Of a stretch of DNA of 56,755 bases, positions 1 through 56,755 are shown in pieces. The position numbers and the translations under genes were made by a program. Each line of letters begins with the position of its first letter. Within the stretch, counting starts at the first letter, position 1. The DNA is from a candidate division FCPU426 bacterium (GTDB taxonomy: Bacteria; Oederibacteriota; Muellerivitia; Muellerivitales; Muellerivitaceae): positions 1-56,755 of the forward strand of contig JASHQZ010000167.1 in the NCBI GenBank assembly GCA_030038835.1. Reading direction: 5' to 3'. The notes under the pieces were generated by a model, which was not told the origin of the DNA, searched no databases, and saw nothing but the letters and a program-made list of their open reading frames with translations.

Positions 1-1
1 C

Positions 2-739
2 TGGGGGCAAGAAGGTTGCAAGGGGAATTACCCACCCATTCCCGTGATGGTGGCCACGTCGACGCCTACCTTGCAGCCCTATGTCATCTCCAACTTCAAC
101 AGCGACTCCGTGACCATCAGTTCCTCCCTCCTGAACATTGATGGGCATCCCGGCGATTTTAGCGATAATACCTATGGTGGAAGTCCCGCCAATACCATCG
201 ACAACCCTTTCATTTTTCCGAACCCCGGCGACGGCAGCAATTTCGCCGCCCATATTTATTGCTCGTTGAGCGATCCTCCCGTCACCACGATCAGCAACGG
301 CGTTACGACCGTCGGGTCGGGTTATCCCGCCGATGAACTGATCTGTACGCTAGTGAGCGGGGGAGCGTCGCCTTATTACAACGCGAGCAGTTTCAGCGGT
401 ATCCAATTTGAGATCAACATCATGCCCGACGACACCAACACCAACCGTGTTTTCCAGGTTGGGGTGAGCGTGGTGACGCCCACCAGCATCGCCGGCGGAA
501 CTTGCACCTCGGGATGTTACAACTACTACCAGGCGGTCCTGCCCGGCCCCACCGGTGGATGGGTGACGGAAACCTACGATTGGAGTTCTATTGTTTATCC
601 AGGCTATGGAACGAATAACGGACTCATCACCAATTTCCTGACGAGCATGATCTTCTTTCAATGGAGTTTCAACGACAACGGCGGCCTTAAAAACACCTAT
701 ACGGACTTCTGGGTCGATAACGTCCAGTTCATACCTTGA
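2..739 (+). CDS. 3' part of a gene for a secreted protein ending in a CBM-like (carbohydrate-binding-module type) domain; the 5' end lies outside the window
   Basis: The frame is open from base 2, with no stop before the GTG/ATG at 44-49, and ends at TGA 737-739. The sequence is G/N/T/S-rich and ends ...NTYTDFWVDNVQFIP, a pattern I associate with CBM11-type modules (from memory, not searched). Confidence 0.45.
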   Translation, partial: WGQEGCKGNYPPIPVMVATSTPTLQPYVISNFNSDSVTISSSLLNIDGHPGDFSDNTYGGSPANTIDNPFIFPNPGDGSNFAAHIYCSLSDPPVTTISNGVTTVGSGYPADELICTLVSGGASPYYNASSFSGIQFEINIMPDDTNTNRVFQVGVSVVTPTSIAGGTCTSGCYNYYQAVLPGPTGGWVTETYDWSSIVYPGYGTNNGLITNFLTSMIFFQWSFNDNGGLKNTYTDFWVDNVQFIP

Positions 740-884
740 TTTGAATTGGAACATAAGAATGCTTTTTGACTTTTTCCCCCATGAAAGTGGGATGCATCTC
801 TTTTGTCCTAGTTTTTCTTCCGCTCCCCACTGTCCATGAATCGGGGTTCGTATTTTAAACGGATGGACATCGGCAATTAAAAAC

Positions 885-914
885 TTGCAAATCAAAGGGT
901 TTTTTTGGTAGAAA
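885..914 (+). promoter_or_regulatory. Possible sigma70-type promoter upstream of tRNA-Gly
   Basis: TTGCAA (885-890), an 18-nt spacer, then TAGAAA (909-914), about 90 nt upstream of the tRNA. Confidence 0.25.
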
Positions 915-1006
915 TGATGCCCCAAAGCGGTCGTCTGAAACCTTGCCGGCGCGCTTGTCGCACCCCTTTGGGGAAGTGGCAAAGCGGCTGAAAAACGCCG
1001 AAAAAT

Positions 1007-1081
<75 letters not shown>

Positions 1082-1296
1082 TCTGCGCCCGGACTTTGTC
1101 CAGGGCTTAATTTGGGTGATCAGGGGAACCATTGAGCAGGGGGTTTAGGCAATAGCCATCAACTGCCACGAATTCCGCTGGTCACCTTTCTTTTTGTAAA
1201 GGGCGGAATTTTCAACTAGCCCCGGGGTACATAGGGGTGCCAACCCCTATGGCTTTAAGATGCGGAACACGGGGGACCTGTGAGTGCGAAGCACGG

Positions 1297-1372
1297 GGCG
1301 GCATACCCAAGTGGTTAAGGGAGCGGTCTGCAAAACCGCGATTCGGCGGTTCAAATCCGCCTGCCGCCTCCA
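1297..1372 (+). tRNA. tRNA-Cys (anticodon GCA), CCA encoded
   Basis: Acceptor stem GGCGGCA/TGCCGCC. Anticodon stem GCGGT/ACCGC with loop CTGCAAA. T-loop GGTTCAAATCC. 3' end is TCCA. Confidence 0.93.
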
Positions 1373-1457
1373 AATTTCAAAGTCATCTGACAATTCACGG
1401 TCGACAGCCCTGAACAGGGCCTTTCGACAATAACTGTCAACTGTGAGCTGCCCTTCC

Positions 1458-3050
1458 ATGGTTTCTTTCCCCTGGACTCCTGAAGACCTCCAACAAATGA
1501 AGGCGATGGGGGTTGATCCCGTCGAGGCCTCCCGCCAGTTGGAGCTTTTCCGAACTCCCCCACCTTTCGCCGACCTGGTCCGGCCGGCGACCGTGGGCGA
1601 CGGCATCTGCCGCCTGACCCCCGCCCAAAAGAAAAAAGCCCTGGCGAATTACCGTAAGGCCGCTTTGCGGGGGCGCTTCAGCAAGTTTGTGCCCGCCTCG
1701 GGCGCCGCCAGCCGCATGTTCCACCTTTTAATGAAGTTTGTCCAAAGGAACCCTTTCTCCGAGGAGGACTTGAAAAGGGAAATCCTGGAGGGCCGGGAGG
1801 AGAGCCGGCAATTCCTTGAATTCATGGACTCCCTCTCCCATTTCGCCTTCTTCGACGAGTTGGGAGGAGCGCTTTCCAAGCATGACTTGGATTTGGAAAC
1901 CCTCCGTCGGGAAGGCCGGTTCCTGGAAATCCTCCGGGTCCTTCTTATGCCGGAGGGGCTTAATTACTCCCAGAAGCCGAAAGGACTCATCCAGTTCCAC
2001 GGATATCCCCAGGAGAACCGGACTCCCATGGAGGAACACTTGGTGGAAGGCGTCCAATACGTCCAGGACCGGTCCAAACGGTGCCGCATCCACTTTACGG
2101 TTTCCGAGGAACACGCGGAAGCCTGCCGGGGCCATTTTTTGACGGTGCGGAAAAAATATGAAAAGAAATACGGGGTCAAATTTGAGCTGGATTTTTCGGT
2201 GCAAGGGCCGGGCACCAACACCCTGGCGGCGGACAAGGACAACCAGCCATTCCGCGACGGGGAAGGGAGGCTGGTTTTCCGGCCCGCGGGCCACGGCGCC
2301 TTACTGGAGAACCTCAACCGGCTCAAGGGCGACTTGGTCTACGTTAAAAACATCGATAACGTGACACTGGAACACCGCCTGGAAACGGCCGTCCTTTGGA
2401 AGAAAATCCTGGGGGGGTACCTGGCCGGAATCCAGGAATCGGTTTTCAAGGCCTTGCGGAAACTGTGTGCCAAGAGGACAACGATTAAAACCACCGCCCG
2501 GTTGAAGAGGTTCGCCGTGCGGGAACTGGGCATGGACCCTGGCGCGGATTTCGACAGCCTTTCCGCGACGGCTAAAATCCGGCGGCTCCAAGGGCTTTTC
2601 AATCGTCCCCTTCGCGTTTGCGGCGTGGTGCCGGCCACGGGGGAGCCGGGCGGCGGGCCCTATTGGTTGAAGGACTCCGGCGGGAAGATTTCGCTCCAAA
2701 TCGTGGAAAAGGCCCAGATGGATTTGGGAAAGCCGGGCCAGTCGAAAATCTTCGAGGGCGCGACCCATTTTAACCCGGTAGACCTGGTTTGCGGGTTGAG
2801 GGACTGGCGTGGAAGGCCTTTCCGGTTGAAGAAGTACCGCGACCCCGGCGCGGTTTTCATCAGCTCGAAGTCCATGGGCGGGCGGGAACTGAAAGCCTTG
2901 GAACTGCCGGGCCTGTGGAACGGAGCCATGGCCCATTGGATCACCCTTTTCGTGGAAGTGCCCTTGGAGACCTTCAACCCCGTCAAGACGGTGTTCGACC
3001 TGTTGAAGCCGGCGCACCAATCCAAGGGAAAAGTCCCCGCTCGTAAATGA
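1458..3050 (+). CDS. DUF4301-like protein (UDP-sugar-pyrophosphorylase-like nucleotidyltransferase fold suspected)
   Basis: The ORF is 1443..3050, and ATG 1458 gives the N-terminus MVSFPWTPEDLQQM. Motifs FVPASGAASRMF and RPAGHGALLENL, with a length near 530 aa, match my memory of the DUF4301 family. No function is known. Confidence 0.6.
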   Translation: MVSFPWTPEDLQQMKAMGVDPVEASRQLELFRTPPPFADLVRPATVGDGICRLTPAQKKKALANYRKAALRGRFSKFVPASGAASRMFHLLMKFVQRNPFSEEDLKREILEGREESRQFLEFMDSLSHFAFFDELGGALSKHDLDLETLRREGRFLEILRVLLMPEGLNYSQKPKGLIQFHGYPQENRTPMEEHLVEGVQYVQDRSKRCRIHFTVSEEHAEACRGHFLTVRKKYEKKYGVKFELDFSVQGPGTNTLAADKDNQPFRDGEGRLVFRPAGHGALLENLNRLKGDLVYVKNIDNVTLEHRLETAVLWKKILGGYLAGIQESVFKALRKLCAKRTTIKTTARLKRFAVRELGMDPGADFDSLSATAKIRRLQGLFNRPLRVCGVVPATGEPGGGPYWLKDSGGKISLQIVEKAQMDLGKPGQSKIFEGATHFNPVDLVCGLRDWRGRPFRLKKYRDPGAVFISSKSMGGRELKALELPGLWNGAMAHWITLFVEVPLETFNPVKTVFDLLKPAHQSKGKVPARK

Positions 3051-3126
3051 AATCCAAATGGGTTTCAGCTGCAGCGAATAGACGGGCTTCGCTATAATTG
3101 GCACATTATTTTCGGAAAGAGACGCC

Positions 3127-4215
3127 ATGAAAACCATCGTTGTCACGGGAGGCGCGGGATTCATCGGCTCCAATTTCGTTTATTACCTGCTCTCCCACTC
3201 CACTTCCTCCCGGATCGTGGTCTTCGACAAACTGACCTACGCAGGTAACCAACGAAGCCTCCAGGAAGCGATTGAGACGGGGCGGGTCCATTTCGTCCAG
3301 GGGGATATCGCCGACAGCCGACAGGTCCATGCCCTGTACCACCGCTTCAAGCCAGCTTATATCTTTAACTTCGCTGCGGAAAGCCACGTGGACCGGTCCA
3401 TTGAGGGGCCTGAAGCATTTGTGCGGACGAATGTGGAAGGAACTTTCCAGCTCCTACAGGAATCCCGGCGCTATTGGATGGGGCTGAAGGGCCGGGCACG
3501 TGTAGATTTCCGTTTCTTGCATGTCTCGACCGATGAGGTTTATGGAAGCCTGGGAAAGACCGGTTCTTTTTCTGAAACAACCCCTTACGCCCCCAACTCG
3601 CCTTACTCGGCCACCAAGGCCGGGGCGGACCACCTAGTGCGGGCTTACCACGAAACCTATGGATTGCCCGTGGTATTGACCAATTGCTCGAACAATTACG
3701 GCCCCTACCAGTTCCCGGAAAAACTGATCCCGCTCATGATTTTAAACGCCCTGGAAGGGAAGCCATTACCGGTTTACGGTGACGGCAAGAACGTAAGGGA
3801 TTGGCTTTATGTGGAGGACCATTGCGAAGCTTTGTGGAAGGCCATGACGAAGGGGAGCCCCGGGGAGAGGTACAACGTGGGGGGAAGCAACGAAAAAACC
3901 AACTTGGAGGTGGTGGGCACTCTTTGTCGGCAGCTTCAAAGGGCCTATCCCGCCGGGCAAAATCCCGCGCTTTTGGAGAAGGGCCTCAAGGATTATGGTA
4001 AACTCGTTGTTTTCGTGAAGGATAGGCCGGGCCATGACCGGCGATACGCCATCGATGCCTCCAAGATCCGGCGGGAATTGGGCTGGATCCCTCACCATTC
4101 CTTCGACACCGGCATGGAAGCCACCGTGAAATGGTACTTGGGCCACCTGGATTGGTGCCGGAGGGTTCAGGAAGGGAATTACGGGCGGCAAAGGCTGGGG
4201 TTGCTTAAAAAATAA
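3127..4215 (+). CDS. rfbB: dTDP-glucose 4,6-dehydratase
   Basis: MKTIVVTGGAGFIGSNF Rossmann motif, YSATKAGADHL catalytic YxxxK, 362 aa. Confidence 0.95.
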   Translation: MKTIVVTGGAGFIGSNFVYYLLSHSTSSRIVVFDKLTYAGNQRSLQEAIETGRVHFVQGDIADSRQVHALYHRFKPAYIFNFAAESHVDRSIEGPEAFVRTNVEGTFQLLQESRRYWMGLKGRARVDFRFLHVSTDEVYGSLGKTGSFSETTPYAPNSPYSATKAGADHLVRAYHETYGLPVVLTNCSNNYGPYQFPEKLIPLMILNALEGKPLPVYGDGKNVRDWLYVEDHCEALWKAMTKGSPGERYNVGGSNEKTNLEVVGTLCRQLQRAYPAGQNPALLEKGLKDYGKLVVFVKDRPGHDRRYAIDASKIRRELGWIPHHSFDTGMEATVKWYLGHLDWCRRVQEGNYGRQRLGLLKK

Positions 4216-4313
4216 TTTTGAGTTGAAGGCAAAAGGCTTCTGCATTTATGCCTTTCTTCGCGACGTTTGCGTTTTCACGGTGAAATTTTAGGGTTATGAA
4301 TGAAAGGGCAAAA

Positions 4314-5186
4314 ATGAAAGGCATTGTTTTGGCCGGGGGATCGGGCACGCGCCTTTACCCCGTCACGAAGGCGGTCAGCAAACAGCTGCTACCCGTTTAC
4401 AACAAGCCCATGGTTTATTACCCCCTTTCGGTTTTGATGCTGGCGGGCATCCGCGAAATCCTGGTCATTTCAACGCCGCACGACCTTCCTTATTTCGAGA
4501 AGCTTTTGGGCAACGGCCGGTCCCTGGGGATGCGCCTGGAGTACGCGATCCAGGATCGCCCTGCGGGAATCGCCCAAGCCTTCCTGATCGGGAAGAAATT
4601 CATCGGCAGGGATCCGGTGGCCCTGATTCTGGGCGACAACATTTTTTACGGTTACGGCCTGACCGGACAGCTCCGGCACGCGGCCCGGCGGAAATCGGGG
4701 GCCACCATCTTCGCTTACTGGGTCAAGGATCCGGAGAGATACGGTGTGGTGGAATTCAACGCCCAAGGGAAGGCCGTGGATATCCAGGAGAAGCCCCCCA
4801 AGCCACGGTCGCCTTTCGCAGTCACGGGCCTTTACTTTTACGACAACCGGGTGGCCTCCATTGCTGCGTCCCTGGAACCCTCGGCCCGGGGCGAGCTGGA
4901 AATCACGGACGTGAACCGGGCCTACCTGAAACGGGGGCAATTGAAGGTGGAAAAACTGAGCCGGGGGGTGGCGTGGCTGGACACGGGGACACCGGAGTCC
5001 TTGATGCAGGCCTCCTTGTTCATCCAAACCATCGAGGACCGTCAGGGGCTGAAGGTGGCCTGCCTGGAGGAAATCGCCTATAACCAGCGGTTCATCACCC
5101 GGGCCGGCCTGGAGGCGTTGATCGAAAAAATCAGGCCCAGCGGTTACGCCCGCTACCTCGAAACCATCTTGAAGCAGGATGCCTGA
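4314..5186 (+). CDS. rfbA: Glucose-1-phosphate thymidylyltransferase
   Basis: [19 protein letters not shown]-terminus. ATG 4314 has an AAGGG Shine-Dalgarno (SD) sequence 5 nt upstream (the ORF track starts at 4296). The stop overlaps the rfbC start (TGATG). Confidence 0.95.
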
Positions 5187-5761
5187 TGCGCGTCACGCCC
5201 ACGCCCATCAAGGAAGTCCTGCTGGTGGAACCGGACGTCCACCGAGACGCCCGCGGTTTTTTCCTGGAATCCTACCATTTCCAAAAATTCACCCAGGCCG
5301 GCTTGGCGGTCCGGTTCGTCCAGGACAACCATTCCCGTTCCGGCCAGGGCACCTTGCGGGGCCTGCACGCCCAGCTGCGCAAGCCCCAAGGCAAGCTTAT
5401 CCGGGTGATCCAGGGCGAAATCTTCGATGTGGCCGTGGATGCGCGCCCCGATTCGCCCACCTTCGGGCAATGGGTGGGGCAGCTGTTGTCCCAGGAAAAC
5501 TTTCTCCAGCTTTACGTGCCTCCCGGGTTCTTCCATGGTTTTTGTGTGACGGGCTTTTCCGCCGAGGTGGAGTACAAATGCACGGATTTTTACAACCCCG
5601 CCGACGAAATAGGCCTGCGCTGGAACGACCCAGATTTGAAAATCCAGTGGCCCGTCTCCGACCCGGTTTTGTCCCAAAAAGATAAGAAGCTTCCTTTGCT
5701 AAGGGAAATCCAAGGGCCGCTGGAAATTTACCGGGGCCTCCGGCCGGGAGGAAGGACTTGA
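5186..5761 (+). CDS. rfbC: dTDP-4-dehydrorhamnose 3,5-epimerase
   Basis: RmlC cupin motifs: DxRGFF, RGLHxQ, KLIRVxxGxIFDVAVD, YxP.GFxHGF. Confidence 0.93.
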
Positions 5762-5884
5762 ACCTGTTGGGCGGAGGTTCGATCTAAGGATTCCGCCGGA
5801 TAAGGATGGACAGTCGAAGCCGGTCCGGTAGAATTGTGCCCTAATCAAAGACCCGGGATTTCAGCCTTTTTATTTTATGAGGAG

Positions 5885-6565
5885 ATGGACATGGCGGATG
5901 AGGTGTTCTCAAAGTACTTTAAATTTTTGTTCCGCCACCATCCTTGGCATGGAATGGACTTGGGGAAAAACGCGCCTACAGTCGTGAACGCCTACGTCGA
6001 AATCACCCCCACCGATACGGTCAAATATGAAGTGGACAAGGCTACGGGTTTCCTGAAGCTGGACAGGCCCCAAGCCTTTTCCAGCCAATGTCCCTCGCTT
6101 TACGGATTCATCCCCCGCACCTATTGCGGCCCCCAAGTGGCGGAATTTTTCGCCAAGAAGATGAAACTGGACCACATCAACGGCGATATGGACCCCTTGG
6201 ACATCTGCATCTTGTCGGAACGCCCCATTTTTAAAAGCGACATCCTGGTGGAGGCCAAACCCATCGGAGGTTTAAGGATGATCGACAATGGGGAGGCGGA
6301 CGACAAGATCATCGCGGTCTTAAGGGGCGACCTGGTCTATGGTAATATGACCGAGATCAACGATTGCCCCCGCAACCTGATCGACCGGCTTCGGCATTAC
6401 TTCCTGACCTACAAAGATTTCCCCTCGGTCAACCTGGGAAAGACGGAAATCGCCCATACCTATGGCCGCGACGAGGCTTTTGAGGTCATCCGGCTCAGCC
6501 AAATGGATTACAACGACAAATTCTCGGACCTTTCGGACGCCCTCAAGAACGTATTGATGGGATGA
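5885..6565 (+). CDS. ppa: Inorganic pyrophosphatase (family I)
   Basis: YEVDKxTG...LDR, DGDPLDICIL and IDNGEADDKIIAV motifs. The start is ATG 5885 or 5891, just after GAGGAG (the ORF track starts at GTG 5834). Confidence 0.85.
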   Translation: MDMADEVFSKYFKFLFRHHPWHGMDLGKNAPTVVNAYVEITPTDTVKYEVDKATGFLKLDRPQAFSSQCPSLYGFIPRTYCGPQVAEFFAKKMKLDHINGDMDPLDICILSERPIFKSDILVEAKPIGGLRMIDNGEADDKIIAVLRGDLVYGNMTEINDCPRNLIDRLRHYFLTYKDFPSVNLGKTEIAHTYGRDEAFEVIRLSQMDYNDKFSDLSDALKNVLMG

Positions 6566-6580
6566 CCTCCCTTAAAAGAG

Positions 6581-6609
6581 TTGAAAACAGCCCCTTGAAA
6601 GCCTTATAA
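6581..6609 (+). promoter_or_regulatory. Possible sigma70-type promoter for tRNA-Val/thrS
   Basis: TTGAAA (6581-6586), a 17-nt spacer, then TTATAA (6604-6609). Confidence 0.35.
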
Positions 6610-6652
6610 GGATAGTCCCTTTAATGGAAAGACGGGGCGGTTTGAGGCACGT

Positions 6653-6729
6653 GGGCGTATAGCTCAGCTGGTTAGAGTACTTCCTTGACATGGAAGGGGT
6701 CACTGGTTCGAGTCCAGTTACGCCCACCA
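6653..6729 (+). tRNA. tRNA-Val (anticodon GAC), CCA encoded
   Basis: Acceptor stem GGGCGTA/TACGCCC. Anticodon stem CTTCC/GGAAG with loop TTGACAT. T-loop GGTTCGAGTCC. 3' end is ACCA. Confidence 0.93.
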
Positions 6730-6879
6730 TATTTCGCTTCATTGGACATTTAAAAAGTTGCGAAGTATGACCTCCGAAGTCTTGGCGAAGGAGGACGGAG
6801 TTGACGTCCGGCTCCGGGTGGCAGTCCATTTTTTTGAAGTTTTTCTTTCTTAAGTCCGTAACATCCTATCGAGTGTCCC

Positions 6880-8706
6880 ATGTCCGAAAAATACGAACCC
6901 AAACATAAGATGGACGAATCGCTCTTCCGGATGCGGCATTCGCTGGCGCATGTCCTGGCGGAAGCCGTCCTTCAGGTGCGCCCCAAGGCCCAATTGGGCT
7001 TCGGCCCCCCCATCCGCACCGGCTTTTACTACGATTTCAAGCTGGACGAGCCCCTGGCCGAATCCGACTTGCCGGACATCGAAAAGCGCATGCGCAAGAT
7101 CATCCAGGAGAAACAGGAATTCAAGCGGGAGGATCTCCCCAAGGAGCAGGCCCTGAAGAAACTGGAGGGCATGGGCCAGGAACTGAAGGTGGAATACGCC
7201 CAGGAACTCTTGAAGGCCGGTGAAAACCTGAGTTTTTACTCCAGTGGCCCCTTCGTGGACATGTGCGAGGGCCCCCATGTTTCCGACACCTCCAAGATTC
7301 CCCTCAACGGGTTCAAGCTGGACTCTTTGGCCGGAAGCTATTGGAGGGGCGATTCCCACCGCCCGATGCTCACCCGCATTTATGGGCTGGCTTTCCCCAC
7401 CGAAAATGAACTCAAGGAATTCATCAAGAACCGTGAACTGGCCCTGAAGCGCGACCATCGCAAACTAGGCCAGGAACTGGAACTCTTCACCTTTGACGAG
7501 CACGTGGGCAAGGGCCTGCCCCTTTGGCTTCCCAACGGAACCGTTATCCGGGAAGAATTGGAGAAATTCGCCAAGGAACTGGAGTTCAAGGATGGCTATG
7601 TGCGGGTGGCCACCCCTAACATCGCCAATGGGGAACTTTATAAGCTCTCCGGCCATCTCCAGCTTTACAAGGAAATCATGTTCCCGCCCATGAAGAGCCT
7701 AGAGAAGGACCCGGATTCTCCCGCCGAGGAGTTCTATATGAAGCCCATGAACTGCCCCCACCACCACATGATTTACTTGAACCGCCCCCGCAGCTACCGG
7801 GAATTGCCCTTAAGGCTGGCGGAGTACGGCACCTGTTACCGTTTTGAAAAATCAGGCCAGCTAGCGGGACTGTTGCGGGTACGGTCCCTTTCCATGAACG
7901 ACGCCCATCTTTACTGCACCGTGGACCAAATAGAGGAAGAAATCAAAAAAATCGTCGCGATGCAGGAGTTTTATTACAAAAAATTCCGCCTGGAACGGGT
8001 CTGGATCCGGCTCTCCCTTCATGACCAGGACAAGGAAAAGTTCGTCGACAATGAGGAACTTTGGACCAAGACCGAGAACATGCTGCGCGAGGTTCTCAAG
8101 GAATTAAAGGTTGAATACGAGGAGGCGGCCGGCGAGGCAGCCTTTTACGGCCCAAAGTTAGACTACCAGACAGAAAACGTCATTGGAAGGGAGGAAACGA
8201 TTTCGACCATACAGCTGGACTTTACCGCGCCCGAGCGGTTCCAGTTGGAGTTCACCGCCGCCGACGGCTCGAAGCAAAGGCCGCTGGTCATCCATCGCGC
8301 CCCCCTGGGGACCCACGAGCGTTTCATTTCCTTCCTGATTGAAAGATTCGGCGGTGCTTTCCCGAGCTGGCTCTCGCCCATCCAAGTAAGGATCGTGCCG
8401 GTGGCGGAGGATTTCCTGCCCTACGCCGAGAAACTTTCCGATGATTTGAGGGGGCAAATGGTCCGCGCCGAGGTGGACGCGACCACCGATTCATTCTCCA
8501 AAAAGGTCCGGAACGCCGTCACCAAGAAAATTCCCAACATCTGGATCGTGGGCGCAAACGAGGTCAAGGACCAGACGGTTACTTGGCGCCGATACGCCGT
8601 GGAAAAGCAGGCCCAAGTCCCGGCCGAAAAGGCAAAGGGAATGCTAGCCCTGATGATCCAACAAAGGACAATGGACAATTTCCCGGACGTGGATTTGCCG
8701 CCCTGA
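6880..8706 (+). CDS. thrS: Threonine--tRNA ligase (no N-terminal TGS domain)
   Basis: Editing-domain HSLAHVL at residues 20-26 and DMCEGPHV. Class II motifs (MNCPHH, FRxE, RVRSLSMNDAH), anticodon-binding C-terminus, 608 aa. Confidence 0.95.
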   Translation: MSEKYEPKHKMDESLFRMRHSLAHVLAEAVLQVRPKAQLGFGPPIRTGFYYDFKLDEPLAESDLPDIEKRMRKIIQEKQEFKREDLPKEQALKKLEGMGQELKVEYAQELLKAGENLSFYSSGPFVDMCEGPHVSDTSKIPLNGFKLDSLAGSYWRGDSHRPMLTRIYGLAFPTENELKEFIKNRELALKRDHRKLGQELELFTFDEHVGKGLPLWLPNGTVIREELEKFAKELEFKDGYVRVATPNIANGELYKLSGHLQLYKEIMFPPMKSLEKDPDSPAEEFYMKPMNCPHHHMIYLNRPRSYRELPLRLAEYGTCYRFEKSGQLAGLLRVRSLSMNDAHLYCTVDQIEEEIKKIVAMQEFYYKKFRLERVWIRLSLHDQDKEKFVDNEELWTKTENMLREVLKELKVEYEEAAGEAAFYGPKLDYQTENVIGREETISTIQLDFTAPERFQLEFTAADGSKQRPLVIHRAPLGTHERFISFLIERFGGAFPSWLSPIQVRIVPVAEDFLPYAEKLSDDLRGQMVRAEVDATTDSFSKKVRNAVTKKIPNIWIVGANEVKDQTVTWRRYAVEKQAQVPAEKAKGMLALMIQQRTMDNFPDVDLPP

Positions 8707-8723
8707 CCCGCCCTTAAATCCCT

Positions 8724-8752
8724 TTGACAAAAAAAGGCCCGAAAGTTAATAT
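8724..8752 (+). promoter_or_regulatory. Near-consensus sigma70 promoter for the infC-rpmI-rplT operon
   Basis: TTGACA (8724-8729), exactly 17 nt, then TAATAT (8747-8752), 18 nt after the thrS stop. Confidence 0.55.
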
Positions 8753-8759
8753 TCTCCCC

Positions 8760-8934
8760 TCTCAAATGAGAGCAAGCAGGGGCCTCCGTCCCTCACCCCC
8801 AGCCCAACCGGTGCGAACGGGTTTTTGATGGTATCCACGCCTTTGGTTTTGGATATTTCCATTTAAAGGACGGATCTTGCCCTGCGAGGTTCGTCCTTTT
8901 TGTTTTTAAACAAAATCACCGGGAGGTAACCCAC
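8760..8934 (+). promoter_or_regulatory. About 175-nt structured leader of infC, a candidate L20-leader-type attenuator
   Basis: It lies between the promoter and the infC SD. It contains a terminator-like hairpin with a T-tract (8865-8907) that ends 14 nt before the SD GGGAGG (8921-8926). Confidence 0.4.
8865..8907 (+). terminator. Intrinsic terminator/attenuator hairpin
   Basis: AAAGGACG (8865-8872) pairs with CGTCCTTT (8892-8899). The stem can extend inward with G-U pairs to a CCT loop. It is followed by TTGTTTTT. Confidence 0.6.
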
Positions 8935-9504
8935 ATTTCTACAAAAGAACTAAGAATCAACCACCAAATCCGCGCCCGGCAGGTTCGCCTCGTGGGCGAT
9001 GCCGGTGAACAACTTGGGATCGTGGATTTAAGCAAGGCCTTGACCATCGCCCGCGAAAAAAACCTGGACCTGGTGGAAGTGGCCCCCGATGGGGTCCCGC
9101 CGGTGTGCCGCATCCTGAATTACGGCAAGTTCAAATACGCCCAGCGTAAGAAAGAAAAAGAGGCTTCCAAAAAGCAACGGATCATCCGGGTAAAGGAACT
9201 TAAAATCCGCCCCAAGATCGACGAGCACGACTACCAAACTAAGCTCAAGATGGCCTGGAAGTTCTTCGATCACGGCGACAAGGTGAAGGTGAGCTTGATA
9301 TTCCGTGGAAGGGAAATGAGCCACAAGGAACTGGGGCGCCAGCTTATGGAGCGGGTGGTTTCCGATTTCAGCGAGTTCGCCGAGCTGGAGGCGCCTCCCA
9401 AGGATGAAGGCATGCAGATTGTGGCGGTCTTTAACGCCAGGCCCCAAACGCAAAAAGCTCCGGCGAAGGAGACATCTCTAGAAAAGGAAGGGGAAAATGG
9501 CTAA
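8935..9504 (+). CDS. infC: Translation initiation factor IF-3, with a non-canonical ATT (AUU) start
   Basis: The frame is open from 8770. IF-3 homology (...INHQIRARQVRLVGDAGEQLGIV...) begins upstream of the first GTG (8992). In-frame ATT 8935 sits 8 nt after GGGAGG. No ATG, GTG or TTG occurs in frame between 8770 and 8991. Confidence 0.9.
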   Translation: MSTKELRINHQIRARQVRLVGDAGEQLGIVDLSKALTIAREKNLDLVEVAPDGVPPVCRILNYGKFKYAQRKKEKEASKKQRIIRVKELKIRPKIDEHDYQTKLKMAWKFFDHGDKVKVSLIFRGREMSHKELGRQLMERVVSDFSEFAELEAPPKDEGMQIVAVFNARPQTQKAPAKETSLEKEGENG

Positions 9505-9697
9505 GGGTTTAAAGACGAAACACAGCGTGCGAAAAAGGTTCAAGGTAACCGGTACGGGGAAGCTGATGGTGAAGAAAATATCCGGGCGAAGCCATTTGTT
9601 GGCCCACAAGTCGCCCAAGCGCAAGCGGCAATTGAAACGGCAGCCCATCCTGGGCCCCGTTGCCGCAGCCCGAATGAAAAAACTGATGACGATCTAA
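9497..9697 (+). CDS. rpmI: 50S ribosomal protein L35
   Basis: [22 protein letters not shown]..., 66 aa, overlaps the infC end by 8 nt. Confidence 0.95.
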
Positions 9698-9710
9698 GGG
9701 GGATAAGGAA

Positions 9711-10070
9711 ATGGCAAGAATCAAGCGCGCCGTAGCGAAAAGGAAACGCAAGAAGAAGTTTTTCAAACTCACCAAGGGATACTTCGGGGCCAAGAGCCGC
9801 CAGTACCGCACGGTGCGGGAAGCCTCCAAAAGATCAGGAAACTACGCTTTTCGTGACCGAAAGGCCCGTAAACGGGAGTTCCGCCGCCTGTGGATCACCC
9901 GCATCAATGCCGCTACCCGCGAGCACGGCCTGTCCTACAGCCAGTTCATGGAGGGGCTGAAAAAGGCCTCGGTGGAACTGGACCGGAAGGTCCTGGCTGA
10001 TTTGGCCCTGACGGATCCCAAGGCCTTCGGGCAATTAGTGGAAGAGGCGAAGAAGGCCAAGGCGTCCTAA
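9711..10070 (+). CDS. rplT: 50S ribosomal protein L20
   Basis: [26 protein letters not shown]..., 119 aa. Confidence 0.95.
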
Positions 10071-10100
10071 GGGCAGGTACAAGGCGCTAGGTAAAACTAA

Positions 10101-10138
10101 ACACCCTTCACCGTTAACGCGGTGAGGGGTGTTTTTTT
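10101..10138 (+). terminator. Intrinsic terminator after rplT
   Basis: A 13-bp stem, ACACCCTTCACCG/CGGTGAGGGGTGT (one G-U pair), with a 6-nt loop, followed by TTTTTT. Confidence 0.8.
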
Positions 10139-10155
10139 CTGGGACAGGGGATTGC

Positions 10156-10959
10156 ATGAGCACATTAAATTCTATCCAAAGTGTGCAAAATGGAATGGTC
10201 AAGCACGCCTATTCCCTCAAAATTCCAAAAAAATCCAGGGATTTGGAGGATTTTCTCTGCGAGGGATTTCACCTCGTAAGGGAAGCCTTGAAAAGCGGCC
10301 TGAAATGTCGGTTCATCTTCGCCACGAAAGGCGCTTGGGATAATCCAGAAGGTCAGGAAATCCAGGCTGCCGCCCAGAGGGAAAAGGTCCGTTGTTTTGA
10401 AGTGATTCCCAAGATCATTTCCTATATTTCGGATACTGTTACCCCCCAGGGCATTCTGGCGGTAGTCGGGAAGATGCCCGCCCAATGGCCGAGTGAGCCT
10501 CTCAGCAGGGTTGTGGCGGTTTACCAGGTGCAGGACGCCGGCAATATGGGCACCCTCTTCCGCTCCGCCGAGGCGTTTGGAGTTCAGGGCATTCTTTTGA
10601 CGGAAGGTTGCTGTGATCCCTATAGCCCTAAGGTGGTGCGGGCTTCCATGGGGTCCCTGTTTCGCGTGCCTTTCGTTCAAAATGAGAAATGGGAGGCTTA
10701 CGAGGATTATCTCAAGCAGCGTCAATTCCACAGCTATGCCTTGGCGGCCCAGGCGGCTGAACCGCTTACGAAAGTAAAGTTTTCAACACCTGTGGCATTT
10801 TGGGTGGGGTCCGAAGGGGCCGGGTTGCCGGATGAACTAGTGAGGGCCTGTGACGCGGCGGTGAGTATCCCCATGGCCGGTCAAGTCGAATCCCTCAATG
10901 TCGGAGTTGCGGCTAGTTTAGCCTTATTTTGGGCCCATTTTCAGGCCCCACTTTCTTGA
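10156..10959 (+). CDS. TrmH/SpoU-family RNA 2'-O-methyltransferase
   Basis: Motifs VQDAGNMGTLFRSAEAFG, GSEGAGL and IPMAGQVESLNVGVAASLALF. ATG 10156 was chosen because the ORF-track start at 10129 lies inside the rplT terminator. Confidence 0.85.
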   Translation: MSTLNSIQSVQNGMVKHAYSLKIPKKSRDLEDFLCEGFHLVREALKSGLKCRFIFATKGAWDNPEGQEIQAAAQREKVRCFEVIPKIISYISDTVTPQGILAVVGKMPAQWPSEPLSRVVAVYQVQDAGNMGTLFRSAEAFGVQGILLTEGCCDPYSPKVVRASMGSLFRVPFVQNEKWEAYEDYLKQRQFHSYALAAQAAEPLTKVKFSTPVAFWVGSEGAGLPDELVRACDAAVSIPMAGQVESLNVGVAASLALFWAHFQAPLS

Positions 10960-11015
10960 CGGTGGGATGGCGCGGTGATAGACTTCGGAAATCAAGCTAT
11001 TTCGAAGAAACGAAC

Positions 11016-11183
11016 ATGAACACCAACAAAACCGAATTCGAAGTGACGGTCGAAAAAAGCGTCGAAACCCTGTGGGAAGACTTTGAGAAGACGGGTTCGG
11101 TCAAAACCTACCTTCTCTTCCTTCAAAAAGCCCAAAATCAGGAAGAAACCGAACCGCTCAATCCTTTCTTATCCCTCTCCTAA
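11016..11183 (+). CDS. Hypothetical small acidic protein (55 aa)
   Basis: ATG-initiated ORF in a lower-GC spacer. No recognisable motif. Coding status is uncertain. Confidence 0.3.
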   Translation: MNTNKTEFEVTVEKSVETLWEDFEKTGSVKTYLLFLQKAQNQEETEPLNPFLSLS

Positions 11184-11267
11184 CCGCACATTTTCTAGTG
11201 AAATTTACCCTTAAAATCTAAATAATATGCCCTTCGTTGCGCCACTATTTCGATATTGGGGCTAAGA

Positions 11268-12314
11268 ATGTATAACGACGAGACCATTGAAAATACTGAA
11301 GTCGTGATCCAACTACGAACTTTCGCCGAAGAAGCTAAGAAGAAGCTTGCGGAAGCTAAAGATATTAAATCCCTGGAAGAAATCCGGGTTCAATTTTTGG
11401 GTAAAAATGGGGACATCACAAATATTCTTAAACAATTAGGAAGCATAGAAGCTGATATTCGACCAAAAATTGGGAAAATTACAAATGATATAAGAAATGC
11501 TCTTTCTTCTACAATTGATCAGAAGAAAGAAGAGTTAGAAAGTAAAGATGAATCCAACCTTCCCCTGGGGTGGGATCCCACCCTCCCAGGGCGCCAACAG
11601 CTTGTGGGGAAAATGCATCCCCTCACCCGAGTGCAACAGGAAATTTGCGACATTTTCAAGAGCTTCGGGTTTGACCAGGTAGAGGGCCCCGATGTGGAGA
11701 CGGACTACTACAACTTTAAAGGGCTGAACTTCCCGGAGGACCATCCGGCCCGCGACGCCCACGATACCTTTTACCTGGACGGGGGATTGTTGTTGAGGAC
11801 CCACACAACTACCCTGCAGGTGCACGTGTTGGAAAAACACCGCCCGCCCTTGAAGGTCGTGGCGCCGGGCAAGGTTTACCGCAACGAGGCCGTGGATGCC
11901 ACTCACCACCATATTTTCCACCAAGTGGACGGCTTCCTGGTGGCCGAAGGGGTCCATTTCGGGAATTTGAAGGGGATTCTTGACAACTGGGTCAAGAAAT
12001 TCTTCGGCTCCAAGGTGGAAACCCGGTTCCGCCCCAGCTTTTTCCCCTTCACCGAGCCCAGCGCCGAGGTGGATATTTCCTGCGTGTTTTGCCAGGGCAA
12101 GGGCTGCCGTATCTGCAAGCAGTCGGGTTGGGTGGAAATCATGGGATGCGGCATGATCCATCCGGCCGTCCTGGAAAACTGCAAGGTCGACCCTGAAAAA
12201 TGGTCTGGATTCGCCTTTGGCATGGGCGTGGAACGGGTGGCCATGTTCAAGTATGATATCGATGACATCCGCTTGTTTTACCAGAACGACCTGAGGTTCT
12301 TGAAACAGATTTGA
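11268..12314 (+). CDS. pheS: Phenylalanine--tRNA ligase alpha subunit
   Basis: N-terminal coiled coil, then class II core motifs (HPARDxxDTFY, FRxE, GxGxGxER as GFAFGMGVERV). Confidence 0.93.
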   Translation: MYNDETIENTEVVIQLRTFAEEAKKKLAEAKDIKSLEEIRVQFLGKNGDITNILKQLGSIEADIRPKIGKITNDIRNALSSTIDQKKEELESKDESNLPLGWDPTLPGRQQLVGKMHPLTRVQQEICDIFKSFGFDQVEGPDVETDYYNFKGLNFPEDHPARDAHDTFYLDGGLLLRTHTTTLQVHVLEKHRPPLKVVAPGKVYRNEAVDATHHHIFHQVDGFLVAEGVHFGNLKGILDNWVKKFFGSKVETRFRPSFFPFTEPSAEVDISCVFCQGKGCRICKQSGWVEIMGCGMIHPAVLENCKVDPEKWSGFAFGMGVERVAMFKYDIDDIRLFYQNDLRFLKQI

Positions 12315-12331
12315 GTTTAAGGAGGCTTTCC

Positions 12332-12781
12332 GTGCCTGAGATGGAACAGCAAACCCTTTTCCAAAAAAGCGCGGTTAAGACCGCCGCAGTCATCGTGACG
12401 ACCCTTTTGGCGGCCTATGGAATGGCGAACCTGGAAGTCATCCGCCGGGCTTACAACGCCTACGAGAGGGGCGAGGCCCACTTTAATGAGAAAATGTACA
12501 AGCAGGCCATGTGGGACTACCAGGAAGTCCAGGAGTTTTATTTCCTGCCTCACACCCACTGGGTGGACCTTGCCGCGGAGAAGGAATTCATCTGCCGGGC
12601 TTATTTGGGTGACTGGGTTCCGCCCGAGGGGCCCCTGGACGCGGACGTGCGCCAGACCCGCGCGGCTGAATACGAGAAGTACAAGGCGGAAATCGCCCAG
12701 ATCACGCCAGTGGGGGACTCGACCTACCAGCCCGCTCCCTTGACGACCTACGAGAAAGACCAACTTAAAAAGGCAAAATAA
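12332..12781 (+). CDS. Hypothetical membrane-anchored protein
   Basis: GTG 12332 is 6 nt after AAGGAGG (the ORF track starts at 12311). One TM segment (AAVIVTTLLAAYGMA). It occupies the position where pheT normally follows pheS. Confidence 0.5.
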   Translation: MPEMEQQTLFQKSAVKTAAVIVTTLLAAYGMANLEVIRRAYNAYERGEAHFNEKMYKQAMWDYQEVQEFYFLPHTHWVDLAAEKEFICRAYLGDWVPPEGPLDADVRQTRAAEYEKYKAEIAQITPVGDSTYQPAPLTTYEKDQLKKAK

Positions 12782-12836
12782 GAATTGAATTGCCGTGATT
12801 TTTATCTGGCATTGCCAAACAAAAACCCGCTGCAAC

Positions 12837-14900
12837 TCATAATTTTAATTTTTCAGCATGTCCCGGCCACTGGTAACCCACTGCGTTTAAATCCCTGATG
12901 AAAGACGGCGCAAAGGGCCGCCGCACCAGCCCCTTTCCCTCCTCGTAAGCGAAGACATCCTGCGTAATGACGACGTCTCCCTCCATTCCCTGGATCTCGG
13001 AAATCTGAGTCACAGACCTTTTGCCGTCAGGGAGTCGACTTTGCTGGACCACCAAGTGGATCGCACGGGCGATTTGCTCCCGAATGGCCCTCAAGGGGAG
13101 ATCGAGGCCCGTAAAAAGGCACATGGTTTCCAGCCGGGAAAGGGCGTCCCGGGGGGAATTGGCGTGGGTGGTGGTAAGGGAACCGTCATGGCCCGTGTTC
13201 ATGGCTTGGAGCATGTCCAGGGCCTCGCCGCCACGGCATTCGCCCACTACGATCCGGTCAGGCCTCATGCGCAGGGCGTTGATGACCAGGTCACGAATGG
13301 CGACCTGGCCCTTGCCTTCCAAGTTGGCGGGGCGGCTTTCCAGCCGCACTACGTGGTCTTGGGATAATTGCAGTTCGGCCGAATCCTCAATCGTCACGAC
13401 ACGCTCGTGGGAAGGGATAAAATTGGAAAGGACGTTCAAAAGAGTGGTTTTCCCGGAGCCGGTTCCGCCGGAAACGACGATGTTTTTTTTCGACCGCACG
13501 CAGGCACCCAGGAATTCGGACGCTTCCTGCGTGAGAGAGCCGAACTGAACCAGGTCCTCCACCGTCAATTTCCGCTTGGAAAATTTCCGGATGGTCAGGA
13601 CTGGTCCGTTCAAGCTCAAGGGGGGGATGATGGCGTTCACGCGGGAACCGTCGGGGAGCCTCCCGTCCACGTAAGGCTGGCTTTCGTCAATTCGCCGGCC
13701 AATGGGGGCCAGGATCCTTTCGATCACCGTACGCAACTGGAGGTCATCCAAGAACCGCACCTCCGTTTTTTCCAATCTTCCCCGTTTTTCCACGTAGATT
13801 TGGTGGGGGCCGTTCACCATGATCTCGGAGATATGGTCGTTCTGGAGGAGGGGTTCCAAGGGACCCAAGCCGAAGGCCAAATTAAGGGTTTCATTCACCA
13901 ATTTCAGGCGGATTTCTCGGTTTTGAATTTCCATTCCTTGGATCAGTTGATCCAGTATCTCGCGTGCGGCGGGTTCCAAGGCCTGGCGTTGTGGGATTTC
14001 GGGATTTTTTTGCTCCTTCAGGGCCCCGTTGTTCCTGAGCTGTTCGAGGAGTTTCTGGTGAAGCTGGTGAACTTGATCCAACGAGACAGGAGAAGGGGAT
14101 ACCGTGCCGAGAGAGGCCTTTTCCGTAGGAACCGACGCGACATCGACAGCGAGGGAGAGGCCGCCGGTGGCGGAGGCTGTTTTTTCCAAGAGGGAGATAA
14201 GGACCTTCTCCAAGGTCGGCGGGAGGGTCCTGGCCTGAAGAAGGTCCAGGGACAGGCTTTCCCCCAAAAAGGGCACCGTGCAGGCGTGATGAAAATGCCT
14301 TACCCAAGACGAGGCGTCCTTGGGCAGTGGTCGGGAAGGTTCCTGTTGGTTGAAAATAATGCCAAAATTCTGAAGTTGGAAATGAAAGGGTAATAGGCGC
14401 CTCTCCCATTGCTGCAAGGCGGCCAAGGAACTGGGATCGGCGGAACAAACAAAATAAGCCTGATGGGCTCGCTCCAGGAACGGGAAAACCCCATCGTGGG
14501 GGAAACCCGAAAGATCCAGGATGATTTGACCGAACCACTGGCTTAATTTTTGAATCAATGGAAAGGAACCATCGAAGGACACCGCGGTTTCGTCGTTCCC
14601 CCGCAGTGGAACGTAAGCGGCTCCTTCGGGAGATGAGGCGAAGAAGGTTTGGGCCATCTGGGGGGTTAAGCGGTCCTGATAGGGTTGGAGTTGTCCCAGG
14701 TGGCGGCTGGGGGAGGTGACTCCCAGGTAGGATGGGAGCAGGGAATAGGGGAAGGGGATGCCGTCCACCAAGGCCGTTTTTTGGGGGCCTTGTTTGGCGG
14801 CGGCCCGGGCCAGGAGAGAGCCAAGGACAGAACATCCTACCCCGCCCTTAACACCGAAAAGGGCTGTGATTTTTCCACGCGTTCCTAAGGCAGGTCCCAT
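12837..14900 (-). CDS. Tad pilus ATPase: N-terminal TadZ/CpaE-like (MinD/ParA-type) domain fused to a CpaF/TadA secretion ATPase
   Basis: The N-terminus has KITALFGVKGGVGCSVLGS, a deviant Walker A of the CpaE/ParA type. The C-terminal ~400 aa carry CpaF hallmarks (SEIMVNGP, GGTGSGKTTLLN Walker A, RPDRIVVGECRG, Asp/His boxes). ATG 14900 is preferred over TTG 14915. Confidence 0.85.
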   Translation of the reverse strand: MGPALGTRGKITALFGVKGGVGCSVLGSLLARAAAKQGPQKTALVDGIPFPYSLLPSYLGVTSPSRHLGQLQPYQDRLTPQMAQTFFASSPEGAAYVPLRGNDETAVSFDGSFPLIQKLSQWFGQIILDLSGFPHDGVFPFLERAHQAYFVCSADPSSLAALQQWERRLLPFHFQLQNFGIIFNQQEPSRPLPKDASSWVRHFHHACTVPFLGESLSLDLLQARTLPPTLEKVLISLLEKTASATGGLSLAVDVASVPTEKASLGTVSPSPVSLDQVHQLHQKLLEQLRNNGALKEQKNPEIPQRQALEPAAREILDQLIQGMEIQNREIRLKLVNETLNLAFGLGPLEPLLQNDHISEIMVNGPHQIYVEKRGRLEKTEVRFLDDLQLRTVIERILAPIGRRIDESQPYVDGRLPDGSRVNAIIPPLSLNGPVLTIRKFSKRKLTVEDLVQFGSLTQEASEFLGACVRSKKNIVVSGGTGSGKTTLLNVLSNFIPSHERVVTIEDSAELQLSQDHVVRLESRPANLEGKGQVAIRDLVINALRMRPDRIVVGECRGGEALDMLQAMNTGHDGSLTTTHANSPRDALSRLETMCLFTGLDLPLRAIREQIARAIHLVVQQSRLPDGKRSVTQISEIQGMEGDVVITQDVFAYEEGKGLVRRPFAPSFIRDLNAVGYQWPGHAEKLKL

Positions 14901-15277
14901 ACGGTCACTTCCCAATAGCCTTCGCCGGAGGGGGTTTCATGGTAAACGGCCGTCCGAACAATACCCTTGTCGTCCTGAAAAACGAACTCATAAAGGGTTT
15001 CCCGGTTATTGTCCGATAGCGGGAAAATTTCTTCCCGGCGGTACTGGATGACCTTTCCCCAGGAGGCGGAAGGCATGGGCTTATGGATGATTAGGGCCTG
15101 GTCCGCCTGTGGCGACCGGTTGGATTTGGTCTCAGACGTAGGGGTCGGCTGGGGCGTTGAGGCGGCCTCCGGGACGGGGCTGGCTTCGTCCGAGATGGAG
15201 GCGGAATTGTCGGCCAGGACTCCTTCCAGTGGAAAGGAGAAAGCTAAAACCAGCGCAAGAAACGACAGCGATTTCAT
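14885..15277 (-). CDS. Hypothetical secreted protein in the Tad locus
   Basis: Signal peptide MKSLSFLALVLAFSF, then a P/T/S-rich linker, 130 aa. The call rests on operon position only. Confidence 0.5.
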   Translation of the reverse strand: MKSLSFLALVLAFSFPLEGVLADNSASISDEASPVPEAASTPQPTPTSETKSNRSPQADQALIIHKPMPSASWGKVIQYRREEIFPLSDNNRETLYEFVFQDDKGIVRTAVYHETPSGEGYWEVTVWDLP

Positions 15278-15282
15278 GACGA

Positions 15283-16389
15283 TTACAGGTTTAAATCGGT
15301 GGGGGATGATTCGATGACGTTGGTGTAGGTGTCGCTAAAAGGGTTGTAGCCAGCCACTTGGAAAAGCTTGGATAGGGTAAGAACGGCCGTTGGGTCAATT
15401 TGGGCGGCAGGCCCACCGGGAACTGGGGAGGCAGTCAGCGCTCCGTTGTTCGCCGGAACCGGGACCTGTTCGGACTCTTCGGGCTCTTTGGTCCTGGCCA
15501 CAAAACGGGGTTTGAGGTTACGAACGTCGTCGTACATGACCAAAAATTGGTAGAGCTTTTCGGTTTGCCAGTCGAAGAACATCCGGTCGCAAATGACCTT
15601 GGAAAAATCCTTTCTCTCATTGGTGGAAAAGATAGAGAAAAAGTCAGCGGGATGGCCCCACGGGTTGGGTGGCGCCTTCTCATCCACCCAGATCATGGTG
15701 ATGGGGGCGTTGAGCATGTAATTGAGCTTCCGCCCCGCCGCCGCGGTTTGTTCGGAATTCGGTTCAATGATCCTCAAAACACGGAAAAGGCCAAAGCCCA
15801 ACTTGAAATTGATTCGCTTGATCTTGAAACCGGGGGGAATGCTCTCCTTCCAAATCGGGTTTCCATTTTCATCCAGTCGCTCCTTGAAGCGGTAGTAATC
15901 CCAATGAGTCTGGAGATTGGCCACATCGTTGATCAGGAAAGAACAAAAACGGGAAACGTAACCGCCCTTGATAAGGGGGCAATCAGGCCACCGCTTGGCC
16001 AGGATGGTTAGGCCTTTGACGCAGGCCGTGAAATCCTCGGTATGGAAGGAACATTGGGAGTAAAGGTAAAGCGCATCGGAATTCAGGTCCTCGTCCGTGG
16101 CGGCGAGGACGATTTTTTTAAAAATGTCCTTTGCCTTGTCAAATTGCTGGCCCGCGTAAAGATTCTTGGCGTAGTCATAAGCCGCCACTAATTTTTCACG
16201 GGGAATGCCGTGGTTTCGTTCCACCGTCGGGGCGGCCGGGGCGGGCCGGGACTCGGCGGAAGCCGCCGGTTGGATGACATGTTTCTTCTTCAAGTGTTTT
16301 GTTTTGGAGGAGGTGGTGGCATCTACGGCGGCGGGGAGAAAGGAGGAAAGCAACAGAGAAAAAGAGAAAGTTAAACAAAGTTTCTTCAT
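15283..16389 (-). CDS. Hypothetical secreted TPR-like protein (positional TadD analogue)
   Basis: Signal peptide MKKLCLTFSFSLLLSSFLPAAVDA from ATG 16389 (the ORF track starts at 16425). A TPR/BamD-like helical stretch reads AKNLYAGQQFDKAKDIFKKI.... Confidence 0.55.
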   Translation of the reverse strand: MKKLCLTFSFSLLLSSFLPAAVDATTSSKTKHLKKKHVIQPAASAESRPAPAAPTVERNHGIPREKLVAAYDYAKNLYAGQQFDKAKDIFKKIVLAATDEDLNSDALYLYSQCSFHTEDFTACVKGLTILAKRWPDCPLIKGGYVSRFCSFLINDVANLQTHWDYYRFKERLDENGNPIWKESIPPGFKIKRINFKLGFGLFRVLRIIEPNSEQTAAAGRKLNYMLNAPITMIWVDEKAPPNPWGHPADFFSIFSTNERKDFSKVICDRMFFDWQTEKLYQFLVMYDDVRNLKPRFVARTKEPEESEQVPVPANNGALTASPVPGGPAAQIDPTAVLTLSKLFQVAGYNPFSDTYTNVIESSPTDLNL

Positions 16390-16487
16390 ATAGGATATAT
16401 TAAACAACCCCTTTAGACGGGTCAATTTATTTCACCTTGAGGCTCCCCCGGTTCTGCCTTCCTCCCGGGGTTAAAGGATGAAATTCC

Positions 16488-16958
16488 ATGGTAAAAAACC
16501 GACGGTTCCTTTGTCTCCTTTGCCTTACGCTGGCTTTGATCCTCCAAGGCTTTTCCTGCGAATCAAAACCCAAGAGCGACCTGCCGGTGGTTCCACTGAA
16601 AGTGGACGGGCACGCTATTTGGGTGGAGGTTGCCAACAAGGAAGCCACCCGCAGTTCGGGACTGATGTTTCGACGTGAGATGGATTGGGACGCTGGGATG
16701 CTGTTCATCTTTTCCGACTCGGCCCAGCGGTACTTCTGGATGAAAAACACGCTGATCCCCTTAAGCATCGCCTTCATGGACGACCAGGGGAAGATTTTGA
16801 ACATCCTGGAGATGCCACCCCAAACCGAGCAAACTTTCCCCTCGGAAGGGCCCGCCCGTTTCGCGCTGGAAATGAACGCGGGATGGTTCACGAAAGGGGG
16901 GATCAAACCGGGAGATGTGGTGCAAGGGGTCCTGGAAGCTCCTAAGGCCCAGGACTGA
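16488..16958 (+). CDS. DUF192-domain protein with a signal peptide
   Basis: SSGLMFR...GMLFIF...FWMKNTLIPLSIAFMD...ALEMNAGWF matches the DUF192/COG1430 pattern. Confidence 0.8.
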   Translation: MVKNRRFLCLLCLTLALILQGFSCESKPKSDLPVVPLKVDGHAIWVEVANKEATRSSGLMFRREMDWDAGMLFIFSDSAQRYFWMKNTLIPLSIAFMDDQGKILNILEMPPQTEQTFPSEGPARFALEMNAGWFTKGGIKPGDVVQGVLEAPKAQD

Positions 16959-16979
16959 GAAGATCTGTGGGGGGGCTCC

Positions 16980-18011
16980 TCACGTTTCATCCTGGGGCTG
17001 CCCCACCAAGGACGGTGTTACGAAAATGACCACTTCGGTCTGGCTTTTTTGGTCGTTTGTGAACCTGAAAAGCTCCCCGATGACGGGAATATCGCTCAAA
17101 ATCGGTATGCCGGACGTTTGCTTTTGGTCGTTCTCGTTGATGAGCCCGGCGATGACCAGGGTGCTCCCGCTCCTCATGTAAACCGACGTTTCAGCCCAAC
17201 GGGTGCTCAAAGCGGGAATGACGATTCCGTTGCCCGTGGATATACCGTTGGCGGTGTCAATGCCGCTCACTTCGACCCTTAGGTCGGCGGAAATGTTGTT
17301 CTCCCCGTCGATATTGGGCTTGATCTTGAGCTTGACGCCATAGGGCTTCCATTCGACATTGGAGGATCCCAGGCTGTTTTGCGTAATAAAGGGAATTTCA
17401 CCGCCGGACAGAAAGCTGGCCTCCGATCCGCTAACCGCTAAGAGCTTTGGTTTGGAGAGGATTTTGGCCTTCCCACGGTCGATCAGGAGCTGAAGGCTGG
17501 CCGTCAAACTTTGCCGGACGAAGGAACCAAAAGCCACCAGAGGTGGGGGATAATTCTCACCAATCGTAAGGTTGTTCTGGGTGACGGTACCGTTGACTAA
17601 GGAAACACCGTTTGCGGTGGTTGTTTCAGAGGTGGGTTGCACGGACCCCCAACTCAACCCGGCCTTCAGAGCGCTTTGGGTGTCGATTTCCATTACCTCC
17701 ACGTCCACTTCCACCATGGCTTTTTTCAAATTGTGCGAGGAAACGGTTACCAGCCGCGTTTCTTTTTCTCCATCCGGGGAAATGAAAATGAGGTTGGTGT
17801 TGCCCGGGGATTTGGCGGAGAGGAGGATTTCCTGATCACTGACCACAGTGACGTCGGCGATTTCCGGGTTGCCGATAGCGACCTTTTTAGCGGATTCTAC
17901 ATGGATTAATTTCGATTCTCCAACAGTTAAATCGATGGGTCCCGAACCGGGCCATACCGGAAGGGGTGATAAGATGAAGAATACCAAACACCACGCTAGG
18001 ACTTTTTTCAC
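16980..18011 (-). CDS. cpaC: Tad secretin (CpaC/RcpA family)
   Basis: Secretin C-domain (GGEIPFITQ..., VKLKIKP, TSGIPILSDIPVIGELF, VIFVTPSLV). GTG 18011 is 9 nt after GGGAG and just past the cpaB stop, and gives signal peptide (M)KKVLAWCLVFFILS. The ORF track extends to 18137. Confidence 0.85.
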   Translation of the reverse strand: MKKVLAWCLVFFILSPLPVWPGSGPIDLTVGESKLIHVESAKKVAIGNPEIADVTVVSDQEILLSAKSPGNTNLIFISPDGEKETRLVTVSSHNLKKAMVEVDVEVMEIDTQSALKAGLSWGSVQPTSETTTANGVSLVNGTVTQNNLTIGENYPPPLVAFGSFVRQSLTASLQLLIDRGKAKILSKPKLLAVSGSEASFLSGGEIPFITQNSLGSSNVEWKPYGVKLKIKPNIDGENNISADLRVEVSGIDTANGISTGNGIVIPALSTRWAETSVYMRSGSTLVIAGLINENDQKQTSGIPILSDIPVIGELFRFTNDQKSQTEVVIFVTPSLVGQPQDET

Positions 18012-18015
18012 GGGT

Positions 18016-18798
18016 TTATTCTCCCGATTTTGAATCGCCACGAATGATTTGAATCCCATGCCGGATGGAGGGGACGATATGACCCAATTGGGAAAGCATG
18101 TCTGATTCGCTTTGAGAGGGGATGGAAGCAATTGCATCGTCGTTGGGACCCCTCAAGACCAGTCGGAGGGGACGCCCCTCCAGGCACATTAAAGTTTCAG
18201 CTTCCTCCGGAGTGACGGCAAGGGTGACGGTGCTGTACCCTGTGGTGTCGTCGGTTGTGGCCGCGGAAGCGTCGGGGGTGTTGCCGGATTTCCAATCGAG
18301 CCTTTGGCCCACCGCTAGGACCTGGACGTCTTGGAACACGAAGGAAGTCACCGAACGCTTATCGGATTCGATCCTCGTTAGGATGTCCACGCGGTTGCCC
18401 GGGCGAAGCAGGCTCCCAACCCCGTTCGTCTCATCCACCGCCAGCGTGTAGGCGCGGTAACCCGGGATTAAGGCTAGGGCCAACGTTTCCTCCCCCACGC
18501 CGAATTTATTGGAGAGCACCTGCTCACCCGCCGAAATGGGGACAAGAGCCATCAGGCCGTCTACTTCTTTAAGGTCCCGGATGGCGCTAGGGCTGACATA
18601 GGATTCAGGGATCGACTTTTTTTCGACCATGTCGGCTCTCAAAAAGACGCCCGCTGGGATGTAATCCGAAGCCACCAAAACCTGGACCGGCGTTGCCTTT
18701 TTTTCGACTTCGGACGCGTTTTGATAAAGGAGGTAGAAGGCTAGTCCTCCCGCCAGAATGCCAGTGGCCAGCGCAATGGCCGAATTGCGGTTTTTCAT
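18016..18798 (-). CDS. cpaB: Flp pilus assembly protein CpaB/RcpC
   Basis: N-terminal TM, then a SAF-like segment (VQVLVASDYIPAGVFL), 260 aa, in the position typical of CpaB. Confidence 0.8.
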   Translation of the reverse strand: MKNRNSAIALATGILAGGLAFYLLYQNASEVEKKATPVQVLVASDYIPAGVFLRADMVEKKSIPESYVSPSAIRDLKEVDGLMALVPISAGEQVLSNKFGVGEETLALALIPGYRAYTLAVDETNGVGSLLRPGNRVDILTRIESDKRSVTSFVFQDVQVLAVGQRLDWKSGNTPDASAATTDDTTGYSTVTLAVTPEEAETLMCLEGRPLRLVLRGPNDDAIASIPSQSESDMLSQLGHIVPSIRHGIQIIRGDSKSGE

Positions 18799-18856
18799 GA
18801 TTCTCCAAAAAAATCAGCAGCTTTAAAAACGCACTAAAAATACAACAAATATTAAA

Positions 18857-19582
18857 CTAAACCTTGTCGAGTTTCATCACCGAAATTAAAATTTTTTTAG
18901 GACCTGTTTCGACAACCGCCAGGAGCCGAAGGATACCCCGGTGGAGGAAATAAACGGATTCTCCATTCTGCTCGGACCAAAGCCGTCCGCTAAAACCCTG
19001 GGAGGCATAGGTCTGCGTAAATTGAAGTGGCGGATTTTTGGAAGGCCGCAAGGACCACCCACAGATTTCAATTTTCCCGGATTTAACATCCATGATTTCT
19101 GAAGCGAGGGCAGGCGGTTTTAAGGGAAAGTCCATCTCCGAAGGTTTCGGGCTTTTAAAGGCTTCTTGCGGTATCTCCGCAACCCATTCATAAGTTTGGT
19201 TGTCGTTGAAATCACCCAGAAGGCCCAATAAGCGGCAAAAACCGCCTTTTTGGAATAATCGTAATTGGGCCAGCGAGTCCATACCCGACTGATTTTCTTT
19301 GGGCAATTTCAACATGACAGGAGCCAAGTTGAGCGTTCCAGTGGTGCATTCCCATCCCTCGGACTGCCACTGCTGGGTGATGGCTTTCAAGGATTCCCGT
19401 AAAGGAGACGTGCAAACCAGGATTTGGTTAACCTCGGTCGCCCCGTTGATTTTATTCGAAAAATCTGAAATTTTTTGGGTACTTATATGAAAAGGTGAAA
19501 AGATCAGGGCCCAGGCACCTACGGTGGCAATAAAACACCAACCACAAAAGGTTATCCAAAACCACTTATATCGGTTAAACAT
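18857..19582 (-). CDS. Hypothetical single-pass membrane protein in the Tad locus
   Basis: N-terminal TM (WFWITFCGWCFIATVGAWALIF). No recognisable domain. Confidence 0.5.
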   Translation of the reverse strand: MFNRYKWFWITFCGWCFIATVGAWALIFSPFHISTQKISDFSNKINGATEVNQILVCTSPLRESLKAITQQWQSEGWECTTGTLNLAPVMLKLPKENQSGMDSLAQLRLFQKGGFCRLLGLLGDFNDNQTYEWVAEIPQEAFKSPKPSEMDFPLKPPALASEIMDVKSGKIEICGWSLRPSKNPPLQFTQTYASQGFSGRLWSEQNGESVYFLHRGILRLLAVVETGPKKILISVMKLDKV

Positions 19583-19588
19583 GACGCC

Positions 19589-20056
19589 TCATTGGGGATA
19601 CCGGTAGACCTGCAGGACGGTATGAAAAGGAATTCCGCGGGGAAACAGCGGTCCAAAACAGAAGGGAGGGCGGGCATTGATACCAATCGCCCATTCGGAG
19701 CCGTCATATTTTATTGCAAAGGGAATTAAAAAGATGGTTTTTCTGACCTTGTCAAGAGCCTCGGCCGCAGTATTCCCCGGTTCTTGGATTTTGACGCTTA
19801 AAGAAGCCAAGTCGAAATACCGGCCAAGATAACCAAGATTTTTCCTGATGGCCGGGCCGAGCGAGTCTTTTTCGACAATGTGAGCTGAGTATTGGCGTGC
19901 CGCCTCGCCACAGGCGTGTTCGAATTGGACACAACACAAAAATAGGACCGCGAATTGAGCTATCCCTGCTATAAACAAAAATAATACGGGAATAGCCAAA
20001 ACCATTTCGACGAGGGCCTGTCCAAGGTAGTTTTTCTTGAATGAATTCATTTTCAT
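19589..20056 (-). CDS. TadE-like pseudopilin
   Basis: N-terminus LGQALVEMVLAIPVLFLFIAG matches the TadE-type motif G-x-x-x-V-E-hydrophobic. Confidence 0.7.
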   Translation of the reverse strand: MKMNSFKKNYLGQALVEMVLAIPVLFLFIAGIAQFAVLFLCCVQFEHACGEAARQYSAHIVEKDSLGPAIRKNLGYLGRYFDLASLSVKIQEPGNTAAEALDKVRKTIFLIPFAIKYDGSEWAIGINARPPFCFGPLFPRGIPFHTVLQVYRYPQ

Positions 20057-21189
20057 ATGCCGTTCAAGAGGTCAGAGCTTTTGAGGATGTTATTGAGGAA
20101 AGGGATGCCTCGGAGTTTCCTGAGTGAATTCCGCAATACAGGGAAAGAGTCCAAATTGGTTTTGACGAGGTAAATTTGGAACGGCTTTTCTACATCCCAA
20201 GCGGCGATGCCCATGCTTTCCAAGCGAACCTCGCCCACTTCATAGAAGGCTTTGTTGTCGTTTCCTAATTTCATTTCCATGGCTCCAAGCAGCGAAAAGG
20301 TATGGCAGGGGGGGTCATCCCGGTCGGTGATGTCCAGCTTGAATTGGTGCAAATAGTTCTTTAAAAGGCCAATCTTTGAAATCGCGGAAAAAGGATTGTG
20401 GCTCGACAGATCATTTCCTTCCTTATCTTCATCTTCTTCGGATCCTTTTTCCCGCCGAACCCACCAACCGGCGTATTCGGAGTCAAAGGTCTTTTTGACC
20501 CTCATTTGTTCCGGGTGACGGGGGTTTTTGGCGGGCTCGACTTGGTCGGTCTCGAAATAATGCCTGACCCCGTTGTGGGCTAAGGAATAGGGCGCCTGGT
20601 TAACATTGGGCAAAAATTCATCCGCATAACGAAAACGTAACGCCATGTTGGGAACGACGACATCCGCATTGTCCGCGGTTTCATAGTTATAGGCATAAAA
20701 AGGCTGGAGCGCAGAGAGGCCGTTCTCACTAGAAGTTGCCATGGCTTGCCCTTCAATTAACGCCGGATAAAGGCCCGCTCCTTCAGGGGTACCCACTCCA
20801 AAAATCTTGGCGGCAATATCTTGGGCGGGCTTCCGGGTATCCGGATCGGCTTCTTCCGCCACTAAAGCAATGGCGGTTATATCCAAGGGGGGAGGCTCCA
20901 GGAGGGCATCGGAAATAGTTTTCCCCACAACCCACGCGTCCCAAGCCGCGAATCCCATAATGACGCCATTGGCTTCCCGGACTAGTTGGAGGCCATTAGC
21001 ATAGACGGCGCCCCCGGTTAGGGCGGTTAGATTCACCGCTCGACGGGTACGCTCTTTCACAATGTATGCGGTTCCGGCCTTATAGAGACCCATAAAAAGG
21101 GCAAGAAAAACGAAACAAAAGAGGAGGGTGGCCAACAGAACTTGGCCAAGGGGTTTATGGCTGAAGTCTCGGAGGTGTTTTAGCGCCAT
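20053..21189 (-). CDS. TadG-like pilus assembly protein
   Basis: N-terminal hydrophobic segment PLGQVLLATLLFCFVFLALF, 378 aa. 4-nt and 1-nt overlaps with the flanking tadE-like genes. Confidence 0.55.
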   Translation of the reverse strand: MALKHLRDFSHKPLGQVLLATLLFCFVFLALFMGLYKAGTAYIVKERTRRAVNLTALTGGAVYANGLQLVREANGVIMGFAAWDAWVVGKTISDALLEPPPLDITAIALVAEEADPDTRKPAQDIAAKIFGVGTPEGAGLYPALIEGQAMATSSENGLSALQPFYAYNYETADNADVVVPNMALRFRYADEFLPNVNQAPYSLAHNGVRHYFETDQVEPAKNPRHPEQMRVKKTFDSEYAGWWVRREKGSEEDEDKEGNDLSSHNPFSAISKIGLLKNYLHQFKLDITDRDDPPCHTFSLLGAMEMKLGNDNKAFYEVGEVRLESMGIAAWDVEKPFQIYLVKTNLDSFPVLRNSLRKLRGIPFLNNILKSSDLLNGI

Positions 21190-21722
21190 TAACGACCATA
21201 AGCCTCATTAAAAGTGGTGGCTTCAAAATGTATCCAATAGACAGGGAGGCGGACCCCATTGAAAGACAAGTCAGGTACCGGCATTCTCAACATGCTGAAA
21301 ATGTCTTTGATGGCTTGACCAGCCGGGGAATTGTTGTAATTGACGGACGAGATTAAGGTTTCGCCAAAAACTTTGCCGACCAATGGAATCCAGATGGGCA
21401 TGGGATAGCGGACTTGGACATTAATTTTCTGCTTGTTGGTGGACTCATTAACTTTGCAATCGCTGGCCAAAATAGTCAAAAGCGCTTTTTGATTCAGATT
21501 GGAAATGGGCAGGAGCGAGATGGCAAGTTGGGTTTTGAAAACAGTTGAATTACCGATTCCGCCCAAGGAAGCCATCCGGGCTACAGCCAAGGCTGCTCTT
21601 TGGACGGCGAAAGATGCATAGGCCGTGTAGGAAAGCTGGGCCACGGTGAAGAAAATTAGAAAAAGCAAAGGGGCAACCAAAAGGAATTCAACGGCCGATT
21701 GCCCTTTCGCTTTAAGGTTCAT
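21189..21722 (-). CDS. TadE-like pseudopilin
   Basis: N-terminus KGQSAVEFLLVAPLLFLIFF. Confidence 0.7.
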   Translation of the reverse strand: MNLKAKGQSAVEFLLVAPLLFLIFFTVAQLSYTAYASFAVQRAALAVARMASLGGIGNSTVFKTQLAISLLPISNLNQKALLTILASDCKVNESTNKQKINVQVRYPMPIWIPLVGKVFGETLISSVNYNNSPAGQAIKDIFSMLRMPVPDLSFNGVRLPVYWIHFEATTFNEAYGR

Positions 21723-21736
21723 TTCAAGGGAGATGG

Positions 21737-21913
21737 CTAGTTGCCCGTGCCAGCGTGATCCACCACGCCACCGACGCCCTTGGCGGCATTGTTAAAACCC
21801 ATATTTACGTTTTTGCCCAGCAATTTGACCGCGGCCAAAACGGTTATCGCGATAAGGGCCACGATCAAGATGTATTCGGTCATTCCCTGGCCCTTTTGAT
21901 TTAACTTTTTCAT
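21737..21913 (-). CDS. flp: Flp-family prepilin (58 aa), not in the ORF track
   Basis: My own translation is MKKLNQKGQGMTEYILIVALIAITVLAAVKLLGKNVNMGFNNAAKGVGGVVDHAGTGN. It has the Flp processing motif G/xxxxEY followed by a hydrophobic helix, and a GGAGG SD upstream. Confidence 0.8.
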   Translation of the reverse strand: MKKLNQKGQGMTEYILIVALIAITVLAAVKLLGKNVNMGFNNAAKGVGGVVDHAGTGN

Positions 21914-21934
21914 CCGACACCTCCTTCATTCAAA

Positions 21935-22108
21935 TTAAAATGGAAGCACGACCACCTCAACCAATAGGGATAGATAGTGGTTCACCTGGGTCGAGAACAA
22001 AACTGACACGCCGGCCAAGGCGAGGAAAACCACCGTTAATATTAGAAGGTACTCGGCCGCCGCTTGTCCTGAAGGATCGATCTTTGGCCGATGTTGAGGA
22101 TAAAACAT
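21935..22108 (-). CDS. flp: Second Flp-family prepilin (57 aa), not in the ORF track
   Basis: My own translation is MFYPQHRPKIDPSGQAAAEYLLILTVVFLALAGVSVLFSTQVNHYLSLLVEVVVLPF. It has G/QAAAEY followed by a hydrophobic helix. The SD is weak. Confidence 0.7.
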   Translation of the reverse strand: MFYPQHRPKIDPSGQAAAEYLLILTVVFLALAGVSVLFSTQVNHYLSLLVEVVVLPF

Positions 22109-22393
22109 GGGCATAACCTTATATCAGAAATTTTGTGCAATCAATTGAAAAGACAAAAATTTTCAGATTTTTCATTCTTGAAACCAGAACTTTTAAAATG
22201 CGCGCTGAATTTTTTGTCACCTGTTGGGACATCAAGAGTGTTAGAAGGCCGTTCCGAGGTTCATGGGCTATTCGCGGTTCCTTAAATACCCGGATGGCTG
22301 AGAATGATTTCAGCCGCTGAAAATAACTTTAGGAATTCGCTAAAAGACCGTTAGAATCGATGTGGGAAAACGTGAAATTCTGAGTAAAAGCTC

Positions 22394-22421
22394 TTGCAAC
22401 GTGAAAACACCGTGGTATAGT
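22394..22421 (+). promoter_or_regulatory. Possible sigma70-type promoter for the zinc-ribbon gene
   Basis: TTGCAA (22394-22399), a 16-nt spacer, then TATAGT (22416-22421). Confidence 0.35.
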
Positions 22422-22457
22422 TACCCCCATTTCTTCTCCAACGGGAGATAGGCAGCC

Positions 22458-22925
22458 ATGAAATGCACCCAATGCGGCACTAAAAACGATCCTCAAAGCA
22501 AGTTTTGCAAGGAATGCGGAGCCGATTTACAAGGCAAACCCAAACCGCCTGCGGTGACCGCGATTTCAGAGTTGTATGGAAAAGAAGTCGAGGTTCTTTT
22601 TTTCATTGAGGGTTTCTCGGGCAAGATCACGGGCATCGTCAATCCATCCGAAGACCAAATTGGCCGCTACCGGGAAGGCATACTCCAGCGAGTCGTTATT
22701 GACACTCCTTCTGAATCCGGGACGGACGAGAATATCGGGGCGGTCTTGACTTTTATCCGCCAGAGCAAGGAATACCTGGGCGAAAAATACAACGAGAGCG
22801 ATTACCGTAACTCCAGCACGGCTGACCTGAAGAAGGAATACCTGAAGCTCTTCGAACGTATCCTGAAGGAAAAGTCGCGCAAAGGCGATTCCAAACCCAT
22901 GCCCACCGGAATAGAAAAGAAATAG
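22458..22925 (+). CDS. Zinc-ribbon domain protein, function unknown
   Basis: N-terminus [24 protein letters not shown] (CxxC...CxxC). The rest is unrecognised. Confidence 0.6.
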
Positions 22926-23064
22926 TGACTTTCAAACCTTTTCCCATCCGCGAACCCCTTTTTCCGACCAGTTCCCTTTGGGTTCCGGAAAAGCATTGGA
23001 CTCCCCAAATCTCTGTGTTACACTACACCCCCTGATTTCAAGGATTTCCGCGCTTTTCATAACT

Positions 23065-23095
23065 CCCCGGTTTTTCAGCCGGGGTTCTTTTTTTT
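23065..23095 (+). terminator. Putative intrinsic terminator
   Basis: CCCCGG/CCGGGG stem with an 8-nt loop, followed by TTCTTTTTTTT. Confidence 0.5.
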
Positions 23096-23193
23096 GCCCT
23101 GCAAAAACTGAGGACGACGGGGTCGCGGATCCGCCCGGAGTTCGCCGACTTCAATTAAGCGTGGGTCCCTGTGGCCCGCTAAAGGAGCTAGGA

Positions 23194-24234
23194 TTGTTAA
23201 ACTTTCTTTTAGGCCTGTTTTCGAGTGATGTGGCCATTGACCTTGGGACGGCTACTACTCTGGTTTACGTCAAGGGCCGGGGTATCGTCCTTCAGGAACC
23301 TTCCTTGGTGGTGGTGCATAAGAGTACCAATCAAATACTGGCCGTCGGCAACGACGCCAAATTGATGCTGGGCCGGACCCCGGGCTCCATCGTCTCCATC
23401 CGCCCGATGAAGGACGGCGTGATCGCCGATTTCGAGGTGACCGAACGCATGCTGCGGTATTTCATTTCCAAGGTTCACAACCGGCGTTCTCTCATCCGCC
23501 CCCGCATCGTGGTCGCCATCCCCTCGGGGTGCACCGAGGTGGAAAAACGCGCGGTGCGCGATTCGGCGGAACAGGCGGGCGCTCGGGAAGTCTACCTCGT
23601 GGAGGAACCCATGGCGGCGGCCATTGGCGCGGGTATGCCCATTGCAGAGCCCCAGGGCAATATGATCGTGGATATCGGCGGTGGAACGACCGAGGTGGCG
23701 GTGATTTCGCTGGGCGACATCGTTTACGGCAAATCCATCCGCGTGGCGGGAGACGAACTAGATGAGGCCATCATCAACTATATCAAGCGCACTTACAATA
23801 TCCTGGTGGGCGAAAGGACCGCGGAGGATATCAAGATCCAGATCGGATCAGCCTTCCCCCTGGAGCAGGAGTTGCGCATGCAGATCAAGGGGCGGGACCT
23901 GGTGACCGGGCTGCCCAAGACCATCGAACTCACCAGCGAGGAAGTGCGCGGCGCCTTGGAGGAGCCCTTGGTCCCCATCATCGAAACCATCAAGATGACG
24001 CTGGAACGCACTCCGCCCGAACTGGCGGCGGACATCGTGGACCGGGGCATTATCCTGGCCGGCGGGTCTTCTCTCTTGAAAAATCTGGATGAGCGGCTGC
24101 GGGACGAAACAGGCGTTCCGGTGAACTTGGCGGACGATCCCACCACGGCGGTCGCCATGGGCGCGGGGCATTTGCTGGACCGCTCCATGGACTTCCTCAA
24201 GCGAATTTCCGTCCTTGAGAAAGAATACGTTTAA
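23194..24234 (+). CDS. mreB: Rod shape-determining protein MreB
   Basis: TTG 23194 is 6 nt after AAGGAG and gives (M)[24 protein letters not shown], the canonical MreB N-terminus. Actin-fold motifs run throughout. The ORF-track start at 22978 adds 72 non-homologous residues. Confidence 0.93.
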
Positions 24235-24341
24235 AGGCAGCCATCAGCTCTCAATCGTCACTCCTCAGCAAAGGCTCAAAACCCACGGCCGGCTTTTTGC
24301 TGCCGATTGCCGACTGCGACTGCGGACTGATTTAGGTCTTC

Positions 24342-25172
24342 ATGCTGAAATTTTTCCTTAAGAATCTTTCCAAGTTTTTCCTGTCCGCCCTCCTTGTGCT
24401 GTGCGTTTGGCTCCTGGTGCAGCGCAACGGCCATCACGACGAGTCGGGAACCGGAGTCAAAGAATTATCCCTTTCAGTTTGGCTTCCGGTTCAAAAATCC
24501 GTCGCCTGGCTTATCGCCTTTCCCGAGAATACCCTGAACGCCCTGCGCGAATTGAGGACCCTGCACCAGGAAGTGGAACGGCTGCAGTTGGAAAACCAGT
24601 CCTTGCGGCTCGAATTAGCCAATCACAAATCGGTGGAATCCGAATTATCCCGGCTCCAGGAGGTTTTGCAGATCAAAGCGCACCTGCCCCATACCGCCAA
24701 GATCGCCCGCATCATCGCCCACGACCCTAGTACCTGGGACAGTAGCTTTGTCGTGGACCTGGGATCGGACGACGGCGTACAGGTGGATTCACCCGTCATT
24801 TCCGAGCAGGGGTTGGTGGGACGGGTTTTGGAAGTCACCTCGAAGAACTCAAGGGTGCTTTTATTGACGGACAGCGGCTCCAGTGTTGCCGGCATCGACC
24901 AGAGGTCCAATGTAACCGGTATTGTGCAAGGAACGGGGCGCAATCAACTCCGGTACGCTTACGTCAGCCCGAACGAGGACATTCAAAAGGACGACGTTTT
25001 GGTTTCCTCGGGGATGGGGGGGATTTTCCCCAAGGGTTATGCCATCGGCACGGTGGTGAAGAGGACCGAATCCGAAAACGGTCTGAATACCGAAATCCAG
25101 GTGGCGCCCTCGGTTGATTTTGCCGCCCTGGACTACATTTTTATTCTTCCGCCGGTGGATGTGTACCAATGA
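24342..25172 (+). CDS. mreC: Rod shape-determining protein MreC
   Basis: TM, coiled coil (LENQSLRLELANHK), and a beta-barrel domain (VISEQGLVGRVLEV...GMGGIFPKGYAIG). Confidence 0.85.
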   Translation: MLKFFLKNLSKFFLSALLVLCVWLLVQRNGHHDESGTGVKELSLSVWLPVQKSVAWLIAFPENTLNALRELRTLHQEVERLQLENQSLRLELANHKSVESELSRLQEVLQIKAHLPHTAKIARIIAHDPSTWDSSFVVDLGSDDGVQVDSPVISEQGLVGRVLEVTSKNSRVLLLTDSGSSVAGIDQRSNVTGIVQGTGRNQLRYAYVSPNEDIQKDDVLVSSGMGGIFPKGYAIGTVVKRTESENGLNTEIQVAPSVDFAALDYIFILPPVDVYQ

Positions 25173-25651
25173 AGATCCCCATTCAAGCCGTTTGGCTATT
25201 GGCGCTTTTTTTCGTCCAACAACTGCCGGGTGTGGCCGCCTGGGGCGTGGACTTGCCGCTTGTTTTCACCGTATTGGTGGGGTTAAGGACCGATATACCC
25301 AAGGCAGCCGGATGGGGCTTTTTGGCGGGCCTGCTGCAAGACCTCCTCTCCTCCAGTTGGATCGGGCCCAATACCATCGCCAAAACATTGACGGGAATCA
25401 CGGCCTGCCTTTTAAAAAGGCATATTTACCACGAAAGGGTCCTAACGCAGACGCTTCTGGTGTTTGCAGCGGCCCTTTTCCATCAACTGTTAATTTGGAT
25501 ATTGCTGAAATGGGACGGTTCGGCCCCACCGGCGGGAGACGCTTGGGGAATTGTTTGGAGGTCCCTTGGGATGACCACCCTGGCCGCTTCTGCGGTTTGT
25601 TTTTTTGTGGTGCGGTTCCGCAAGAGGCGGTTTGATCCCGCGACTGCCTAA
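25169..25651 (+). CDS. mreD: Rod shape-determining protein MreD
   Basis: Polytopic membrane protein of 160 aa. ATGA overlap with mreC. Canonical position. Confidence 0.75.
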   Translation: MKIPIQAVWLLALFFVQQLPGVAAWGVDLPLVFTVLVGLRTDIPKAAGWGFLAGLLQDLLSSSWIGPNTIAKTLTGITACLLKRHIYHERVLTQTLLVFAAALFHQLLIWILLKWDGSAPPAGDAWGIVWRSLGMTTLAASAVCFFVVRFRKRRFDPATA

Positions 25652-25720
25652 AAGCATTTAGGATCTTTTTGGTGGAGATCTACGAAGACGAGGCTTCGCT
25701 TGCCAAGCCTTATGTCTGGG

Positions 25721-25760
25721 CCGCCTTTCATCCCCGGGGTTGACTGGGGATGAAAGGCGG
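25721..25760 (+). other. Perfect 15-bp hairpin between mreD and mrdA (attenuator, RNA stabiliser or processing site)
   Basis: CCGCCTTTCATCCCC (25721-25735) pairs with GGGGATGAAAGGCGG (25746-25760), with a 10-nt loop. The downstream T-tract is weak (TGTCTTT). Confidence 0.5.
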
Positions 25761-25814
25761 TGTCTTTAAACTCCTCATTTCTAACTTCTAATTGATTTTT
25801 GAAGGAGCGGTAAG

Positions 25815-27704
25815 TTGGCTTTCAAGTTCCCCCGCGGCAAATTCGGCGGCTCCCCTGAGAAAAAAATGGGTGTCCTTTTCAGCGTGGTGACGCTGGCCTT
25901 CGCGGGTATTTTCATCAAGCTTTTTTACCTCCAAATCCTTAATTACCCCTTTTACCGCAACCTTTCGGACACCAACAGCCTGCGTTTGATCCCCCAGAGG
26001 GCCCCCCGGGGCATTATCACCGACCGCAATAACGAAGTCTTAGCCACGAACGTGCCTACCTATTCGCTGTTCCTGGTTCCGGCGGACGTGAAGGATTACA
26101 GTTCCTCACTGGTCCGGTTGAGCCAAATTTTGGAAGAACCCCTTTCCTCCTTGGAAAATTTGGTTGAAAGCCGACGCCAACGCCGCAGATTCGAACCCGT
26201 CCGCCTTCAATCCCACCTTGATCCGGATTTGATAGCCAAAATCGAGGAAAATCGTGTTCACTTGCCGGGGGTTTACATCCAAATGGAGCCGGAAAGGTAT
26301 TACCCGCACGGTGAATTGGCTTCCCATGTGCTGGGGTATATTGGGGAAATCGACGAGGATGAACTGGAGCGATTGAAGGACAGGGGCTACCAGGAGGGGG
26401 ACTTGATCGGGAAAAAAGGAGTGGAAAAAACCTATGACCAAATCCTTCGGGGCGAAAACGGCGGGGTGGAAGTGGAGGTGGACGCCTCGGGTGTCCAGCG
26501 CCGAACCTTGGCCTACCGCGAGCCAGTCCAGGGGCAAACACTCAAACTGACGATTGACTGGAAGCTCCAGCAGTTGGCCGAGGATCTTATGGGAAACCAG
26601 GCGGGTGCCATCATCGTGACGAACCCCCAAAGTGGGGAGGTGCTGGCGCTGGTCAGCCATCCCAATTTCGATCCTAATGATTTCGTCAGCGGAATTTCTT
26701 ACAAGGATTGGAACGATTTGATCAAGGACAAGGATCACCCCCTGGAAAATCGCGCGATTCAGGTCCAGTATCCACCCGGTTCCATCTTCAAGGTTATCAC
26801 CACCTTGGCGGCTTTGGAGGATAACGTGATTGATTTGAACAAGGTTTTCTTGTGTACTGGAATTTTCTGGTACAAAACATGGCCTTACCGCTGCTGGGCG
26901 AAGACGACGGGACACGGCTGGGTCAACCTTGAACGGGCCATCATCGAATCTTGCGATATTTTCTTCTATCAGGTGGGACTTTTAGTGAAAGTGGACCAAA
27001 TTTACCGGATGGCCCGGAAGTTCGGCTTGGGCAGTCGGACCCAGATCGACCTGGACGGCGAGGCATCGGGACTGGTACCCAACCCCCGCTGGAAGGAAAG
27101 CACCCAGCACATGCCCTGGTTTCCAGGCGATACGATTCACATGAGCATCGGCCAGGGCTATGTTTTGACCACCCCCATCCAAATGCTGGATGTGATCAGC
27201 GGTTTGGCCATGGACGGAAAAATTTTTACACCCCACCTCCTTTACCGCGTCGTGGACCGGAATACGGGCAGGACCGTTTTTGAGGCTCCACCCGAATTTT
27301 TGCGGGAGGTCGACCTGGTGCCCAAGGACCTGGCTTTCCTCAAGACCACGTTGGAAAAAGTGATCAGTTCGCCTTTCGGTACGGGAAAGAACGCTCGGAT
27401 GAAAGGCGTCCGTGTGGCCGGGAAAACCGGAAGCGCCGAGAACCCCAATGGGGACACCGACGGCTGGTTTATGGCCTATGCGCCGGCGGAGGATCCCAAA
27501 ATAGCGGTTCTTGTGTTGGTGGAAAACGGAGGTGAGGGCGGGTTCGTCGCTGCACCGATCGCTAAAAGATTGATGGAAGTTGAACTTGGCCAGGAAGTGA
27601 CCCCCTGGGGAACCCCCACGCCCGGCGCGGGCGTACCAGCCTCGGAGACGCCTTCCGGTACGCCCATCCCCACCGCCTCCGTAACCCCCGGAGCAAAGCC
27701 CTGA
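25815..27704 (+). CDS. mrdA: Penicillin-binding protein 2 (elongasome transpeptidase)
   Basis: PBP dimerisation domain plus transpeptidase motifs (SxxK as SIFK, SxN-type, KTGSAE). P/T-rich C-terminal tail. TTG start. Confidence 0.9.
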   Translation: MAFKFPRGKFGGSPEKKMGVLFSVVTLAFAGIFIKLFYLQILNYPFYRNLSDTNSLRLIPQRAPRGIITDRNNEVLATNVPTYSLFLVPADVKDYSSSLVRLSQILEEPLSSLENLVESRRQRRRFEPVRLQSHLDPDLIAKIEENRVHLPGVYIQMEPERYYPHGELASHVLGYIGEIDEDELERLKDRGYQEGDLIGKKGVEKTYDQILRGENGGVEVEVDASGVQRRTLAYREPVQGQTLKLTIDWKLQQLAEDLMGNQAGAIIVTNPQSGEVLALVSHPNFDPNDFVSGISYKDWNDLIKDKDHPLENRAIQVQYPPGSIFKVITTLAALEDNVIDLNKVFLCTGIFWYKTWPYRCWAKTTGHGWVNLERAIIESCDIFFYQVGLLVKVDQIYRMARKFGLGSRTQIDLDGEASGLVPNPRWKESTQHMPWFPGDTIHMSIGQGYVLTTPIQMLDVISGLAMDGKIFTPHLLYRVVDRNTGRTVFEAPPEFLREVDLVPKDLAFLKTTLEKVISSPFGTGKNARMKGVRVAGKTGSAENPNGDTDGWFMAYAPAEDPKIAVLVLVENGGEGGFVAAPIAKRLMEVELGQEVTPWGTPTPGAGVPASETPSGTPIPTASVTPGAKP

Positions 27705-27747
27705 TGAAAACCCTAATGATTTCTTTTGTAAATGAGGCGATTTTTTA

Positions 27748-28866
27748 ATGAAAGCTGCAATCAAGTCCTACTTGAAAGGCATGGACTGGCCCTTGGCCTC
27801 GGAAGTCTTGGCCTTGTCCGTCATCGGCTTTTTCGTGGTTTTTTCCGCCACCTCCCATAACGGCGATATTTCCCAGCTTTGGAAAAAACAATTATTCTGG
27901 TTTTGCATCTCCCTATTCGCGATGTGGCTCTTCTCCAAAATCGACTACCGTTTTTGGATCGAGGCATCCTACATCTTTTACTGGGTTTCCATTGTTTCGC
28001 TTCTGGCAGTGCTGGTGATCGGCGACGAAACCAACGGAGCCAAACGCTGGATTAAACTGGGGATCCTTTCCTACCAGCCGTCCGAACTGGCCAAGCTTTC
28101 GGTTCTCTTGGTCTTAGCCCGGTACATAGGAAGCAAGACGGTGGAGTTGTTCTATTTGGGCAAGCTTTTTTTCCTGATGGCTATGTTGGGGCTTCCCTTG
28201 ATCTTGATCTTGAAACAACCCGATTTGGGGTCGGCGCTCTTGCTGGTGCCGGTTTCCATTATCCTGATGTACGTGGGTGGGGTGCCGGTCAAGTGGCTTA
28301 CCTGGCTTTTTATCCTAGGGTTTTCTTCCTGTCCCATCGTTTGGCATTTGCTGAAGGATTACCAAAAGGAAAGACTGGAGGTTTTTGTCAATCCCCAGGA
28401 TGACCCCCTAGGGGCGGGTTACAACATCATCCAATCCATGATCGCCATCGGTTCGGGCGGCATTTCGGGAAAAGGCTACATGCAGGGCACCCAAACCCAG
28501 CTTTCCTTCATTCCCGAGCATCATACGGATTTCATTTTCTCAGTCGTTGGCGAGGAATGGGGTTTTGTGGGTTCTGCCATCGTACTGGGTCTTTATTACT
28601 TCATGATCCAGCGGTCCTTTGAGATCTCCCGAAAGGCCCGGGACAGGGAAGGTTCGCTTTTGGCCCTGGGGGTGGCGTCAATGTTCACGGTGCAAATCAT
28701 CATCAACGTGGGGATGACCGTGGGTCTCCTTCCTGTGACCGGATTGACCCTTCCTTTCATCAGTTACGGCGGATCGTCCCTCATGTTCAGCTACGCGGCC
28801 GTGGGCATCCTGCTGAACATCTCTTACGCGACCCGCCGACCGGTATTGGTGACCGGGCGGGGATAA
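27748..28866 (+). CDS. rodA: SEDS-family peptidoglycan polymerase RodA
   Basis: FtsW/RodA/SpoVE family motifs (QPSELAKL, TDFIFSVVGEEWGF, GLTLPFISYGGSS). Confidence 0.9.
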   Translation: MKAAIKSYLKGMDWPLASEVLALSVIGFFVVFSATSHNGDISQLWKKQLFWFCISLFAMWLFSKIDYRFWIEASYIFYWVSIVSLLAVLVIGDETNGAKRWIKLGILSYQPSELAKLSVLLVLARYIGSKTVELFYLGKLFFLMAMLGLPLILILKQPDLGSALLLVPVSIILMYVGGVPVKWLTWLFILGFSSCPIVWHLLKDYQKERLEVFVNPQDDPLGAGYNIIQSMIAIGSGGISGKGYMQGTQTQLSFIPEHHTDFIFSVVGEEWGFVGSAIVLGLYYFMIQRSFEISRKARDREGSLLALGVASMFTVQIIINVGMTVGLLPVTGLTLPFISYGGSSLMFSYAAVGILLNISYATRRPVLVTGRG

Positions 28867-28925
28867 ATGTTTTTAAGCCAAGATTTCCGTTCCTTGCTAT
28901 ACTTTCTCGAATTTTCGGGGGAAAA

Positions 28926-29366
28926 ATGGAATCCCAACCCAAAAAACTGACTTGGAAAGACGGCCTGTTGATTTTTGCCGGTTGTTGGATGGTTACTTTT
29001 GTCGCGGTTTACGCCCTCCGCCAGATTTTGATCCCACGCGATGAATTGGACTGTTATGCCCGTATTCAAACACTCCAAAAGGCCGTGGACCAATGGAACG
29101 CGGCCAACCCCTCCCAACCCGTCACTGAGGATATCGATGAAAACGCCTTGGTCCAGGCGGGATTCCTCAAGCCCCTGACCTATGACCACACCAAGCACTA
29201 TTATTTCGTCGGCCAAACGGCCCACGGCTTGCGGGTTCAATGCAATAAACACGAGGATAACCCCCTTGTCCTGAAGCTGACGGGAGACACCCTTTTGGCA
29301 GTGCTGGTGTTCATCGTCGTTTGCATCAACCGGAAGTATGTCCTTTTTGACCCGGAAAGGACTTAG
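28926..29366 (+). CDS. Hypothetical membrane protein
   Basis: N- and C-terminal hydrophobic segments. No recognised domain. Confidence 0.45.
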   Translation: MESQPKKLTWKDGLLIFAGCWMVTFVAVYALRQILIPRDELDCYARIQTLQKAVDQWNAANPSQPVTEDIDENALVQAGFLKPLTYDHTKHYYFVGQTAHGLRVQCNKHEDNPLVLKLTGDTLLAVLVFIVVCINRKYVLFDPERT

Positions 29367-29368
29367 CT

Positions 29369-29496
29369 GTTATTGCGAGTCAATGCTCCATCGGTGCGTT
29401 TATTGGCGTGGCAATCTCAGCTTGTCGGTTGGGACGAAAAAAACTGGGATTCCTACGTGGCCAATCAAACTTATCAGTGTGACTCCTCGGAATGAC
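29369..29496. repeat. Structured palindromic intergenic element (REP/MITE-like)
   Basis: The outer arms GTTATTGCGAG (29369-29379) and CTCGGAATGAC (29486-29496) can pair at 10 of 11 positions, one of them a G-U pair. An internal direct repeat is CGTGGCAATC (29407-29416) and CGTGGCCAATC (29456-29466). Confidence 0.35.
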
Positions 29497-29516
29497 GTCA
29501 AGAATGGAGCAATGAA

Positions 29517-30434
29517 ATGTCCGAAGTTCTCATCATCGGTTCCGTGGCTTATGACGGCCTGAAAACACCCTATGGCTCCAAAGACCGGGTTTTGGGCGGC
29601 GCGGCTACCTATTCCAGCCTGGCGGCTTCGCTATTCGCGCCTGTCAAAATGGTGGGCGTGGTTGGGGATGATTTCAAGGATTCGGACCTGGCCCTGCTGA
29701 GGAGCCATGGCATCAACACTGATTTGGTGACCCGGGAAAAGGGAAAGACTTTTTATTGGAAGGGCTATTACGAAAACGACATGGCAGTGGCCCATACGAT
29801 GAAGATCGACTTGGGTGTTTTCGAGAAGTTTGATCCGCGCATCACGGGCCGTTCCCGCCAAGTTCCTTTTGTGTTTTTGGCGGCCATCCATCCGGAACTG
29901 CAAATGAAAGTCCTTCAGCAGATGACGAAACCCCAATTTGTGGTTTTGGACACCCGGGACCTCTGGATTAACATCACCAAACCCATGCTTTTAAAGGTGT
30001 TGAGGAAAACCGACTTGGTGGTGGTGAACGACCAGGAAATCCGTCTTTTGACGGGTGAGGTACACCTGATGAAGGGGGCCCGCGCCTTGCAAAAGATGGG
30101 CCCCAAGACCGTCATTGTGAAGAAGGGGGAACACGGCGCCATGCTTTTCGGCCCGGGTTGGACCTTCCTTTCCCCGGCCGTGCCTTTGGACTATGTGGTA
30201 GACCCGACCGGAGCCGGGGACACCTTCGCGGGAGCCTTTATCGGCTATGTGGCCAAGTACGGCCAATTAACCCCGGAAGTGCTCAAACAAGCGGTGATCG
30301 CGGGCAACCTGGTGGCTTCCTATACGGTGCAGGGTTTCGGAACCAAAACCATCGCGGCGTTGAACAAAGCCAAGCTCAAAAAGAGAGCGGTTGAATATCA
30401 CCGTTTCGCGAGCATCCCTAAAATCAGAATCTAG
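29517..30434 (+). CDS. PfkB-family carbohydrate/nucleoside kinase
   Basis: GGAATY... N-terminal motif and the DPTGAGDTFAGAFIGY ATP-binding/catalytic motif. Confidence 0.85.
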   Translation: MSEVLIIGSVAYDGLKTPYGSKDRVLGGAATYSSLAASLFAPVKMVGVVGDDFKDSDLALLRSHGINTDLVTREKGKTFYWKGYYENDMAVAHTMKIDLGVFEKFDPRITGRSRQVPFVFLAAIHPELQMKVLQQMTKPQFVVLDTRDLWINITKPMLLKVLRKTDLVVVNDQEIRLLTGEVHLMKGARALQKMGPKTVIVKKGEHGAMLFGPGWTFLSPAVPLDYVVDPTGAGDTFAGAFIGYVAKYGQLTPEVLKQAVIAGNLVASYTVQGFGTKTIAALNKAKLKKRAVEYHRFASIPKIRI

Positions 30435-30499
30435 TCGGCGGTCGAAAGTCGGAAGCTCTTGACGTGGATTGTCGGCTGTCGACCCACTTTGGAGTAAAA

Positions 30500-31681
30500 A
30501 TGCCAATCCAAACCGAATCCAACCTCATTAAAAAGTTTCCCCCCTACCTTTTCGCGCGTCTGAACGCGGAAAAGCTGGCCGCACGCCATAAGGGGGAAGA
30601 CGTCATCGACTTCGGTATGGGAAACCCTGACAACCCTACACCCCAGCCCGTGGTGGAAAAGCTCATCGAGGTGGTCCGGGACAAGAAATCCCACCGCTAT
30701 TCCACCTCCAAGGGCATCCCGGCCTTCTTGAGGGCGGTTGCCCGCTGGTACGACCGCAAATACGGGGTTTCCATCGACCCCAAGACCGAGGCGGTTTCGG
30801 TCATCGGGTCCAAGGAGGGCCTGGCCCACTTGGGCCTGGCGGTCATCAACCGGGGCGACAAAGTTTTGACCCCGACGCCCACCTATCCCATCCACCATTA
30901 CAGCGTCATCATCGCGGGCGGAGCCTTGGTGACTATCCCCATCCTGCAGGGGCCCGAGGCCTTCCTGCGGAACCTGGCCAAGGCCTATGCCAAGTCCCGG
31001 CCCAAGCCAAAGATCCTCATCATCAACTTCCCCCACAACCCGACGACCATCTCCGTGGAGCCGGAGTTTTTCAAGGAAATCGTCAAGTGGGCCAAGAAGA
31101 ACCAGGTGCTGGTGGCGCACGACCTAGCCTATGCGGACATCGTGTTCGACGGGTACAAGTCCCCCAGCTTCCTGGCCACGCCAGGGGCCAAGGACGTGGG
31201 TGTGGAGGTCTTCACCCTTTCCAAGTCTTACAACATGGCTGGTTGGCGCATCGGGTTCGCGGCGGGTAATCCGAAGGTCATCGCATCCTTGGCCAAAATC
31301 AAGAGCTACATGGACTACGGCATCTTCACTCCCATCCAGGTGGCAGCCATTACCGCCCTGGATAGCCCGGAGGAGAATTTGAGGAAACTGGCCGCCATTT
31401 ACCAAGAACGCCGTGACATTATGGCGGATGGTATGAACCGGATGGGATGGCCCGTGGAAAAACCTAAGGCCGCCATGTATCTTTGGGCCAAGATACCCAA
31501 TAAATACTCCAAGATGAGTTCCATGGATTTTTCCATGATGCTGCTGAAGGAGGCTGCGGTGGCGGTGTCGCCGGGTTCTGGTTTCGGGGTTCTGGGAGAA
31601 GGCTATATCCGCATGGCCCTGGTGGAGAACAAGGACCGCATCCGGCAGGCCTTGAGGAACATGAAAAAATTGTTTTCTTAA
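30500..31681 (+). CDS. Class I/II PLP-dependent aminotransferase (alanine/aspartate or LL-DAP aminotransferase-like)
   Basis: KFPPYLFARLN, GMGNPD and SKSYNMAGWRIGF (PLP lysine). ATG 30500 is 5 nt after GGAG. Confidence 0.85.
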   Translation: MPIQTESNLIKKFPPYLFARLNAEKLAARHKGEDVIDFGMGNPDNPTPQPVVEKLIEVVRDKKSHRYSTSKGIPAFLRAVARWYDRKYGVSIDPKTEAVSVIGSKEGLAHLGLAVINRGDKVLTPTPTYPIHHYSVIIAGGALVTIPILQGPEAFLRNLAKAYAKSRPKPKILIINFPHNPTTISVEPEFFKEIVKWAKKNQVLVAHDLAYADIVFDGYKSPSFLATPGAKDVGVEVFTLSKSYNMAGWRIGFAAGNPKVIASLAKIKSYMDYGIFTPIQVAAITALDSPEENLRKLAAIYQERRDIMADGMNRMGWPVEKPKAAMYLWAKIPNKYSKMSSMDFSMMLLKEAAVAVSPGSGFGVLGEGYIRMALVENKDRIRQALRNMKKLFS

Positions 31682-31700
31682 AACCTTAAGCGAGGGTTCT

Positions 31701-32864
31701 ATGGATATTTCTGAACGAATGAAACAAGTGTCGCCATCCATGACACTAGCTATTGACGCTAAGGCCAAGAAGCTCCAGGAAGAGGGCGTGGATGTCCTCA
31801 ATTTCGGGGCCGGCGAGCCAGATTTCAACACTCCCGAACCCATCTGCGAGGCGGCAAAGAAGGCCATTGACGCCGGCTTTCATAAATACACACCCGTCCC
31901 CGGAACACTGGAACTGCGCAAGGCCGTCGTCCAGTACCTGGACCGGGAATACAAAGTTCGTTACGAGCCGGGGGATATCGTCGTTTCCTGTGGAGCCAAG
32001 CATTCCCTCTATAACATCTTCATGGCCATCGTCAACCCGGGTGATGAAGTCCTTATCCCTGCGCCTTATTGGGTGAGCTACCCGGAACAGATCAAACTGG
32101 CCGGCGGCATTCCGGTTTTTGTCGAATGCTCCGAAGCTGACGAGTTCAAACTGACGCCCCAGGCCCTTAAAGCCAAGATCACTCCTAAAACCAAGGTTCT
32201 CATCCTTAATTCCCCCAGCAACCCTACGGGCGCGGTGGTGGGACGCAAGGCCATGGAGGGCATCGCTGAACTTGCCCTGAAGCACAAGTTCACGGTAGTT
32301 TCGGACGAGATTTATGCCAAACTGGTTTATGGGGAAGAACACGTCTGTTTCCCGTCCCTTTCCAAGGAAATGGCAGCCCAGACCATCCTGGTCAACGGCA
32401 TGTCCAAGGCCTATGCCATGACGGGATGGCGTTTGGGTTACGCGGCGGGTCCGGGCAATGTGATGAAGGCCGTCGCCGACCTGCAGGGGCAGTCCACCTC
32501 CAATCCAACTTCTATCGTCCAAAAAGCAGGCGTGGCGGCCCTGGCCCTGCCGGATTCGGAAATCCAGAAAATGGTGTCAGCGTTCCAAAAACGCCGTGAT
32601 CTGATTGTGGACGGTTTGAACGCCATCTCGGGTATCAAATGCCTCAAACCGGCTGGCGCTTTTTATGTGTTTCCCAATGTGACTGGGCTTTTCAAGGCCG
32701 GTCGTTCCAACTCTATGCAGCTTTCGGAGTTCCTTCTCGACAAAGCCAAGGTGGCCCTGACGCCAGGCATCGCTTTTGGCGCGGAAGGTTTTATGCGTAT
32801 GTCCTATGCCACCAGCGAGAAGGTCATCCTAGAAGGCTTGAAGCGCATCAGGGAGGCGGTTTAA
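31701..32864 (+). CDS. Aspartate aminotransferase-type class I aminotransferase
   Basis: GEPDF, NSPSNPTG and SKAYAMTGWRLGY motifs. Confidence 0.85.
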   Translation: MDISERMKQVSPSMTLAIDAKAKKLQEEGVDVLNFGAGEPDFNTPEPICEAAKKAIDAGFHKYTPVPGTLELRKAVVQYLDREYKVRYEPGDIVVSCGAKHSLYNIFMAIVNPGDEVLIPAPYWVSYPEQIKLAGGIPVFVECSEADEFKLTPQALKAKITPKTKVLILNSPSNPTGAVVGRKAMEGIAELALKHKFTVVSDEIYAKLVYGEEHVCFPSLSKEMAAQTILVNGMSKAYAMTGWRLGYAAGPGNVMKAVADLQGQSTSNPTSIVQKAGVAALALPDSEIQKMVSAFQKRRDLIVDGLNAISGIKCLKPAGAFYVFPNVTGLFKAGRSNSMQLSEFLLDKAKVALTPGIAFGAEGFMRMSYATSEKVILEGLKRIREAV

Positions 32865-32921
32865 CCGGGCTTTTCCTTGAATTGACCCCTGTTTTCTTAT
32901 AATCTAAGGCTCCTTTTCACC

Positions 32922-32957
32922 AAACGCCCCGGCTTTTTAACAAGCCCGGGGCGTTTT
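32922..32957 (+). terminator. Hairpin between the aminotransferase gene and hom (terminator or leader element)
   Basis: An 11-bp stem, AAACGCCCCGG/CCGGGGCGTTT, with a 13-nt loop and a short T run. It ends 19 nt before the hom ATG. A perfect TATAAT lies at 32898-32903. Confidence 0.5.
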
Positions 32958-32975
32958 GCTATTTAGGCTTAAGGC

Positions 32976-34310
32976 ATGGAGACCACAATGGCTGAAGGAA
33001 AATCCATCGTTAACATTGGGATGATCGGTTTCGGCAACGTGGGCCAGGGGGTTTACCGCTTGCTGGAAAAGAACCGGACCCTCATCGAAGCCAAGGTCGG
33101 CGCCCAGATCCGGATCAAGAAAATCGCCGTCAAGGACTTGACCAAACAGCGGGAAGTTGCTGTCCCCGAAGGTATGCTGACGGACAAATACGAGGACATC
33201 CTTAACGACGAAGACATTGACGTGGTACTGGAGTTGATGGGGGGGTACGAGCCCGCCAGGACCTACCTTCTCGAAGCCATGAAGAAGGGCAAACATATCG
33301 TTACCGCCAACAAGGCCGTGCTTTCGGTGCATTGGGACGAGATCATCGCCACCGCACGTCAGAATAAGGTGGACATCTATTTCGAGGCCGCGGTCTGCGG
33401 CGGCATTCCGGTCATCCAGGCCATCAACGACGGCCTGGCCCCCAACAACATCACCTCTATCTATGGCATCGTGAACGGCACCACCAACTTCATCCTGCAA
33501 AAGATGACCGAGGAAAAGAAGAGCTTCAAGGAAGCTCTTCAGATGGCCCAGAAGAAAGGCTTGGCCGAGGCCGACCCTACCCTTGACATCAATGGAATGG
33601 ATGCGGCCCACAAGCTGGCCATCCTGGCCTCCTTGGCATTTTCCAAGCGGGTCAAGGTGGAGGACATTTATGTGGAGGGAATCGAGCGCATCACCCTGCA
33701 GGACATCGAATTCGCCAAAGAAGAGTTCGGCCGGGTGGTTAAACTTTTTGCCATCGCGGAGGTAGAAGGCGATGAACTGGAAGTGCGCGTACACCCGACC
33801 CTTATCCCCCAGGAACACCTTTTGGCCAAGGTGGACGGGGAATATAACGGCGTTCTGGTGACCGGTGACTTCGTGGGCACCACCATGTACTACGGCCTGG
33901 GGGCTGGCAACAAGCCCACCGCCTCTGCGGTGATGAGCGACCTCATTTACGTGTGCCGCAGCGTGAGCGACAATGTGGCGGGCGAGATTTCCAACTGCTG
34001 GTTTCTTTCGGATAACCCGCAGATCAAGCGCATCCGGAAAATCGGCGACATCAAGTCCCGTTATTACTTGAAATTCTCAGTCCTGGATCAGGTAGGGGTC
34101 CTTTCGGCCATCGCCCGTATCCTGGGTGAGCACCAGATTTCCATCGCCTCCGTCATCCAAAAGGAACAGAAAAAGGGCGATAAGGTGCCGGTTGTCATCG
34201 TCACCTATGAAGCCCTCGAGAAGAACGTTCAAGAAGCCCTCAAGAAGATCAACGGCCTTCCCTTTATCCAAGAGGAAACGCTTCTTATCCGTATGGATCG
34301 CGGAGAATAA
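32976..34310 (+). CDS. hom: Homoserine dehydrogenase (with C-terminal ACT domain)
   Basis: IGMIGFGNVGQG NAD(P) motif, VTANK, GIVNGTTNFIL, DxxGxDAAHKLAIL. Confidence 0.93.
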   Translation: METTMAEGKSIVNIGMIGFGNVGQGVYRLLEKNRTLIEAKVGAQIRIKKIAVKDLTKQREVAVPEGMLTDKYEDILNDEDIDVVLELMGGYEPARTYLLEAMKKGKHIVTANKAVLSVHWDEIIATARQNKVDIYFEAAVCGGIPVIQAINDGLAPNNITSIYGIVNGTTNFILQKMTEEKKSFKEALQMAQKKGLAEADPTLDINGMDAAHKLAILASLAFSKRVKVEDIYVEGIERITLQDIEFAKEEFGRVVKLFAIAEVEGDELEVRVHPTLIPQEHLLAKVDGEYNGVLVTGDFVGTTMYYGLGAGNKPTASAVMSDLIYVCRSVSDNVAGEISNCWFLSDNPQIKRIRKIGDIKSRYYLKFSVLDQVGVLSAIARILGEHQISIASVIQKEQKKGDKVPVVIVTYEALEKNVQEALKKINGLPFIQEETLLIRMDRGE

Positions 34311-34419
34311 CATTAGTTCGCGGTTAACGATTCGCAGTTGATAGCAAGATTTTAAAGACTTAACCAGTGCCTGTGAACCGTGTGTTGCTAATTGCGAACT
34401 AAATTTTGGAGATGTTGAA

Positions 34420-35481
34420 ATGGCTTATTGGAAAGGTTTGATCGAGGAATACCGGGCCTACCTGTCGGTCACCGAAAAAACACCCGTTATTACCCTCAAG
34501 GAGGGTGATACGCCGTTGCTCTATGGCCCCCGCATCTCCCGAAAACTTGGGAATGGCGTCAAAGTCTTTTTCAAGTTTGAGGGGTTGAACCCCACCTGTT
34601 CCTTCAAGGACCGGGGCATGACCATGGCTATTTCCAAGGCTGTGGAAGAAGGTTCCAAGGCGGTTATTTGTGCCTCCACGGGCAACACATCGGCCTCTGC
34701 GGCGGCCTATTCGGCCCATGCAGGCATTTCTTGTGCTGTGCTCCTGCCCCATGGCTCCATCGCGTTGGGGAAATTGGCCCAATCCATGATCTACGGTGCC
34801 AAGGTGCTGGCGGTGGAAGGTAGCTTTGACCAGGCCCTGGCCCTGACCCGGCAATTAGCGGACAAGCATCCTATCACCATGGTGAATTCCAATAACCCTT
34901 ACCGCATCGAGGGACAGAAAACCGCGGCCTTTGAGATTGTGGACACCATCGGTGACGCGCCTGAATACCACGCCATCCCCGTTGGTAACGCTGGAAATAT
35001 CACGGCTTATTGGAGGGGTTACAAGGAATACAAGCAGTTGGGTAAGTCCACGAGATTTCCACGTATGTGCGGCTTTCAGGCCGCTGGCGCGGCTCCGATC
35101 GTCAACAAAAAAATAGTAGAGAATCCTCAGACCATTGCCACCGCCATCAAGATCGGGAATCCTTTTTCCTGGAAAAGTGCGGAAGCCGCCCGGGACGAGT
35201 CCCGGGGCCTAATCGAGGCTGTCACAGACGAGGAAATCCTGGAAGCCTACGAGATGCTGGCTTCAATGGAAGGTATTTTCTGCGAACCCGCTTCCGCCGC
35301 CTCCTTGGCTGGGGTCATCAAGAAAAACAAGGAGGGATACTTCATCGACGGCGAAAGGCGGATCGTCTGCACCCTTACCGGGCATGGACTCAAGGACCCG
35401 GATGCGGCGGTGATGAGAAGCACTAAGCCCACGGTTATCAAACCGGATATGGTTGATATTTTGAAAGCCTTGAAGTTGTAA
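34420..35481 (+). CDS. thrC: Threonine synthase (short, canonical type)
   Basis: NPTCSFKDRGMT PLP-lysine motif, ASTGNTSAS, and the hom-thrC context. Confidence 0.93.
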   Translation: MAYWKGLIEEYRAYLSVTEKTPVITLKEGDTPLLYGPRISRKLGNGVKVFFKFEGLNPTCSFKDRGMTMAISKAVEEGSKAVICASTGNTSASAAAYSAHAGISCAVLLPHGSIALGKLAQSMIYGAKVLAVEGSFDQALALTRQLADKHPITMVNSNNPYRIEGQKTAAFEIVDTIGDAPEYHAIPVGNAGNITAYWRGYKEYKQLGKSTRFPRMCGFQAAGAAPIVNKKIVENPQTIATAIKIGNPFSWKSAEAARDESRGLIEAVTDEEILEAYEMLASMEGIFCEPASAASLAGVIKKNKEGYFIDGERRIVCTLTGHGLKDPDAAVMRSTKPTVIKPDMVDILKALKL

Positions 35482-35509
35482 GGATCGGAATCCAAGCGAG
35501 GACGAAACC

Positions 35510-36745
35510 GTGGCACTTATCGTTCAAAAATACGGCGGATCGTCGGTGGCCAACGCGGAAAAAATGTTGTCCGTCGCCCGACGCGTCGCTAAGAATAGGA
35601 AAGAAGGGAATGAGGTCGTAGTGGTCGTCTCGGCCCCAGGCGACACCACGGATGAGCTCATCGCCAAAGCCCACCATATAACCGATTCACCCGACGAGAG
35701 GGAGCTGGACGTCCTTTTGGCAACGGGGGAACAACAGTCCATCGCTCTCCTTTCTATTGCCCTCAAAAGTCTTGGTTGCGACGCCATTTCCTTCACGGGG
35801 CCCCAAGTTGGGATCGTGACCGACGACGTCCATACCAAGGCCAGGATTGTGAAGGTGGGCGATTCAAAGATCCGATCCGCCCTTAACTTGGGAAAGGTGG
35901 TGATCGTGGCAGGATTCCAGGGAGAGAACAAGGAACATGAAATCACGACCCTGGGCCGGGGCGGAAGCGACTTGACAGCTGTGGCCATTGCCGCGGCCTT
36001 GAAGGCGGACGTTTGCGAGTTCTACAAGGACGTGGACGGGGTTTTCACGGCCAATCCCTCTGTCGTGAAAGACGCCAAGAAAATTTCGTTTATCAGCTAT
36101 GATGAAATGTTGGAGATGGCCAGCGCAGGGGCCCAGGTTTTGAATGCCCGTTCGGTCGAATTCGCTAAAAATTTCGGCATCAAGATCCACGTGAGGCCGA
36201 CATTCAACGAAAAGGAAGGGACAATCGTCATGCAGGAAACTAAAGCCATGGAAAAGGTGGTTATCAGCGGGGTGACCTATAATAAAAATGAGGCCAAGAT
36301 CACGGTCCGGGGAGTCCCTGACAGGCCCGGTATCGCCTCCATCCTCTTCTCCAAGCTGGGGAGGGCCGGAATCAACGTGGACATGATCATCCAAAACATT
36401 GGGGAAAAAGGCCATTCGGACGTTTCCTTCACCGTGGACAAGTCTGAATTCAAGAAGGCCATGAAGGTGGTTTCAGAGGCTTCCAAGGTCTTGAAGCCCG
36501 CCGGCATTCTTTCGGACGAGGGTATCGCCAAGGTTTCGGTGGTAGGAGTGGGCATGCGGTCCCACTCCGGCGTGGCTGCCAACATGTTTACGGCGCTGGC
36601 GGAAGCGGGCGTAAACATTGAGATGATCTCCACCTCGGAGATCAAGATTTCAGTGGTAATTGACGAAAAAGATGTGGCCAAGGCTGTGGCGGCAATCCAC
36701 AAGAAGTTCAACCTGGGTAAAAAAGTTGTGGGAGTACGTGGCTGA
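35510..36745 (+). CDS. lysC: Aspartate kinase
   Basis: (M)ALIVQKYGGSSV, VVVVSA, GRGGSD, and two C-terminal ACT domains. GTG start. Confidence 0.93.
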   Translation: MALIVQKYGGSSVANAEKMLSVARRVAKNRKEGNEVVVVVSAPGDTTDELIAKAHHITDSPDERELDVLLATGEQQSIALLSIALKSLGCDAISFTGPQVGIVTDDVHTKARIVKVGDSKIRSALNLGKVVIVAGFQGENKEHEITTLGRGGSDLTAVAIAAALKADVCEFYKDVDGVFTANPSVVKDAKKISFISYDEMLEMASAGAQVLNARSVEFAKNFGIKIHVRPTFNEKEGTIVMQETKAMEKVVISGVTYNKNEAKITVRGVPDRPGIASILFSKLGRAGINVDMIIQNIGEKGHSDVSFTVDKSEFKKAMKVVSEASKVLKPAGILSDEGIAKVSVVGVGMRSHSGVAANMFTALAEAGVNIEMISTSEIKISVVIDEKDVAKAVAAIHKKFNLGKKVVGVRG

Positions 36746-36834
36746 AAGAAAATTTTGAATGGTTGAGATCTTCCGACCGAACCTTGGCCGGAAAATTACA
36801 TGAACTCAACACTCAAGACTTAGAAGGTGCAGAA

Positions 36835-38436
36835 GTGGGTGATCAGAAAGTAGTCCTATACGACGCGCTGCTGCGTGAAGGCCCCCAGACCCAAGGCATA
36901 AACCTGTCGGTCGAGGACAAGCTGGCGCTTGCCCAGGCCCTGGATGACCTGGGCCTCCACTATCTGGAGGGGGGCTGGCCCGGGGCCAATCCCAAGGACA
37001 CGGAGTTCTTCAAAAGGGTGAAAAAGCTAAAACTCAAGGCTCGCCTTTCGGCTTTCGGCATGACCCGCCGGGCCAAGCACAAGGCCTATGAGGATACGAA
37101 CCTCCTAAACCTGGTGAAGTCCGACGTTTCCACCATCACGGTGGTGGGGAAGACGTGGGATTTCCATGTGACCAAGGCCCTCGGAATTTCCCTCGAACAA
37201 AACCTCGAGATCATCTATGACACGTTGAAGTTCCTCAAGTCCAAGACTGACGAAGTCTTCTTTGACGCGGAGCATTTTTTCGACGGGTATAAAGCCAATC
37301 CAGAGTTTTCACTGAAATGCCTGGAATCCGCGCTGGAGGGCGGGTCCGATTACCTGGTTCTTTGCGATACCAATGGGGGCTCCCTGCCCGAGGAAATCGA
37401 AGCGGTAGTCACCTGCGTCCACCAGCGCTTTCCCCAGGCCGCGATCGGCATCCATTGCCATAACGACTCGGACCTGGCGGTGGCCAACAGCTTGGCCGCC
37501 CTTTCGGCCGGCGCTACCCAGGTTCAGGGCTGCATGAACGGCTATGGGGAACGGGTGGGGAATACCAATTTGACTTCCTTGATCGCCAACTTGGCCTTGA
37601 AGACGGATTATTCCTTCGTGAAGCCCATAAAGCTGGAAAAGCTCATGGAAGTTTCCCACCGCGTGGATGAAATCCTCAATTTATCTCCACAACCCAACGC
37701 GCCCTACGTGGGCAAGAACGCCTTCACCCACAAGGGCGGGATGCATATTGACGCGATGCGCAAATCCAATAAGGCATATGAGCATGTGGACCCAGCCGAA
37801 GTGGGGAACCAGCGAAAGCTGGTCCTTTCCGACCAGGCGGGCCGCGCGGGCGTTCTACATCAGGCGGGGACCCATAGTATCAAGCTGGGGAAGGATACTC
37901 CGGAAACACATGCCATCATCGACGAAGTGAAAAAAATGGAAAGCGAGGGCTACCAATTCGAGGGGGCCGAGGCTTCCTTTGAGATCCTCCTGAAAAAAGC
38001 GTTGGGCAAACACAAGAGCTTCTTCGATTTGGTCAGTTTCCGGGTGATCGTGGAAAACAGGGGCGATGACAAGCTGGTCTCGGAAGCCACAATCAAGGTC
38101 AAGGTGAACGGTATTTTGGAGAATACCGTGGGGGAGGGTGACGGCCCGGTCAACGCCCTCGACCAGGCCCTCCGCAAGGCCCTGACCAAGTTTTATCCTT
38201 CGCTTAGCGAAGTCCGCCTCACCGACTTCAAGGTCCGTGTCCTGGACGCCAAGGAGGGAACAGCGGCCAAGGTGCGTGTTTTGATCGAAAGCCGGGATAA
38301 AAAAGACGCCTGGGGCACGGTCGGCGTTTCGGAAAACATAATCGAAGCTTCCTGGGACGCCCTGGTGGATTCCATAGATTACAAGTTGTTAAAAGACAGC
38401 GGCTCCAAGAACCCCTCCAAACGGGGCAGGCATTGA
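36835..38436 (+). CDS. cimA: Citramalate synthase / 2-isopropylmalate synthase family protein
   Basis: GGWPGANPKDTEFF, the IHCHND HxH motif and a LeuA-dimer-type C-terminal domain. GTG 36835 is 5 nt after AAGGTG (the ORF track starts at TTG 36763). The N-terminal motif reads DALLREGPQ rather than DTTLRDGxQ. Confidence 0.8.
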   Translation: MGDQKVVLYDALLREGPQTQGINLSVEDKLALAQALDDLGLHYLEGGWPGANPKDTEFFKRVKKLKLKARLSAFGMTRRAKHKAYEDTNLLNLVKSDVSTITVVGKTWDFHVTKALGISLEQNLEIIYDTLKFLKSKTDEVFFDAEHFFDGYKANPEFSLKCLESALEGGSDYLVLCDTNGGSLPEEIEAVVTCVHQRFPQAAIGIHCHNDSDLAVANSLAALSAGATQVQGCMNGYGERVGNTNLTSLIANLALKTDYSFVKPIKLEKLMEVSHRVDEILNLSPQPNAPYVGKNAFTHKGGMHIDAMRKSNKAYEHVDPAEVGNQRKLVLSDQAGRAGVLHQAGTHSIKLGKDTPETHAIIDEVKKMESEGYQFEGAEASFEILLKKALGKHKSFFDLVSFRVIVENRGDDKLVSEATIKVKVNGILENTVGEGDGPVNALDQALRKALTKFYPSLSEVRLTDFKVRVLDAKEGTAAKVRVLIESRDKKDAWGTVGVSENIIEASWDALVDSIDYKLLKDSGSKNPSKRGRH

Positions 38437-39236
38437 AAAACCATCCTATTGGTGTTTTCGATTCCGGCCTTGGGGGGTTGACGGTCGTCAAAGCTATCCA
38501 GAAGGAACTGCCCGGCGAAAAGCTGATTTATTTCGGCGATACGGCCCGCATCCCTTACGGCACCAAAAGCCCTGAAACTATCGTTCGTTACGCCCGTCAG
38601 GTCATCCGGTTTTTCCGCAAAGAGAAAAAAGTGAAGTGCGTGGTGGTCGCCTGTAACACGTCTTCGGCGTGGGCCCTGGAAACGGCCAGGCGGGAATTTC
38701 CCATTCCCATCCTGGGAGTGATCGAGCCGGGAGCCTACGCGGCGGTGTCGGTGACACGCAACGGCCGCATCGGCGTCATTGGTACGGAAGGAACTGTTGC
38801 TTCGGGGGCCTACGTCCGGGCCATCCATAAAATCTTTCCGAAGGCCAAGGTTTATTCCAAGGCCTGCCCGTTATTTGTGCCGCTTGCAGAGGAAGGCAAG
38901 CTCAAGGGTCCGGTTACCGAAGCTGTTGCGCGAGAATACCTTCAGCCGCTCTTAAAGGCCAAAATCGACACTTTGGTCTTGGGCTGCACCCATTACCCGC
39001 TTTTGAAGAAGGTTCTCGCCCGGGTCGCGGGGAAAAAAGTGAAAATCGTCGATTCGGCGGAGGAAACCGCCAAGAGCCTTCACCATGACCTGGAGATGCA
39101 TGGGGTTCCCATGAACGGGCAGGGAGGCTGCCAGTACTACGTCAGCGACCTTTCGAGTAAGTTCAAGGAACAAGCCCAAAGATTCCTGGGACGGACAATC
39201 CCCAAAGTCGAAAAAATTTTCGTGGAAAAATATTAA
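38433..39236 (+). CDS. murI: Glutamate racemase
   Basis: IGVFDSGLGGLTV, VVACNTSS and LGCTHYP catalytic-cysteine motifs. Confidence 0.9.
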   Translation: MKNHPIGVFDSGLGGLTVVKAIQKELPGEKLIYFGDTARIPYGTKSPETIVRYARQVIRFFRKEKKVKCVVVACNTSSAWALETARREFPIPILGVIEPGAYAAVSVTRNGRIGVIGTEGTVASGAYVRAIHKIFPKAKVYSKACPLFVPLAEEGKLKGPVTEAVAREYLQPLLKAKIDTLVLGCTHYPLLKKVLARVAGKKVKIVDSAEETAKSLHHDLEMHGVPMNGQGGCQYYVSDLSSKFKEQAQRFLGRTIPKVEKIFVEKY

Positions 39237-39336
39237 AGACAACCTGAGTTGACAGGGGCTTCTTTAGACTTAAAATAAAACCAATTCGGAGGTTCTCGTT
39301 AAACCTAATCTATCCACCCTTATCCTTCTTTTCCTC

Positions 39337-40020
39337 ATGCCGGTTTCAGCGATCGGGGCCAGCGATGAGGTTGCAACCTCTCCGACCAATTACGAAATGG
39401 TAGAAGCCCCCACCGCTTACCTCCTGATGCACGGCGGTTATGACTTGGTCACCCGCATGTATGAGAATGGGGGGCTCTTTGTCCGGGGCAACGTTGGATT
39501 CGAAGATTTCTTCATGTTCGGCTTTTCGGTCAACGCCACCAATGTGGTCGGGCAGGGAACCATCCAGGTCCAGACTCCCGGAATCGGCCTCAAATTCAAG
39601 GTTTTGGACGAGAAAATATCACCCGTGGCTTTGGCCGTGGGCTGGGACAACCGTGGCTATGGGACGCAAACAAACGGTGTTTTTTTCCCCGGCACCCAAA
39701 AAGGGTTTTATTCTGTGGTAAGCCACGAGTTTAAGGAAGCGGGTTATTTACAGATTCACGCCGGCTTTAATGTGGTCACCTTGGACAATTTCGATTCCAA
39801 CGAGGATTTGGGGGCCTTTTTCGGCACATCCTTTGCCGTGGCGCAACCGCTGATGTTCAACCTGGAGATGGATAAACTTTTAAGCGACTACTGGCAGTTC
39901 AACGCCAACGTGTTGTTCAACGTGGACAAGCCTTTAAGGGTGGGAGTTGACTTTAGGGACATCAACCGGCCAGACTTGTTCTCGAGGATTATACGTGTCC
40001 AATACATGGGCTTCTTCTGA
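39337..40020 (+). CDS. Hypothetical outer-membrane beta-barrel-like protein
   Basis: Alternating beta-strand pattern and a C-terminal ...VQYMGFF (terminal Phe). An in-frame hydrophobic stretch lies upstream (39301-39336) but has no canonical start. Confidence 0.45.
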   Translation: MPVSAIGASDEVATSPTNYEMVEAPTAYLLMHGGYDLVTRMYENGGLFVRGNVGFEDFFMFGFSVNATNVVGQGTIQVQTPGIGLKFKVLDEKISPVALAVGWDNRGYGTQTNGVFFPGTQKGFYSVVSHEFKEAGYLQIHAGFNVVTLDNFDSNEDLGAFFGTSFAVAQPLMFNLEMDKLLSDYWQFNANVLFNVDKPLRVGVDFRDINRPDLFSRIIRVQYMGFF

Positions 40021-40100
40021 AGGCGGTTGGCGTTCCCAGGTGAAAGTTGGCAGTAACGATCACACCTCCAACCCACCTCTATTCGTTCAAGGACTATAAA

Positions 40101-40619
40101 ATGAAGCGCGTATTTTTACCGGTGATTTTAGTTCCTTTGTTCCTGACGGGGTGCGGGAAAGTGAACAATGTGGACATCATCCCACCGGCCCAACGTCAGC
40201 CAGCCTCGGAGATCAACGCCCGGTTTTTAAACTCTTCCGCTAGCCTGACTTTATCCCAGGTCAGGGGAAAAGTCGTCGTGCTGGATTTCTGGGCCACCTG
40301 GTGCGGCCCCTGCCGGATGGAGATCCCCACCCTCGTGAAGATGTACGATACCTATCATCTCAAGGGATTGGAGCTTTGGGGCCTTTCAGTGGAGGCCAAC
40401 GATGGCCAACCCGATGATTACTTTAACAAGTTTATTTCCAATTTCGATATCCAATACCCCGTCGGCCTAGCCAATATGGACACGTTGAAGTCTTACGGGA
40501 TCAACCCGATTCCAGCTACGTTCTTTATCGATAAGTCGGGTAGGATTGCCCTTGCTTTTGTGGGAGTCCACCCGGAGTCGGATTTCACCGGCGCCATTGA
40601 AAAACTTTTAGCCGAGTGA
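40101..40619 (+). CDS. TlpA/ResA-family thiol-disulfide oxidoreductase lipoprotein
   Basis: MKRVFLPVILVPLFLTGC lipobox and WATWCGPCRMEIP thioredoxin motif. Confidence 0.85.
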   Translation: MKRVFLPVILVPLFLTGCGKVNNVDIIPPAQRQPASEINARFLNSSASLTLSQVRGKVVVLDFWATWCGPCRMEIPTLVKMYDTYHLKGLELWGLSVEANDGQPDDYFNKFISNFDIQYPVGLANMDTLKSYGINPIPATFFIDKSGRIALAFVGVHPESDFTGAIEKLLAE

Positions 40620-40725
40620 TTTCCATAACGATAATAGAGGATTTTTTCTCCGGCAAAACCGGAGAAAAACTTGCTGACATTTTCCATTGTTCATTTCCCA
40701 TTGAGCATTATTCGTGAGTCGTGCT

Positions 40726-40753
40726 TTGATTGGTGGAGGGAAAGAGGTATAAT
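40726..40753 (+). promoter_or_regulatory. Possible sigma70-type promoter
   Basis: TTGATT (40726-40731), a 16-nt spacer, then TATAAT (40748-40753). Confidence 0.35.
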
Positions 40754-40779
40754 TCCGAAAACGAGGGCCGGGGGATACC

Positions 40780-41214
40780 ATGGTTCCATCGCAGGACTCC
40801 GACGCACGGGAAGATTTCCTCGAACTTTACCGTGAACTTTTTTCCCATGTTTCATACCTGGAAGTGGTGATTGAAAGACTGGTACACGGCCAACATGTGG
40901 ACCGAGCCATGCTAGAAAACAACTTGGCACAGATGATTGCCTCAATCGCCGTTCACCAGAAGAAGTATTCCAAACCACGTACGGTAAAACGGGTGCGCAA
41001 GGACCATCCGGATTATTTTCGGAATGAAATGCTTCGTGTTTCCAAGGTGATCAAGGGTCAGCTTTCGGTGCTCTTAAAAACGTCCTTTTTGGTGGATGGG
41101 CGGGACGTGGAGGAGGATTACCTCCAAACTTTGAGCGACGCGACAGAAAATATCGTAGGGGCTTTCCAGCACGTGGTCCGTTCTAATGTTTTAATGCCAG
41201 TCATGTTGAACTGA
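40780..41214 (+). CDS. Hypothetical protein
   Basis: A 144-aa helical ORF with no recognised motif. Confidence 0.45.
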   Translation: MVPSQDSDAREDFLELYRELFSHVSYLEVVIERLVHGQHVDRAMLENNLAQMIASIAVHQKKYSKPRTVKRVRKDHPDYFRNEMLRVSKVIKGQLSVLLKTSFLVDGRDVEEDYLQTLSDATENIVGAFQHVVRSNVLMPVMLN

Positions 41215-41270
41215 AATTTCCAAAACCAACCGAACCTTCGCCGAGGCAAGCGTGCCGTGAGGGAAACCTT

Positions 41271-41738
41271 ATGAAAAACGCCATTAAAGACAAAAGGAGG
41301 GAGAGGGAATACGAGGTTTTTAGCCAATACCTGAAGGGAAAAGACCTCAAACTGACATCCCAGCGGGAATTGATTTTAGAAGCCTTCCTGTCCCAGGGGG
41401 GACATGTCTCGGCGGAGGAACTTTACCAGAAAGCAAGGGAAAAACAGCCCCACGTTGGTTTCGCCACAGTTTACCGCACCCTGAAGCACCTGACCCAGTG
41501 CGGGTTAGCTCGGGAGTTGGATTTCGGGGATGGCCGGATAAAATATGAGCCGGAGTTCAACCGGCGCCACCACGACCATATGATCTGTACCCAGTGCGGC
41601 ACCTATATTGAGTTTTTAAATCCCCGAATCGAGGAGCTACAGGAGCAGGTCAGCCGGAAACATGGTTTTAAGATCACTTCCCACCGAATGCAGTTGTATG
41701 GGTTGTGCCAAAAGTGTCAGAAGAATGTAAAACCTTGA
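41271..41738 (+). CDS. fur: Fur-family metalloregulator
   Basis: LTSQRELILEAF winged helix, HHDHMICTQCG and CQKC zinc motifs. Confidence 0.85.
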   Translation: MKNAIKDKRREREYEVFSQYLKGKDLKLTSQRELILEAFLSQGGHVSAEELYQKAREKQPHVGFATVYRTLKHLTQCGLARELDFGDGRIKYEPEFNRRHHDHMICTQCGTYIEFLNPRIEELQEQVSRKHGFKITSHRMQLYGLCQKCQKNVKP

Positions 41739-41828
41739 TAAAGCTATGAGGTTTGAGTTTTAAGTTCTTGAGTCTTAAGTTAGTGATATTTTTCAATAAC
41801 TCAATACTCAAAACTTTCGGAGAGTTCT

Positions 41829-42308
41829 ATGTCCGATTTCCTTGTGTCCCGGGCCACCCGGGATAAACTGCAAGACGAGCTTAACAAGCTCAAAACGGTC
41901 CGCAGACCCCAGGTGGCGAAAGCCTTGGAGGAAGCGAGGGCCCACGGGGATTTGAAGGAAAACGCGGAGTACGACGCAGCGAAGCAGGAACAGGGCCTCT
42001 TGGAGGCGCGCATCCGCGAGCTGGAGGACAAGCTGGCGCGCGCCCGCATCCTAGAGGACGAGAACATCACCGGAGAGCACGTTTCCATTGGCTGCGTGGT
42101 GACTGTCAAGGACCTTAAAACCAAAAAGGAGGAGATCTACCGTCTCGTGGGAGAGGCAGAAGCCGATTTTGCCCAAAATAAGATTTCCATCCGTACCCCC
42201 ATTGCGCGTGGGCTTATCGGCAAAAAAATCGGGGACAAAGCGGACATCCAGGTTCCGGCGGGTCTGTTACAATACGAAATCCTCAAAATCGAGGTGGCTG
42301 CGGACTGA
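41829..42308 (+). CDS. greA: Transcription elongation factor GreA
   Basis: RPQVAKALEEARAHGDLKENAEYDAAK coiled coil, ISIRTPIARGLIGKKIGD C-terminal domain. Confidence 0.93.
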   Translation: MSDFLVSRATRDKLQDELNKLKTVRRPQVAKALEEARAHGDLKENAEYDAAKQEQGLLEARIRELEDKLARARILEDENITGEHVSIGCVVTVKDLKTKKEEIYRLVGEAEADFAQNKISIRTPIARGLIGKKIGDKADIQVPAGLLQYEILKIEVAAD

Positions 42309-42405
42309 AGGCAGTCATCCGTCGCTAATCCTCAATTGTCAGCAAGTCCTACCTCCATTGGTTTTAAGCCGCTGCTAAGGACCGATGCTGACAACCAGCT
42401 CATAC

Positions 42406-42434
42406 TTGACAGGGGCAAGCAGGCTGAGTAACAT
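42406..42434 (+). promoter_or_regulatory. Sigma70-type promoter of the riboswitch-controlled transcript
   Basis: TTGACA (42406-42411), exactly 17 nt, then TAACAT (42429-42434), about 22 nt before the aptamer. Confidence 0.5.
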
Positions 42435-42456
42435 TCATTCAACAATTTAGTTAGCG

Positions 42457-42575
42457 CTCTTATCGCGAGTGGCGGAGGGACAGGCCCGTTGATGCCACGG
42501 CAACCGGACCGTAAAGGGTCGTCAGGTGCCAAATCCTGCTCCGGAAAGAAACGACGATCCGGGGAAAGATGAGAG
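42457..42575 (+). promoter_or_regulatory. SAM-I (S-box) riboswitch aptamer
   Basis: P1 is CTCTTATC (42457-42464) paired with GATGAGAG (42568-42575). Conserved core reads GAGTGGCGGAGGGACAGGCCCGTTGATGCCACGGCAACC ... GGTGCCAAATCCTGC ... GAAAGATGAGAG. Confidence 0.9.
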
Positions 42576-42593
42576 ATGGAAATCCAAACCTTA

Positions 42594-42625
42594 AAGGCTT
42601 CCATCTCGGGATGGTGGCCTTTTTT
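42594..42625 (+). terminator. Riboswitch expression-platform terminator
   Basis: AAGGCTTCCATC pairs with GATGGTGGCCTT (one mismatch, one G-U), with a TCGG loop, then TTTTTT. The antiterminator GAGATGGAA (42573-42581) is perfectly complementary to TTCCATCTC (42599-42607) and overlaps the P1 3' strand. Confidence 0.8.
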
Positions 42626-42753
42626 ATTGGCACAGATTTTAGGTGCAGGCGTCAGGTTTTAGCTGACACCTAGAACCTAACACCTGGACGACATCCGAAA
42701 GAAGCAGGGCGGCTTAGGACCTATGCGAGGTCCGCTTAGGAGACGAGAGACAT

Positions 42754-43983
42754 ATGAGCTACGTCAAGGCTTTGAAATGCCGCGAATGCGGCCAAGAATA
42801 CGAAAAAACGGCCAAGTACGTCTGTGAGTTCTGCTTTGGACCTTTGGAAGCGGCCTATGATTACGACAATATCAAGAAGGACATTTCCCGTCAAAAGATC
42901 GCCTCGCGCCCGCTGAATATCTGGCGCTATCGGGAATTTCTGCCTGTGGAAGGCACTCGTTACAACACCCTCGAGGAGGGCTATACCCCCCTTCTCAAGG
43001 CCGAGCGGCTGGGTGAGGAACTGGGGCTGTCCAAGCTTTACGTGAAGAACGATTGTGCCAATCCCACTCATTCCTTCAAGGACCGCGTGGTGGCTGTGGC
43101 CTCCACCCGAGCCCTGGAATTGGGCTTTGACACCCTCGCCTGCGCTTCCACCGGCAACCTCGCCAACGCGGTTTCGGCCTACGGGGCCAAGGGCAAAATG
43201 AAACGCTTTGTATTCATCCCCTCCAACCTGGAACCCAGCAAAGTGACGGCATCGCTCATCTACGATCCGAACCTCATTGGAGTCAACGGCAATTACGACG
43301 ACGTCAACCGCCTTTGCAGCGAAATCGCGGGAAAATACAAATGGGCCTTCGTGAACATCAACATGAGGCCCTATTATGCCGAGGGCTCCAAGACCCTCGG
43401 GTTCGAGACCGCAGAGCAGTTGGGCTGGAAAGCCCCGGATCAAGTCGTCGTTCCCGTGGCTTCCGGCTCTCTTTTAACCAAGATTTGGAAAGGGACACAG
43501 GAATTCATTAAGGTGGGCCTCATTGAAAACAAACCCATGAGGGTTTTTGGCGCCCAAGCCGTCGGCTGTTCGCCGGTAACCACCGCTTATAAGGCCAAGA
43601 CTGACACTTTCCGGCCGGTCAAACCCAATACCATCGCCAAGTCCCTGGCTATCGGCAATCCCGCCGATGGTTTTTACGCCCTGAGAACCATCGCCGATTC
43701 CAATGGTGGGGCTGAGATGGTCACAGACGAGGAAATTGTGGAAGGCATCAAACTGCTAGCCCGCACCGAAGGCATTTTCGCGGAAACCGCTGGGGGTGTC
43801 ACGATCGGATGCCTGAAAAAACTGGCCGAATCAGGGGCCTTGGATCCGGATGCGGTGACTGTGGCTTACGTGACCGGAACAGGCTTGAAAACCCAGGAAG
43901 CGGTGACGGGCCATTTAAGGGAAGTAAAGGTCATCCAGCCCAATCTCGCCGCCTTTGAAGCCACCCAACTGGTCCCGGCCTGA
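42754..43983 (+). CDS. Threonine-synthase-family PLP enzyme with an N-terminal zinc ribbon (second ThrC paralog, SAM-regulated)
   Basis: CRECG-x11-CEFC ribbon, NPTHSFKDRVV PLP-lysine motif, ASTGNLANA, 409 aa. Confidence 0.85.
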   Translation: MSYVKALKCRECGQEYEKTAKYVCEFCFGPLEAAYDYDNIKKDISRQKIASRPLNIWRYREFLPVEGTRYNTLEEGYTPLLKAERLGEELGLSKLYVKNDCANPTHSFKDRVVAVASTRALELGFDTLACASTGNLANAVSAYGAKGKMKRFVFIPSNLEPSKVTASLIYDPNLIGVNGNYDDVNRLCSEIAGKYKWAFVNINMRPYYAEGSKTLGFETAEQLGWKAPDQVVVPVASGSLLTKIWKGTQEFIKVGLIENKPMRVFGAQAVGCSPVTTAYKAKTDTFRPVKPNTIAKSLAIGNPADGFYALRTIADSNGGAEMVTDEEIVEGIKLLARTEGIFAETAGGVTIGCLKKLAESGALDPDAVTVAYVTGTGLKTQEAVTGHLREVKVIQPNLAAFEATQLVPA

Positions 43984-43987
43984 ACCC

Positions 43988-44434
43988 ATGAAAAAACTAT
44001 TTTTGGGGCTCGCGGTGCTATGGGTCTCCGGGAGGGTCTGGGCGGTTGCGCCAGAAGATTATTACAATGCCGGCATGGATTTATTTAAAAACCGGGACTA
44101 TGACAAGGCTATTCAGTATTTCCACGCGGCGGTGGACGAGAGGCCTGATTACTGGCAGGCCTACCAATTCCTAGGTGAGGCTTATTACCAGGATGCCAAC
44201 CGGACCGAGGCTGTGCTGGCCATGGAGAAAAGCCTCCAGTTGCATCCTGACAACCCGGACCTCCGTAAGTTTATCTCCAAAATCAGGAAAGATAGCCCCT
44301 GGGCTTCCAACAATTTTTCAACGGTTTTTCTTCCAATTTTGGCTATCCTCCTTTCCCTCTTGAGCCTCGGCTGGACGGGTTATTGGACTTGGAGCCATTC
44401 AACTTTCCATTCCAAGCCGCCCTCCAATCCGTAG
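43988..44434 (+). CDS. TPR-repeat protein with a signal peptide and C-terminal TM
   Basis: MKKLFLGLAVLWVSG signal. TPR consensus (YYNAGMDLFKNRDYDKAIQYFHAAV...). It starts 5 nt after the preceding stop. Confidence 0.6.
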   Translation: MKKLFLGLAVLWVSGRVWAVAPEDYYNAGMDLFKNRDYDKAIQYFHAAVDERPDYWQAYQFLGEAYYQDANRTEAVLAMEKSLQLHPDNPDLRKFISKIRKDSPWASNNFSTVFLPILAILLSLLSLGWTGYWTWSHSTFHSKPPSNP

Positions 44435-44558
44435 AAAAGAAAAAATTGGTCAAAAAAGCTCGCACAACCTGTTTTTTTCTTTAACTTGGACTAATTTAAA
44501 ACGGTTTAAGGGCATTAGCTTAGGGAAAAGGATTTTCAGAGGTTTACCGGAAAAGAGA

Positions 44559-44885
44559 CTACCGAGGAGCCCTTTCCATGCGAGCTTTCGGTTTGATCGT
44601 CTTTGAAGCTTTAAGACGTGGCCTGCCTCTTTGGGCCGTCAAGTTACGGGGCTGTTTTAGGAAATTCTCTACTGGGCAGTCCAGTTGAAAACCGAGGTTA
44701 TAAAGGGTCTTCAGTGTGATATTACGGCCTGACTCCCAGTATTGGACCATTTGGATGGAGACGCCGGCCTGCTCCGCCAATTGGAACTGGGTGTAGCCTT
44801 TTTGGGCGCGGATTTCCCCGATCTTTCTGCCAACTTTTTTTAAGAAGCGCTGGTCGGAGTTCGAGGCGTCGATATAAGGTGTCAT
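44559..44885 (-). CDS. XRE-family helix-turn-helix transcriptional regulator
   Basis: GEIRAQKGYTQFQLAEQAGVSIQMVQYWESGRNITLKTL HTH_3 pattern, with a basic C-terminal tail. Confidence 0.75.
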   Translation of the reverse strand: MTPYIDASNSDQRFLKKVGRKIGEIRAQKGYTQFQLAEQAGVSIQMVQYWESGRNITLKTLYNLGFQLDCPVENFLKQPRNLTAQRGRPRLKASKTIKPKARMERAPR

Positions 44886-45184
44886 ACGGCCTCTCTTATA
44901 AGTTTACTTTTGCACAGAAAAAACCAATGAAGGATTAGTAATTAGGGGTCCAAAGCGGGTCCCGAAGGCTGGCCCCCTAGTTCCCCTTTCGGTTTTCTAC
45001 CCCCGACCCTTCAGCTGAAGTTGAGAGCGTGACAAGATTGTCTAAGTGTTCCATCACTTTAAATGGGGCCGCTTTAAATATCAACGCTGTGACCCTGGGT
45101 AAAACCGTTTACTTGCAGGATGCTAGGGAATTTGTTTTCCGCCAAAAATTTTCTTTTCGGATTCTTTGGCCCTAGAATGACCCT

Positions 45185-47233
45185 ATGCCGGAAAACCATC
45201 TAGAAGACAATCAACCGCGGAAACGGTTCGCGACTAAAACTTTGTTTGCGCTTACGGTACTGGTTCTATCCATACTGCTTGTCTCGGTTTATCTGAGGAT
45301 TCAAGGGGAAAAGAGGCGGAACCGGCCCGCCAGCCTCGAAACTCCGGCTTTTCAAACCCTACCATTGGGCAGCGTCAAACCTGAAGGATGGCTCTTGGGG
45401 CAACTCCAATTGCAGGCGGCAGGACTGACCGGGCACTTAGACGAGTTTTGGCCGGACGTGGAAAACAGCGGTTGGATCGGAGGACATGCCGAGGGTTGGG
45501 AGAGGGCCCCCTATTGGCTTGATGGTTTGGTGCCACTGGCCTACCAAACCGGGGATAAGCGACTCCAGCGCAAAGCCAAACGGTGGATGGACTATATCCT
45601 ATCGCACCAACTTTCGGACGGCTGGCTGGGACCGGAGCAAAGTCCGCCTCCAACCGGCGCTCCGCCCGGTTCTCCCGGACCCGATCCACGCGACCCCTGG
45701 CCCCAGTTCATCATCCTGAAAGTCCTAGCCCAATACGAGGAGGCCACGGGCGATCCCCGGGTGATCCCAGCCATGGAAAAGGACCTCTGGTGCCTTGACA
45801 ACCAACTGAACCAGAGACCGCTTTTCAGCTGGAATTATTTCCGATGGGGGGATTTCCTGGTCAGCCTATTTTGGCTTTACGACCGAACCCATGAACCCTG
45901 GCTTTTGGACCTGGCCGTCAAGGCCGCGAACCAGGGCTACAATTGGCCCAAATACTTCTCCGACCTGCCCATGAAGGATAAGACCCCGGTATGGAACTGG
46001 TACACCCATGGGGTGAACAACGCCATGGGACTCAAGGTGGCGGCTCTTCTTTTCCGACTGACCGGCGATGAAAAATACAAAAAGCTTTCCTTGGAAGCCC
46101 TCCGGGAACTGGACCGTTACCACGGGGAGGCGAACGGGCTTTTCAGCGCGGACGAGTGCCTGGCGGGACGGAATCCCTCCCAGGGCACGGAACTTTGCAC
46201 CATCGTTGAAACTATGTATTCGTTGGAAACGGATTTAGCCGTTTTGGGGGATGTGGAGGACGCGGACCGCCTGGAAAAGATAGCCTTCAACGCCCTCCCG
46301 GCCGCCTGTTCGGCGGATTATTGGGAACACCAATATGACGAACAAGCCAACCAGGTGGCCTGCGTTTACGTGCCACGCCCGGTTTACACCACCAACCGGG
46401 GGGAGGCCAACCTCTTCGGCTTGGAGCCCCAATACGGCTGTTGCACAGCCAATTTCCACCAAGGATGGCCCAAATTTACCTCTCATTTGTGGATGGCAAC
46501 CCCCGATGGGGGCCTTGCAGCCGTGGTTTATGCCCCCTCGTCGGTGGAAACCCAGATATCCGGCCAGACGGTGAAGGTGGAATTAACCACCGATTATCCT
46601 TTTAGCGAAGAATTGACCTTTAAGGTGACGACGCAAAATCCTTTGGAATTCCCGCTTTATTTGCGCATCCCCGAGTGGGCACAAGGAGCGACCTTGACCT
46701 TGCCCGACGGGAGCTCCCAAAAACCGGACACTGGGAGTTTTCAAAAGGTCTTGCGCAAATGGAACGGGACCGAGACCCTCCAGCTTCACCTCCCCATGAC
46801 CTTCAAGGTTCAAAGGTGGTTTCATGACGCAGTGAGCGTGGAGCGGGGGCCACTGGTATTCAGCCTGGGGTTGAAGGAAATATGGAAACCCGCCCGGCCT
46901 TTTTTCTTTCAACCAAAGGGTGAGCACAAAAATGATTATTTTGTAGTACCCGACAGCCCTTGGAATTACGCTTTGGCGCTTAACCCAGGGAACCCCGAAA
47001 AATTCTTAACCCTTCAGGATGGGACTTTACAAGGGGATCCCTTCACATTGGAAGGAGCACCCCTCAAGGTAACCGTGAAAGGAAGGCGTTTGGACGATTG
47101 GGCCTTCGCCACCGGAGCCGCCGAGCCCCCACCCCCAAGCCCGGTGGAAAGCGCCGAGCCCGAGGAAGACTTGACGCTCGTGCCTTACGGCTCCACACGC
47201 CTGAGGGTGACAGAGTTTCCACTTTTGAAGTGA
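45185..47233 (+). CDS. Glycoside hydrolase family 127-like (DUF1680, beta-L-arabinofuranosidase-type), membrane-anchored
   Basis: N-terminal TM. An E-x-C motif (GTELCTIVE) and a CC motif (YGCCTANFHQGWPKF) match the Zn/catalytic Cys arrangement I recall for HypBA1-type enzymes. Confidence 0.7.
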   Translation: MPENHLEDNQPRKRFATKTLFALTVLVLSILLVSVYLRIQGEKRRNRPASLETPAFQTLPLGSVKPEGWLLGQLQLQAAGLTGHLDEFWPDVENSGWIGGHAEGWERAPYWLDGLVPLAYQTGDKRLQRKAKRWMDYILSHQLSDGWLGPEQSPPPTGAPPGSPGPDPRDPWPQFIILKVLAQYEEATGDPRVIPAMEKDLWCLDNQLNQRPLFSWNYFRWGDFLVSLFWLYDRTHEPWLLDLAVKAANQGYNWPKYFSDLPMKDKTPVWNWYTHGVNNAMGLKVAALLFRLTGDEKYKKLSLEALRELDRYHGEANGLFSADECLAGRNPSQGTELCTIVETMYSLETDLAVLGDVEDADRLEKIAFNALPAACSADYWEHQYDEQANQVACVYVPRPVYTTNRGEANLFGLEPQYGCCTANFHQGWPKFTSHLWMATPDGGLAAVVYAPSSVETQISGQTVKVELTTDYPFSEELTFKVTTQNPLEFPLYLRIPEWAQGATLTLPDGSSQKPDTGSFQKVLRKWNGTETLQLHLPMTFKVQRWFHDAVSVERGPLVFSLGLKEIWKPARPFFFQPKGEHKNDYFVVPDSPWNYALALNPGNPEKFLTLQDGTLQGDPFTLEGAPLKVTVKGRRLDDWAFATGAAEPPPPSPVESAEPEEDLTLVPYGSTRLRVTEFPLLK

Positions 47234-47397
47234 GAAATTGGCAAGTTATGGATCGGTCCTTGTCCACGACGGAGACGGGTTTATTCCGGTAGCTTGGCAG
47301 GAAACTAGCCGCAGCGGCTTTCCAATGTTTTCCCCTGGAAATCAAGGGGGGCTTTCGTCATAATCCAGGTTTAATACTGGTTTCAGGAGGAATTTCC

Positions 47398-47694
47398 ATG
47401 GCTGTGAAAGTTCTCATTCCAACCCCTTTGAGGAACCTCACCAACAACCAGGCGGAGGTCGATGCCGAAGGGGCCACCATTTCCGACCTGATCAACAACT
47501 TGGGGAAGAATTACAACGGGTTGAAGGACCGCCTTTGCGACGAAAACGGCAAAATCCGCCGATTCGTGAACATTTACCTGAACGAAGAAGACATCCGTTT
47601 CCTGCAAGGGGAAGCCACGGCCGTCAAGCCCGGGGACCAGGTTTCCATCGTTCCCGCGATAGCGGGAGGATCAGGTGAAAATAAAGACATTTGA
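47398..47694 (+). CDS. CysO/MoaD/ThiS-family ubiquitin-like sulfur-carrier protein with a 7-residue extension after the Gly-Gly
   Basis: [13 protein letters not shown]...[18 protein letters not shown]...[20 protein letters not shown] closely parallels M. tuberculosis CysO as I recall it. Strong AGGAGG SD. Confidence 0.85.
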
Positions 47695-47742
47695 AAGCCA
47701 CCGGCTTTCCTGATCAATCCTCACTTTTCTCAGAGGAACTTC

Positions 47743-47988
47743 ATGGCGGATATTAAGAAACTCATCGAACTGGATTATCCCACCGAACTGGTCACCGAAC
47801 CGGTGCTTTCCAAAATGATCAAGAAATATAACGTCACGGTCAACATCCGCCGGGCCTCCATCACCAAGGGTTTCGGCTACGTCCAAATGGAGATCGAGGG
47901 AGAAGAAAAAGAAGTGCAAAAGGCCCTCGACAATCTTTCTAAACAGGGAATCGACGTTAATCCCATTGTTAAAGACATTGTCGAGTAA
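47743..47988 (+). CDS. Stand-alone NIL-domain protein
   Basis: An 81-aa protein, EPVLSKMIKKYNVTVNIRRASI...GYVQMEIEGEE..., matching the NIL (MetN C-terminal-type) pattern. Confidence 0.7.
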   Translation: MADIKKLIELDYPTELVTEPVLSKMIKKYNVTVNIRRASITKGFGYVQMEIEGEEKEVQKALDNLSKQGIDVNPIVKDIVE

Positions 47989-47992
47989 GGGG

Positions 47993-48601
47993 ATGGCAGA
48001 CACCCAACCTCAAGAAAGATATTCCCGCCAGGTCATCCTCCCGGGAGTCGGGCAGGAAGGCCAGGCCAAGTGGGCCGCATCCAGGATTCTTCTAGCAGGG
48101 GAAGGCGTGATCCTTACGGCAGCCGAGACGGCCTTAAAGTCCAGCGGTATTTCCAACCTCCTGCAATGGAAAACCGACTCCCCTCAAGCTCCCATTGGAG
48201 ATGCGGACCTAACCCTGGTCCTCACGGAAAATTCCGATTTCCGGCGGCGCGCCAGCCGCTGGCTCCGGAAAAACCGAAGGCCTGCCCTTTTCGCCTGGTG
48301 CGCGGGAAGCGGCTACGCCCTTTTCGCGGCTTCCCATTGGGAAAACCATTGTCCGTGCCTGGAATGCTTTGAAACCCTCAATCCAAAGGCCTTCGCTGGC
48401 GGAACGCCTACGACCCAACGCCTATTAGGCGCCTTGGCGGCCTCTGAGGCGTTGCAGTGGATTTTGAAGGGAAGCACGCCCTTGGCAAGCAAGGTTTGGG
48501 TCACATCCCTTGATTCGGGAGTCTCCTTTCATCACGAAGTAAAAGCCTCCGACAAATGCCCGGTCCGGCTGTCGGAGGAAGGGGCGGTTGTAACCCCGTG
48601 A
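47993..48601 (+). CDS. Degenerate ThiF/MoeB (E1)-like protein lacking the nucleotide-binding motifs
   Basis: It retains ERYSRQVILPGVGQEGQ, DLTLVLTENSDFRRR and the CPCLEC CxxC. The Gly-rich loop reads LLAGEGVILTA, and the DxDxVxxSNLxRQ segment is absent. 202 aa. Confidence 0.65.
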   Translation: MADTQPQERYSRQVILPGVGQEGQAKWAASRILLAGEGVILTAAETALKSSGISNLLQWKTDSPQAPIGDADLTLVLTENSDFRRRASRWLRKNRRPALFAWCAGSGYALFAASHWENHCPCLECFETLNPKAFAGGTPTTQRLLGALAASEALQWILKGSTPLASKVWVTSLDSGVSFHHEVKASDKCPVRLSEEGAVVTP

Positions 48602-49551
48602 CCTATAACCGCTACCCTTTAGCCACCGACATCACCCAAATCATCGGCAACACCCCCCTGCTGAAGCTGCAACGCATTCCGGAAAAGGGGGGGGCCCAGA
48701 TCCTTTGCAAACTGGAATTTTACAATCCCGGCGGAAGCGTGAAGGACCGCATCGCCCTGGCCATGATCGAGGACGCCGAAAAGCGCGGTATCCTAAAACC
48801 CGGTGGAACCTTGGTGGAGCCCACCAGCGGCAATACGGGCATCGGTTTGGCTTTGGTGTGCGCCCAGAGGGGCTACCGGTTGATCCTGGTCATGCCCGAG
48901 GATATGAGCCTGGAGCGCCGGGTACTGCTGCGGGCCTATGGCGCCGAATTGGTTTTGACCCCCGCCCAGGGATTGATGGCGGAGGCCGTCCGAAAGGCCA
49001 AAGAGATCAAGCAGCAACACCCGGATTATTTCATGCCGGAGCAATTCGCCAACCGGGCTAATCCCGAAGCGCATAAAAGGACCACCGCGCCCGAGATTGA
49101 AAAGGACACCGGAGGACAATTGGACGCCTTCGTAGCCGGCATTGGAACAGGCGGGACTATCACGGGAGTGGGCGAATATTTCAAGGCCAAGGACCCCAAA
49201 ATAAGGATGGTGGGCGTGGAACCGGCGGCCTCTGCCGTACTTTCAGGCGGCAAGGCGGGTATTCATCGAATTCAAGGCATTGGGGCGGGGTTCGTGCCAC
49301 CGGTCTTGAACCGGTCGATCTTGGACGAGGTGGCAACGGTGGAAGACAAGGAAGCCTTCCTCATGACCAAACGGTTGGCGCGGGAAGAAGGGTTGCTTTT
49401 GGGTATTTCCTCTGGAGCCAATGTGGCGGTGGCGGTCAAGGTGGCCCAGAGGCTTGGGCCCGAGGCCCGCGTGGTCACCCTTTGCTGCGATATGGGGGAA
49501 AGGTATTTCAGCTTGGAAGAGGAATTCGAAAGGCAAGAAAAGAGACATTAA
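48598..49551 (+). CDS. Cysteine synthase (CysK/CysM family PLP enzyme)
   Basis: NPGGSVKDRIA PLP lysine, TSGNTGIGLA, GTGGTITG. GTG 48598 overlaps the upstream TGA (GTGA coupling). The ORF track starts at 48556. Confidence 0.9.
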   Translation: MTYNRYPLATDITQIIGNTPLLKLQRIPEKGGAQILCKLEFYNPGGSVKDRIALAMIEDAEKRGILKPGGTLVEPTSGNTGIGLALVCAQRGYRLILVMPEDMSLERRVLLRAYGAELVLTPAQGLMAEAVRKAKEIKQQHPDYFMPEQFANRANPEAHKRTTAPEIEKDTGGQLDAFVAGIGTGGTITGVGEYFKAKDPKIRMVGVEPAASAVLSGGKAGIHRIQGIGAGFVPPVLNRSILDEVATVEDKEAFLMTKRLAREEGLLLGISSGANVAVAVKVAQRLGPEARVVTLCCDMGERYFSLEEEFERQEKRH

Positions 49552-49563
49552 TCAAAATGTGAT

Positions 49564-49968
49564 TTAAAATCCCTGATCAGCAACCGACTTCACCCAAACC
49601 TCCCTGTCCTTCGGGCCGTCGAACTCACAGAAATAAATCCCTTGCCAACGGCCCAGCTGGATTTTTCCGTTTTCCACGATTAGGACCAACGAGAATCCCG
49701 TTAACACGGATTTGATATGAGCATCCGCGTTGTCCTCGAAATGCTTAAACTCGGGCGATTGAGGGATGGTTTTTTGGAGGTGGTAGAGGATATCCCTTTT
49801 GACGTCCGGATCGGCATTCTCGTTGATGGTAATGGCGGCGGTAGTGTGGGGGCAAAAAAGAAGGAGAACCCCTGATTTGAACGCGCTTTGGGTCACGAAA
49901 CTCCGAATGGGGGCCGTGATGTCCAGGATTTGCCCGCGTTGTTCGGTGCGGATCTGGATGATTTTCAT
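49564..49968 (-). CDS. yjbQ: YjbQ/UPF0047-family protein (secondary thiamine-phosphate synthase type)
   Basis: A 134-aa protein. LLLFCPHTTAAITINENADPDV and NADAHIKS motifs are typical of UPF0047. Confidence 0.8.
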   Translation of the reverse strand: MKIIQIRTEQRGQILDITAPIRSFVTQSAFKSGVLLLFCPHTTAAITINENADPDVKRDILYHLQKTIPQSPEFKHFEDNADAHIKSVLTGFSLVLIVENGKIQLGRWQGIYFCEFDGPKDREVWVKSVADQGF

Positions 49969-50049
49969 GAGGCCATCATAACGATTTGGGTTTTAAAAAC
50001 CATCCCGCTTATTTTTTCCATGCCGACGACCATTTCTTATCCTGCCCCG

Positions 50050-50073
50050 CAAATACTACGAGTAGTGAGTGGC
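50050..50073 (+). repeat. Left copy of a 24-25 nt box containing the palindrome ACTAC-GA-GTAGT
   Basis: GCAAATACTACGAGTAGTGAGTGG, located 57 nt upstream of the small ORF start. Confidence 0.6.
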
Positions 50074-50100
50074 CTAACGGCCAAGTCTAGGGAAAATTGA

Positions 50101-50130
50101 TTCCTCCGGCGATGACCCTTTTCGGAGGAA
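50101..50130 (+). promoter_or_regulatory. SD-sequestering hairpin in front of the small ORF
   Basis: TTCCTCCG (50101-50108) is perfectly complementary to CGGAGGAA (50123-50130). The latter is the SD sequence and abuts ATG 50131. Confidence 0.4.
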
Positions 50131-50295
50131 ATGATGGAAGAAGATTCCAACATTTATGTTTTTCAACTCATGGGAACGGAAGAAACCTTTGAGGTTGAAG
50201 CCGAGGATTCAGCGGAGGCGCTCCGCCAATGTTTGAGGGAAAAAGGGTGGCCCATTGAAAGGGTGGTCTACTTTGGAAAATGGGAAAAACAATAA
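50131..50295 (+). CDS. Hypothetical small acidic protein (54 aa), not in the ORF track
   Basis: My own translation is MMEEDSNIYVFQLMGTEETFEVEAEDSAEALRQCLREKGWPIERVVYFGKWEKQ. GGAGGA SD. No family recognised. Confidence 0.4.
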   Translation: MMEEDSNIYVFQLMGTEETFEVEAEDSAEALRQCLREKGWPIERVVYFGKWEKQ

Positions 50296-50337
50296 GAACC
50301 TTATAGCCTGGGAACACCGGGGTTTCTTCCCGACTAG

Positions 50338-50556
50338 TTAGATCCCTTCGAATAACCTGTGAACGGGGAAATTAAGGCCCTTCGCGATCTTAACGGCATT
50401 TTTGAGGGTGATGTTTCTTTCGCCCCGCTCGACAAAACCGATGAAGTTGGGGGTTAGGCCGGAATGTTGCGCCAACTCTTCCTGGGTCCAGCGCCGCTTC
50501 AACCTTAACTTGCGCACGTTACATCCGAATTGCTGGATGATGACTTGTTCGTTCAT
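50338..50556 (-). CDS. XRE-family helix-turn-helix regulator (72 aa)
   Basis: RKLRLKRRWTQEELAQHSGLTPNFIGFVERGERNITLKNAVKIAKGL HTH_3 pattern. ATG 50556 is preferred over TTG 50565. Confidence 0.75.
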   Translation of the reverse strand: MNEQVIIQQFGCNVRKLRLKRRWTQEELAQHSGLTPNFIGFVERGERNITLKNAVKIAKGLNFPVHRLFEGI

Positions 50557-50589
50557 AATTCTCAATGTATGAAGAATGTAAAGTTAATA

Positions 50590-50614
50590 CCACCCACTAC
50601 TCGTAGTTTTTTGC
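50590..50614 (-). repeat. Right (inverted) copy of the 24-25 nt box
   Basis: The reverse complement reads GCAAAAAACTACGAGTAGTGGGTGG. It lies 33 nt upstream of the XRE ATG and matches the left copy at 22 positions. Confidence 0.6.
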
Positions 50615-50851
50615 AAAACTGGCCGTTTGGAACTATCCTGGGGCAGTTCCACGGCCCTGTAACCTTTAACCAAAAAGCCTTTATTGCCGGGCGCAATTCA
50701 AGCCGAAACCGCAAGATAAAAACCAACAATTTAAATTCTATTGGCTATTGTTTTGCGTTCCTTGGGCCGGGCCTCTCCCAGCTCGTTTTTTGTACATCTT
50801 GTTTTAAAGTAACGCCAATCCTATGGTGGGAAGATTCAAGGGGGTATGACA

Positions 50852-51484
50852 ATGACTATTCATATCGAAGCCTATTCCGACGTCATTTGTCCTTGGTGCT
50901 ACTTAGGTAAGAAACGGCTGGAAGACGCACTACGGTCCTTCCCTGAGGGGAAAGATGCCGTGATTCGATTTTTACCTTATGAATTGAACCCCTCCACACC
51001 CGAGGAAGGGCTGGACCACAAAGCCCATCTTGCGGCCAAGTTGGGGGGCGCCGCTGCCTTGGGCGCGGCCCACGCCCGCCTGGCAGCGCTGGGTCAAGAA
51101 GCGGGGATCGACTATCGGTTTGACGCCATTCAAAAGACACCGAACACCTTAAACGCCCACAGGGTGCTTTGGCTTGCGGAGAAGGACGGTAAGGGCAACG
51201 AAGCCCAGAATGCCTTCTTCGAGGCTTACTTCACAGAGGGGAAGGACCTGGGGGACAAGAAGGTTTTGCTGGATCTCGCCGTCTCGGTGGGTTTGGAAAG
51301 GGGAAGAGTGGAAAAGCTGCTGGCCGGACGCCAATACGAGCAAGAAGTCCGGGAAGCCGAGGAGAAAGCCTACGACATGGGCGTTACGGGCGTTCCCTTT
51401 TTTATCTTCAATGGGAAAGTCGCTGTTTCCGGAGCCCAAAGCGTGGAGGTTTTTGAAAAGGCCTTACGTCAGGCGTCCACTTGA
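50852..51484 (+). CDS. DsbA/FrnE-family thiol oxidoreductase
   Basis: IEAYSDVICPWCYLGKKRLE CxxC motif and GVTGVPFFIFNGK. The start is ATG 50846 or 50852. Confidence 0.8.
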   Translation: MTIHIEAYSDVICPWCYLGKKRLEDALRSFPEGKDAVIRFLPYELNPSTPEEGLDHKAHLAAKLGGAAALGAAHARLAALGQEAGIDYRFDAIQKTPNTLNAHRVLWLAEKDGKGNEAQNAFFEAYFTEGKDLGDKKVLLDLAVSVGLERGRVEKLLAGRQYEQEVREAEEKAYDMGVTGVPFFIFNGKVAVSGAQSVEVFEKALRQAST

Positions 51485-51498
51485 GGCCCGAATGGCCC

Positions 51499-52104
51499 TT
51501 AGACCATACCGCTGTGGATGCGAGGGCCCACCGGCTGTTTTTGGATGATTTGGGCTTCTTCCTCCACTAACCGGCTCCAACGGATCTGGACTTCACGGGT
51601 GGGCAGGACCTTTTTGGCCATGTTCACGAAGAGTCGGTAATGGCCGTTTTCCGATTCAATCAAACCCGAGTAGAATTTCGTTAATTCAGCGTCCCCGCAG
51701 GCTTCCGCCAGCCTCCCAAACCTTTCGCAGGAACGGGCCTCGATTAATGCTGAAACCAATAAACGGTCCGCCAAACCCTGGTTTCCCTTGCCCCGGCGGA
51801 CCAACCGGTGCAAATCCACTGCGTAAGGGTTTTTGTGGGATCTTTCCAGGGCACCGCCCCTTTTTTCCAAAAGCTTTAAAACCATCTTGAGATGGGACGC
51901 TTCGTCCCCGGCTATGGCGGCCACGGAGGAAAGCCAAAAGGCAGGAATCTTAGCGCCGGGCCAAAGGTTCAGGAACTCCAGGGCGTTATTGGCTGCCTTT
52001 TTTTCCAGGTAGGCTTGGTCCGAGAGAAGGGCAATGGGGTTCCGCAGGACACCTCCCGCCCATTCAGGCGGTGTTTCATGAAGCAGGACTTTATTGTTAC
52101 CCAA
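51499..52104 (-). CDS. miaE: tRNA-(ms2io6A37)-hydroxylase MiaE
   Basis: Di-iron four-helix motifs: DQAYLEKKAANNAL, DEASHLKMV, ALIEARSCERF, SENGHYRLF. Confidence 0.8.
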   Translation of the reverse strand: MGNNKVLLHETPPEWAGGVLRNPIALLSDQAYLEKKAANNALEFLNLWPGAKIPAFWLSSVAAIAGDEASHLKMVLKLLEKRGGALERSHKNPYAVDLHRLVRRGKGNQGLADRLLVSALIEARSCERFGRLAEACGDAELTKFYSGLIESENGHYRLFVNMAKKVLPTREVQIRWSRLVEEEAQIIQKQPVGPRIHSGMV

Positions 52105-52198
52105 ATTTAATCCTTACAGCAGGATGGACAAATCCAAACAAACCAGCTGCCGGTTTCGTCTACAATGAGGTTCATTTTAGCGTTCCGGAAGGAAATCC

Positions 52199-53149
52199 TT
52201 GGCGAATTATTTTCACGGCCGGCAAAAGCTTCAAAAACAACCCCGACGCCCCGTCGGAATTTGGGGTGGCCTGACGGTCATCCTTTGGGCCTGCGGGAAA
52301 GCGTTGGGCCAAGGTAGCAGACCCAATCGGGGGCACAAACGCCTTTACGCCAGTTCCCTGGCTTTCAAAACCATCCTGGCCCTGGTGCCGGCTTTGGCCA
52401 TCCTCATGGCGGTCCTTTCCAGTGACGCCTTCGCCCAAAAAAGGGAACAACTGTTGGATCAAATTGTGGATGCCATTTATCCCGTCCAGACCCGGTCCAC
52501 GAACTCCATACTGGACCCCGATGAGCCCCAATACCTGGAACAATTGAACCAGCTGGGGAAACAACAAATCCGGATTTCCGTGAGGAGATTCGCACTTTAT
52601 TCAAAAAACGTTGGGTTGATCGGTTTTTTGGGGTTCCTTTTGATCGTCTTTTTCTTAATGCGGGACGTGGAACATTCCTTCAACTATCTTTGGGAAATTG
52701 AAAAACCGCGGCCTCTTTTGGCACAAATGATCCGCCACGCGACTTTTTTCATCGGATTGCCGTTGATGGGGCTTTTCCTCTTAACCCTAAGGGGCTGGGC
52801 CGGAAGCCTCAATGTCTTGCATCCGTCCTTCCGCCATTGGCTGTTCGCCACGGCCCTGCCTTTTTTGGCCCTGTGGGCGGCCTGCTCCTGGATGTACGCG
52901 TGGGTTCCCAATGCCAAGGTGGAAGCCCGGTCGGCCGCCTTGACGGGTCTGGTGGCGGCGATACTCCTGCAGACGGCCCGGTGGGGAATGAATTGGTACA
53001 CCTTGAAGGTATTCGAGAGAAGCCATGTTTACGGGGCTTTGTGGGTGTTTCCGGTGATCCTCATCTGGTTTTACCTGTCCTGGACCATCCTCTTGTTCGG
53101 CGCCGAAGTTACTTTTTTCGTCCAGCAGTACCGAACCCAAGGGGCTTAA
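52199..53149 (+). CDS. yihY: YihY/BrkB-family membrane protein
   Basis: LYASSLAFKTILALVPAL and YGALWVFPVILIWFYLSWTILLFGAEV motifs. TTG start 5 nt after GGAAGGA. Confidence 0.8.
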   Translation: MANYFHGRQKLQKQPRRPVGIWGGLTVILWACGKALGQGSRPNRGHKRLYASSLAFKTILALVPALAILMAVLSSDAFAQKREQLLDQIVDAIYPVQTRSTNSILDPDEPQYLEQLNQLGKQQIRISVRRFALYSKNVGLIGFLGFLLIVFFLMRDVEHSFNYLWEIEKPRPLLAQMIRHATFFIGLPLMGLFLLTLRGWAGSLNVLHPSFRHWLFATALPFLALWAACSWMYAWVPNAKVEARSAALTGLVAAILLQTARWGMNWYTLKVFERSHVYGALWVFPVILIWFYLSWTILLFGAEVTFFVQQYRTQGA

Positions 53150-53216
53150 CCCATCCCATCAGCGTTGGAATATTGAGGAAGGCACCGAAGGATATAAAGC
53201 GGTATATCATGGGGTC

Positions 53217-54701
53217 ATGATATTTCCCCGTAGGTTTTTTTTATGTAAAACACGCTCTCAGTTGGTCCTTCTTTGGGTCGGTTTGTGTTTAAACTCAACG
53301 GCTTTTGCCCAGAGCTCCGCCCCTTACCTGAAATCCGCCACCCTTTACCTCGCGGTCGACGGCTGGGCCGATATTTGGCTGAATGGCATCCCCATCCGGG
53401 AAAGCCAGCCCTCCACGCCCGCGTCCAAGGGCTTTCAAGTTGTCCAGTGCCTGCCGAAACACCTCTGCTATTTCCAAAACGATAATGTCCTGGCCATTGA
53501 AAACGCCAATGCCTATCACGACCCGCAACCGCTGAACGGCCAAATCGGATTGTCTTACATCCTGAGGCTGCGCTTTTCCGACGGGACACAGAGGGTCCTG
53601 TCCAGCAACGAAACGGCGGAGCATAAAGCCTGCTATCTTCCCAACCGGGAAAGCGAAGAACCTCCGGGTTGGCAAAAGCGGCCCTTTCGCGATGAAGCCT
53701 GGTTTACGCCTTCTGCCATTGGCTGGTCGATCCCGGCGGTGGCGCCGCTGACGGACCCTGAAACCGGCCAACCCATCCAATTTCTATCGGCTTCCGGGGA
53801 AACTTTTAAGGCCCAATACGAGGGTGAAAAGCACCTTTATCGGAGGGAATTTCAGCTAAACATCGCCCCCAATCCCCTTTGCGCCCAAGACCCGATGAAC
53901 ACCTTATCAGGGCGGCCGGACAAGGTTCCTCCACCCACGCCAACGGAAGTTTCCGTACCCCAACGGATTCCGTCCCCGCCCAGCTTTACGCCTTCACCAA
54001 CGGAAACTCCGTTGCCGGCGCCGGCCTTGGTTTGGAAATCAATCCTTGCGCCCACGGCCACCTTTACCTCATGGCCGGCATCCACTTGGACCACCAGCCC
54101 TCAGGACACACCCACTCCAGGTTGGAAGGCGATCGCCCCCCCGGCGCCAACCGAGACCTTTGGATTTGCTCCGGTTTGGACTCCGGTGCCACGTCCGATG
54201 CCCACTTTTTCCCCCCAACCGACGGTCCGGCTTCTTGTAGGGAAACAAAGGCGATTCCTGCCGACTCCCACGCCCATTCCTGGTTTTGAAGCCACCAGCC
54301 GGGCCGACCCTTTTAAAATGAGGGCACCAACTCTGGTACCGACGGTTACGACAACCCGCTCAACAACCGCTGTGGCCGACATGCCGGATGCGGCAAGTCC
54401 CCAAACCGTTGTTTTCCAAAGGACAACTGCTAATATTTACATTAGTTTCGCCGATGGGCCCGGAGTTTACCGGTTGGAAGTAGTGGATGGCACCGGCGCC
54501 CACTTGAGGAATTTATTTGATAAACGCGTTGTGGCGGAACAAGACGAATGGGTGGCATGGGACGGCAAAGACGATGGAGGGAAGGACCTGCCCCCGGGGC
54601 CCTATACTGTCCTCTACACGAAGGATGGGGAGAATCTCAATCATCTTGTACTTATTAAAACCGCACCGGGGCAAGGGGACTCCAAAGGGAATGGCTCTTG
54701 A
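53217..54701 (+). CDS. Secreted protein: N-terminal jelly-roll-like domain, P/T-rich linker of about 170 aa, C-terminal FlgD-Ig-like domain
   Basis: Signal peptide, then LAVDGWADIWLNGIPI, then a proline/threonine-rich region. C-terminus is VYRLEVVDGTG...WDGKDDGGKDLPPGPYTV. Confidence 0.55.
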   Translation: MIFPRRFFLCKTRSQLVLLWVGLCLNSTAFAQSSAPYLKSATLYLAVDGWADIWLNGIPIRESQPSTPASKGFQVVQCLPKHLCYFQNDNVLAIENANAYHDPQPLNGQIGLSYILRLRFSDGTQRVLSSNETAEHKACYLPNRESEEPPGWQKRPFRDEAWFTPSAIGWSIPAVAPLTDPETGQPIQFLSASGETFKAQYEGEKHLYRREFQLNIAPNPLCAQDPMNTLSGRPDKVPPPTPTEVSVPQRIPSPPSFTPSPTETPLPAPALVWKSILAPTATFTSWPASTWTTSPQDTPTPGWKAIAPPAPTETFGFAPVWTPVPRPMPTFSPQPTVRLLVGKQRRFLPTPTPIPGFEATSRADPFKMRAPTLVPTVTTTRSTTAVADMPDAASPQTVVFQRTTANIYISFADGPGVYRLEVVDGTGAHLRNLFDKRVVAEQDEWVAWDGKDDGGKDLPPGPYTVLYTKDGENLNHLVLIKTAPGQGDSKGNGS

Positions 54702-54712
54702 AGGGGCGCTGA

Positions 54713-54901
54713 ATGGAACAATTTTTTATGGGACTTTGCTTAGCCGTCTTGGGTTTTGGGATTTACCAGTTCTCCCGGATCTTTGGCTTGTACTCGGCCC
54801 AAAACGAAAAAGGCGCCCCGTGGCCTTACTTGGTCCTGTTTACCATCTCTTACGGCTTGATCGGCCTCGGCGCCATCATAATGGCCTTCAGTTTGATGTG
54901 A
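54713..54901 (+). CDS. Hypothetical small membrane protein (62 aa)
   Basis: Two hydrophobic segments. No other support. Confidence 0.35.
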   Translation: MEQFFMGLCLAVLGFGIYQFSRIFGLYSAQNEKGAPWPYLVLFTISYGLIGLGAIIMAFSLM

Positions 54902-54908
54902 GGGAAGC

Positions 54909-55607
54909 ATGAGAAATAGGATTTTAGTGGTGGGAGTGGGCGGTCTGGGCTGCCCCGCCGCTTTAGCCCTCGCCGAGGCGGGCGCGGAGAACCTGGGCCT
55001 AATGGACCCCGACCAGGTGGAACTTTCCAACCTGCACCGGCAGATCCTTTATTCCGAAAAGGACTTGGGGCGGTCCAAGGCCGAGGCCGCCGCAGACTAC
55101 CTCCGAAAACGTTACCGCCCCCTTCGTACGGTTCCCATTGTGGAAGCTTTGAACGCCCAAAACGCTGAAAAATTCATTTCAGCCTACGACCTCGTCATTG
55201 ACGGCCTGGATCGATTGGAAAAAAAGTTTTTTTTGAATGACTGGTGCGTCAAGATGGGGAAACCCTTCGTCCATGCCGGAGTAGTCCGATTCGAAGGGCA
55301 AGTCCTGCCGGTTCTTCCGGGCCAAACCGCCTGCTTACGTTGCCTGGTCCCCAAAATCCCCCCCCCGTTCGCCATGCCCACCTGCCAGGATGCGGGCGTT
55401 TTAGGTTCCTTTTCCCAGGCCATCGGTTATCTCCAGGCCCACGAGGCATTGCGCCTGTCCGAAAACCGGGGTCCTTTGCTGCTTTGGAAAGTCAATGCCC
55501 AGGAGAGGCAAGCGAGGTCGCTCATTTCCCGGCGCAATCCTGTCTGTGAAGCTTGCGGCCAAGGCCATGTTGAGAACGAAATGACCCGGCCCCTTTGCGC
55601 TTTCTAA
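54909..55607 (+). CDS. ThiF/MoeB/HesA-family E1-like adenylyltransferase (minimal N-terminus)
   Basis: ILVVGVGGLGCPAALALAEAG Gly-rich loop, DPDQVELSNLHRQ, ACLRC and CEAC zinc motifs. An in-frame TGA at 54894-54896 prevents any longer N-terminus. Confidence 0.85.
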   Translation: MRNRILVVGVGGLGCPAALALAEAGAENLGLMDPDQVELSNLHRQILYSEKDLGRSKAEAAADYLRKRYRPLRTVPIVEALNAQNAEKFISAYDLVIDGLDRLEKKFFLNDWCVKMGKPFVHAGVVRFEGQVLPVLPGQTACLRCLVPKIPPPFAMPTCQDAGVLGSFSQAIGYLQAHEALRLSENRGPLLLWKVNAQERQARSLISRRNPVCEACGQGHVENEMTRPLCAF

Positions 55608-55685
55608 CACCTCAAAAGTGTTTGATTCCCGACCGCCTTTAATGCTGGATTCCTGCAATAGGTTTAATCAAAAATCTTGAAAATA

Positions 55686-56755
55686 AGGGACTTATATACT
55701 TCACTCCCTTTTTCCTTATTTCCGTTGCTTGGCCTTTTTCTTTCTCTTTTTTGGATTCGGTTTGTAGGCCAAAACCTTGTCCAAAAGTGCGTCAAATTCC
55801 TTTTTCTTCTTCAAGCTGTCTCCCTGTGTTCCTCTTTTCCAATAAGGCGCTTATAGGTTAGCCGCTTGCCAGTGGAGCGATCAATGAGGCTTTCAATCCG
55901 TTCCAGCCTAGGACGTTCTACGTTGCCTTCGTTGAGCCTAAATGTGAACTCATTGACGTATCGGGCTAAATGCTTGCGGTCTACATGGTGATAGACCCCA
56001 TTTAAACCCCGCTTCATAACAGCCCAAACGCTTTCAATGCTGTTTGTGGTTACTTGACCCCGGACATATTCCTTGTGGCTATGATTCACGCTTTCGTGCT
56101 TGTAAACGCCATCTAAGGGGTTGTAGCCGTGGTTGTCGTCAGTATTGATAGTGCTACCTTCCTTGACGTTACAAGCCACGGTTTCAGACAGAATGACACT
56201 ATTGACGGCCTTAATCGGCATGGCCTTAGTTCTTCCACCCCGTTCACGCATACCAAGGACAGGTGTTTTGGTGATGGTGCTTTTGCCCCTGTTGCCAGGA
56301 ATGCGCTTATCGGCGTGTTTGTTTTCTTCCTTGCCGCCAACGTAGGTTTCGTCAATCTCCACTATGCCGCTTAACTGGGAAAAATCATGTCCACAAGCCT
56401 CGCGGATACGGCCTAGCAGAAACCAAGCGGTCTTTTGAGTTACGCCGATCTCTTTGGAAAGCTGAATCGAGGAAATGCCCTTCCTGGCCGTGACCAAGAG
56501 GTACATGGCATAAAGCCATTTGTGCAAAGGAACATGGCTTTTCTCAAAGACCGTACCAGTTCTAACGGTGAAGTCCTCAATGCAATAGTTACATCGATAG
56601 AAGCCGTCTTTTCTCACGGTGATCTTATCGCCCTTTTTGCAATATGGGCAAACAGGGCCGTTAGGCCAAAGGCGTTTCTCAATGTAAACTCTGGCCGTCT
56701 CTTGGTCTGGAAACATTTCGAAAAGCTTGAGGGTGTTTAATTTCTCATTTTTCAT
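55686..56755 (-). mobile_element. IS1595-family insertion sequence, truncated by the window edge; the inner boundary is approximate
   Basis: It contains the transposase gene. GC drops to about 47% (28 of 60 at 56101-56160). A hairpin AAGGGA/TCCCTT (55685-55710) lies downstream of the transposase on the minus strand. Terminal repeats cannot be defined because the other end is outside the window. Confidence 0.55.
55811..56755 (-). CDS. IS1595-family (ISXO2-like) transposase
   Basis: N-terminal zinc ribbon CPYCKK...YRCNYC, an HTH (ISSIQLSKEIGVTQKTAWFLLGRI) and a DDE-type domain (VEIDETYVGG...). The ATG is the last three bases of the window. Confidence 0.9.
   Translation of the reverse strand: MKNEKLNTLKLFEMFPDQETARVYIEKRLWPNGPVCPYCKKGDKITVRKDGFYRCNYCIEDFTVRTGTVFEKSHVPLHKWLYAMYLLVTARKGISSIQLSKEIGVTQKTAWFLLGRIREACGHDFSQLSGIVEIDETYVGGKEENKHADKRIPGNRGKSTITKTPVLGMRERGGRTKAMPIKAVNSVILSETVACNVKEGSTINTDDNHGYNPLDGVYKHESVNHSHKEYVRGQVTTNSIESVWAVMKRGLNGVYHHVDRKHLARYVNEFTFRLNEGNVERPRLERIESLIDRSTGKRLTYKRLIGKEEHRETA

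Follow-up and report, generated by a model that had tools for sequence, protein, structure and literature searches.

The question raised by this locus is why a ThrC-family gene should lie behind a SAM-I riboswitch in DNA that also carries a canonical thrC. The window, i.e. the whole stretch of 56,755 nucleotides that was analysed, contains the following features around the gene.

32976..34310: hom
34420..35481, plus strand: canonical thrC in hom-thrC-lysC, 8 kb upstream of the metM-type gene (TIGR00260, 313.8 bits)
35510..36745: lysC
42406..42434, plus strand: promoter-like TTGACA-17-TAACAT, 10/12 consensus matches
42457..42575, plus strand: SAM-I (S-box) aptamer, P1 to P4, matched by RF00162
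42573..42607, plus strand: antiterminator hairpin predicted by folding, 9 bp with a 17-nt loop
42593..42625, plus strand: intrinsic terminator predicted by folding (hairpin 42593..42622 and T-run 42620..42625)
42626..42753, plus strand: leader from the terminator to the start codon; AGGAG precedes the ATG by 10 nt
42754..43983, plus strand: metM-type gene for a predicted homocysteine synthase, a PLP enzyme of the ThrC family with a four-Cys ribbon at its N-terminus

The clade to which the enzyme belongs, the linkage of its relatives to ThiS genes and the riboswitch make it probable that a metM gene under repression by SAM is present here, the product of which would be a MetM-type homocysteine synthase acting on O-phosphohomoserine. 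A first-pass annotation of the same DNA had already favoured a methionine rather than a threonine role and named the protein a candidate carrier-dependent homocysteine synthase, a proposal that these three lines of evidence support. The Streptomyces MetM/MetO route on which it drew was given correctly: PMC12172450 and the GapMind 2026 preprint, with Hasebe et al. 2024 (Appl Environ Microbiol 90:e01247-24) as their source, refer to a MetO-thiocarboxylate-dependent homocysteine synthase with O-phosphohomoserine as its substrate, and S. albulus metM is described there with a SAM riboswitch upstream. The MetM/MetO route having been published in 2024, the window locus is a further example and not a new system. 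As in S. albulus, a ThrC-homologous PLP enzyme is encoded in addition to a canonical ThrC, with a SAM-I riboswitch directly upstream of its gene, and as in Streptomyces, the carrier is a ThiS-family protein that has a GG motif.

That the leader contains a complete SAM-I riboswitch, as first claimed, is borne out by a search of the window with RF00162, which matches 42457..42575 over the full model (1-108/108) with 84.1 bits, well above the gathering score of 44.4, and an E-value of 1.8e-18. The strands of P1 are CTCTTATC and GATGAGAG. The same aptamer is the top match of a second covariance model, R1, built from four training sequences, the window's own included. The claimed promoter is present as well, and is graded as a consensus match only, because the leader region holds five promoter-like sites versus 1.9 +/- 1.4 in shuffled sequences.

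The minimum-energy fold of 42457..42632 combines the closed aptamer with the hairpin at 42593..42622. The core of this hairpin, GGCU.CCAUC-UCGG-GAUGG.GGCC with one U.U mismatch, has a folding energy of -16.3 kcal/mol alone and runs into TTTTTT, in line with the terminator that had been read here. In the predicted antiterminator GAGAUGGAA (42573..42581) pairs with UUCCAUCUC (42599..42607), sharing the 7 nucleotides UUCCAUC with the 5' arm of the terminator; forcing this helix yields a fold of -60.5 kcal/mol, versus -66.8 kcal/mol for aptamer plus terminator. The antiterminator had been described as competing with P1. Its 9-bp helix stands, but P1 does not hold as the chief competitor: the overlap with the 3' strand of P1 is only 3 nt (42573..42575), and the terminator would therefore be the main competitor, with P1 competing at that edge only. 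Both platform hairpins are kept in L002, a 91%-identical relative, in which the terminator stem is a perfect 10 bp and the platform, folded alone, takes the antiterminator helix as its minimum-energy structure; the leader that follows the terminator is approximately 80 nt longer in the window than its L002 counterpart.

An expression platform is thus predicted in which a mutually exclusive antiterminator and terminator, together with the T-run, couple closure of P1 to expression. At high SAM the bound aptamer would keep P1 closed, the terminator would form and transcription would end before the gene. At low SAM the antiterminator would sequester the 5' arm of the terminator, so that the polymerase could read into 42754..43983 and the TPR gene behind it. 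Such a SAM OFF-switch fits a gene of the methionine pathway, not one of the threonine pathway, and it thereby supports the MetM reading; for a step from O-phosphohomoserine to threonine, repression by SAM would have the wrong regulatory sign.

In aptamer family and terminator/antiterminator logic the leader resembles the S-box leaders of met, cys and SAM genes in Bacillota. Unlike these, it belongs to an uncultured lineage and its target is metM rather than the conventional metX, metY, metE or metK. Its predicted terminator also sets it apart from the Nonomuraea locus L001, in which an RF00162 match of 68.7 bits is followed by a ThrC-like gene, the start codon of which lies 13 nt past the aptamer, and by a gene for a 91-aa ThiS protein ending in GG. 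No T-run follows the aptamer in L001, in the Streptomyces sp. locus L078 or in L034; this absence, together with the 13-nt spacing in L001, suggests that in these loci the riboswitch acts at translation initiation. In L043 a T-run is present after the aptamer.

The regulated gene encodes a protein of 409 aa with a PALP domain (224 bits) and the pattern C9-x2-C12-x11-C24-x2-C27, in agreement with the threonine-synthase-family PLP enzyme and CxxC-x11-CxxC ribbon first described, and the canonical thrC reported upstream is confirmed in its hom-thrC-lysC context. Like canonical threonine synthases (TIGR00260; PDB entries 6cgq, 2zsj, 1uim and 2d1f), the protein is a fold-type II PLP enzyme that retains the PLP lysine (K109) of the SFKDR motif and the S-T-G-N loop, and it presumably has the substrate O-phosphohomoserine in common with them. 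Unlike canonical ThrC, it contains an extra N-terminal zinc-ribbon region of 55 residues, and in its clade the loop sequence GNAG is replaced by ASGS.

A second true threonine synthase, or a threonine synthase/deaminase, with expression tied to SAM incidentally, would agree with several of the database results. The protein scores above the cutoffs of the NCBIfam equivalog models for threonine synthase (TIGR00260, 288.9 bits vs 167.1; NF006050, 304 vs 303), and the gene and all of its named relatives carry the label "threonine synthase" in public databases. No MetM structure is found among its PDB matches, the closest of which are ordinary threonine synthases of 350 aa without a ribbon. Moreover, a cyanobacterial family member, a Microcystis homolog 51.6% identical to MetM, is reported to be a threonine synthase and deaminase in vitro, with no rise in methionine on its induction (PMC12172450), so that function may vary across the clade. 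The profile matches do not discriminate between the two functions, because, as stated in the GapMind 2026 preprint, MetM frequently carries a wrong annotation as threonine synthase.

Phylogeny and active-site residues argue against a threonine synthase. In a neighbour-joining tree with 200 bootstraps the window paralog falls in a clade of 29 sequences (100% bootstrap) which joins it to Streptomyces, Nonomuraea, Nitrospirota and other homologs, the Streptomyces sp. L078 and Nonomuraea L001 proteins included, whereas the window's own ThrC and the other canonical ThrCs form a separate clade, also with 100% bootstrap; the distinction from bona fide threonine synthases implied by the first annotation is thus reproduced. 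Corrected distances are at most 0.70 within the clade of the paralog and at least 1.2 outside it. The window enzyme is 55.5% identical to the L078 protein and 55.5-57.8% identical to the actinomycete enzymes, versus 35.4% to the window ThrC. The tie to the characterised MetM of S. albulus runs via another Streptomyces species and the published operon description; among the best 120 database matches of the L078 enzyme, with identities of 86-94%, all organism-named ones are from Streptomyces.

Comparison of 17 canonical ThrC sequences with 86 clade members reveals positions at which canonical ThrC is invariant and the clade carries a different residue (T88L, S155N, N157R, R160Y, N188S and W248G in B. 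subtilis ThrC numbering), the replacements being 95-100% conserved. In ThrC, several of the replaced residues bind the substrate phosphate, which directs water to the beta carbon. The clade-specific residues are candidates for the change of a ThrC-like scaffold from beta-carbon addition of water to gamma-carbon addition of sulfur. With a canonical thrC already present in the window and in its relatives, and with a ThiS-type carrier gene, for which a threonine synthase has no need, directly downstream of the homolog in 72 of the 80 species-representative genomes surveyed, a threonine-forming role for the paralog is quite unlikely. The four-Cys ribbon is found in all clade members compared. As a marker of MetM it was rejected, since a Cys-rich N-terminus also occurs in ThrC-like proteins outside the clade (haloarchaea, Chlorohelix, Aliarcobacter).

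A ThrC homolog so divergent, with a remodelled active-site region and with a single family member characterised, might also catalyse another gamma-replacement on O-phosphohomoserine, such as the formation of cystathionine from cysteine, or a different reaction such as that of cysteate synthase. Plant cystathionine gamma-synthase makes cystathionine from O-phosphohomoserine and cysteine. No cystathionine beta-lyase gene is found near the locus, the cysteate synthase model (TIGR03844) was rejected at 73.2 bits against a cutoff of 324.9, and the conserved linkage to ThiS argues for thiocarboxylate chemistry, which leaves these reactions very improbable. The carrier is encoded downstream of the gene in the following arrangement.

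43984..47397: lineage-specific insertion (TPR, HTH and GH127-like genes) parting metM from the carrier operon
43988..44434, plus strand: TPR gene, co-transcribed with metM and first in the insertion, the product with an N-terminal signal/membrane segment and a C-terminal membrane segment
44559..44885, minus strand: HTH gene
45185..47233, plus strand: GH127-like gene
47398..47694, plus strand: MetO-type ThiS-family sulfur carrier, C-terminus ...AIAGG plus the 7-residue tail SGENKDI
47743..47988, plus strand: stand-alone NIL-domain protein of 81 aa (PF09383, 61 bits)
47966..48601, plus strand: degenerate ThiF-like protein (ThiF') with the N-terminal RYSRQ segment, without the GxGGxG nucleotide loop
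48556..49551, plus strand: CysK-type O-acetylserine sulfhydrylase (TIGR01139, 440 bits vs a cutoff of 351)
54909..55607, plus strand: ThiF/MoeB-type adenylyltransferase of 232 aa without rhodanese domain or N-terminal segment, candidate activator of the carrier

The carrier had been proposed as a partner of the enzyme in spite of its distance of 3.4 kb, and synteny supports the proposal. In relatives that are 66-72% identical (L005, L007 and L009) the orthologous ThiS gene starts 24-32 nt past the enzyme gene. The 72%-identical L005 has the same upstream genes as the window (hom-thrC-lysC-cimA-murI...fur-greA), a riboswitch of 91.1 bits and the gene order metM-thiS-NIL-thiF'-cysK-thiF, with an ortholog of the window ThiF after cysK. 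The window carrier shares 71% identity with the ThiS protein whose gene directly follows that of the enzyme in L005, and 54% with the carrier of Streptomyces L078. The gap between enzyme and ThiS genes measures 27 nt in L005, 3414 nt in the window, where the carrier gene begins 3415 nt past the enzyme stop codon, and 6627 nt in L002, where some of the intervening genes differ; because L005 shares the flanking genes, the window gap is a lineage-specific insertion.

The TPR gene, described earlier as co-transcribed and as having no explanation, does begin 4 nt past the metM-type stop codon, but an explanation can be offered: it is part of this insertion, being found in the 91%-identical L002-L004 and missing at the same position in L005, L007 and L009. 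In the ancestral state, metM and metO-NIL-thiF'-cysK-thiF would have formed one SAM-controlled operon, as in L005. The insertion would have split this operon in the window lineage, leaving only metM and the hitch-hiking TPR gene under the riboswitch. No second riboswitch was found before the carrier operon, RF00162 and R1 each giving one match in the window, and a promoter-like site at 47336..47364 does not exceed what chance would give. For operon evolution, the locus indicates how a riboswitch-controlled operon can be interrupted by inserted DNA, with the result that an unrelated gene comes under the control of SAM.

The separation does lend some weight to the notion that the MetM-family enzyme is an O-phosphohomoserine sulfhydrylase using sulfide or a small donor, the ThiS cluster serving cysteine synthesis or another pathway: unlike in S. 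albulus, where they are adjacent, the carrier gene lies 3.4 kb from the enzyme gene, past a convergent gene and beside cysK, and the 57-kb window encodes neither a JAMM/Mec peptidase (JAB domain) nor a MoeZ with its rhodanese domain, although genes for both may lie elsewhere in the genome. The relatives nevertheless point to the enzyme as the conserved partner of the carrier, since in L007 and Nitrospirota loci a ThiS-NIL pair follows the enzyme gene and cysK is absent, and the window ThiS is an ortholog of those carriers (63-71% identity). The window CysK, in addition, belongs to the ordinary O-acetylserine sulfhydrylases, which take free sulfide, unlike the CysM of the CysO pathway; its 60 listed PDB matches all bear cysteine synthase, O-acetylserine sulfhydrylase-type or related names, with 2egu and 2q3b as the best. 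A carrier-independent sulfhydrylase is accordingly an unlikely description of the enzyme.

Protein-thiocarboxylate sulfur delivery is also the principle of CysO-CysM-Mec-MoeZ, the cysteine pathway of Mycobacterium tuberculosis, and of HcyS-HcyF-HcyD-MetY in Wolinella. As in these systems, a ThiF-activated ThiS-like carrier would hand sulfur to a PLP enzyme; the acceptor here is a ThrC homolog, versus a CysM-type O-phosphoserine sulfhydrylase or a MetY-type enzyme. The MetM-type enzyme would take O-phosphohomoserine, to judge from its family membership, from the pool that also serves threonine synthase, and after departure of the phosphate the sulfur of the C-terminal thiocarboxylate of MetO would be added at the gamma carbon to give homocysteine. 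Adenylation and sulfuration of the carrier would be performed by a ThiF-type enzyme, for which 54909..55607, lacking the rhodanese domain of MoeZ, is the candidate. The residues after the GG motif imply trimming by a JAMM-type peptidase, which would remove the 7-residue tail. Actinomycete carriers differ in ending with GG or GGC; the L078 locus has the order SAM riboswitch, ThrC-like gene, ThiS-like gene, and the AGGC end of its carrier agrees with a maturation of MetO by Mec, to which the GapMind text refers. Among the Nitrospirota loci, L009, L010, L011 and L015 have a JAB gene immediately before that of the enzyme.

HomK-type homoserine kinases, which make O-phosphohomoserine, are encoded as an alternative kinase in 7 of 13 Nitrospirota loci and, with the metagenome-assembled genome L022, in 8 loci in total; in several of these loci a canonical thrC belongs to the same string of genes. 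Within the window metA, metX, metY, metB, metC and thrB are absent, and no homoserine kinase is encoded there. Relabelling of the MetM-type genes would close what looks like a break in the methionine pathway of many uncultured lineages, among them Nitrospirota, Omnitrophota, Elusimicrobiota, Dehalococcoidia and the window's lineage, which matters for the inference of auxotrophy and cross-feeding from metagenome-assembled genomes. The enzyme-carrier pair spans several phyla beyond Actinomycetota, often with a SAM riboswitch, an aptamer lying directly upstream of the homolog in 55 of the 80 genomes. None of these findings overturns current understanding. Less ordinary are two details, the association of a NIL-domain protein with MetM/MetO outside Actinomycetota and the apparently split ThiF-type activating enzyme; the NIL protein and the degenerate ThiF partner of the window are found in no actinomycete locus surveyed.

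The citing passages on Streptomyces MetM/MetO in PMC12172450 and the GapMind 2026 preprint do not mention a NIL protein. Despite several rearrangements of gene order, a NIL gene adjoins metM and thiS in Nitrospirota, Elusimicrobiota, Omnitrophota, Dehalococcoidia and one Syntrophobacterales genome (21 of 80 loci). It is possible, though this is offered tentatively, that outside Actinomycetota the stand-alone NIL protein is a third component of the MetM/MetO pathway. The protein has a conserved motif, NIRRA, and no conserved Cys, and it is similar to the NIL domain at the C-terminus of MetN, the ATPase of the methionine importer. In MetN this domain binds methionine, for which the Asn of the NI(L/R) motif is required. 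Among the 80 genomes 21 have the NIL gene only, 55 the riboswitch only, 4 neither and none both. Since NIL occurs there only where the riboswitch is absent, the protein could be a feedback subunit that senses methionine, SAM or homocysteine, a counterpart of the riboswitch at the protein level.

The adenylating activity may likewise be divided over two chains. The ThiF-like protein next to the NIL gene, with orthologs in L002 and L005, retains only the N-terminal Arg-containing helix, and the ThiF encoded at 54909..55607 lacks it; the carrier activator may be a heterodimer of an active and an inactive ThiF-like subunit. The two-subunit E1 enzymes of eukaryotes resemble such an arrangement. As regards the distribution of NIL genes and riboswitches, the lineages of the window and of L005 would be rare cases with both.

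The feature under study begins with a regulatory leader and the gene that follows it, and a second ThrC-family gene lies upstream:

42406..42434: promoter-like site TTGACA-17-TAACAT, by sequence match
42754..43983: ThrC-family enzyme gene, 409 aa, with C9xxC12-x11-C24xxC27 and a PALP domain
34420..35481: canonical thrC, between hom and lysC (TIGR00260, 313.8 bits)

When the entire window was scanned with Rfam, the sole riboswitch match was RF00162 (SAM-I) at 42457..42575 on the plus strand; it spans the full model and scores 84.1 bits (gathering score 44.4). The P1 strands of the aptamer are CTCTTATC and GATGAGAG. The fold of 42457..42632 (-66.8 kcal/mol) consists of the closed aptamer and a predicted hairpin, 42593..42622, leading into TTTTTT. 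When the 9-bp helix between GAGAUGGAA (42573..42581) and UUCCAUCUC (42599..42607) is forced, the terminator is lost and the energy is -60.5 kcal/mol. The first-pass annotation had described the riboswitch, promoter, terminator, ribbon-bearing ThrC-family gene and canonical thrC correctly; its 9-bp antiterminator also exists, but competition with P1 is limited to a 3-nt overlap, whereas the overlap with the 5′ arm of the terminator amounts to 7 nt. Both structures are also present in L002, a 91%-identical relative, in which the terminator stem is a perfect 10 bp. The leader between terminator and start codon (42626..42753) is ~80 nt longer than its L002 counterpart, and shows by eye two small hairpins, at ~42653..42669 and ~42719..42735.

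Judged by profile models, the enzyme resembles threonine synthase, with scores of 304 bits for NF006050 (cutoff 303) and 288.9 bits for TIGR00260 (cutoff 167.1), and its database relatives, where named, are all called "threonine synthase". Among solved structures, the best matches are ordinary threonine synthases of 350 aa, which align from residue 56 onward only. Cysteate synthase was considered as well and fails, with a model score of 73 against a cutoff of 325. In a neighbour-joining tree (200 bootstraps), the enzyme forms one 29-member clade with the Streptomyces and Nonomuraea proteins (100% support), apart from a second clade, also with 100% support, that holds the window's own ThrC, ThrC orthologs and the 365-aa ThrCs of Nitrospirota; this is the outcome of the phylogenetic placement that the first-pass annotation had proposed as a check. 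Neither clade includes the ribbon-bearing ThrC-like proteins of haloarchaea, Chlorohelix, Aliarcobacter and Azospirillum. Corrected distances to the enzyme are at most 0.70 inside its clade and at least 1.2 outside; its identity is 55.5% to the protein of Streptomyces locus L078 and 35.4% to the window's ThrC. Among the best 120 database matches to the L078 protein, those with a named organism are all Streptomyces (86–94% identity), which makes the characterised enzyme of S. albulus a likely member of the same clade.

A residue comparison set 86 clade members against 17 canonical ThrCs, with positions numbered as in B. subtilis ThrC. The clade retains the PLP lysine K61 (K109 in the window enzyme) and the S84-T85-G86-N87 loop. 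Replaced, and invariant within each group, are T88 (L136), S155 (N203), N157 (R205), R160 (Y208), G187-N188-A189-G190 (A-S-G-S), W248 (G306) and D322 (T380). Several of the replaced ThrC residues presumably bind the phosphate of the substrate, which directs water to the β carbon once it has been eliminated. The pattern would fit an enzyme in which the substrate is kept and the fate of the intermediate is altered.

According to two papers citing Hasebe et al. 2024, a ThrC homolog of S. albulus (MetM) makes homocysteine from O-phosphohomoserine by means of a thiocarboxylated carrier (MetO), a SAM riboswitch lies upstream of metM-metO, and MetM-type genes are often misannotated as threonine synthase. 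What the window shares with metM-metO is the SAM riboswitch, the place of the enzyme in the clade, a carrier gene and the presence of a ThrC alongside. These features support the MetM-type reading of the paralog, and from such sequence-based tests of membership the locus is predicted to work like the published system; the first-pass annotation is a correct and careful reading of an already known kind of system. A caveat on enzyme function is a cyanobacterial homolog reported as threonine synthase and deaminase in vitro (PMC12172450). Unlike metM-metO, the window has a split operon, a carrier with a C-terminal tail, a NIL protein, and a ThiF without rhodanese domain alongside a degenerate ThiF-like partner. 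Its expression platform is of the terminator type; at several actinomycete loci, control seems to act on translation instead. A protein search of a plasmid collection yielded a 57.8%-identical homolog in an 11.85 Mb record of Nonomuraea gerenzanensis, where RF00162 (68.7 bits) is followed by a ThrC-like gene with the same four-cysteine ribbon and a gene for a 91-aa ThiS-family protein ending in AGG, the arrangement attributed to S. albulus metM-metO. This record, NZ_LT559118.1, bears the label 'plasmid I' and has only 10 annotated features; a sequence this large suggests the chromosome.

The split of the operon involves the following features:

43984..47397: inserted block with a TPR gene, a convergent HTH gene and a GH127-like gene
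47398..47694: ThiS-family carrier gene, the downstream CysO-like gene of the first-pass annotation
47683..47694: carrier C-terminal tail region

In the relatives with 91% identity (L002–L004) the layout is as in the window, with enzyme, TPR, a variable block and ThiS-NIL-ThiF′-CysK; not even the window and L002 have the same genes in the inserted block. The 72%-identical locus (L005/L006) has the same upstream genes (hom, thrC, lysC, cimA, murI, a thioredoxin-like gene, fur and greA) and a riboswitch of 91.1 bits, and there ThiS, NIL, degenerate ThiF, CysK, ThiF and then sulfate-assimilation genes begin 27 nt after the enzyme gene. ThiS and NIL also directly follow the enzyme gene in a further relative (L007) and in Nitrospirota (L009). 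The window ThiS is 71%, 71% and 63% identical to the adjacent carriers of L005, L007 and L009, and 54% to the Streptomyces carrier. Because ThiS directly follows the enzyme gene in these loci, 43984..47397 is read as an insertion into an ancestral operon. The TPR gene, previously left unexplained, thereby acquires an origin; it starts 4 nt past the enzyme stop codon, which places it on the predicted SAM-controlled transcript, and no functional link to methionine is seen. The carrier operon is cut off from the riboswitch by an opposite-strand gene, and the RF00162 scan and a four-aptamer covariance model found no riboswitch of its own in the window.

In the window carrier GG is followed by a terminal SGENKDI, and the residues after GG are VR, I, C, NSQEVI and C in L002, L005, L007, L009 and L078; most actinomycete carriers stop at GG. 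These variable residues imply processing by a peptidase, yet no JAMM/Mec peptidase is encoded in the window, though a tailed carrier would need trimming. Homoserine kinase, rhodanese-containing MoeZ and conventional homocysteine genes are likewise absent from the window. The ThiF-like proteins are as follows:

47966..48601 (L005, 9810..10484): ThiF′, N-terminal RYSRQ segment only, TIGR02356 positions 1–48
54909..55607 (L005, 11401..12078): ThiF, beginning exactly at GVGGLG, TIGR02356 positions 22–202

ThiF′ has AGEGVIL in place of the GxGGxG nucleotide loop. Since ThiF starts at GVGGLG with a stop codon just 5′ of its start, it is without the N-terminal segment. The two proteins may form a heterodimeric carrier-activating enzyme with one inactive subunit.

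Homologs were surveyed in one genome per species; the query, an aligned set of the window protein and its relatives, recovered 80 loci of 54–65% identity in Nitrospirota, Elusimicrobiota, Omnitrophota, Dehalococcoidia, Anaerolineae, Syntrophobacterales and many Actinomycetota, including Streptomyces, Streptosporangium and Solirubrobacterales. A ThiS-like gene directly follows the enzyme gene in 72 of them. With the covariance model, 55 of the 80 loci proved to have a SAM-I aptamer directly 5′ of the enzyme gene, namely every Actinomycetota locus and one Anaerolineae genome; the aptamer was found in none of the surveyed Nitrospirota, Elusimicrobiota, Omnitrophota or Dehalococcoidia. Nitrospirota loci have this gene string:

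L009/L010, 7509..13362 (also L011, L015–L017, L020–L022): JAB peptidase, enzyme, ThiS, NIL, canonical thrC, HomK-type (phosphoglycerate-mutase-like) homoserine kinase and lysC (aspartate kinase)

This gene order connects the enzyme with the metabolism of O-phosphohomoserine. The producer and both consumers of O-phosphohomoserine lie within one cluster.

A gene for a stand-alone NIL-domain protein accompanies the enzyme and carrier genes in 21 of the 80 genomes, from at least five phyla, in the orders enzyme-ThiS-NIL, enzyme-NIL-ThiS and enzyme-ThiS-ThiF-NIL, the linkage being kept throughout (L005–L038). All 21 loci lack a SAM riboswitch, an anticorrelation heavily confounded by phylogeny; the window and L005 lineages have both. 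The NIL protein (47743..47988 in the window) carries NIRRA as a conserved motif, lacks any conserved cysteine, and shows only weak similarity to the NIL domains at the C terminus of MetN. Domains of this type are also found in the DUF39 route to homocysteine, which is unrelated. A role as feedback sensor is plausible, making the protein a candidate for this function.

Two further genes of the window are:

36763..38436: citramalate synthase gene, next after hom-thrC-lysC (TIGR00977, 714 bits, cutoff 450)
55811..56755, minus strand: IS1595-family transposase gene, close to the sulfur-carrier cluster and running past the window end

The gene at 36763..38436 is not leuA, and it suggests isoleucine synthesis through citramalate, independent of threonine. 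Just 5′ of ThiF, 53217..54701 encodes a 494-aa proline/threonine-rich protein that looks secreted (hydrophobic N-terminus) and has no Pfam match. At 11256..12781, the pheT expected after pheS is not there; pheS is followed by a 156-aa ORF without family match and then by opposite-strand Tad-pilus genes.

Follow-up and report, generated by a model that had tools for sequence, protein, structure and literature searches.

The operon at positions 47398-49551 of the 56,755-nt stretch of DNA analysed here (the window), which derives from a candidate division FCPU426 bacterium, is best explained as part of a protein-thiocarboxylate route that feeds both homocysteine and cysteine synthesis and in which the sulfur carrier would be activated by an E1 enzyme split over two polypeptides. 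A probability of about 0.6 is assigned to this explanation as a whole, including the expression of the four genes as one transcription unit from their own conserved promoter. All functional claims made below are inferences from sequence.

Organisation of the operon, its sulfur carrier and its cysteine synthase

All four open reading frames are present on the plus strand at the coordinates of the first-pass annotation, and code for a ThiS-like sulfur carrier (47398-47694; 98 aa; Pfam ThiS PF02597, 68.9 bits), a NIL protein (47743-47988; 81 aa; Pfam NIL PF09383, 61.4 bits against a cut-off of 24), a degenerate ThiF/MoeB-like protein, E1L (47993-48601; 202 aa; Pfam ThiF, 36.9 bits) and a PALP/CysK-type PLP-dependent cysteine synthase (48598-49551; 317 aa; GTG start; PALP, 278.9 bits). 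The identities first proposed for the four products are correct, with Pfam scores far above chance, and the genes are as tightly packed as described, with gaps of 48 nt and 4 nt followed by a GTGA stop/start overlap at 48598-48601. The strong Shine-Dalgarno sequence noted for the carrier gene is likewise present (AGGAGG, 47385-47390), with the ATG 7 nt further on. A consensus scan identified a sigma-70-like promoter on the plus strand at 47336-47364 (TGGAAA, 17-nt spacer, CATAAT). Both hexamers are kept 5' of the carrier gene in every aligned locus, with a spacer of variable length, and are present even where MetM, a paralogue of the threonine synthase ThrC, is encoded immediately upstream of the carrier gene. 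When the 164-nt leader of the carrier gene was searched for a second riboswitch or another known RNA, only a chance match to a miRNA model was obtained; the conserved element in this leader is a promoter and not an RNA structure.

The gene-neighbourhood check proposed alongside the first-pass annotation was run, and the four genes proved to be co-conserved elsewhere, with 41 non-redundant loci in an uncultured FCPU426-like lineage. A metagenome scan with an alignment contributed 32 loci and a contig scan with a single sequence contributed three. The NIL gene lies directly 5' of E1L in 27 of the 30 loci with enough flanking sequence, the ThiS carrier gene is present in 24 of 27, and cysK occurs directly 3' of E1L in 32 of 36, with the E1L stop overlapping the cysK start (ATGA, GTGA or TTGA) in 33 of 34. 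The ThiS-NIL-E1L-CysK arrangement is also found in unrelated contexts in three loci (L009, L032 and L043), and the four-gene module moves as a unit. E1L persists without a neighbouring ThiS, NIL or CysK gene in four loci (L014, L021, L040 and L042), a point that weighs against the explanation favoured here. Single operons of related composition occur in three other lineages, namely Kryptonia (L046; ThiF-MetM-ThiS-CysK-NIL-E1L), a JGI metagenome (L047; ThiF-ThiS-CysK-E1L) and the Magnetococcales (L045; ThiF-CysK-E1L-TusA).

Residues 5-91 of the carrier are covered by the Pfam ThiS profile, for which the cut-off is 22.5 bits. In the PDB, the carrier is closest in sequence to 3DWG_C (E = 4.6e-23, residues 2-91), which we take to be CysO of Mycobacterium tuberculosis, and also matches 4N6E_B (E = 1.4e-20), likewise taken to be a CysO chain, in agreement with the original description of the carrier as CysO-like. 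A Gly-Gly pair is located at residues 90-91 and is followed by a seven-residue cap (SGENKDI), so that the C-terminus itself is not Gly-Gly. All 24 of the 24 orthologues carry AIAGG followed by one to seven unconserved residues, and GG forms the very C-terminus of the Kryptonia and L047 carriers. These termini suggest that the carrier of the window's lineage would be made with a short cap and must be trimmed by a peptidase to expose Gly-Gly. E1L was considered as the trimming enzyme and rejected, as the Kryptonia and L047 carriers are capless, yet their clusters retain E1L.

The carrier also scores near the thresholds of the SAMP1 (57.4 against 60) and archaeal MoaD (50.3 against 49.5) models, and ThiF-short, an intact E1 encoded downstream in the window, weakly matches CBASS E1-E2 models. 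These matches would fit a carrier and E1 proteins serving molybdopterin or thiamin synthesis, protein conjugation or an anti-phage ubiquitin-like system, with cysK a neighbour by chance. Such an assignment is considered extremely improbable, given that no moa, moe or thi genes, E2 or JAB protein were found in the window, that the solved structure nearest to the carrier, 3DWG_C, is presumably CysO, and that the link to MetM, CysK and sulfate assimilation genes recurs in different phyla. The anti-phage version was discarded after PADLOC returned no matches for the four operon genes.

The PLP enzyme had been taken for a CysM-type sulfhydrylase, an assignment that has to be replaced. It is instead of the CysK type, passing TIGR01139 (cysK) with 440.7 bits against a cut-off of 350.95 and falling below the cut-offs of TIGR01138 (298 against 394.2) and NF008735 (312 against 413), both of which model the E. 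coli-type CysM. The PLP-lysine and asparagine-loop motifs occur in its translation (SVKDR and TSGNTG), and its top PDB sequence matches are ordinary CysK enzymes, among them 2Q3B, presumably M. tuberculosis CysK1; its 60 best solved relatives do not include CysM of M. tuberculosis. Ordinary CysK normally uses free sulfide, and the CysK-type score of the enzyme counts against an explanation in which it consumes a thiocarboxylate. By analogy with characterised systems, the enzyme would nevertheless use the carrier thiocarboxylate to form cysteine, and it may dock on E1L, as its gene is translationally coupled to that of E1L.

The SAM riboswitch, the ThrC paralogue and the source of sulfur

Upstream of the operon, a SAM-I riboswitch aptamer is located at 42457-42575 on the plus strand (Rfam RF00162, 84.1 bits against a gathering score of 44.4) and is followed by a terminator-like hairpin and T-run at 42601-42617. 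The next gene on this strand, at 42754-43983, codes for a ThrC paralogue and candidate MetM (PALP, 224 bits) with an N-terminal zinc ribbon (NinF match), which shares 35% identity with the ThrC encoded elsewhere in the window (34420-35481). This riboswitch is also found ahead of the ThrC paralogue in L005, L007, L008, L010 and L012. The paralogue lies 3.4 kb from the carrier gene in the window, immediately 5' of it in 10 related loci, which bears out the link to the operon drawn in the first-pass annotation, and directly 5' of it in the Kryptonia operon as well. The NCBIfam name for this protein is threonine synthase (NF006050, 304 against a cut-off of 303), and MetM is commonly mis-annotated as threonine synthase (GapMind 2026 preprint). 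According to the summaries in the GapMind preprint and PMC12172450, the MetM/MetO pathway (Hasebe et al. 2024) employs a ThrC paralogue that forms homocysteine with a carrier thiocarboxylate. Besides its housekeeping ThrC, the window holds a separate ThrC paralogue, a SAM riboswitch and a nearby ThiS-type carrier, and the locus matches the MetM/MetO homocysteine route combined with CysO-type cysteine synthesis. The candidate reaction of the MetM-like protein, its role being taken from the literature summaries, is the conversion of O-phosphohomoserine and carrier thiocarboxylate to homocysteine. As a ThrC paralogue together with a carrier constitutes the MetM/MetO pathway, the core logic of the locus has already been described, and its initial presentation as an uncharacterised variant applies to NIL and E1L, which do remain absent from the described versions of the pathway.

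Sulfur assimilation genes adjoin several of the clusters, with a sulfite reductase encoded after ThiF-short in L008 and a sulfate symporter and ATP sulfurylase after the clusters in L046 and L047. They bear on a scheme of carrier-mediated transsulfuration, in which the CysK-like enzyme would act as a cysteine desulfhydrase or lyase that gives sulfide to the E1-bound carrier adenylate, and MetM alone would use the thiocarboxylate. The location of five genes behind one SAM riboswitch in most relatives, by which the whole set would be methionine-regulated, is in keeping with such a flow of sulfur, as are the lack of a rhodanese domain in the E1 and the translational coupling of cysK to E1L. The flanking sulfate and sulfite assimilation genes, however, point to assimilatory sulfide, a conserved promoter of its own precedes the four-gene operon, CysK, E1L and ThiF occur without MetM in the L045 and L047 clusters, and the enzyme scores above the CysK equivalog cut-off, all of which renders transsulfuration quite improbable.

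The first-pass annotation reported neither a Mec/JAMM protease nor a rhodanese in the operon, and this extends to the window, where no Pfam match to either was found among about 56 open reading frames. A scan of the window and 12 loci for the HxH...SxxD JAMM motif yielded nothing credible, and a JAMM/Mec hydrolase was not seen among the Pfam families listed for the Kryptonia, JGI metagenome and Magnetococcales clusters. Both characterised pathways need a JAMM hydrolase for turnover, and its absence from the loci scanned counts against the proposed route.

A dead E1-like protein and a live E1 with complementary losses

The Pfam ThiF match of E1L is limited to residues 10-56, corresponding to profile positions 1-47 of 238, and a match this partial supports a degenerate E1. 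The AF2 model of E1L (pLDDT 87.9, with the first ~19 residues of low confidence in the monomer) is predicted to have the complete MoeB/ThiF fold, with Foldseek TMq values of 0.76 to MoeB (1JW9_B) and 0.73 to ThiF (1ZFN). The cyanobactin heterocyclases 4V1T and 4BS9 also feature among its Foldseek matches. The functional residues of E1 enzymes include G41, R73, K86 and D130 (PMC12355090), and arginine fingers are provided in trans by Arg14 in MoeB and Arg11 in ThiF (PMC13139853). When aligned with MoeB, E1L keeps R14 and Q15 and has lost G41, G43, D62 and D127. All 14 of the 14 family members aligned have other residues in place of G41 and G43 and are missing N70-K86, and most of them have Glu for D130 (MoeB numbering). 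The N-terminal arm of E1L, RYSRQ, carries the arginine finger and is kept together with a cysteine cluster, and the invariant residues of the protein include R12, Q13, C120, C122, C125, H181, K188 and C189. The earlier impression that this protein could not bind ATP is substantiated, the P-loop glycines and the equivalents of Arg73, Lys86 and Asp130 being gone, and on its sequence E1L is not to be filed as an active E1. Decay to a pseudogene was rejected, as the reading frames are intact in about 40 loci, with 41-81% identity and 30 invariant residues. The 139-aa E1L of L008 looks truncated only through an error of gene calling, since its RYSRQ arm is encoded in frame upstream.

The statement that no canonical E1 occurs in the operon is literally correct, but a catalytically intact E1 adenylyltransferase, ThiF-short, is encoded 5.3 kb 3' of the operon, at 54909-55607 on the plus strand (Pfam ThiF, 212.8 bits, matched only from profile position 21). 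The system is not without an E1, as a real one is located nearby with a defect exactly complementary to that of E1L. The N-terminus of ThiF-short, MRNRILVVGVGGLG, has a stop codon just 5' and begins five residues before the P-loop, and the protein aligns to MoeB starting at residue 32. The P-loop, Asp62, Arg73, Lys86, Asp130 and four zinc cysteines are kept in 11 of 11 aligned sequences, bar one Val at Cys247. The RxxRQ motif before the P-loop occurs in none of 103 ThiF-short family members, and 100 of these have a Cys within the last seven residues. ThiF-short is encoded 2-8 kb 3' of the module in 12 loci and was not found within 8-10 kb downstream in five of 17, which tells against the proposed route; its proximity in the window's lineage is weak evidence, as it lies inside a strongly syntenic block. 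In the single operons of Kryptonia, the JGI metagenome and the Magnetococcales, the live ThiF is without R11, R14 and Q15, and E1L keeps these residues and is without R73, K86 and D130. A dead subunit with the finger alongside a live subunit without it is evident from the sequences of four lineages.

On the lines of the first-pass annotation, the operon could be self-contained, of the CysO-CysM type and without a canonical E1, in which case NIL and E1L would supply some other activation chemistry. E1, JAMM and rhodanese are indeed all absent from within the operon, and the four genes relocate together in L009, L032 and L043. E1L, however, has lost the P-loop glycines and the Arg73, Lys86 and Asp130 equivalents, NIL is devoid of cysteine, and the gene of a complete E1 lies close by in the window and shares an operon with E1L in the three other lineages, leaving this version very improbable.

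The complementary losses instead suggest that E1L and ThiF-short may form a two-subunit E1 resembling the heterodimeric E1s of eukaryotes. ThiF-short would be the catalytic subunit that adenylates the carrier, and E1L would replace the second protomer of the MoeB/ThiF homodimer and donate the arginine-finger arm in trans. The adenylate would then be converted to the thiocarboxylate with sulfur that might come from free sulfide or from a persulfide formed on the cysteine conserved near the C-terminus of ThiF-short. The pattern of losses matches that in NAE1-UBA3, SAE1-UBA2 and Tcd1-Tcd2, where a dead adenylation-fold subunit gives its finger in trans to the live one (PMC13139853, PMC12355090), the deficient subunit being the finger donor in the ThiF-like heterodimer Tcd1-Tcd2 of yeast (PMC13139853). 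In contrast to the eukaryotic E1s, the putative heterodimer would be prokaryotic and would serve a metabolic sulfur-carrier pathway, with subunits of about 200-250 aa and without catalytic-cysteine or UFD domains.

[quoted passage not shown] E1L would then have no connection with ThiF-short and no catalytic part, and would serve, perhaps with NIL, as a docking site or scaffold for the carrier and CysK, and ThiF-short would be an ordinary enzyme lacking a finger. The near-universal overlap of the E1L stop with the cysK start and the adjacency of E1L to CysK or NIL in the clusters of all four lineages are compatible with docking, and non-catalytic, peptide-binding E1-like domains do exist in the cyanobactin heterocyclases (4V1T and 4BS9). 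A scaffold nevertheless leaves unexplained why the live ThiF lost exactly the arm that is invariant in E1L in four separate lineages, and why E1L persists at loci without CysK, NIL and ThiS, and it is regarded as unlikely. A stricter form of the split-E1 proposal is put forward tentatively, at somewhat less than even odds, namely that E1L and ThiF-short form an obligate heterodimer in at least three phyla, which joins CysK in a regulated complex that makes the thiocarboxylate and, in clusters with MetM, also contains NIL as a methionine-sensing subunit. With no JAMM hydrolase seen in the vicinity of these clusters, the complex might work without this enzyme.

The NIL protein, related pathways and significance

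The NIL protein, which contains no cysteine, is 69-91% identical across the lineage. Its AF2 model (pLDDT 81) has a beta-alpha-beta-beta-alpha-beta fold, and its best structural matches are the C2 domains of MetN (TMq 0.77-0.85), with 3DHW_C, 3TUI_D and 3DHX_A matched at TMq 0.82-0.85 and an rmsd of about 2 A. Published work interprets NIL as a regulatory domain that binds methionine. It is present in the two lineages whose cluster includes MetM and absent from the two without MetM. The protein is probably a methionine-sensing regulatory subunit, which would sense methionine or a related metabolite and throttle the E1/CysK complex. The fold (TMq up to 0.85) and the methionine/homocysteine neighbourhood are shared with MetN C2 and with the NIL-ferredoxin of L-aspartate-semialdehyde sulfurtransferase. 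Unlike these, the NIL protein encoded here is free-standing, without fusion to an ABC ATPase or ferredoxin, and is linked to an E1-like protein.

To our knowledge, the carrier-thiocarboxylate routes to cysteine (2005) and homocysteine (2024) always involve a homodimeric E1 and a JAMM hydrolase. The MetM/MetO system of Streptomyces, as far as the available summaries describe it, likewise combines a SAM-riboswitch ThrC paralogue with a ThiS-family carrier, from whose thiocarboxylate homocysteine receives its sulfur, but uses MoeZ, an E1-rhodanese fusion, and the JAMM hydrolase Mec. Here the E1 is without a rhodanese domain and apparently split into a live and a dead subunit, no JAMM protein is encoded nearby, and NIL and CysK are added. 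The cysteine pathway of M. tuberculosis comprises CysO, CysM, Mec and MoeZ, and its CysM is O-phosphoserine-specific. A CysO-like carrier adjoins a PLP cysteine synthase in both cases, whereas the enzyme encoded here is of the CysK type, Mec/JAB is lacking, the carrier is capped after Gly-Gly, and NIL and E1L are extra. Wolinella succinogenes combines HcyS-HcyF-HcyD-MetY with sulfite reductase. Its system shares with the present one a capped carrier, a rhodanese-less E1 and linked sulfate/sulfite assimilation genes (here in L008, L046 and L047), and differs in relying on an O-acetylhomoserine sulfhydrylase and a JAB peptidase and in lacking a ThrC paralogue, NIL and a dead E1. Operons of the CysO-CysM kind (types 4c and 4d) and of the Wolinella kind (type 4e) were classified by Iyer et al. 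2006.

With this locus and its relatives from other phyla, these pathways gain two strongly conserved components that have not been described for them, a pseudo-E1 and a free-standing NIL protein. E1L is currently named as an adenylyltransferase and the MetM-like genes as threonine synthases, which misleads the metabolic reconstruction of uncultured lineages. If E1L and ThiF-short do pair, the asymmetric E1 design of the eukaryotic ubiquitin-like systems arose also in bacterial sulfur metabolism, and the pair would represent a minimal, tractable model for the role of the inactive domain. The NIL protein, in turn, could be the first case of this putative methionine sensor controlling a sulfur-carrier system.

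The four-gene operon and its link to homocysteine synthesis

The four genes of the module are all found on the forward strand (47398-49551), with the positions and spacing proposed in the first-pass annotation. The carrier gene (47398-47694; Pfam ThiS, 68.9 bits), preceded by an AGGAGG sequence (47385-47390), is separated by a 48-nt spacer from the NIL gene (47743-47988; Pfam NIL, 61.4 bits), which is followed after 4 nt by the gene for E1L, a degenerate ThiF/MoeB-like protein (47993-48601), and by a PLP enzyme gene (48598-49551; Pfam PALP, 278.9 bits), whose GTG start codon overlaps the TGA stop codon of E1L. The Pfam families of the carrier, NIL and PLP enzyme are unambiguous, and the match of E1L to Pfam ThiF is weak (36.9 bits) and confined to the first 47 of the 238 profile positions. 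A sigma-70-like promoter (TGGAAA, 17-nt spacer, CATAAT; 47336-47364, forward strand) precedes the carrier gene and is preserved in all aligned loci, indicating that the four genes form an autonomous transcription unit. A 7-bp GC-rich hairpin lies directly downstream of the carrier stop codon (47693-47709), in the spacer ahead of the NIL gene, where many relatives also have a stable hairpin, with a subsequent T-run in the relative loci L010, L026 and L030. The spacer hairpin suggests partial termination, which would keep the carrier above enzyme levels. Convergent to cysK, a YjbQ/UPF0047 gene ('secondary thiamine-phosphate synthase', 157.9 bits; 49564-49968, reverse strand) occupies a position that is kept in part of the lineage only.

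The operon had been thought to reproduce the CysO-CysM logic of M. tuberculosis. The carrier has its closest solved relatives in the CysO proteins 3DWG chain C (E = 4.6e-23) and 4N6E chain B, and the first half of that proposal stands. The 'CysM-type' label of the PLP enzyme is not upheld, as its score of 440.7 bits exceeds the CysK equivalog cut-off (350.95), it falls below the cut-offs of the CysM models and the solved structures nearest to it belong to ordinary CysK enzymes, among them 2Q3B, M. tuberculosis CysK1.

Further upstream, a SAM-I riboswitch (42457-42575, forward strand; 84.1 bits) and a subsequent terminator-like hairpin (42601-42617, forward strand) precede the gene for a 409-aa ThrC paralogue with an N-terminal zinc ribbon (42754-43983, forward strand). 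The window thus has two ThrC-family genes, since an ordinary ThrC, 35% identical to the paralogue, is encoded in a hom-thrC-ask cluster (32976-36745). The wider aspartate-family cluster (32976-38436) codes for homoserine dehydrogenase, ThrC, aspartate kinase and a LeuA/CimA-like synthase, and none of the window genes was identified as a homoserine kinase. The suspected link between the operon and the riboswitch-controlled ThrC paralogue is borne out by ten loci in which the latter is located directly 5' of the carrier gene; scans of four of these loci, and of L005, confirmed the SAM riboswitch in each. In the window and a sub-clade, insertions now separate the two genes by 1.3-4 kb. The insert in the window (43955-47233) contains genes for a TPR protein, an opposite-strand HTH regulator and a GH127 beta-L-arabinofuranosidase-like protein, and is restricted to the sub-clade of the window, L004, L005 and L017.

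The combination of a SAM riboswitch, a ThrC paralogue and a ThiS-type carrier is shared with Streptomyces MetM/MetO, where MoeZ serves as E1, Mec as hydrolase, and homocysteine is formed from the MetO thiocarboxylate and O-phosphohomoserine (Hasebe et al. 2024, as relayed in the GapMind 2026 preprint). MetM is often mis-annotated as threonine synthase (GapMind 2026 preprint), which is also the name given by NCBIfam to the paralogue in the window. On the basis of this match in gene arrangement, and of the carrier being nearest to 3DWG chain C and 4N6E chain B, the core pathway logic of the locus is already known.

The carriers of the window's lineage end in AIAGG followed by one to seven unconserved residues (24/24) and must therefore be trimmed. 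Neither of the characterised pathways works without a JAMM hydrolase. As had been stated for the operon, there is neither a Mec/JAMM protease nor a rhodanese within the window, and a JAMM-motif scan of the window and 12 loci likewise found no hydrolase of this type.

Conservation of the module

Co-conservation of the four genes had been set beforehand as the point on which the proposal could be refuted. Mapping of the window proteins onto 41 non-redundant loci, obtained through gene-context look-ups and a metagenome scan, revealed that the module recurs across these loci, and the finding is therefore supported. The NIL gene is directly 5' of E1L in 27 of the 30 loci with enough flank, a carrier gene is present in 24 of 27, and cysK is directly 3' of E1L in 32 of 36, and the latter two genes share the 4-nt stop/start overlap in 33 of 34. 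In L009, L032 and L043, all four genes are found together within unrelated genomic surroundings. The E1L family is small and sharply bounded, with 82 clusters among the 5.8 billion proteins searched. Among the 1.84 billion representatives clustered at 50% identity, just 12 have an E value below 1e-30, with a gap between these and generic ThiF proteins. All members derive from metagenomes or MAGs, one of which is labelled candidate division FCPU426. A closer relative of the family, P0327 (L048 9001-9648; E = 1.4e-53 to the profile), has no CysO-type ThiS, NIL, CysK or ThiF encoded within 9 kb, and a thiS-thiG-thiE cluster is located 6-8 kb upstream of it.

E1L and an E1 without the N-terminal arm

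E1L had been considered unable to bind ATP. Aligned with E. coli MoeB, E1L keeps R11, R14, Q15, G38, G40 and three zinc cysteines, and has one new Cys; G41, G43, D62, D127 and the entire N70-K86 segment are lost, and D130 is mostly Glu. Adenylation in MoeB involves G41, R73, K86 and D130 (PMC12355090), and the loss of the P-loop residues G41 and G43 and of the segment carrying R73 and K86 agrees with the earlier claim. The AF2 model of E1L comprises an entire E1 fold (pLDDT 87.9; TMq 0.76 to MoeB), in which the N-terminal arm, the RYxRQ stretch with the trans arginine finger, is the sole poorly defined part of the monomer.

While no canonical E1 is encoded inside the operon, as had been noted, a real E1, here termed ThiF-short, is present elsewhere in the window (54909-55607, forward strand; Pfam ThiF, 212.8 bits). 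Its N-terminus, MRNRILVVGVGGLG, begins 5 residues ahead of the P-loop, with a stop codon just 5', and its alignment starts at MoeB residue 32 and ThiF residue 29-31. Residues 1-31 of E. coli MoeB are missing, and G38, G40, G41, G43, D62, R73, K86, D130, C187 and the four zinc cysteines are kept. The family has at least 103 near-full-length members, and an RxxRQ motif ahead of the P-loop is found in none of these 103. In the window's own lineage, ThiF-short is located 2-8 kb 3' of the module in 12 of the 17 loci with enough flank, and in L008 it has moved to adjoin cysK, with a sulfite reductase gene behind it. A Cys is present within the last seven residues in 100 of the 103 members (relatives P0203-P0322; e.g. 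...PLCAF), on a tail past the second CxxC motif. Judging from the sequences, this residue might be a persulfide or thioester site replacing a rhodanese domain.

A protein of 494 aa whose N-terminus resembles a signal peptide, and which has a Pro/Thr-rich linker and a weak FlgD-Ig match (53217-54701), is always encoded 5' of ThiF-short, also in rearranged blocks such as those of L008 and L012, and a 62-aa hydrophobic ORF (54713-54901) lies between the two. The window ends just after ThiF-short with an IS1595-family (ISXO2-like) transposase gene (55811-56755, reverse strand), which is absent at this position in the closest relative, L004. A Tad/Flp-type pilus cluster (12837-21722, reverse strand) codes for a T2SSE ATPase, a secretin, RcpC/CpaB and two TadE-like proteins, and several of its ORFs have no Pfam match.

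By alignment, E1L and ThiF-short are mirror images of each other, since the arm missing from ThiF-short is the one kept in E1L, and the catalytic residues lost from E1L are kept in ThiF-short. MoeB and ThiF each form a homodimer that has two active sites (PMC12355090), and MoeB Arg14 and ThiF Arg11 are arginine fingers that enter the neighbouring subunit (PMC13139853). The most economical reading is that of a putative two-subunit E1, in which ThiF-short would carry the active site and E1L would fill the second dimer position, donating its arm and arginine finger. The proposed pair would work in the manner of the eukaryotic NAE1-UBA3 and SAE1-UBA2, and the role of E1L is comparable to that in yeast Tcd1-Tcd2, where the finger comes from the deficient ThiF-like subunit (PMC13139853). 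A caveat to this reading is that MoeB and ThiF are reported not to require the finger (PMC13139853). Docking of E1L toward CysK, which is not exclusive with a role as E1 subunit, is equally suggested by the universal adjacency and translational coupling of E1L to CysK. That docking should be its sole role is disfavoured by L014, L021, L040 and L042, where E1L is kept without ThiS, NIL or CysK alongside, fitting a role tied to an E1, but the invariant SRQ of the L042 protein is changed to SQR, scrambling the RQ motif. The lone E1L genes of these four loci and of L044, which resembles a decayed relic, lie between GH127 or GreA and DsbA or YjbQ genes.

Recurrence in other phyla and the NIL protein

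A profile search recovered further degenerate ThiF-like proteins with 'ERYSRQ' and without a P-loop, and gene contexts were obtained for three of these. The gene order is ThiF(251)-MetM(419)-ThiS(91)-CysK(340)-NIL(93)-E1L(230) in Candidatus Kryptonia (L046), ThiF(256)-ThiS-CysK-E1L in a JGI metagenome (L047) and Rrf2-ThiF(250)-CysK(306)-E1L(234)-TusA in Magnetococcales (L045 5895-8949). In all three, the live ThiF is missing R11, R14 and Q15 and keeps every catalytic residue, and E1L keeps R11, R14 and Q15 and is missing R73, K86 and D130. Identities between the window and Kryptonia proteins are 48% for ThiF, 56% for MetM, 57% for ThiS, 39% for CysK, 35% for NIL and 28% for E1L. In Kryptonia and L047 the carrier has GG as its C-terminus, and no JAMM hydrolase is listed beside the three clusters. 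A scan for ORFs ending near Gly-Gly found no ThiS-like ORF within the 15-kb Magnetococcales locus, so that its carrier is elsewhere or different. In L046 (6609-11071) and the related lineage of L047 (7700-12353), four conserved genes follow E1L, coding for a protein of 406-409 aa that weakly matches radical-SAM (56% identity between the two loci), a Na/sulfate symporter, Usp and ATP sulfurylase.

Within the module, the NIL protein (81 aa, without cysteine) ranks behind only the carrier in conservation, at 69-91% identity versus 41-81% for E1L. Its model is a beta-alpha-beta-beta-alpha-beta domain, with MetN C2 regulatory domains as the best structural matches (TMq 0.77-0.85). In the literature, a regulatory role with binding of methionine is ascribed to the NIL domain both of MetN and of the NIL-ferredoxin subunit of the archaeal homocysteine-forming enzyme. 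NIL is present in both lineages with MetM in the cluster and missing in both lineages without MetM. The modelled fold, this literature role and the co-occurrence with MetM favour a reading of the NIL protein as a putative methionine-sensing regulatory subunit.

The locus is thus more than a plain CysO-CysM operon. Its description as an uncharacterised variant holds for the accessory proteins E1L and NIL, but not for the core pathway, already described for MetM/MetO. What is new is a pseudo-E1 whose kept and lost features complement those of an E1 without the arm, together with a free-standing NIL domain, and the recurrence of these accessory proteins across phyla.

What the first reader, a model, noticed from the sequence alone, without database searches (positions are those of the whole stretch)
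47993..48601. E1-like protein that keeps the N-terminal RYSRQ motif and the CxxC but has lost the ATP-binding elements
Compared with E. coli MoeB as I recall it, this 202-aa protein retains ERYSRQVILPG-GQ, the DLVLDxTDN-like block (DLTLVLTENSDFRRR) and a CxxC (CPCLEC). The Gly-rich P-loop is LLAGEGVILTA instead of VGxGGLG. The roughly 60-residue segment with DxDxVxxSNLxRQ and the catalytic Lys/Arg is deleted. This resembles the inactive adenylation domain or subunit of eukaryotic E1s (Aos1, AppBp1), which mainly contributes an arginine finger and a scaffold. I am not aware of a bacterial stand-alone counterpart.
Basis: partly seen in the sequence, partly recalled or inferred. Interest (0 to 1): 0.65.

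Follow-up and report, generated by a model that had tools for sequence, protein, structure and literature searches.

The report
Catalytically dead ThiF-like partner subunit
This gene encodes a conserved but enzymatically dead copy of the bacterial enzyme that activates sulfur-carrier proteins. It keeps only the scaffold and an "arginine finger" helix, and it most likely pairs with a second copy that has lost exactly that helix, giving a two-gene, eukaryote-style asymmetric E1 for cysteine and homocysteine synthesis.

Summary
ORF 47993..48601 encodes a 202-aa ThiF/MoeB-fold protein. It keeps the N-terminal RYSRQ helix (R12 = MoeB R14 / ThiF R11) and a four-Cys site. It lacks the GxGGxG loop, DxD, SNLxRQ, the catalytic Lys and the crossover-loop Cys, and about 49 residues are missing relative to MoeB.

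It is not a pseudogene. About 80 orthologues exist in candidate division FCPU426 / Firestonebacteria MAGs, always in the order ThiS–NIL–E1L–CysK, and dN/dS is 0.28.

The ThiF at 54909..55607 keeps every catalytic motif but has no RYxRQ helix. In about 30 loci from several phyla, a dead RYSRQ-bearing paralogue co-occurs with such a truncated ThiF, and often both sit in one operon (ThiF–[MetM]–ThiS–CysM–[NIL]–E1L). Equivalent clusters that carry a full-length ThiF have no E1L.

Two further architectures show the same split. Thermodesulfobacteriota have a rhodanese-fused dead E1 plus a ThiS–ThiF fusion. Syntrophomonadaceae have natural fusions with the dead half N-terminal and the active half C-terminal.

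The heterodimer itself could not be modelled or tested here. I found no description of it in the searchable literature. Verdict: a new variant of a known kind.

The parts
47336..47364 (+). sigma-70-like promoter candidate upstream of the ThiS-NIL-E1L-CysK operon
   Evidence: Consensus scan, 9 of 12 matches. This is a weak pattern match only.
47398..47694 (+). ThiS/MoaD-family sulfur-carrier protein (CysO/MetO-like). It has the GG motif at residues 90-91 followed by a 7-residue tail, SGENKDI.
   Evidence: Pfam ThiS 5.5e-19; NCBIfam SAMP1/MoaD family. It is 83-96% identical in the FCPU426 loci. The tails after GG vary from 0 to 11 residues among orthologues.
47743..47988 (+). stand-alone NIL-domain protein (81 aa)
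   Evidence: Pfam NIL 7.6e-17. Its stop codon TAA lies 4 nt before the E1L ATG. Across clusters it tracks the MetM-like gene rather than E1L.
47993..48601 (+). E1L: catalytically dead ThiF/MoeB-fold protein (202 aa), the finding itself
48014..48073 (+). E1L residues 8-27 (ERYSRQVILPGVGQEGQAKW): N-terminal helix carrying the arginine finger R12 (48026..48028)
   Evidence: R12 aligns with MoeB R14 and ThiF R11. This is one of the two most conserved segments (top-residue frequency 0.82). pLDDT is low (52-58) in the monomer model.
48086..48118 (+). E1L residues 32-42 (LLAGEGVILTA): degenerate glycine loop in place of GxGGxG
   Evidence: MAFFT alignment with the short and full-length ThiFs; hhalign.
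48170..48208 (+). E1L residues 60-72: scar of the deletion that removed DxD, SNLxRQ and the catalytic Lys
   Evidence: It is the least conserved internal segment (0.38).
48347..48397 (+). E1L residues 119-135 (HCPCLECFETLNPKAFA): Cys motif C120/C122/C125, with a shortened crossover region that has no catalytic Cys
   Evidence: It is the most conserved segment (0.86). C122 and C125 align with the first Zn CxxC. C120 replaces the missing second Cys of the C-terminal pair (29 of 30 FCPU426-type sequences, against 31 of 33 Binatia-type that keep CxxC).
48557..48598 (+). E1L C189 (48557..48559) and the conserved C-terminal tail ...EEGAVVTP
   Evidence: C189 is invariant. All 30 FCPU426-type sequences examined end in ...G-x-x-[VI]-[TLI]-P. 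The tail has low confidence in the model.
48598..49551 (+). CysK-type cysteine synthase. It probably starts at GTG 48598, overlapping the E1L stop codon (ccGTGAcc).
   Evidence: NCBIfam cysK 440 bits against a cut-off of 351; Pfam PALP 7.5e-83. Junction sequence. The orthologue in L001 was called with a 4-nt overlap.
42754..43983 (+). ThrC-like PLP enzyme (409 aa, N-terminal NinF-like Zn ribbon), a candidate MetM-type thiocarboxylate-dependent homocysteine synthase
   Evidence: Pfam PALP 2.9e-66 plus NinF. It sits in one operon with short ThiF, ThiS, CysM, NIL and E1L in the Binatia-type loci. The MetM pathway is described in the GapMind 2026 preprint.
54713..54901 (+). 62-aa predicted membrane protein directly upstream of the short ThiF
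   Evidence: It is conserved next to the short ThiF in L003, L004, L017 and L018. There is only a weak DUF202 hit. Its role is unknown.
54909..55607 (+). Short ThiF (232 aa), the proposed catalytic partner. It has an intact GVGGLG, DPDQV, SNLHRQ, Lys, DGLD, two CxxC motifs and the crossover Cys (PTCQDAG), but no RYxRQ helix.
   Evidence: Pfam ThiF 5.1e-63, starting at profile position 21. Only 4 open codons lie upstream of the ATG. Motif table and alignment.

Best explanation
E1L (47993..48601) is the non-catalytic subunit of a two-gene, asymmetric ThiF/MoeB-type E1. This E1 activates the ThiS/CysO/MetO-like sulfur carrier encoded two genes upstream.

Shown here:
- E1L has the E1 fold but no nucleotide-binding or catalytic residues.
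- It retains the N-terminal helix with the arginine finger (R12) and a four-Cys, presumably Zn-binding, site.
- The window's second ThiF (54909..55607) retains every catalytic element but has lost that helix.
- The two gene types co-occur across phyla, and fused versions exist.

Inferred:
- The two proteins form a MoeB-like dimer with a single active site, made from the ThiF pocket plus the E1L N-terminal helix.
- The active subunit adenylates the carrier's C-terminal Gly.
- The carrier thiocarboxylate then feeds the CysK/CysM-type cysteine synthase and the MetM-like homocysteine synthase.
- E1L serves mainly as an obligate dimerisation scaffold and Arg-finger donor. In some lineages it may also be the platform that brings in sulfur, since in Thermodesulfobacteriota it is fused to a rhodanese domain.
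- The pair arose by duplication of a full-length ThiF followed by complementary degeneration. The FCPU426 form is the most reduced.
For: (1) Fold and loss of motifs.

(2) Real, selected gene. There are 82 homologues. dN/dS is 0.28 against the closest orthologue, compared with 0.04-0.12 for the neighbouring genes. Conservation peaks at the Arg-finger helix and the Cys motif.

(3) Complementary loss. All 20 short ThiFs found with an E1L lack any R[YF]xRQ and have at most 26 open codons upstream. All of them keep GxGGLG, DxDxV, SNLxRQ and two CxxC.

(4) Co-occurrence. There are 12 FCPU426-type loci, about 14 Binatia / Methylomirabilota / Margulisiibacteriota-labelled loci, and 4 complete Thermodesulfobacteriota loci. 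Many have both genes in one operon with ThiS and CysM, with or without MetM and NIL, next to sulfate-activation genes.

(5) Mutual exclusivity. Equivalent CysK/MetM/ThiS/NIL clusters of Omnitrophota and Nitrospirota carry one full-length ThiF with RYSRQ and no E1L.

(6) Rosetta stones. P0359 (448 aa) and P0404/P0469 (468 aa, Syntrophomonadaceae, seen on 53 contigs) fuse a dead RYxRQ-bearing half to an active half without the helix. P0469 sits next to a MoaD/ThiS-like gene. The AF2 model of P0404 (pTM 0.76) aligns over both halves to single-chain Uba1/UBA6/UBA7 (TMq 0.52-0.59), but over only one half to ThiF/MoeB (TMq 0.44-0.46).

(7) Precedent. Yeast Tcd1-Tcd2 is a ThiF-family heterodimer in which the inactive Tcd1 supplies the Arg finger (PMC13139853).

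(8) hhalign places the FCPU426 E1L closest to the Binatia-type E1L (E 1.6e-24). That family in turn is close to the short ThiF (E 4.4e-23), which fits stepwise degeneration.
Against: - No physical or modelling evidence for the E1L-ThiF complex was obtained.
- In FCPU426 the two genes lie 6.3 kb apart, separated by unrelated genes on both strands.
- In L014 and L016 no short ThiF lies within 10 kb. L068 has an orphan E1L next to an APS kinase.
- The MoeB R14 and ThiF R11 fingers are reported as non-essential, and E. coli TcdA works without one (PMC13139853). A helix-less ThiF therefore need not require a donor.
- Co-occurrence is partly lineage-bound, so the roughly 30 loci are not 30 independent events.
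- The N-terminal half of the fusion model rests on a shallow alignment (pLDDT 73.6).
Confidence: 0.65

Rival explanations
1. E1L works without the short ThiF. It would be a carrier- or enzyme-binding adaptor that holds the ThiS-like carrier (or its thiocarboxylate) and hands it to CysK or MetM. Alternatively it docks onto CysK through its conserved C-terminal tail. The Arg-finger helix would be conserved for another contact.
For: - E1L is translationally coupled to NIL upstream and CysK downstream.
- The C-terminal ...EEGAxVTP tail is conserved, yet poorly ordered in the model.
- Inactive E1-like domains act as peptide clamps in RiPP heterocyclases, which appear among the structural hits.
Against: - The crossover loop that threads the carrier tail in E1s is shortened, and the ATP site is gone.
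- This reading does not explain why the partner ThiF has lost exactly the helix that E1L keeps.
- It does not explain the mutual exclusivity with full-length ThiF, or the fusions of a dead half to an active half.
- The C-terminal tail is specific to the FCPU426 type, whereas the dead/short pairing is general.
Confidence: 0.15
2. E1L is primarily a sulfur-relay protein. Its Cys cluster (C120/C122/C125/C189) would carry a persulfide or a metal-sulfur centre. This would replace the rhodanese domain that MoeZ/Uba4-type E1s have and that the short ThiF lacks. It could do so either inside a heterodimer or alone.
For: - The Cys motif is the most conserved segment.
- No rhodanese domain was seen on the short ThiF or elsewhere in the operon or the ORFs examined.
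- In Thermodesulfobacteriota the dead paralogue is the one fused to a rhodanese domain with an intact CxxGxR loop.
Against: - C122, C125 and C189 align with the structural Zn ligands of MoeB/ThiF.
- The C120 gain exactly compensates for the lost fourth ligand (29 of 30 against 31 of 33). That pattern points to a conserved structural Zn site rather than to redox chemistry.
- Binatia-type E1Ls keep the ordinary 2 x CxxC arrangement.
Confidence: 0.1
3. E1L is still an adenylating enzyme with an unconventional nucleotide pocket.
For: - The Pfam ThiF score is above the gathering threshold.
- Databases annotate relatives as adenylyltransferases.
- E79 is a conservative replacement of MoeB D130.
Against: - The GxGGxG loop, DxD, the R73 equivalent, the K86 equivalent and the crossover loop are all absent.
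- About 49 residues of the pocket are deleted.
- The Pfam match covers only profile positions 1-47.
Confidence: 0.03
4. E1L is a decaying remnant of a duplicated ThiF with no function.
For: It evolves 3-8 times faster than its neighbours. One orthologue (L017) appears frameshifted.
Against: - About 80 intact orthologues hold a fixed operon position and show translational coupling.
- dN/dS is 0.28.
- There are invariant residues, and a wider family of more than 600 proteins in other phyla.
Confidence: 0.02

Closest known systems
Inactive subunits of eukaryotic heterodimeric E1s (SAE1/Aos1 with SAE2/Uba2; NAE1/APPBP1 with UBA3)
   Same: Both have the E1 fold without a working nucleotide site. 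Both are a separate polypeptide presumed to pair with a catalytic paralogue. Both retain the N-terminal arginine that completes the partner's ATP site (for the eukaryotic side this is established knowledge, recalled). Both involve complementary specialisation of two paralogues.
   Different: E1L is much smaller (202 aa) and has no catalytic-Cys or UFD-associated inserts. Its partner serves a sulfur-carrier (thiocarboxylate) pathway, not conjugation. By hhalign it derives from the bacterial ThiF of the same operon type, so it is an analogue rather than an orthologue. SAE1 and NAE1 are not among the top 50 structural hits.
Yeast Tcd1-Tcd2 (ThiF-family ct6A dehydratase heterodimer; PMC13139853)
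   Same: It is a ThiF-family heterodimer with one inactive subunit (Tcd1). That subunit is needed for stability and supplies the Arg finger (R59) to the active subunit, which itself contributes none.
   Different: It is eukaryotic and membrane-anchored, acts on tRNA, and has an extra C-terminal domain. Tcd1 keeps a full-length nucleotide-binding region and lacks only one Arg. E1L has lost the whole ATP-binding segment.
Bacterial single-chain E1s with an inactive plus an active adenylation domain (BilD / Bub-type; PMC11354881, PMC10557695)
   Same: These show the asymmetric pseudo-dimer with one dead and one active adenylation domain in bacteria. The domain order is the same as in the natural fusions found here (P0359, P0404).
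   Different: They are one polypeptide with a catalytic Cys domain, and they function with E2 and deubiquitinase-like partners in Ubl conjugation and antiviral defence. E1L has no PADLOC match and no such neighbours. Here the two halves are separate genes in sulfur assimilation.
MoeB/ThiF/MoeZ homodimeric sulfur-carrier E1s (E. coli MoeB-MoaD 1JW9, ThiF-ThiS 1ZUD; M. tuberculosis CysO-MoeZ-CysM; Streptomyces MetO-MoeZ-MetM)
   Same: They are the best sequence and structure matches. They belong to the same kind of pathway: a ThiS-like carrier with a CysM/CysK-type and a MetM-type PLP enzyme.
   Different: Those enzymes are symmetric homodimers in which each chain has both the Arg finger and a full active site, and MoeZ adds a rhodanese domain. 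Here the two features are split between two genes.
E1-like domains of RiPP heterocyclases and related enzymes (LynD 4V1T, TruD 4BS9, PaaA 5FF5, MccB 3H5N)
   Same: They are structural neighbours (E 1e-9 to 1e-7). In LynD and TruD the E1-like domain no longer binds ATP and acts as a binding scaffold (established knowledge, recalled).
   Different: Those domains carry an N-terminal peptide-recognition element and partner a YcaO domain. No YcaO gene or precursor peptide occurs here. The weak TIGR03882 hit (E 0.024) is far below its cut-off.

Membership tests
ThiF/MoeB/HesA superfamily (Pfam PF00899; E1-like Rossmann fold) | Significant profile match and E1-like fold | tested here: met
   PF00899 scores 36.9 bits against a gathering score of 28.1, on the N-terminal 47 profile positions only. 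The AF2 model matches MoeB 1jw9_B at E 3.6e-12, TMq 0.76. hhalign to the short ThiF family gives 96% probability.
Active ThiF/MoeB-type adenylyltransferase | Glycine-rich nucleotide loop GxGGxG | tested here: not met
   The loop reads LLAGEGVILTA in the window protein. The family consensus is LLAGEGxAL.
Active ThiF/MoeB-type adenylyltransferase | DxDxV...SNLxRQ segment (MoeB R73) and the following catalytic Lys (MoeB K86) | tested here: not met
   MoeB 62-118 corresponds to 8 residues here. The motifs are absent in all E1Ls.
Active ThiF/MoeB-type adenylyltransferase | Catalytic Asp of the DxxDN block (MoeB D130) | tested here: not met
   It aligns with E79 (TEN in place of TDN) and is not invariant in the family.
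Active ThiF/MoeB-type adenylyltransferase | Crossover loop with a conserved Cys (PxCxEAGV) | tested here: not met
   The loop is shortened to ...ETLNPKAFAGGTP... with no Cys and no EAG.
Active ThiF/MoeB-type adenylyltransferase | N-terminal RYxRQ helix (trans-acting Arg finger) | tested here: met
   R12 and Q13 are invariant in A1 and at least 90% conserved in A2. R12 aligns with MoeB R14 and ThiF R11.
Active ThiF/MoeB-type adenylyltransferase | Tetra-Cys structural Zn site (2 x CxxC) | tested here: inconclusive
   Four conserved Cys are present, but arranged as C120-x-C122-x-x-C125 plus C189. Binatia-type relatives keep 2 x CxxC. Metal binding was not tested.
Inactive adenylation-domain-like subunit of an asymmetric E1 (functional class: SAE1, NAE1, Tcd1) | E1 fold with a destroyed nucleotide site but a retained Arg finger | tested here: met
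Inactive adenylation-domain-like subunit of an asymmetric E1 (functional class: SAE1, NAE1, Tcd1) | A dedicated catalytic paralogue that depends on it (co-occurrence, complementary loss) | tested here: met
   A short ThiF without RYxRQ is present in about 30 E1L loci. No E1L occurs in clusters with a full-length ThiF. Natural fusions exist.
Inactive adenylation-domain-like subunit of an asymmetric E1 (functional class: SAE1, NAE1, Tcd1) | Physical heterodimer with the catalytic subunit | not testable with these tools
Only the natural fusion could be modelled.
Orthologue of eukaryotic SAE1/NAE1 | Common descent with the eukaryotic inactive subunits rather than independent degeneration | tested here: not met
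   The closest profiles are the Binatia-type E1L and then the bacterial short ThiF. The closest structures are MoeB and ThiF, and SAE1/NAE1 are not in the top 50. No formal phylogeny was made.
RiPP cyclodehydratase E1-like (C-protein / LynD N-domain) | YcaO partner and leader-peptide recognition element | tested here: not met
   No YcaO gene lies in the window operon or in any related locus examined. TIGR03882 scores only 14.9 bits against a cut-off of 36.9.
Anti-phage E1 systems (CBASS Cap2, Bil, 6A-MBL) | Match to defence-system E1 models, and E2/JAB/effector neighbours | tested here: not met
   E1L has no PADLOC hit. The short ThiF shows only generic E1 homology. The neighbours are sulfur-assimilation genes.

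The most novel reading that the evidence does not exclude
The E1L / short-ThiF pair would be an extant bacterial example of how symmetric MoeB/ThiF homodimers become asymmetric E1s: duplication, complementary loss (Arg finger in one copy, active site in the other), and in some lineages re-fusion with the dead half first. Beyond scaffolding, the dead subunit would have become the sulfur-delivery and hand-off module of the enzyme. It is rhodanese-fused in Thermodesulfobacteriota. In FCPU426 it carries a conserved C-terminal tail and is coupled to NIL and CysK. That would be a division of labour between the two E1 protomers not described for any E1.
Probability: 0.2. Interest if true: 0.8.

Novelty: new variant of a known kind. 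Interest (0 to 1): 0.68.

Why it matters
Asymmetric E1s, with one dead and one active adenylation domain, are a hallmark of eukaryotic ubiquitin-like activation. How they arose from symmetric bacterial MoeB/ThiF homodimers is usually inferred rather than observed.

Here the same split appears inside the ancestral sulfur-carrier function. It is spread over several poorly studied bacterial phyla and occurs in three forms:
- separate genes in separate operons;
- separate genes in one operon;
- fused genes.

This offers a tractable bacterial system for asking what the dead protomer contributes: the Arg finger, dimer stability or sulfur delivery.

There is also a practical consequence. Hundreds of database entries annotated as 'adenylyltransferase/sulfurtransferase' are almost certainly not enzymes. 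Pathway-reconstruction tools for thiocarboxylate-dependent cysteine and homocysteine synthesis (the CysO/MetO routes) should expect a two-gene E1 in these lineages.

Tried and rejected
1. Heterodimer modelling. I built a 16-row paired alignment of E1L, a linker and the short ThiF (A3).

2. NIL-E1L fusion proteins P0090 and P0103 looked like Rosetta stones. They are gene-calling artefacts: an in-frame TGA separates the two ORFs.

3. A block alignment for the natural fusion P0404 failed. MAFFT put the E1L N-helices on the N-terminal half but their bodies on the active C-terminal half. I therefore used an alignment that informs only the C-terminal half (A8), which limits the model.

4. Reverse check from the short ThiF side. 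The 120 listed hits were all FCPU426 orthologues, so there was no independent sample of helix-less ThiFs. P0320 first seemed to lack an E1L, but the gene caller had truncated it. The real ORF, L086 7191..7772 (GTG start), has RYSRQ.

5. The profile search of 1.84 billion representatives gave 152 hits at E <= 1e-30. Canonical ThiF/MoeZ proteins mix in below about 1e-36, so no clean family count could be taken.

6. Literature. I found no description of a stand-alone dead ThiF partner in sulfur-carrier pathways. Iyer et al. 2006 describe ThiS-ThiF fusions and cysteine-synthase operons, but no dead/active E1 pairs. The most relevant survey (Burroughs, Iyer & Aravind 2009, PMC2732565) is not held, so prior mention there cannot be excluded.

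7. No JAMM/Mec-type peptidase for trimming the carrier tail was seen in the operon or in the ORFs scanned. The rest of the window was not scanned.

8. A defence-system reading was rejected. A RiPP heterocyclase reading was rejected because there is no YcaO gene.
Full report
**Observation.** The ORF 47993..48601 (+) exists and reads as the first-stage reader quoted.
- Pfam's ThiF model matches above its gathering score (36.9 against 28.1 bits, E 2.8e-9). The match covers only residues 10-56, which is profile positions 1-47 of 238.
- NCBIfam MoeB/ThiF models likewise match only the first ~55 residues, far below their cut-offs.
- phmmer against PDB sequences aligns residues 5-59 to E. coli MoeB 7-61 without gaps. 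R12 therefore corresponds to MoeB R14 and ThiF R11. PMC13139853 names these residues as the trans-acting arginine fingers.
- Residues 68-168 align weakly to MoeB 119-223. The 57 MoeB residues that carry DxD, SNLxRQ (R73) and K86 are thus represented by only 8 residues.
- The glycine loop is LLAGEGVILTA. 'TEN' stands where MoeB has 'TDN'. CPCLEC aligns with the first Zn CxxC.
- An AlphaFold2 model built on 80 homologues is confident (pLDDT 89.2, pTM 0.85), except for residues 1-20 and the last few residues.
- Its best structural matches are MoeB (1jw9_B, E 3.6e-12, TMq 0.76) and ThiF. These are followed by the E1-like domains of heterocyclases, then MccB, Uba4, UBA5 and PaaA.

**A real, selected gene.**
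- The protein has 82 homologues of 200-248 aa.
- In genome collections the close ones (47-81% identity) all come from MAGs labelled candidate division FCPU426 or Firestonebacteria, or from unclassified MAGs. The window is most like an FCPU426 MAG (L003).
- In all of them the order ThiS-like carrier, NIL protein, E1L, CysK is kept.
- In the window the genes are tightly coupled. The NIL stop codon lies 4 nt before the E1L ATG, and the E1L TGA overlaps a GTG that is the likely CysK start.
- Against the closest orthologue dN/dS is 0.28 (dS 0.41). The neighbours give 0.04 (ThiS), 0.12 (NIL), 0.06 (CysK), 0.07 (short ThiF) and 0.05 (MetM-like). Selection is purifying but three to eight times more relaxed, as expected for a scaffold rather than an enzyme.
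- Conservation is concentrated in the Arg-finger helix (residues 8-27) and the Cys motif (119-135). It is lowest at the deletion scar (60-72).

**The partner.**
- The window's second ThiF (54909..55607) matches Pfam ThiF at 5e-63, but only from profile position 21.
- It begins MRNRILVVGVGGLG. Only four open codons lie upstream of its ATG.
- It keeps GVGGLG, DPDQV, SNLHRQ, the Lys, DGLD, both CxxC motifs and the crossover-loop Cys.
- The two window proteins are therefore complementary. One has the finger and no active site. The other has the active site and no finger.

**The pairing is general.**
- *FCPU426-type loci.* Twelve carry both genes, 4-8 kb apart.
- *Distant E1L relatives.* These are 22-29% identical, keep RYSRQ and have lost the ATP motifs. 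They form a much larger family: 670 hits, mostly annotated 'adenylyltransferase/sulfurtransferase'.
- These relatives sit in MAGs labelled Binatia, Methylomirabilota, Margulisiibacteriota and 'Deltaproteobacteria'.
- There the dead gene and a helix-less ThiF bracket a single operon, in one of two forms: ThiF–ThiS–CysM–E1L, or ThiF–MetM-like–ThiS–CysM–NIL–E1L. The operon usually lies next to sulfate-activation genes.
- All 20 short ThiFs first examined, and all later ones, lack any R[YF]xRQ and have no hidden upstream frame.
- *Clusters with a full-length ThiF.* Clusters of the same gene content in Omnitrophota and Nitrospirota have one full-length ThiF with RYSRQ and no E1L.
- *Third architecture.* In Thermodesulfobacteriota / Syntrophobacterales MAGs a rhodanese domain is fused to a degenerate E1. 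That E1 keeps RYSRQ, but SNLxRQ has become GDLEGQ and DGSDN has become ECSGDS. It sits beside a ThiS–ThiF fusion whose ThiF part is catalytically intact but has lost the finger arginine.
- *Exceptions.* In L014 and L016 no short ThiF lies within 10 kb. L068 is an orphan E1L next to an APS kinase.

**Fusions.**
- A profile search of 1.84 billion representatives turned up two proteins that join the two halves.
- P0359 is 448 aa. P0404 is 468 aa, and its 90% cluster is found in Syntrophomonadaceae MAGs on 53 contigs.
- Both have an N-terminal half with RY[SH]RQ and a dead glycine loop. Both have a C-terminal half with every catalytic motif and no RYxRQ.
- The Syntrophomonadaceae gene lies near a MoaD/ThiS-like gene and an aldehyde:ferredoxin oxidoreductase gene. 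It therefore also belongs to the sulfur-carrier world.
- An AF2 model of it has moderate quality (pLDDT 73.6, pTM 0.76; its N-terminal half rests on a shallow alignment).
- That model aligns over one half to ThiF/MoeB (TMq 0.44-0.46). It aligns over both halves to single-chain Uba1/UBA6/UBA7 (TMq 0.52-0.59). This is consistent with a pseudo-dimer of a dead and an active adenylation domain.

**Origin.**
- Profile-profile comparison puts the FCPU426 E1L closest to the Binatia-type E1L (99.6%, E 1.6e-24, full length).
- The Binatia-type E1L is in turn close to the short ThiF (E 4.4e-23). The FCPU426 E1L against the short ThiF gives only E 2.8e-9.
- The simplest reading is duplication of a full-length ThiF, complementary degeneration, and further reduction in FCPU426.
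- The four-Cys count is preserved by a ligand swap. Binatia-type proteins have PCxxC...CxxC (31 of 33). FCPU426-type proteins have CPCxxC...C (29 of 30). This argues for a retained structural metal site.

**Mechanism.**
- Most likely (about 0.65), E1L is the non-catalytic protomer of a MoeB-like heterodimer with the short ThiF.
- The dimer would have one active site, completed by E1L's N-terminal helix. It would adenylate the ThiS-like carrier.
- The carrier thiocarboxylate would then serve the CysK/CysM-type enzyme and the ThrC-like, MetM-type enzyme. The thiocarboxylate routes are those known from M. tuberculosis CysO/MoeZ/CysM (PMC3227635) and from Streptomyces MetO/MoeZ/MetM as summarised in the GapMind 2026 preprint.
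- *Shown:* the motif pattern, selection, co-occurrence, mutual exclusivity and fusions.
- *Inferred:* the physical complex, the role of R12, and the pathway chemistry.
- The reported non-essentiality of the MoeB and ThiF fingers, and the finger-less TcdA (PMC13139853), mean that E1L's main contribution may be dimer stability or sulfur delivery rather than catalysis.
- The rivals are listed separately with their weights: an independent carrier or CysK adaptor, a sulfur relay through the Cys cluster, residual activity, and gene decay.

**Comparison with known systems.**
- Functionally, E1L matches the inactive subunits of eukaryotic heterodimeric E1s and yeast Tcd1. It also matches the inactive adenylation domain of bacterial BilD-type E1s.
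- It is not an orthologue of any of these. It is not part of a conjugation or defence system, and it is not a RiPP heterocyclase domain.
- I found no description of a stand-alone dead ThiF partner in a sulfur-carrier pathway in the searchable literature. The 2009 survey of the E1-like superfamily could not be read.
- I rate the finding a new variant of a known kind, with interest about 0.68.

Noticed in passing
window 47398..47694: The ThiS-like carrier has its GG at residues 90-91, followed by a 7-residue tail (SGENKDI). Orthologues carry tails of 0-11 unrelated residues (K, R, C, F, KVKR, LNLF, IHPNS, AFSPRLAAPETF and others). The carrier must therefore be trimmed before activation. No JAMM/Mec-type peptidase gene was seen in the operon or in the ORFs scanned.
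   Followed up: partly
window 47743..47988; loci L026, L035, L040, L056, L090, L092: The stand-alone NIL-domain protein tracks the ThrC-like (MetM-type) gene, not E1L. Clusters with only CysM (L019, L020, L071, L072, L084, L091) have E1L but no NIL. Every cluster with the MetM-like gene has NIL. This hints at a role in homocysteine synthesis.
   Followed up: partly
window 48575..48598 (E1L residues 195-202): All 30 FCPU426-type E1Ls examined end in a conserved tail, ...EEGAxVTP-COOH. The tail is poorly ordered in the model and is absent from Binatia-type E1Ls. It may be a docking peptide for CysK, NIL or the short ThiF.
   Followed up: no
L040 2029..3132 and 3208..4275; also L046, L058, L066: Thermodesulfobacteriota / Syntrophobacterales MAGs encode a rhodanese domain fused to a degenerate E1 (which keeps RYSRQ). 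Next to it lies a ThiS-ThiF fusion ORF whose ThiF part is catalytically intact but has G in place of the finger Arg. These follow the MetM-like and NIL genes.
   Followed up: partly
L088/L089 8001..9407 (P0469); P0359: Natural single-chain E1s of 448-468 aa join a dead and an active ThiF half. The Syntrophomonadaceae one lies near a 76-aa MoaD/ThiS-like gene, an aldehyde:ferredoxin oxidoreductase and Fe-S/NADH-oxidoreductase subunits. This suggests a role in tungsten or molybdenum cofactor sulfuration.
   Followed up: partly
L083 3..926 (P0090), P0103: JGI gene calls read an in-frame TGA as sense and so report spurious NIL-E1L fusion proteins. In L086 the caller instead truncated E1L to 139 aa, whereas the real GTG-start ORF is 193 aa. 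Public annotations of this family are unreliable at both ends.
   Followed up: yes
window 48556..48601: The longest CysK ORF starts at ATG 48556 and would overlap E1L by 46 nt. A GTG at 48598 overlapping the E1L TGA (ccGTGAcc) fits the orthologous gene call in L001 and the start of the CysK homology, so it is the likelier start.
   Followed up: partly
window 54713..54901: A 62-aa two-helix membrane protein (weak DUF202 hit) sits directly upstream of the short ThiF. It is conserved there in L003, L004, L017 and L018. Its function is unknown.
   Followed up: no
window 55811..56755 (-): An IS1595-family (ISXO2-like) transposase gene (DDE_Tnp_IS1595 8.6e-45, with a Zn ribbon) lies immediately downstream of the short ThiF and runs to the window end. 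The syntenic loci L001 and L003 do not show it at this place.
   Followed up: partly
L068 9995..10693: An orphan E1L-like gene (it keeps RYSRQ and lacks the ATP motifs) sits in a 3.66-Mb 'delta proteobacterium' MAG contig next to an APS kinase. No ThiF, ThiS or CysM lies within 10 kb.
   Followed up: partly
L017 9704..10631: The E1L orthologue in this MAG is split over two frames (tblastn pieces q8-143 and q119-197), and so are its MetM-like and NIL genes. This probably reflects assembly or sequencing frameshifts in that long-read MAG rather than gene decay.
   Followed up: no
window 42754..43983: The ThrC-like PLP enzyme carries an N-terminal NinF-like Zn-ribbon motif. It is the most conserved gene of the set (86-95% identity across FCPU426; dN/dS 0.02-0.05). 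It is likely misannotated as threonine synthase in databases.
   Followed up: partly
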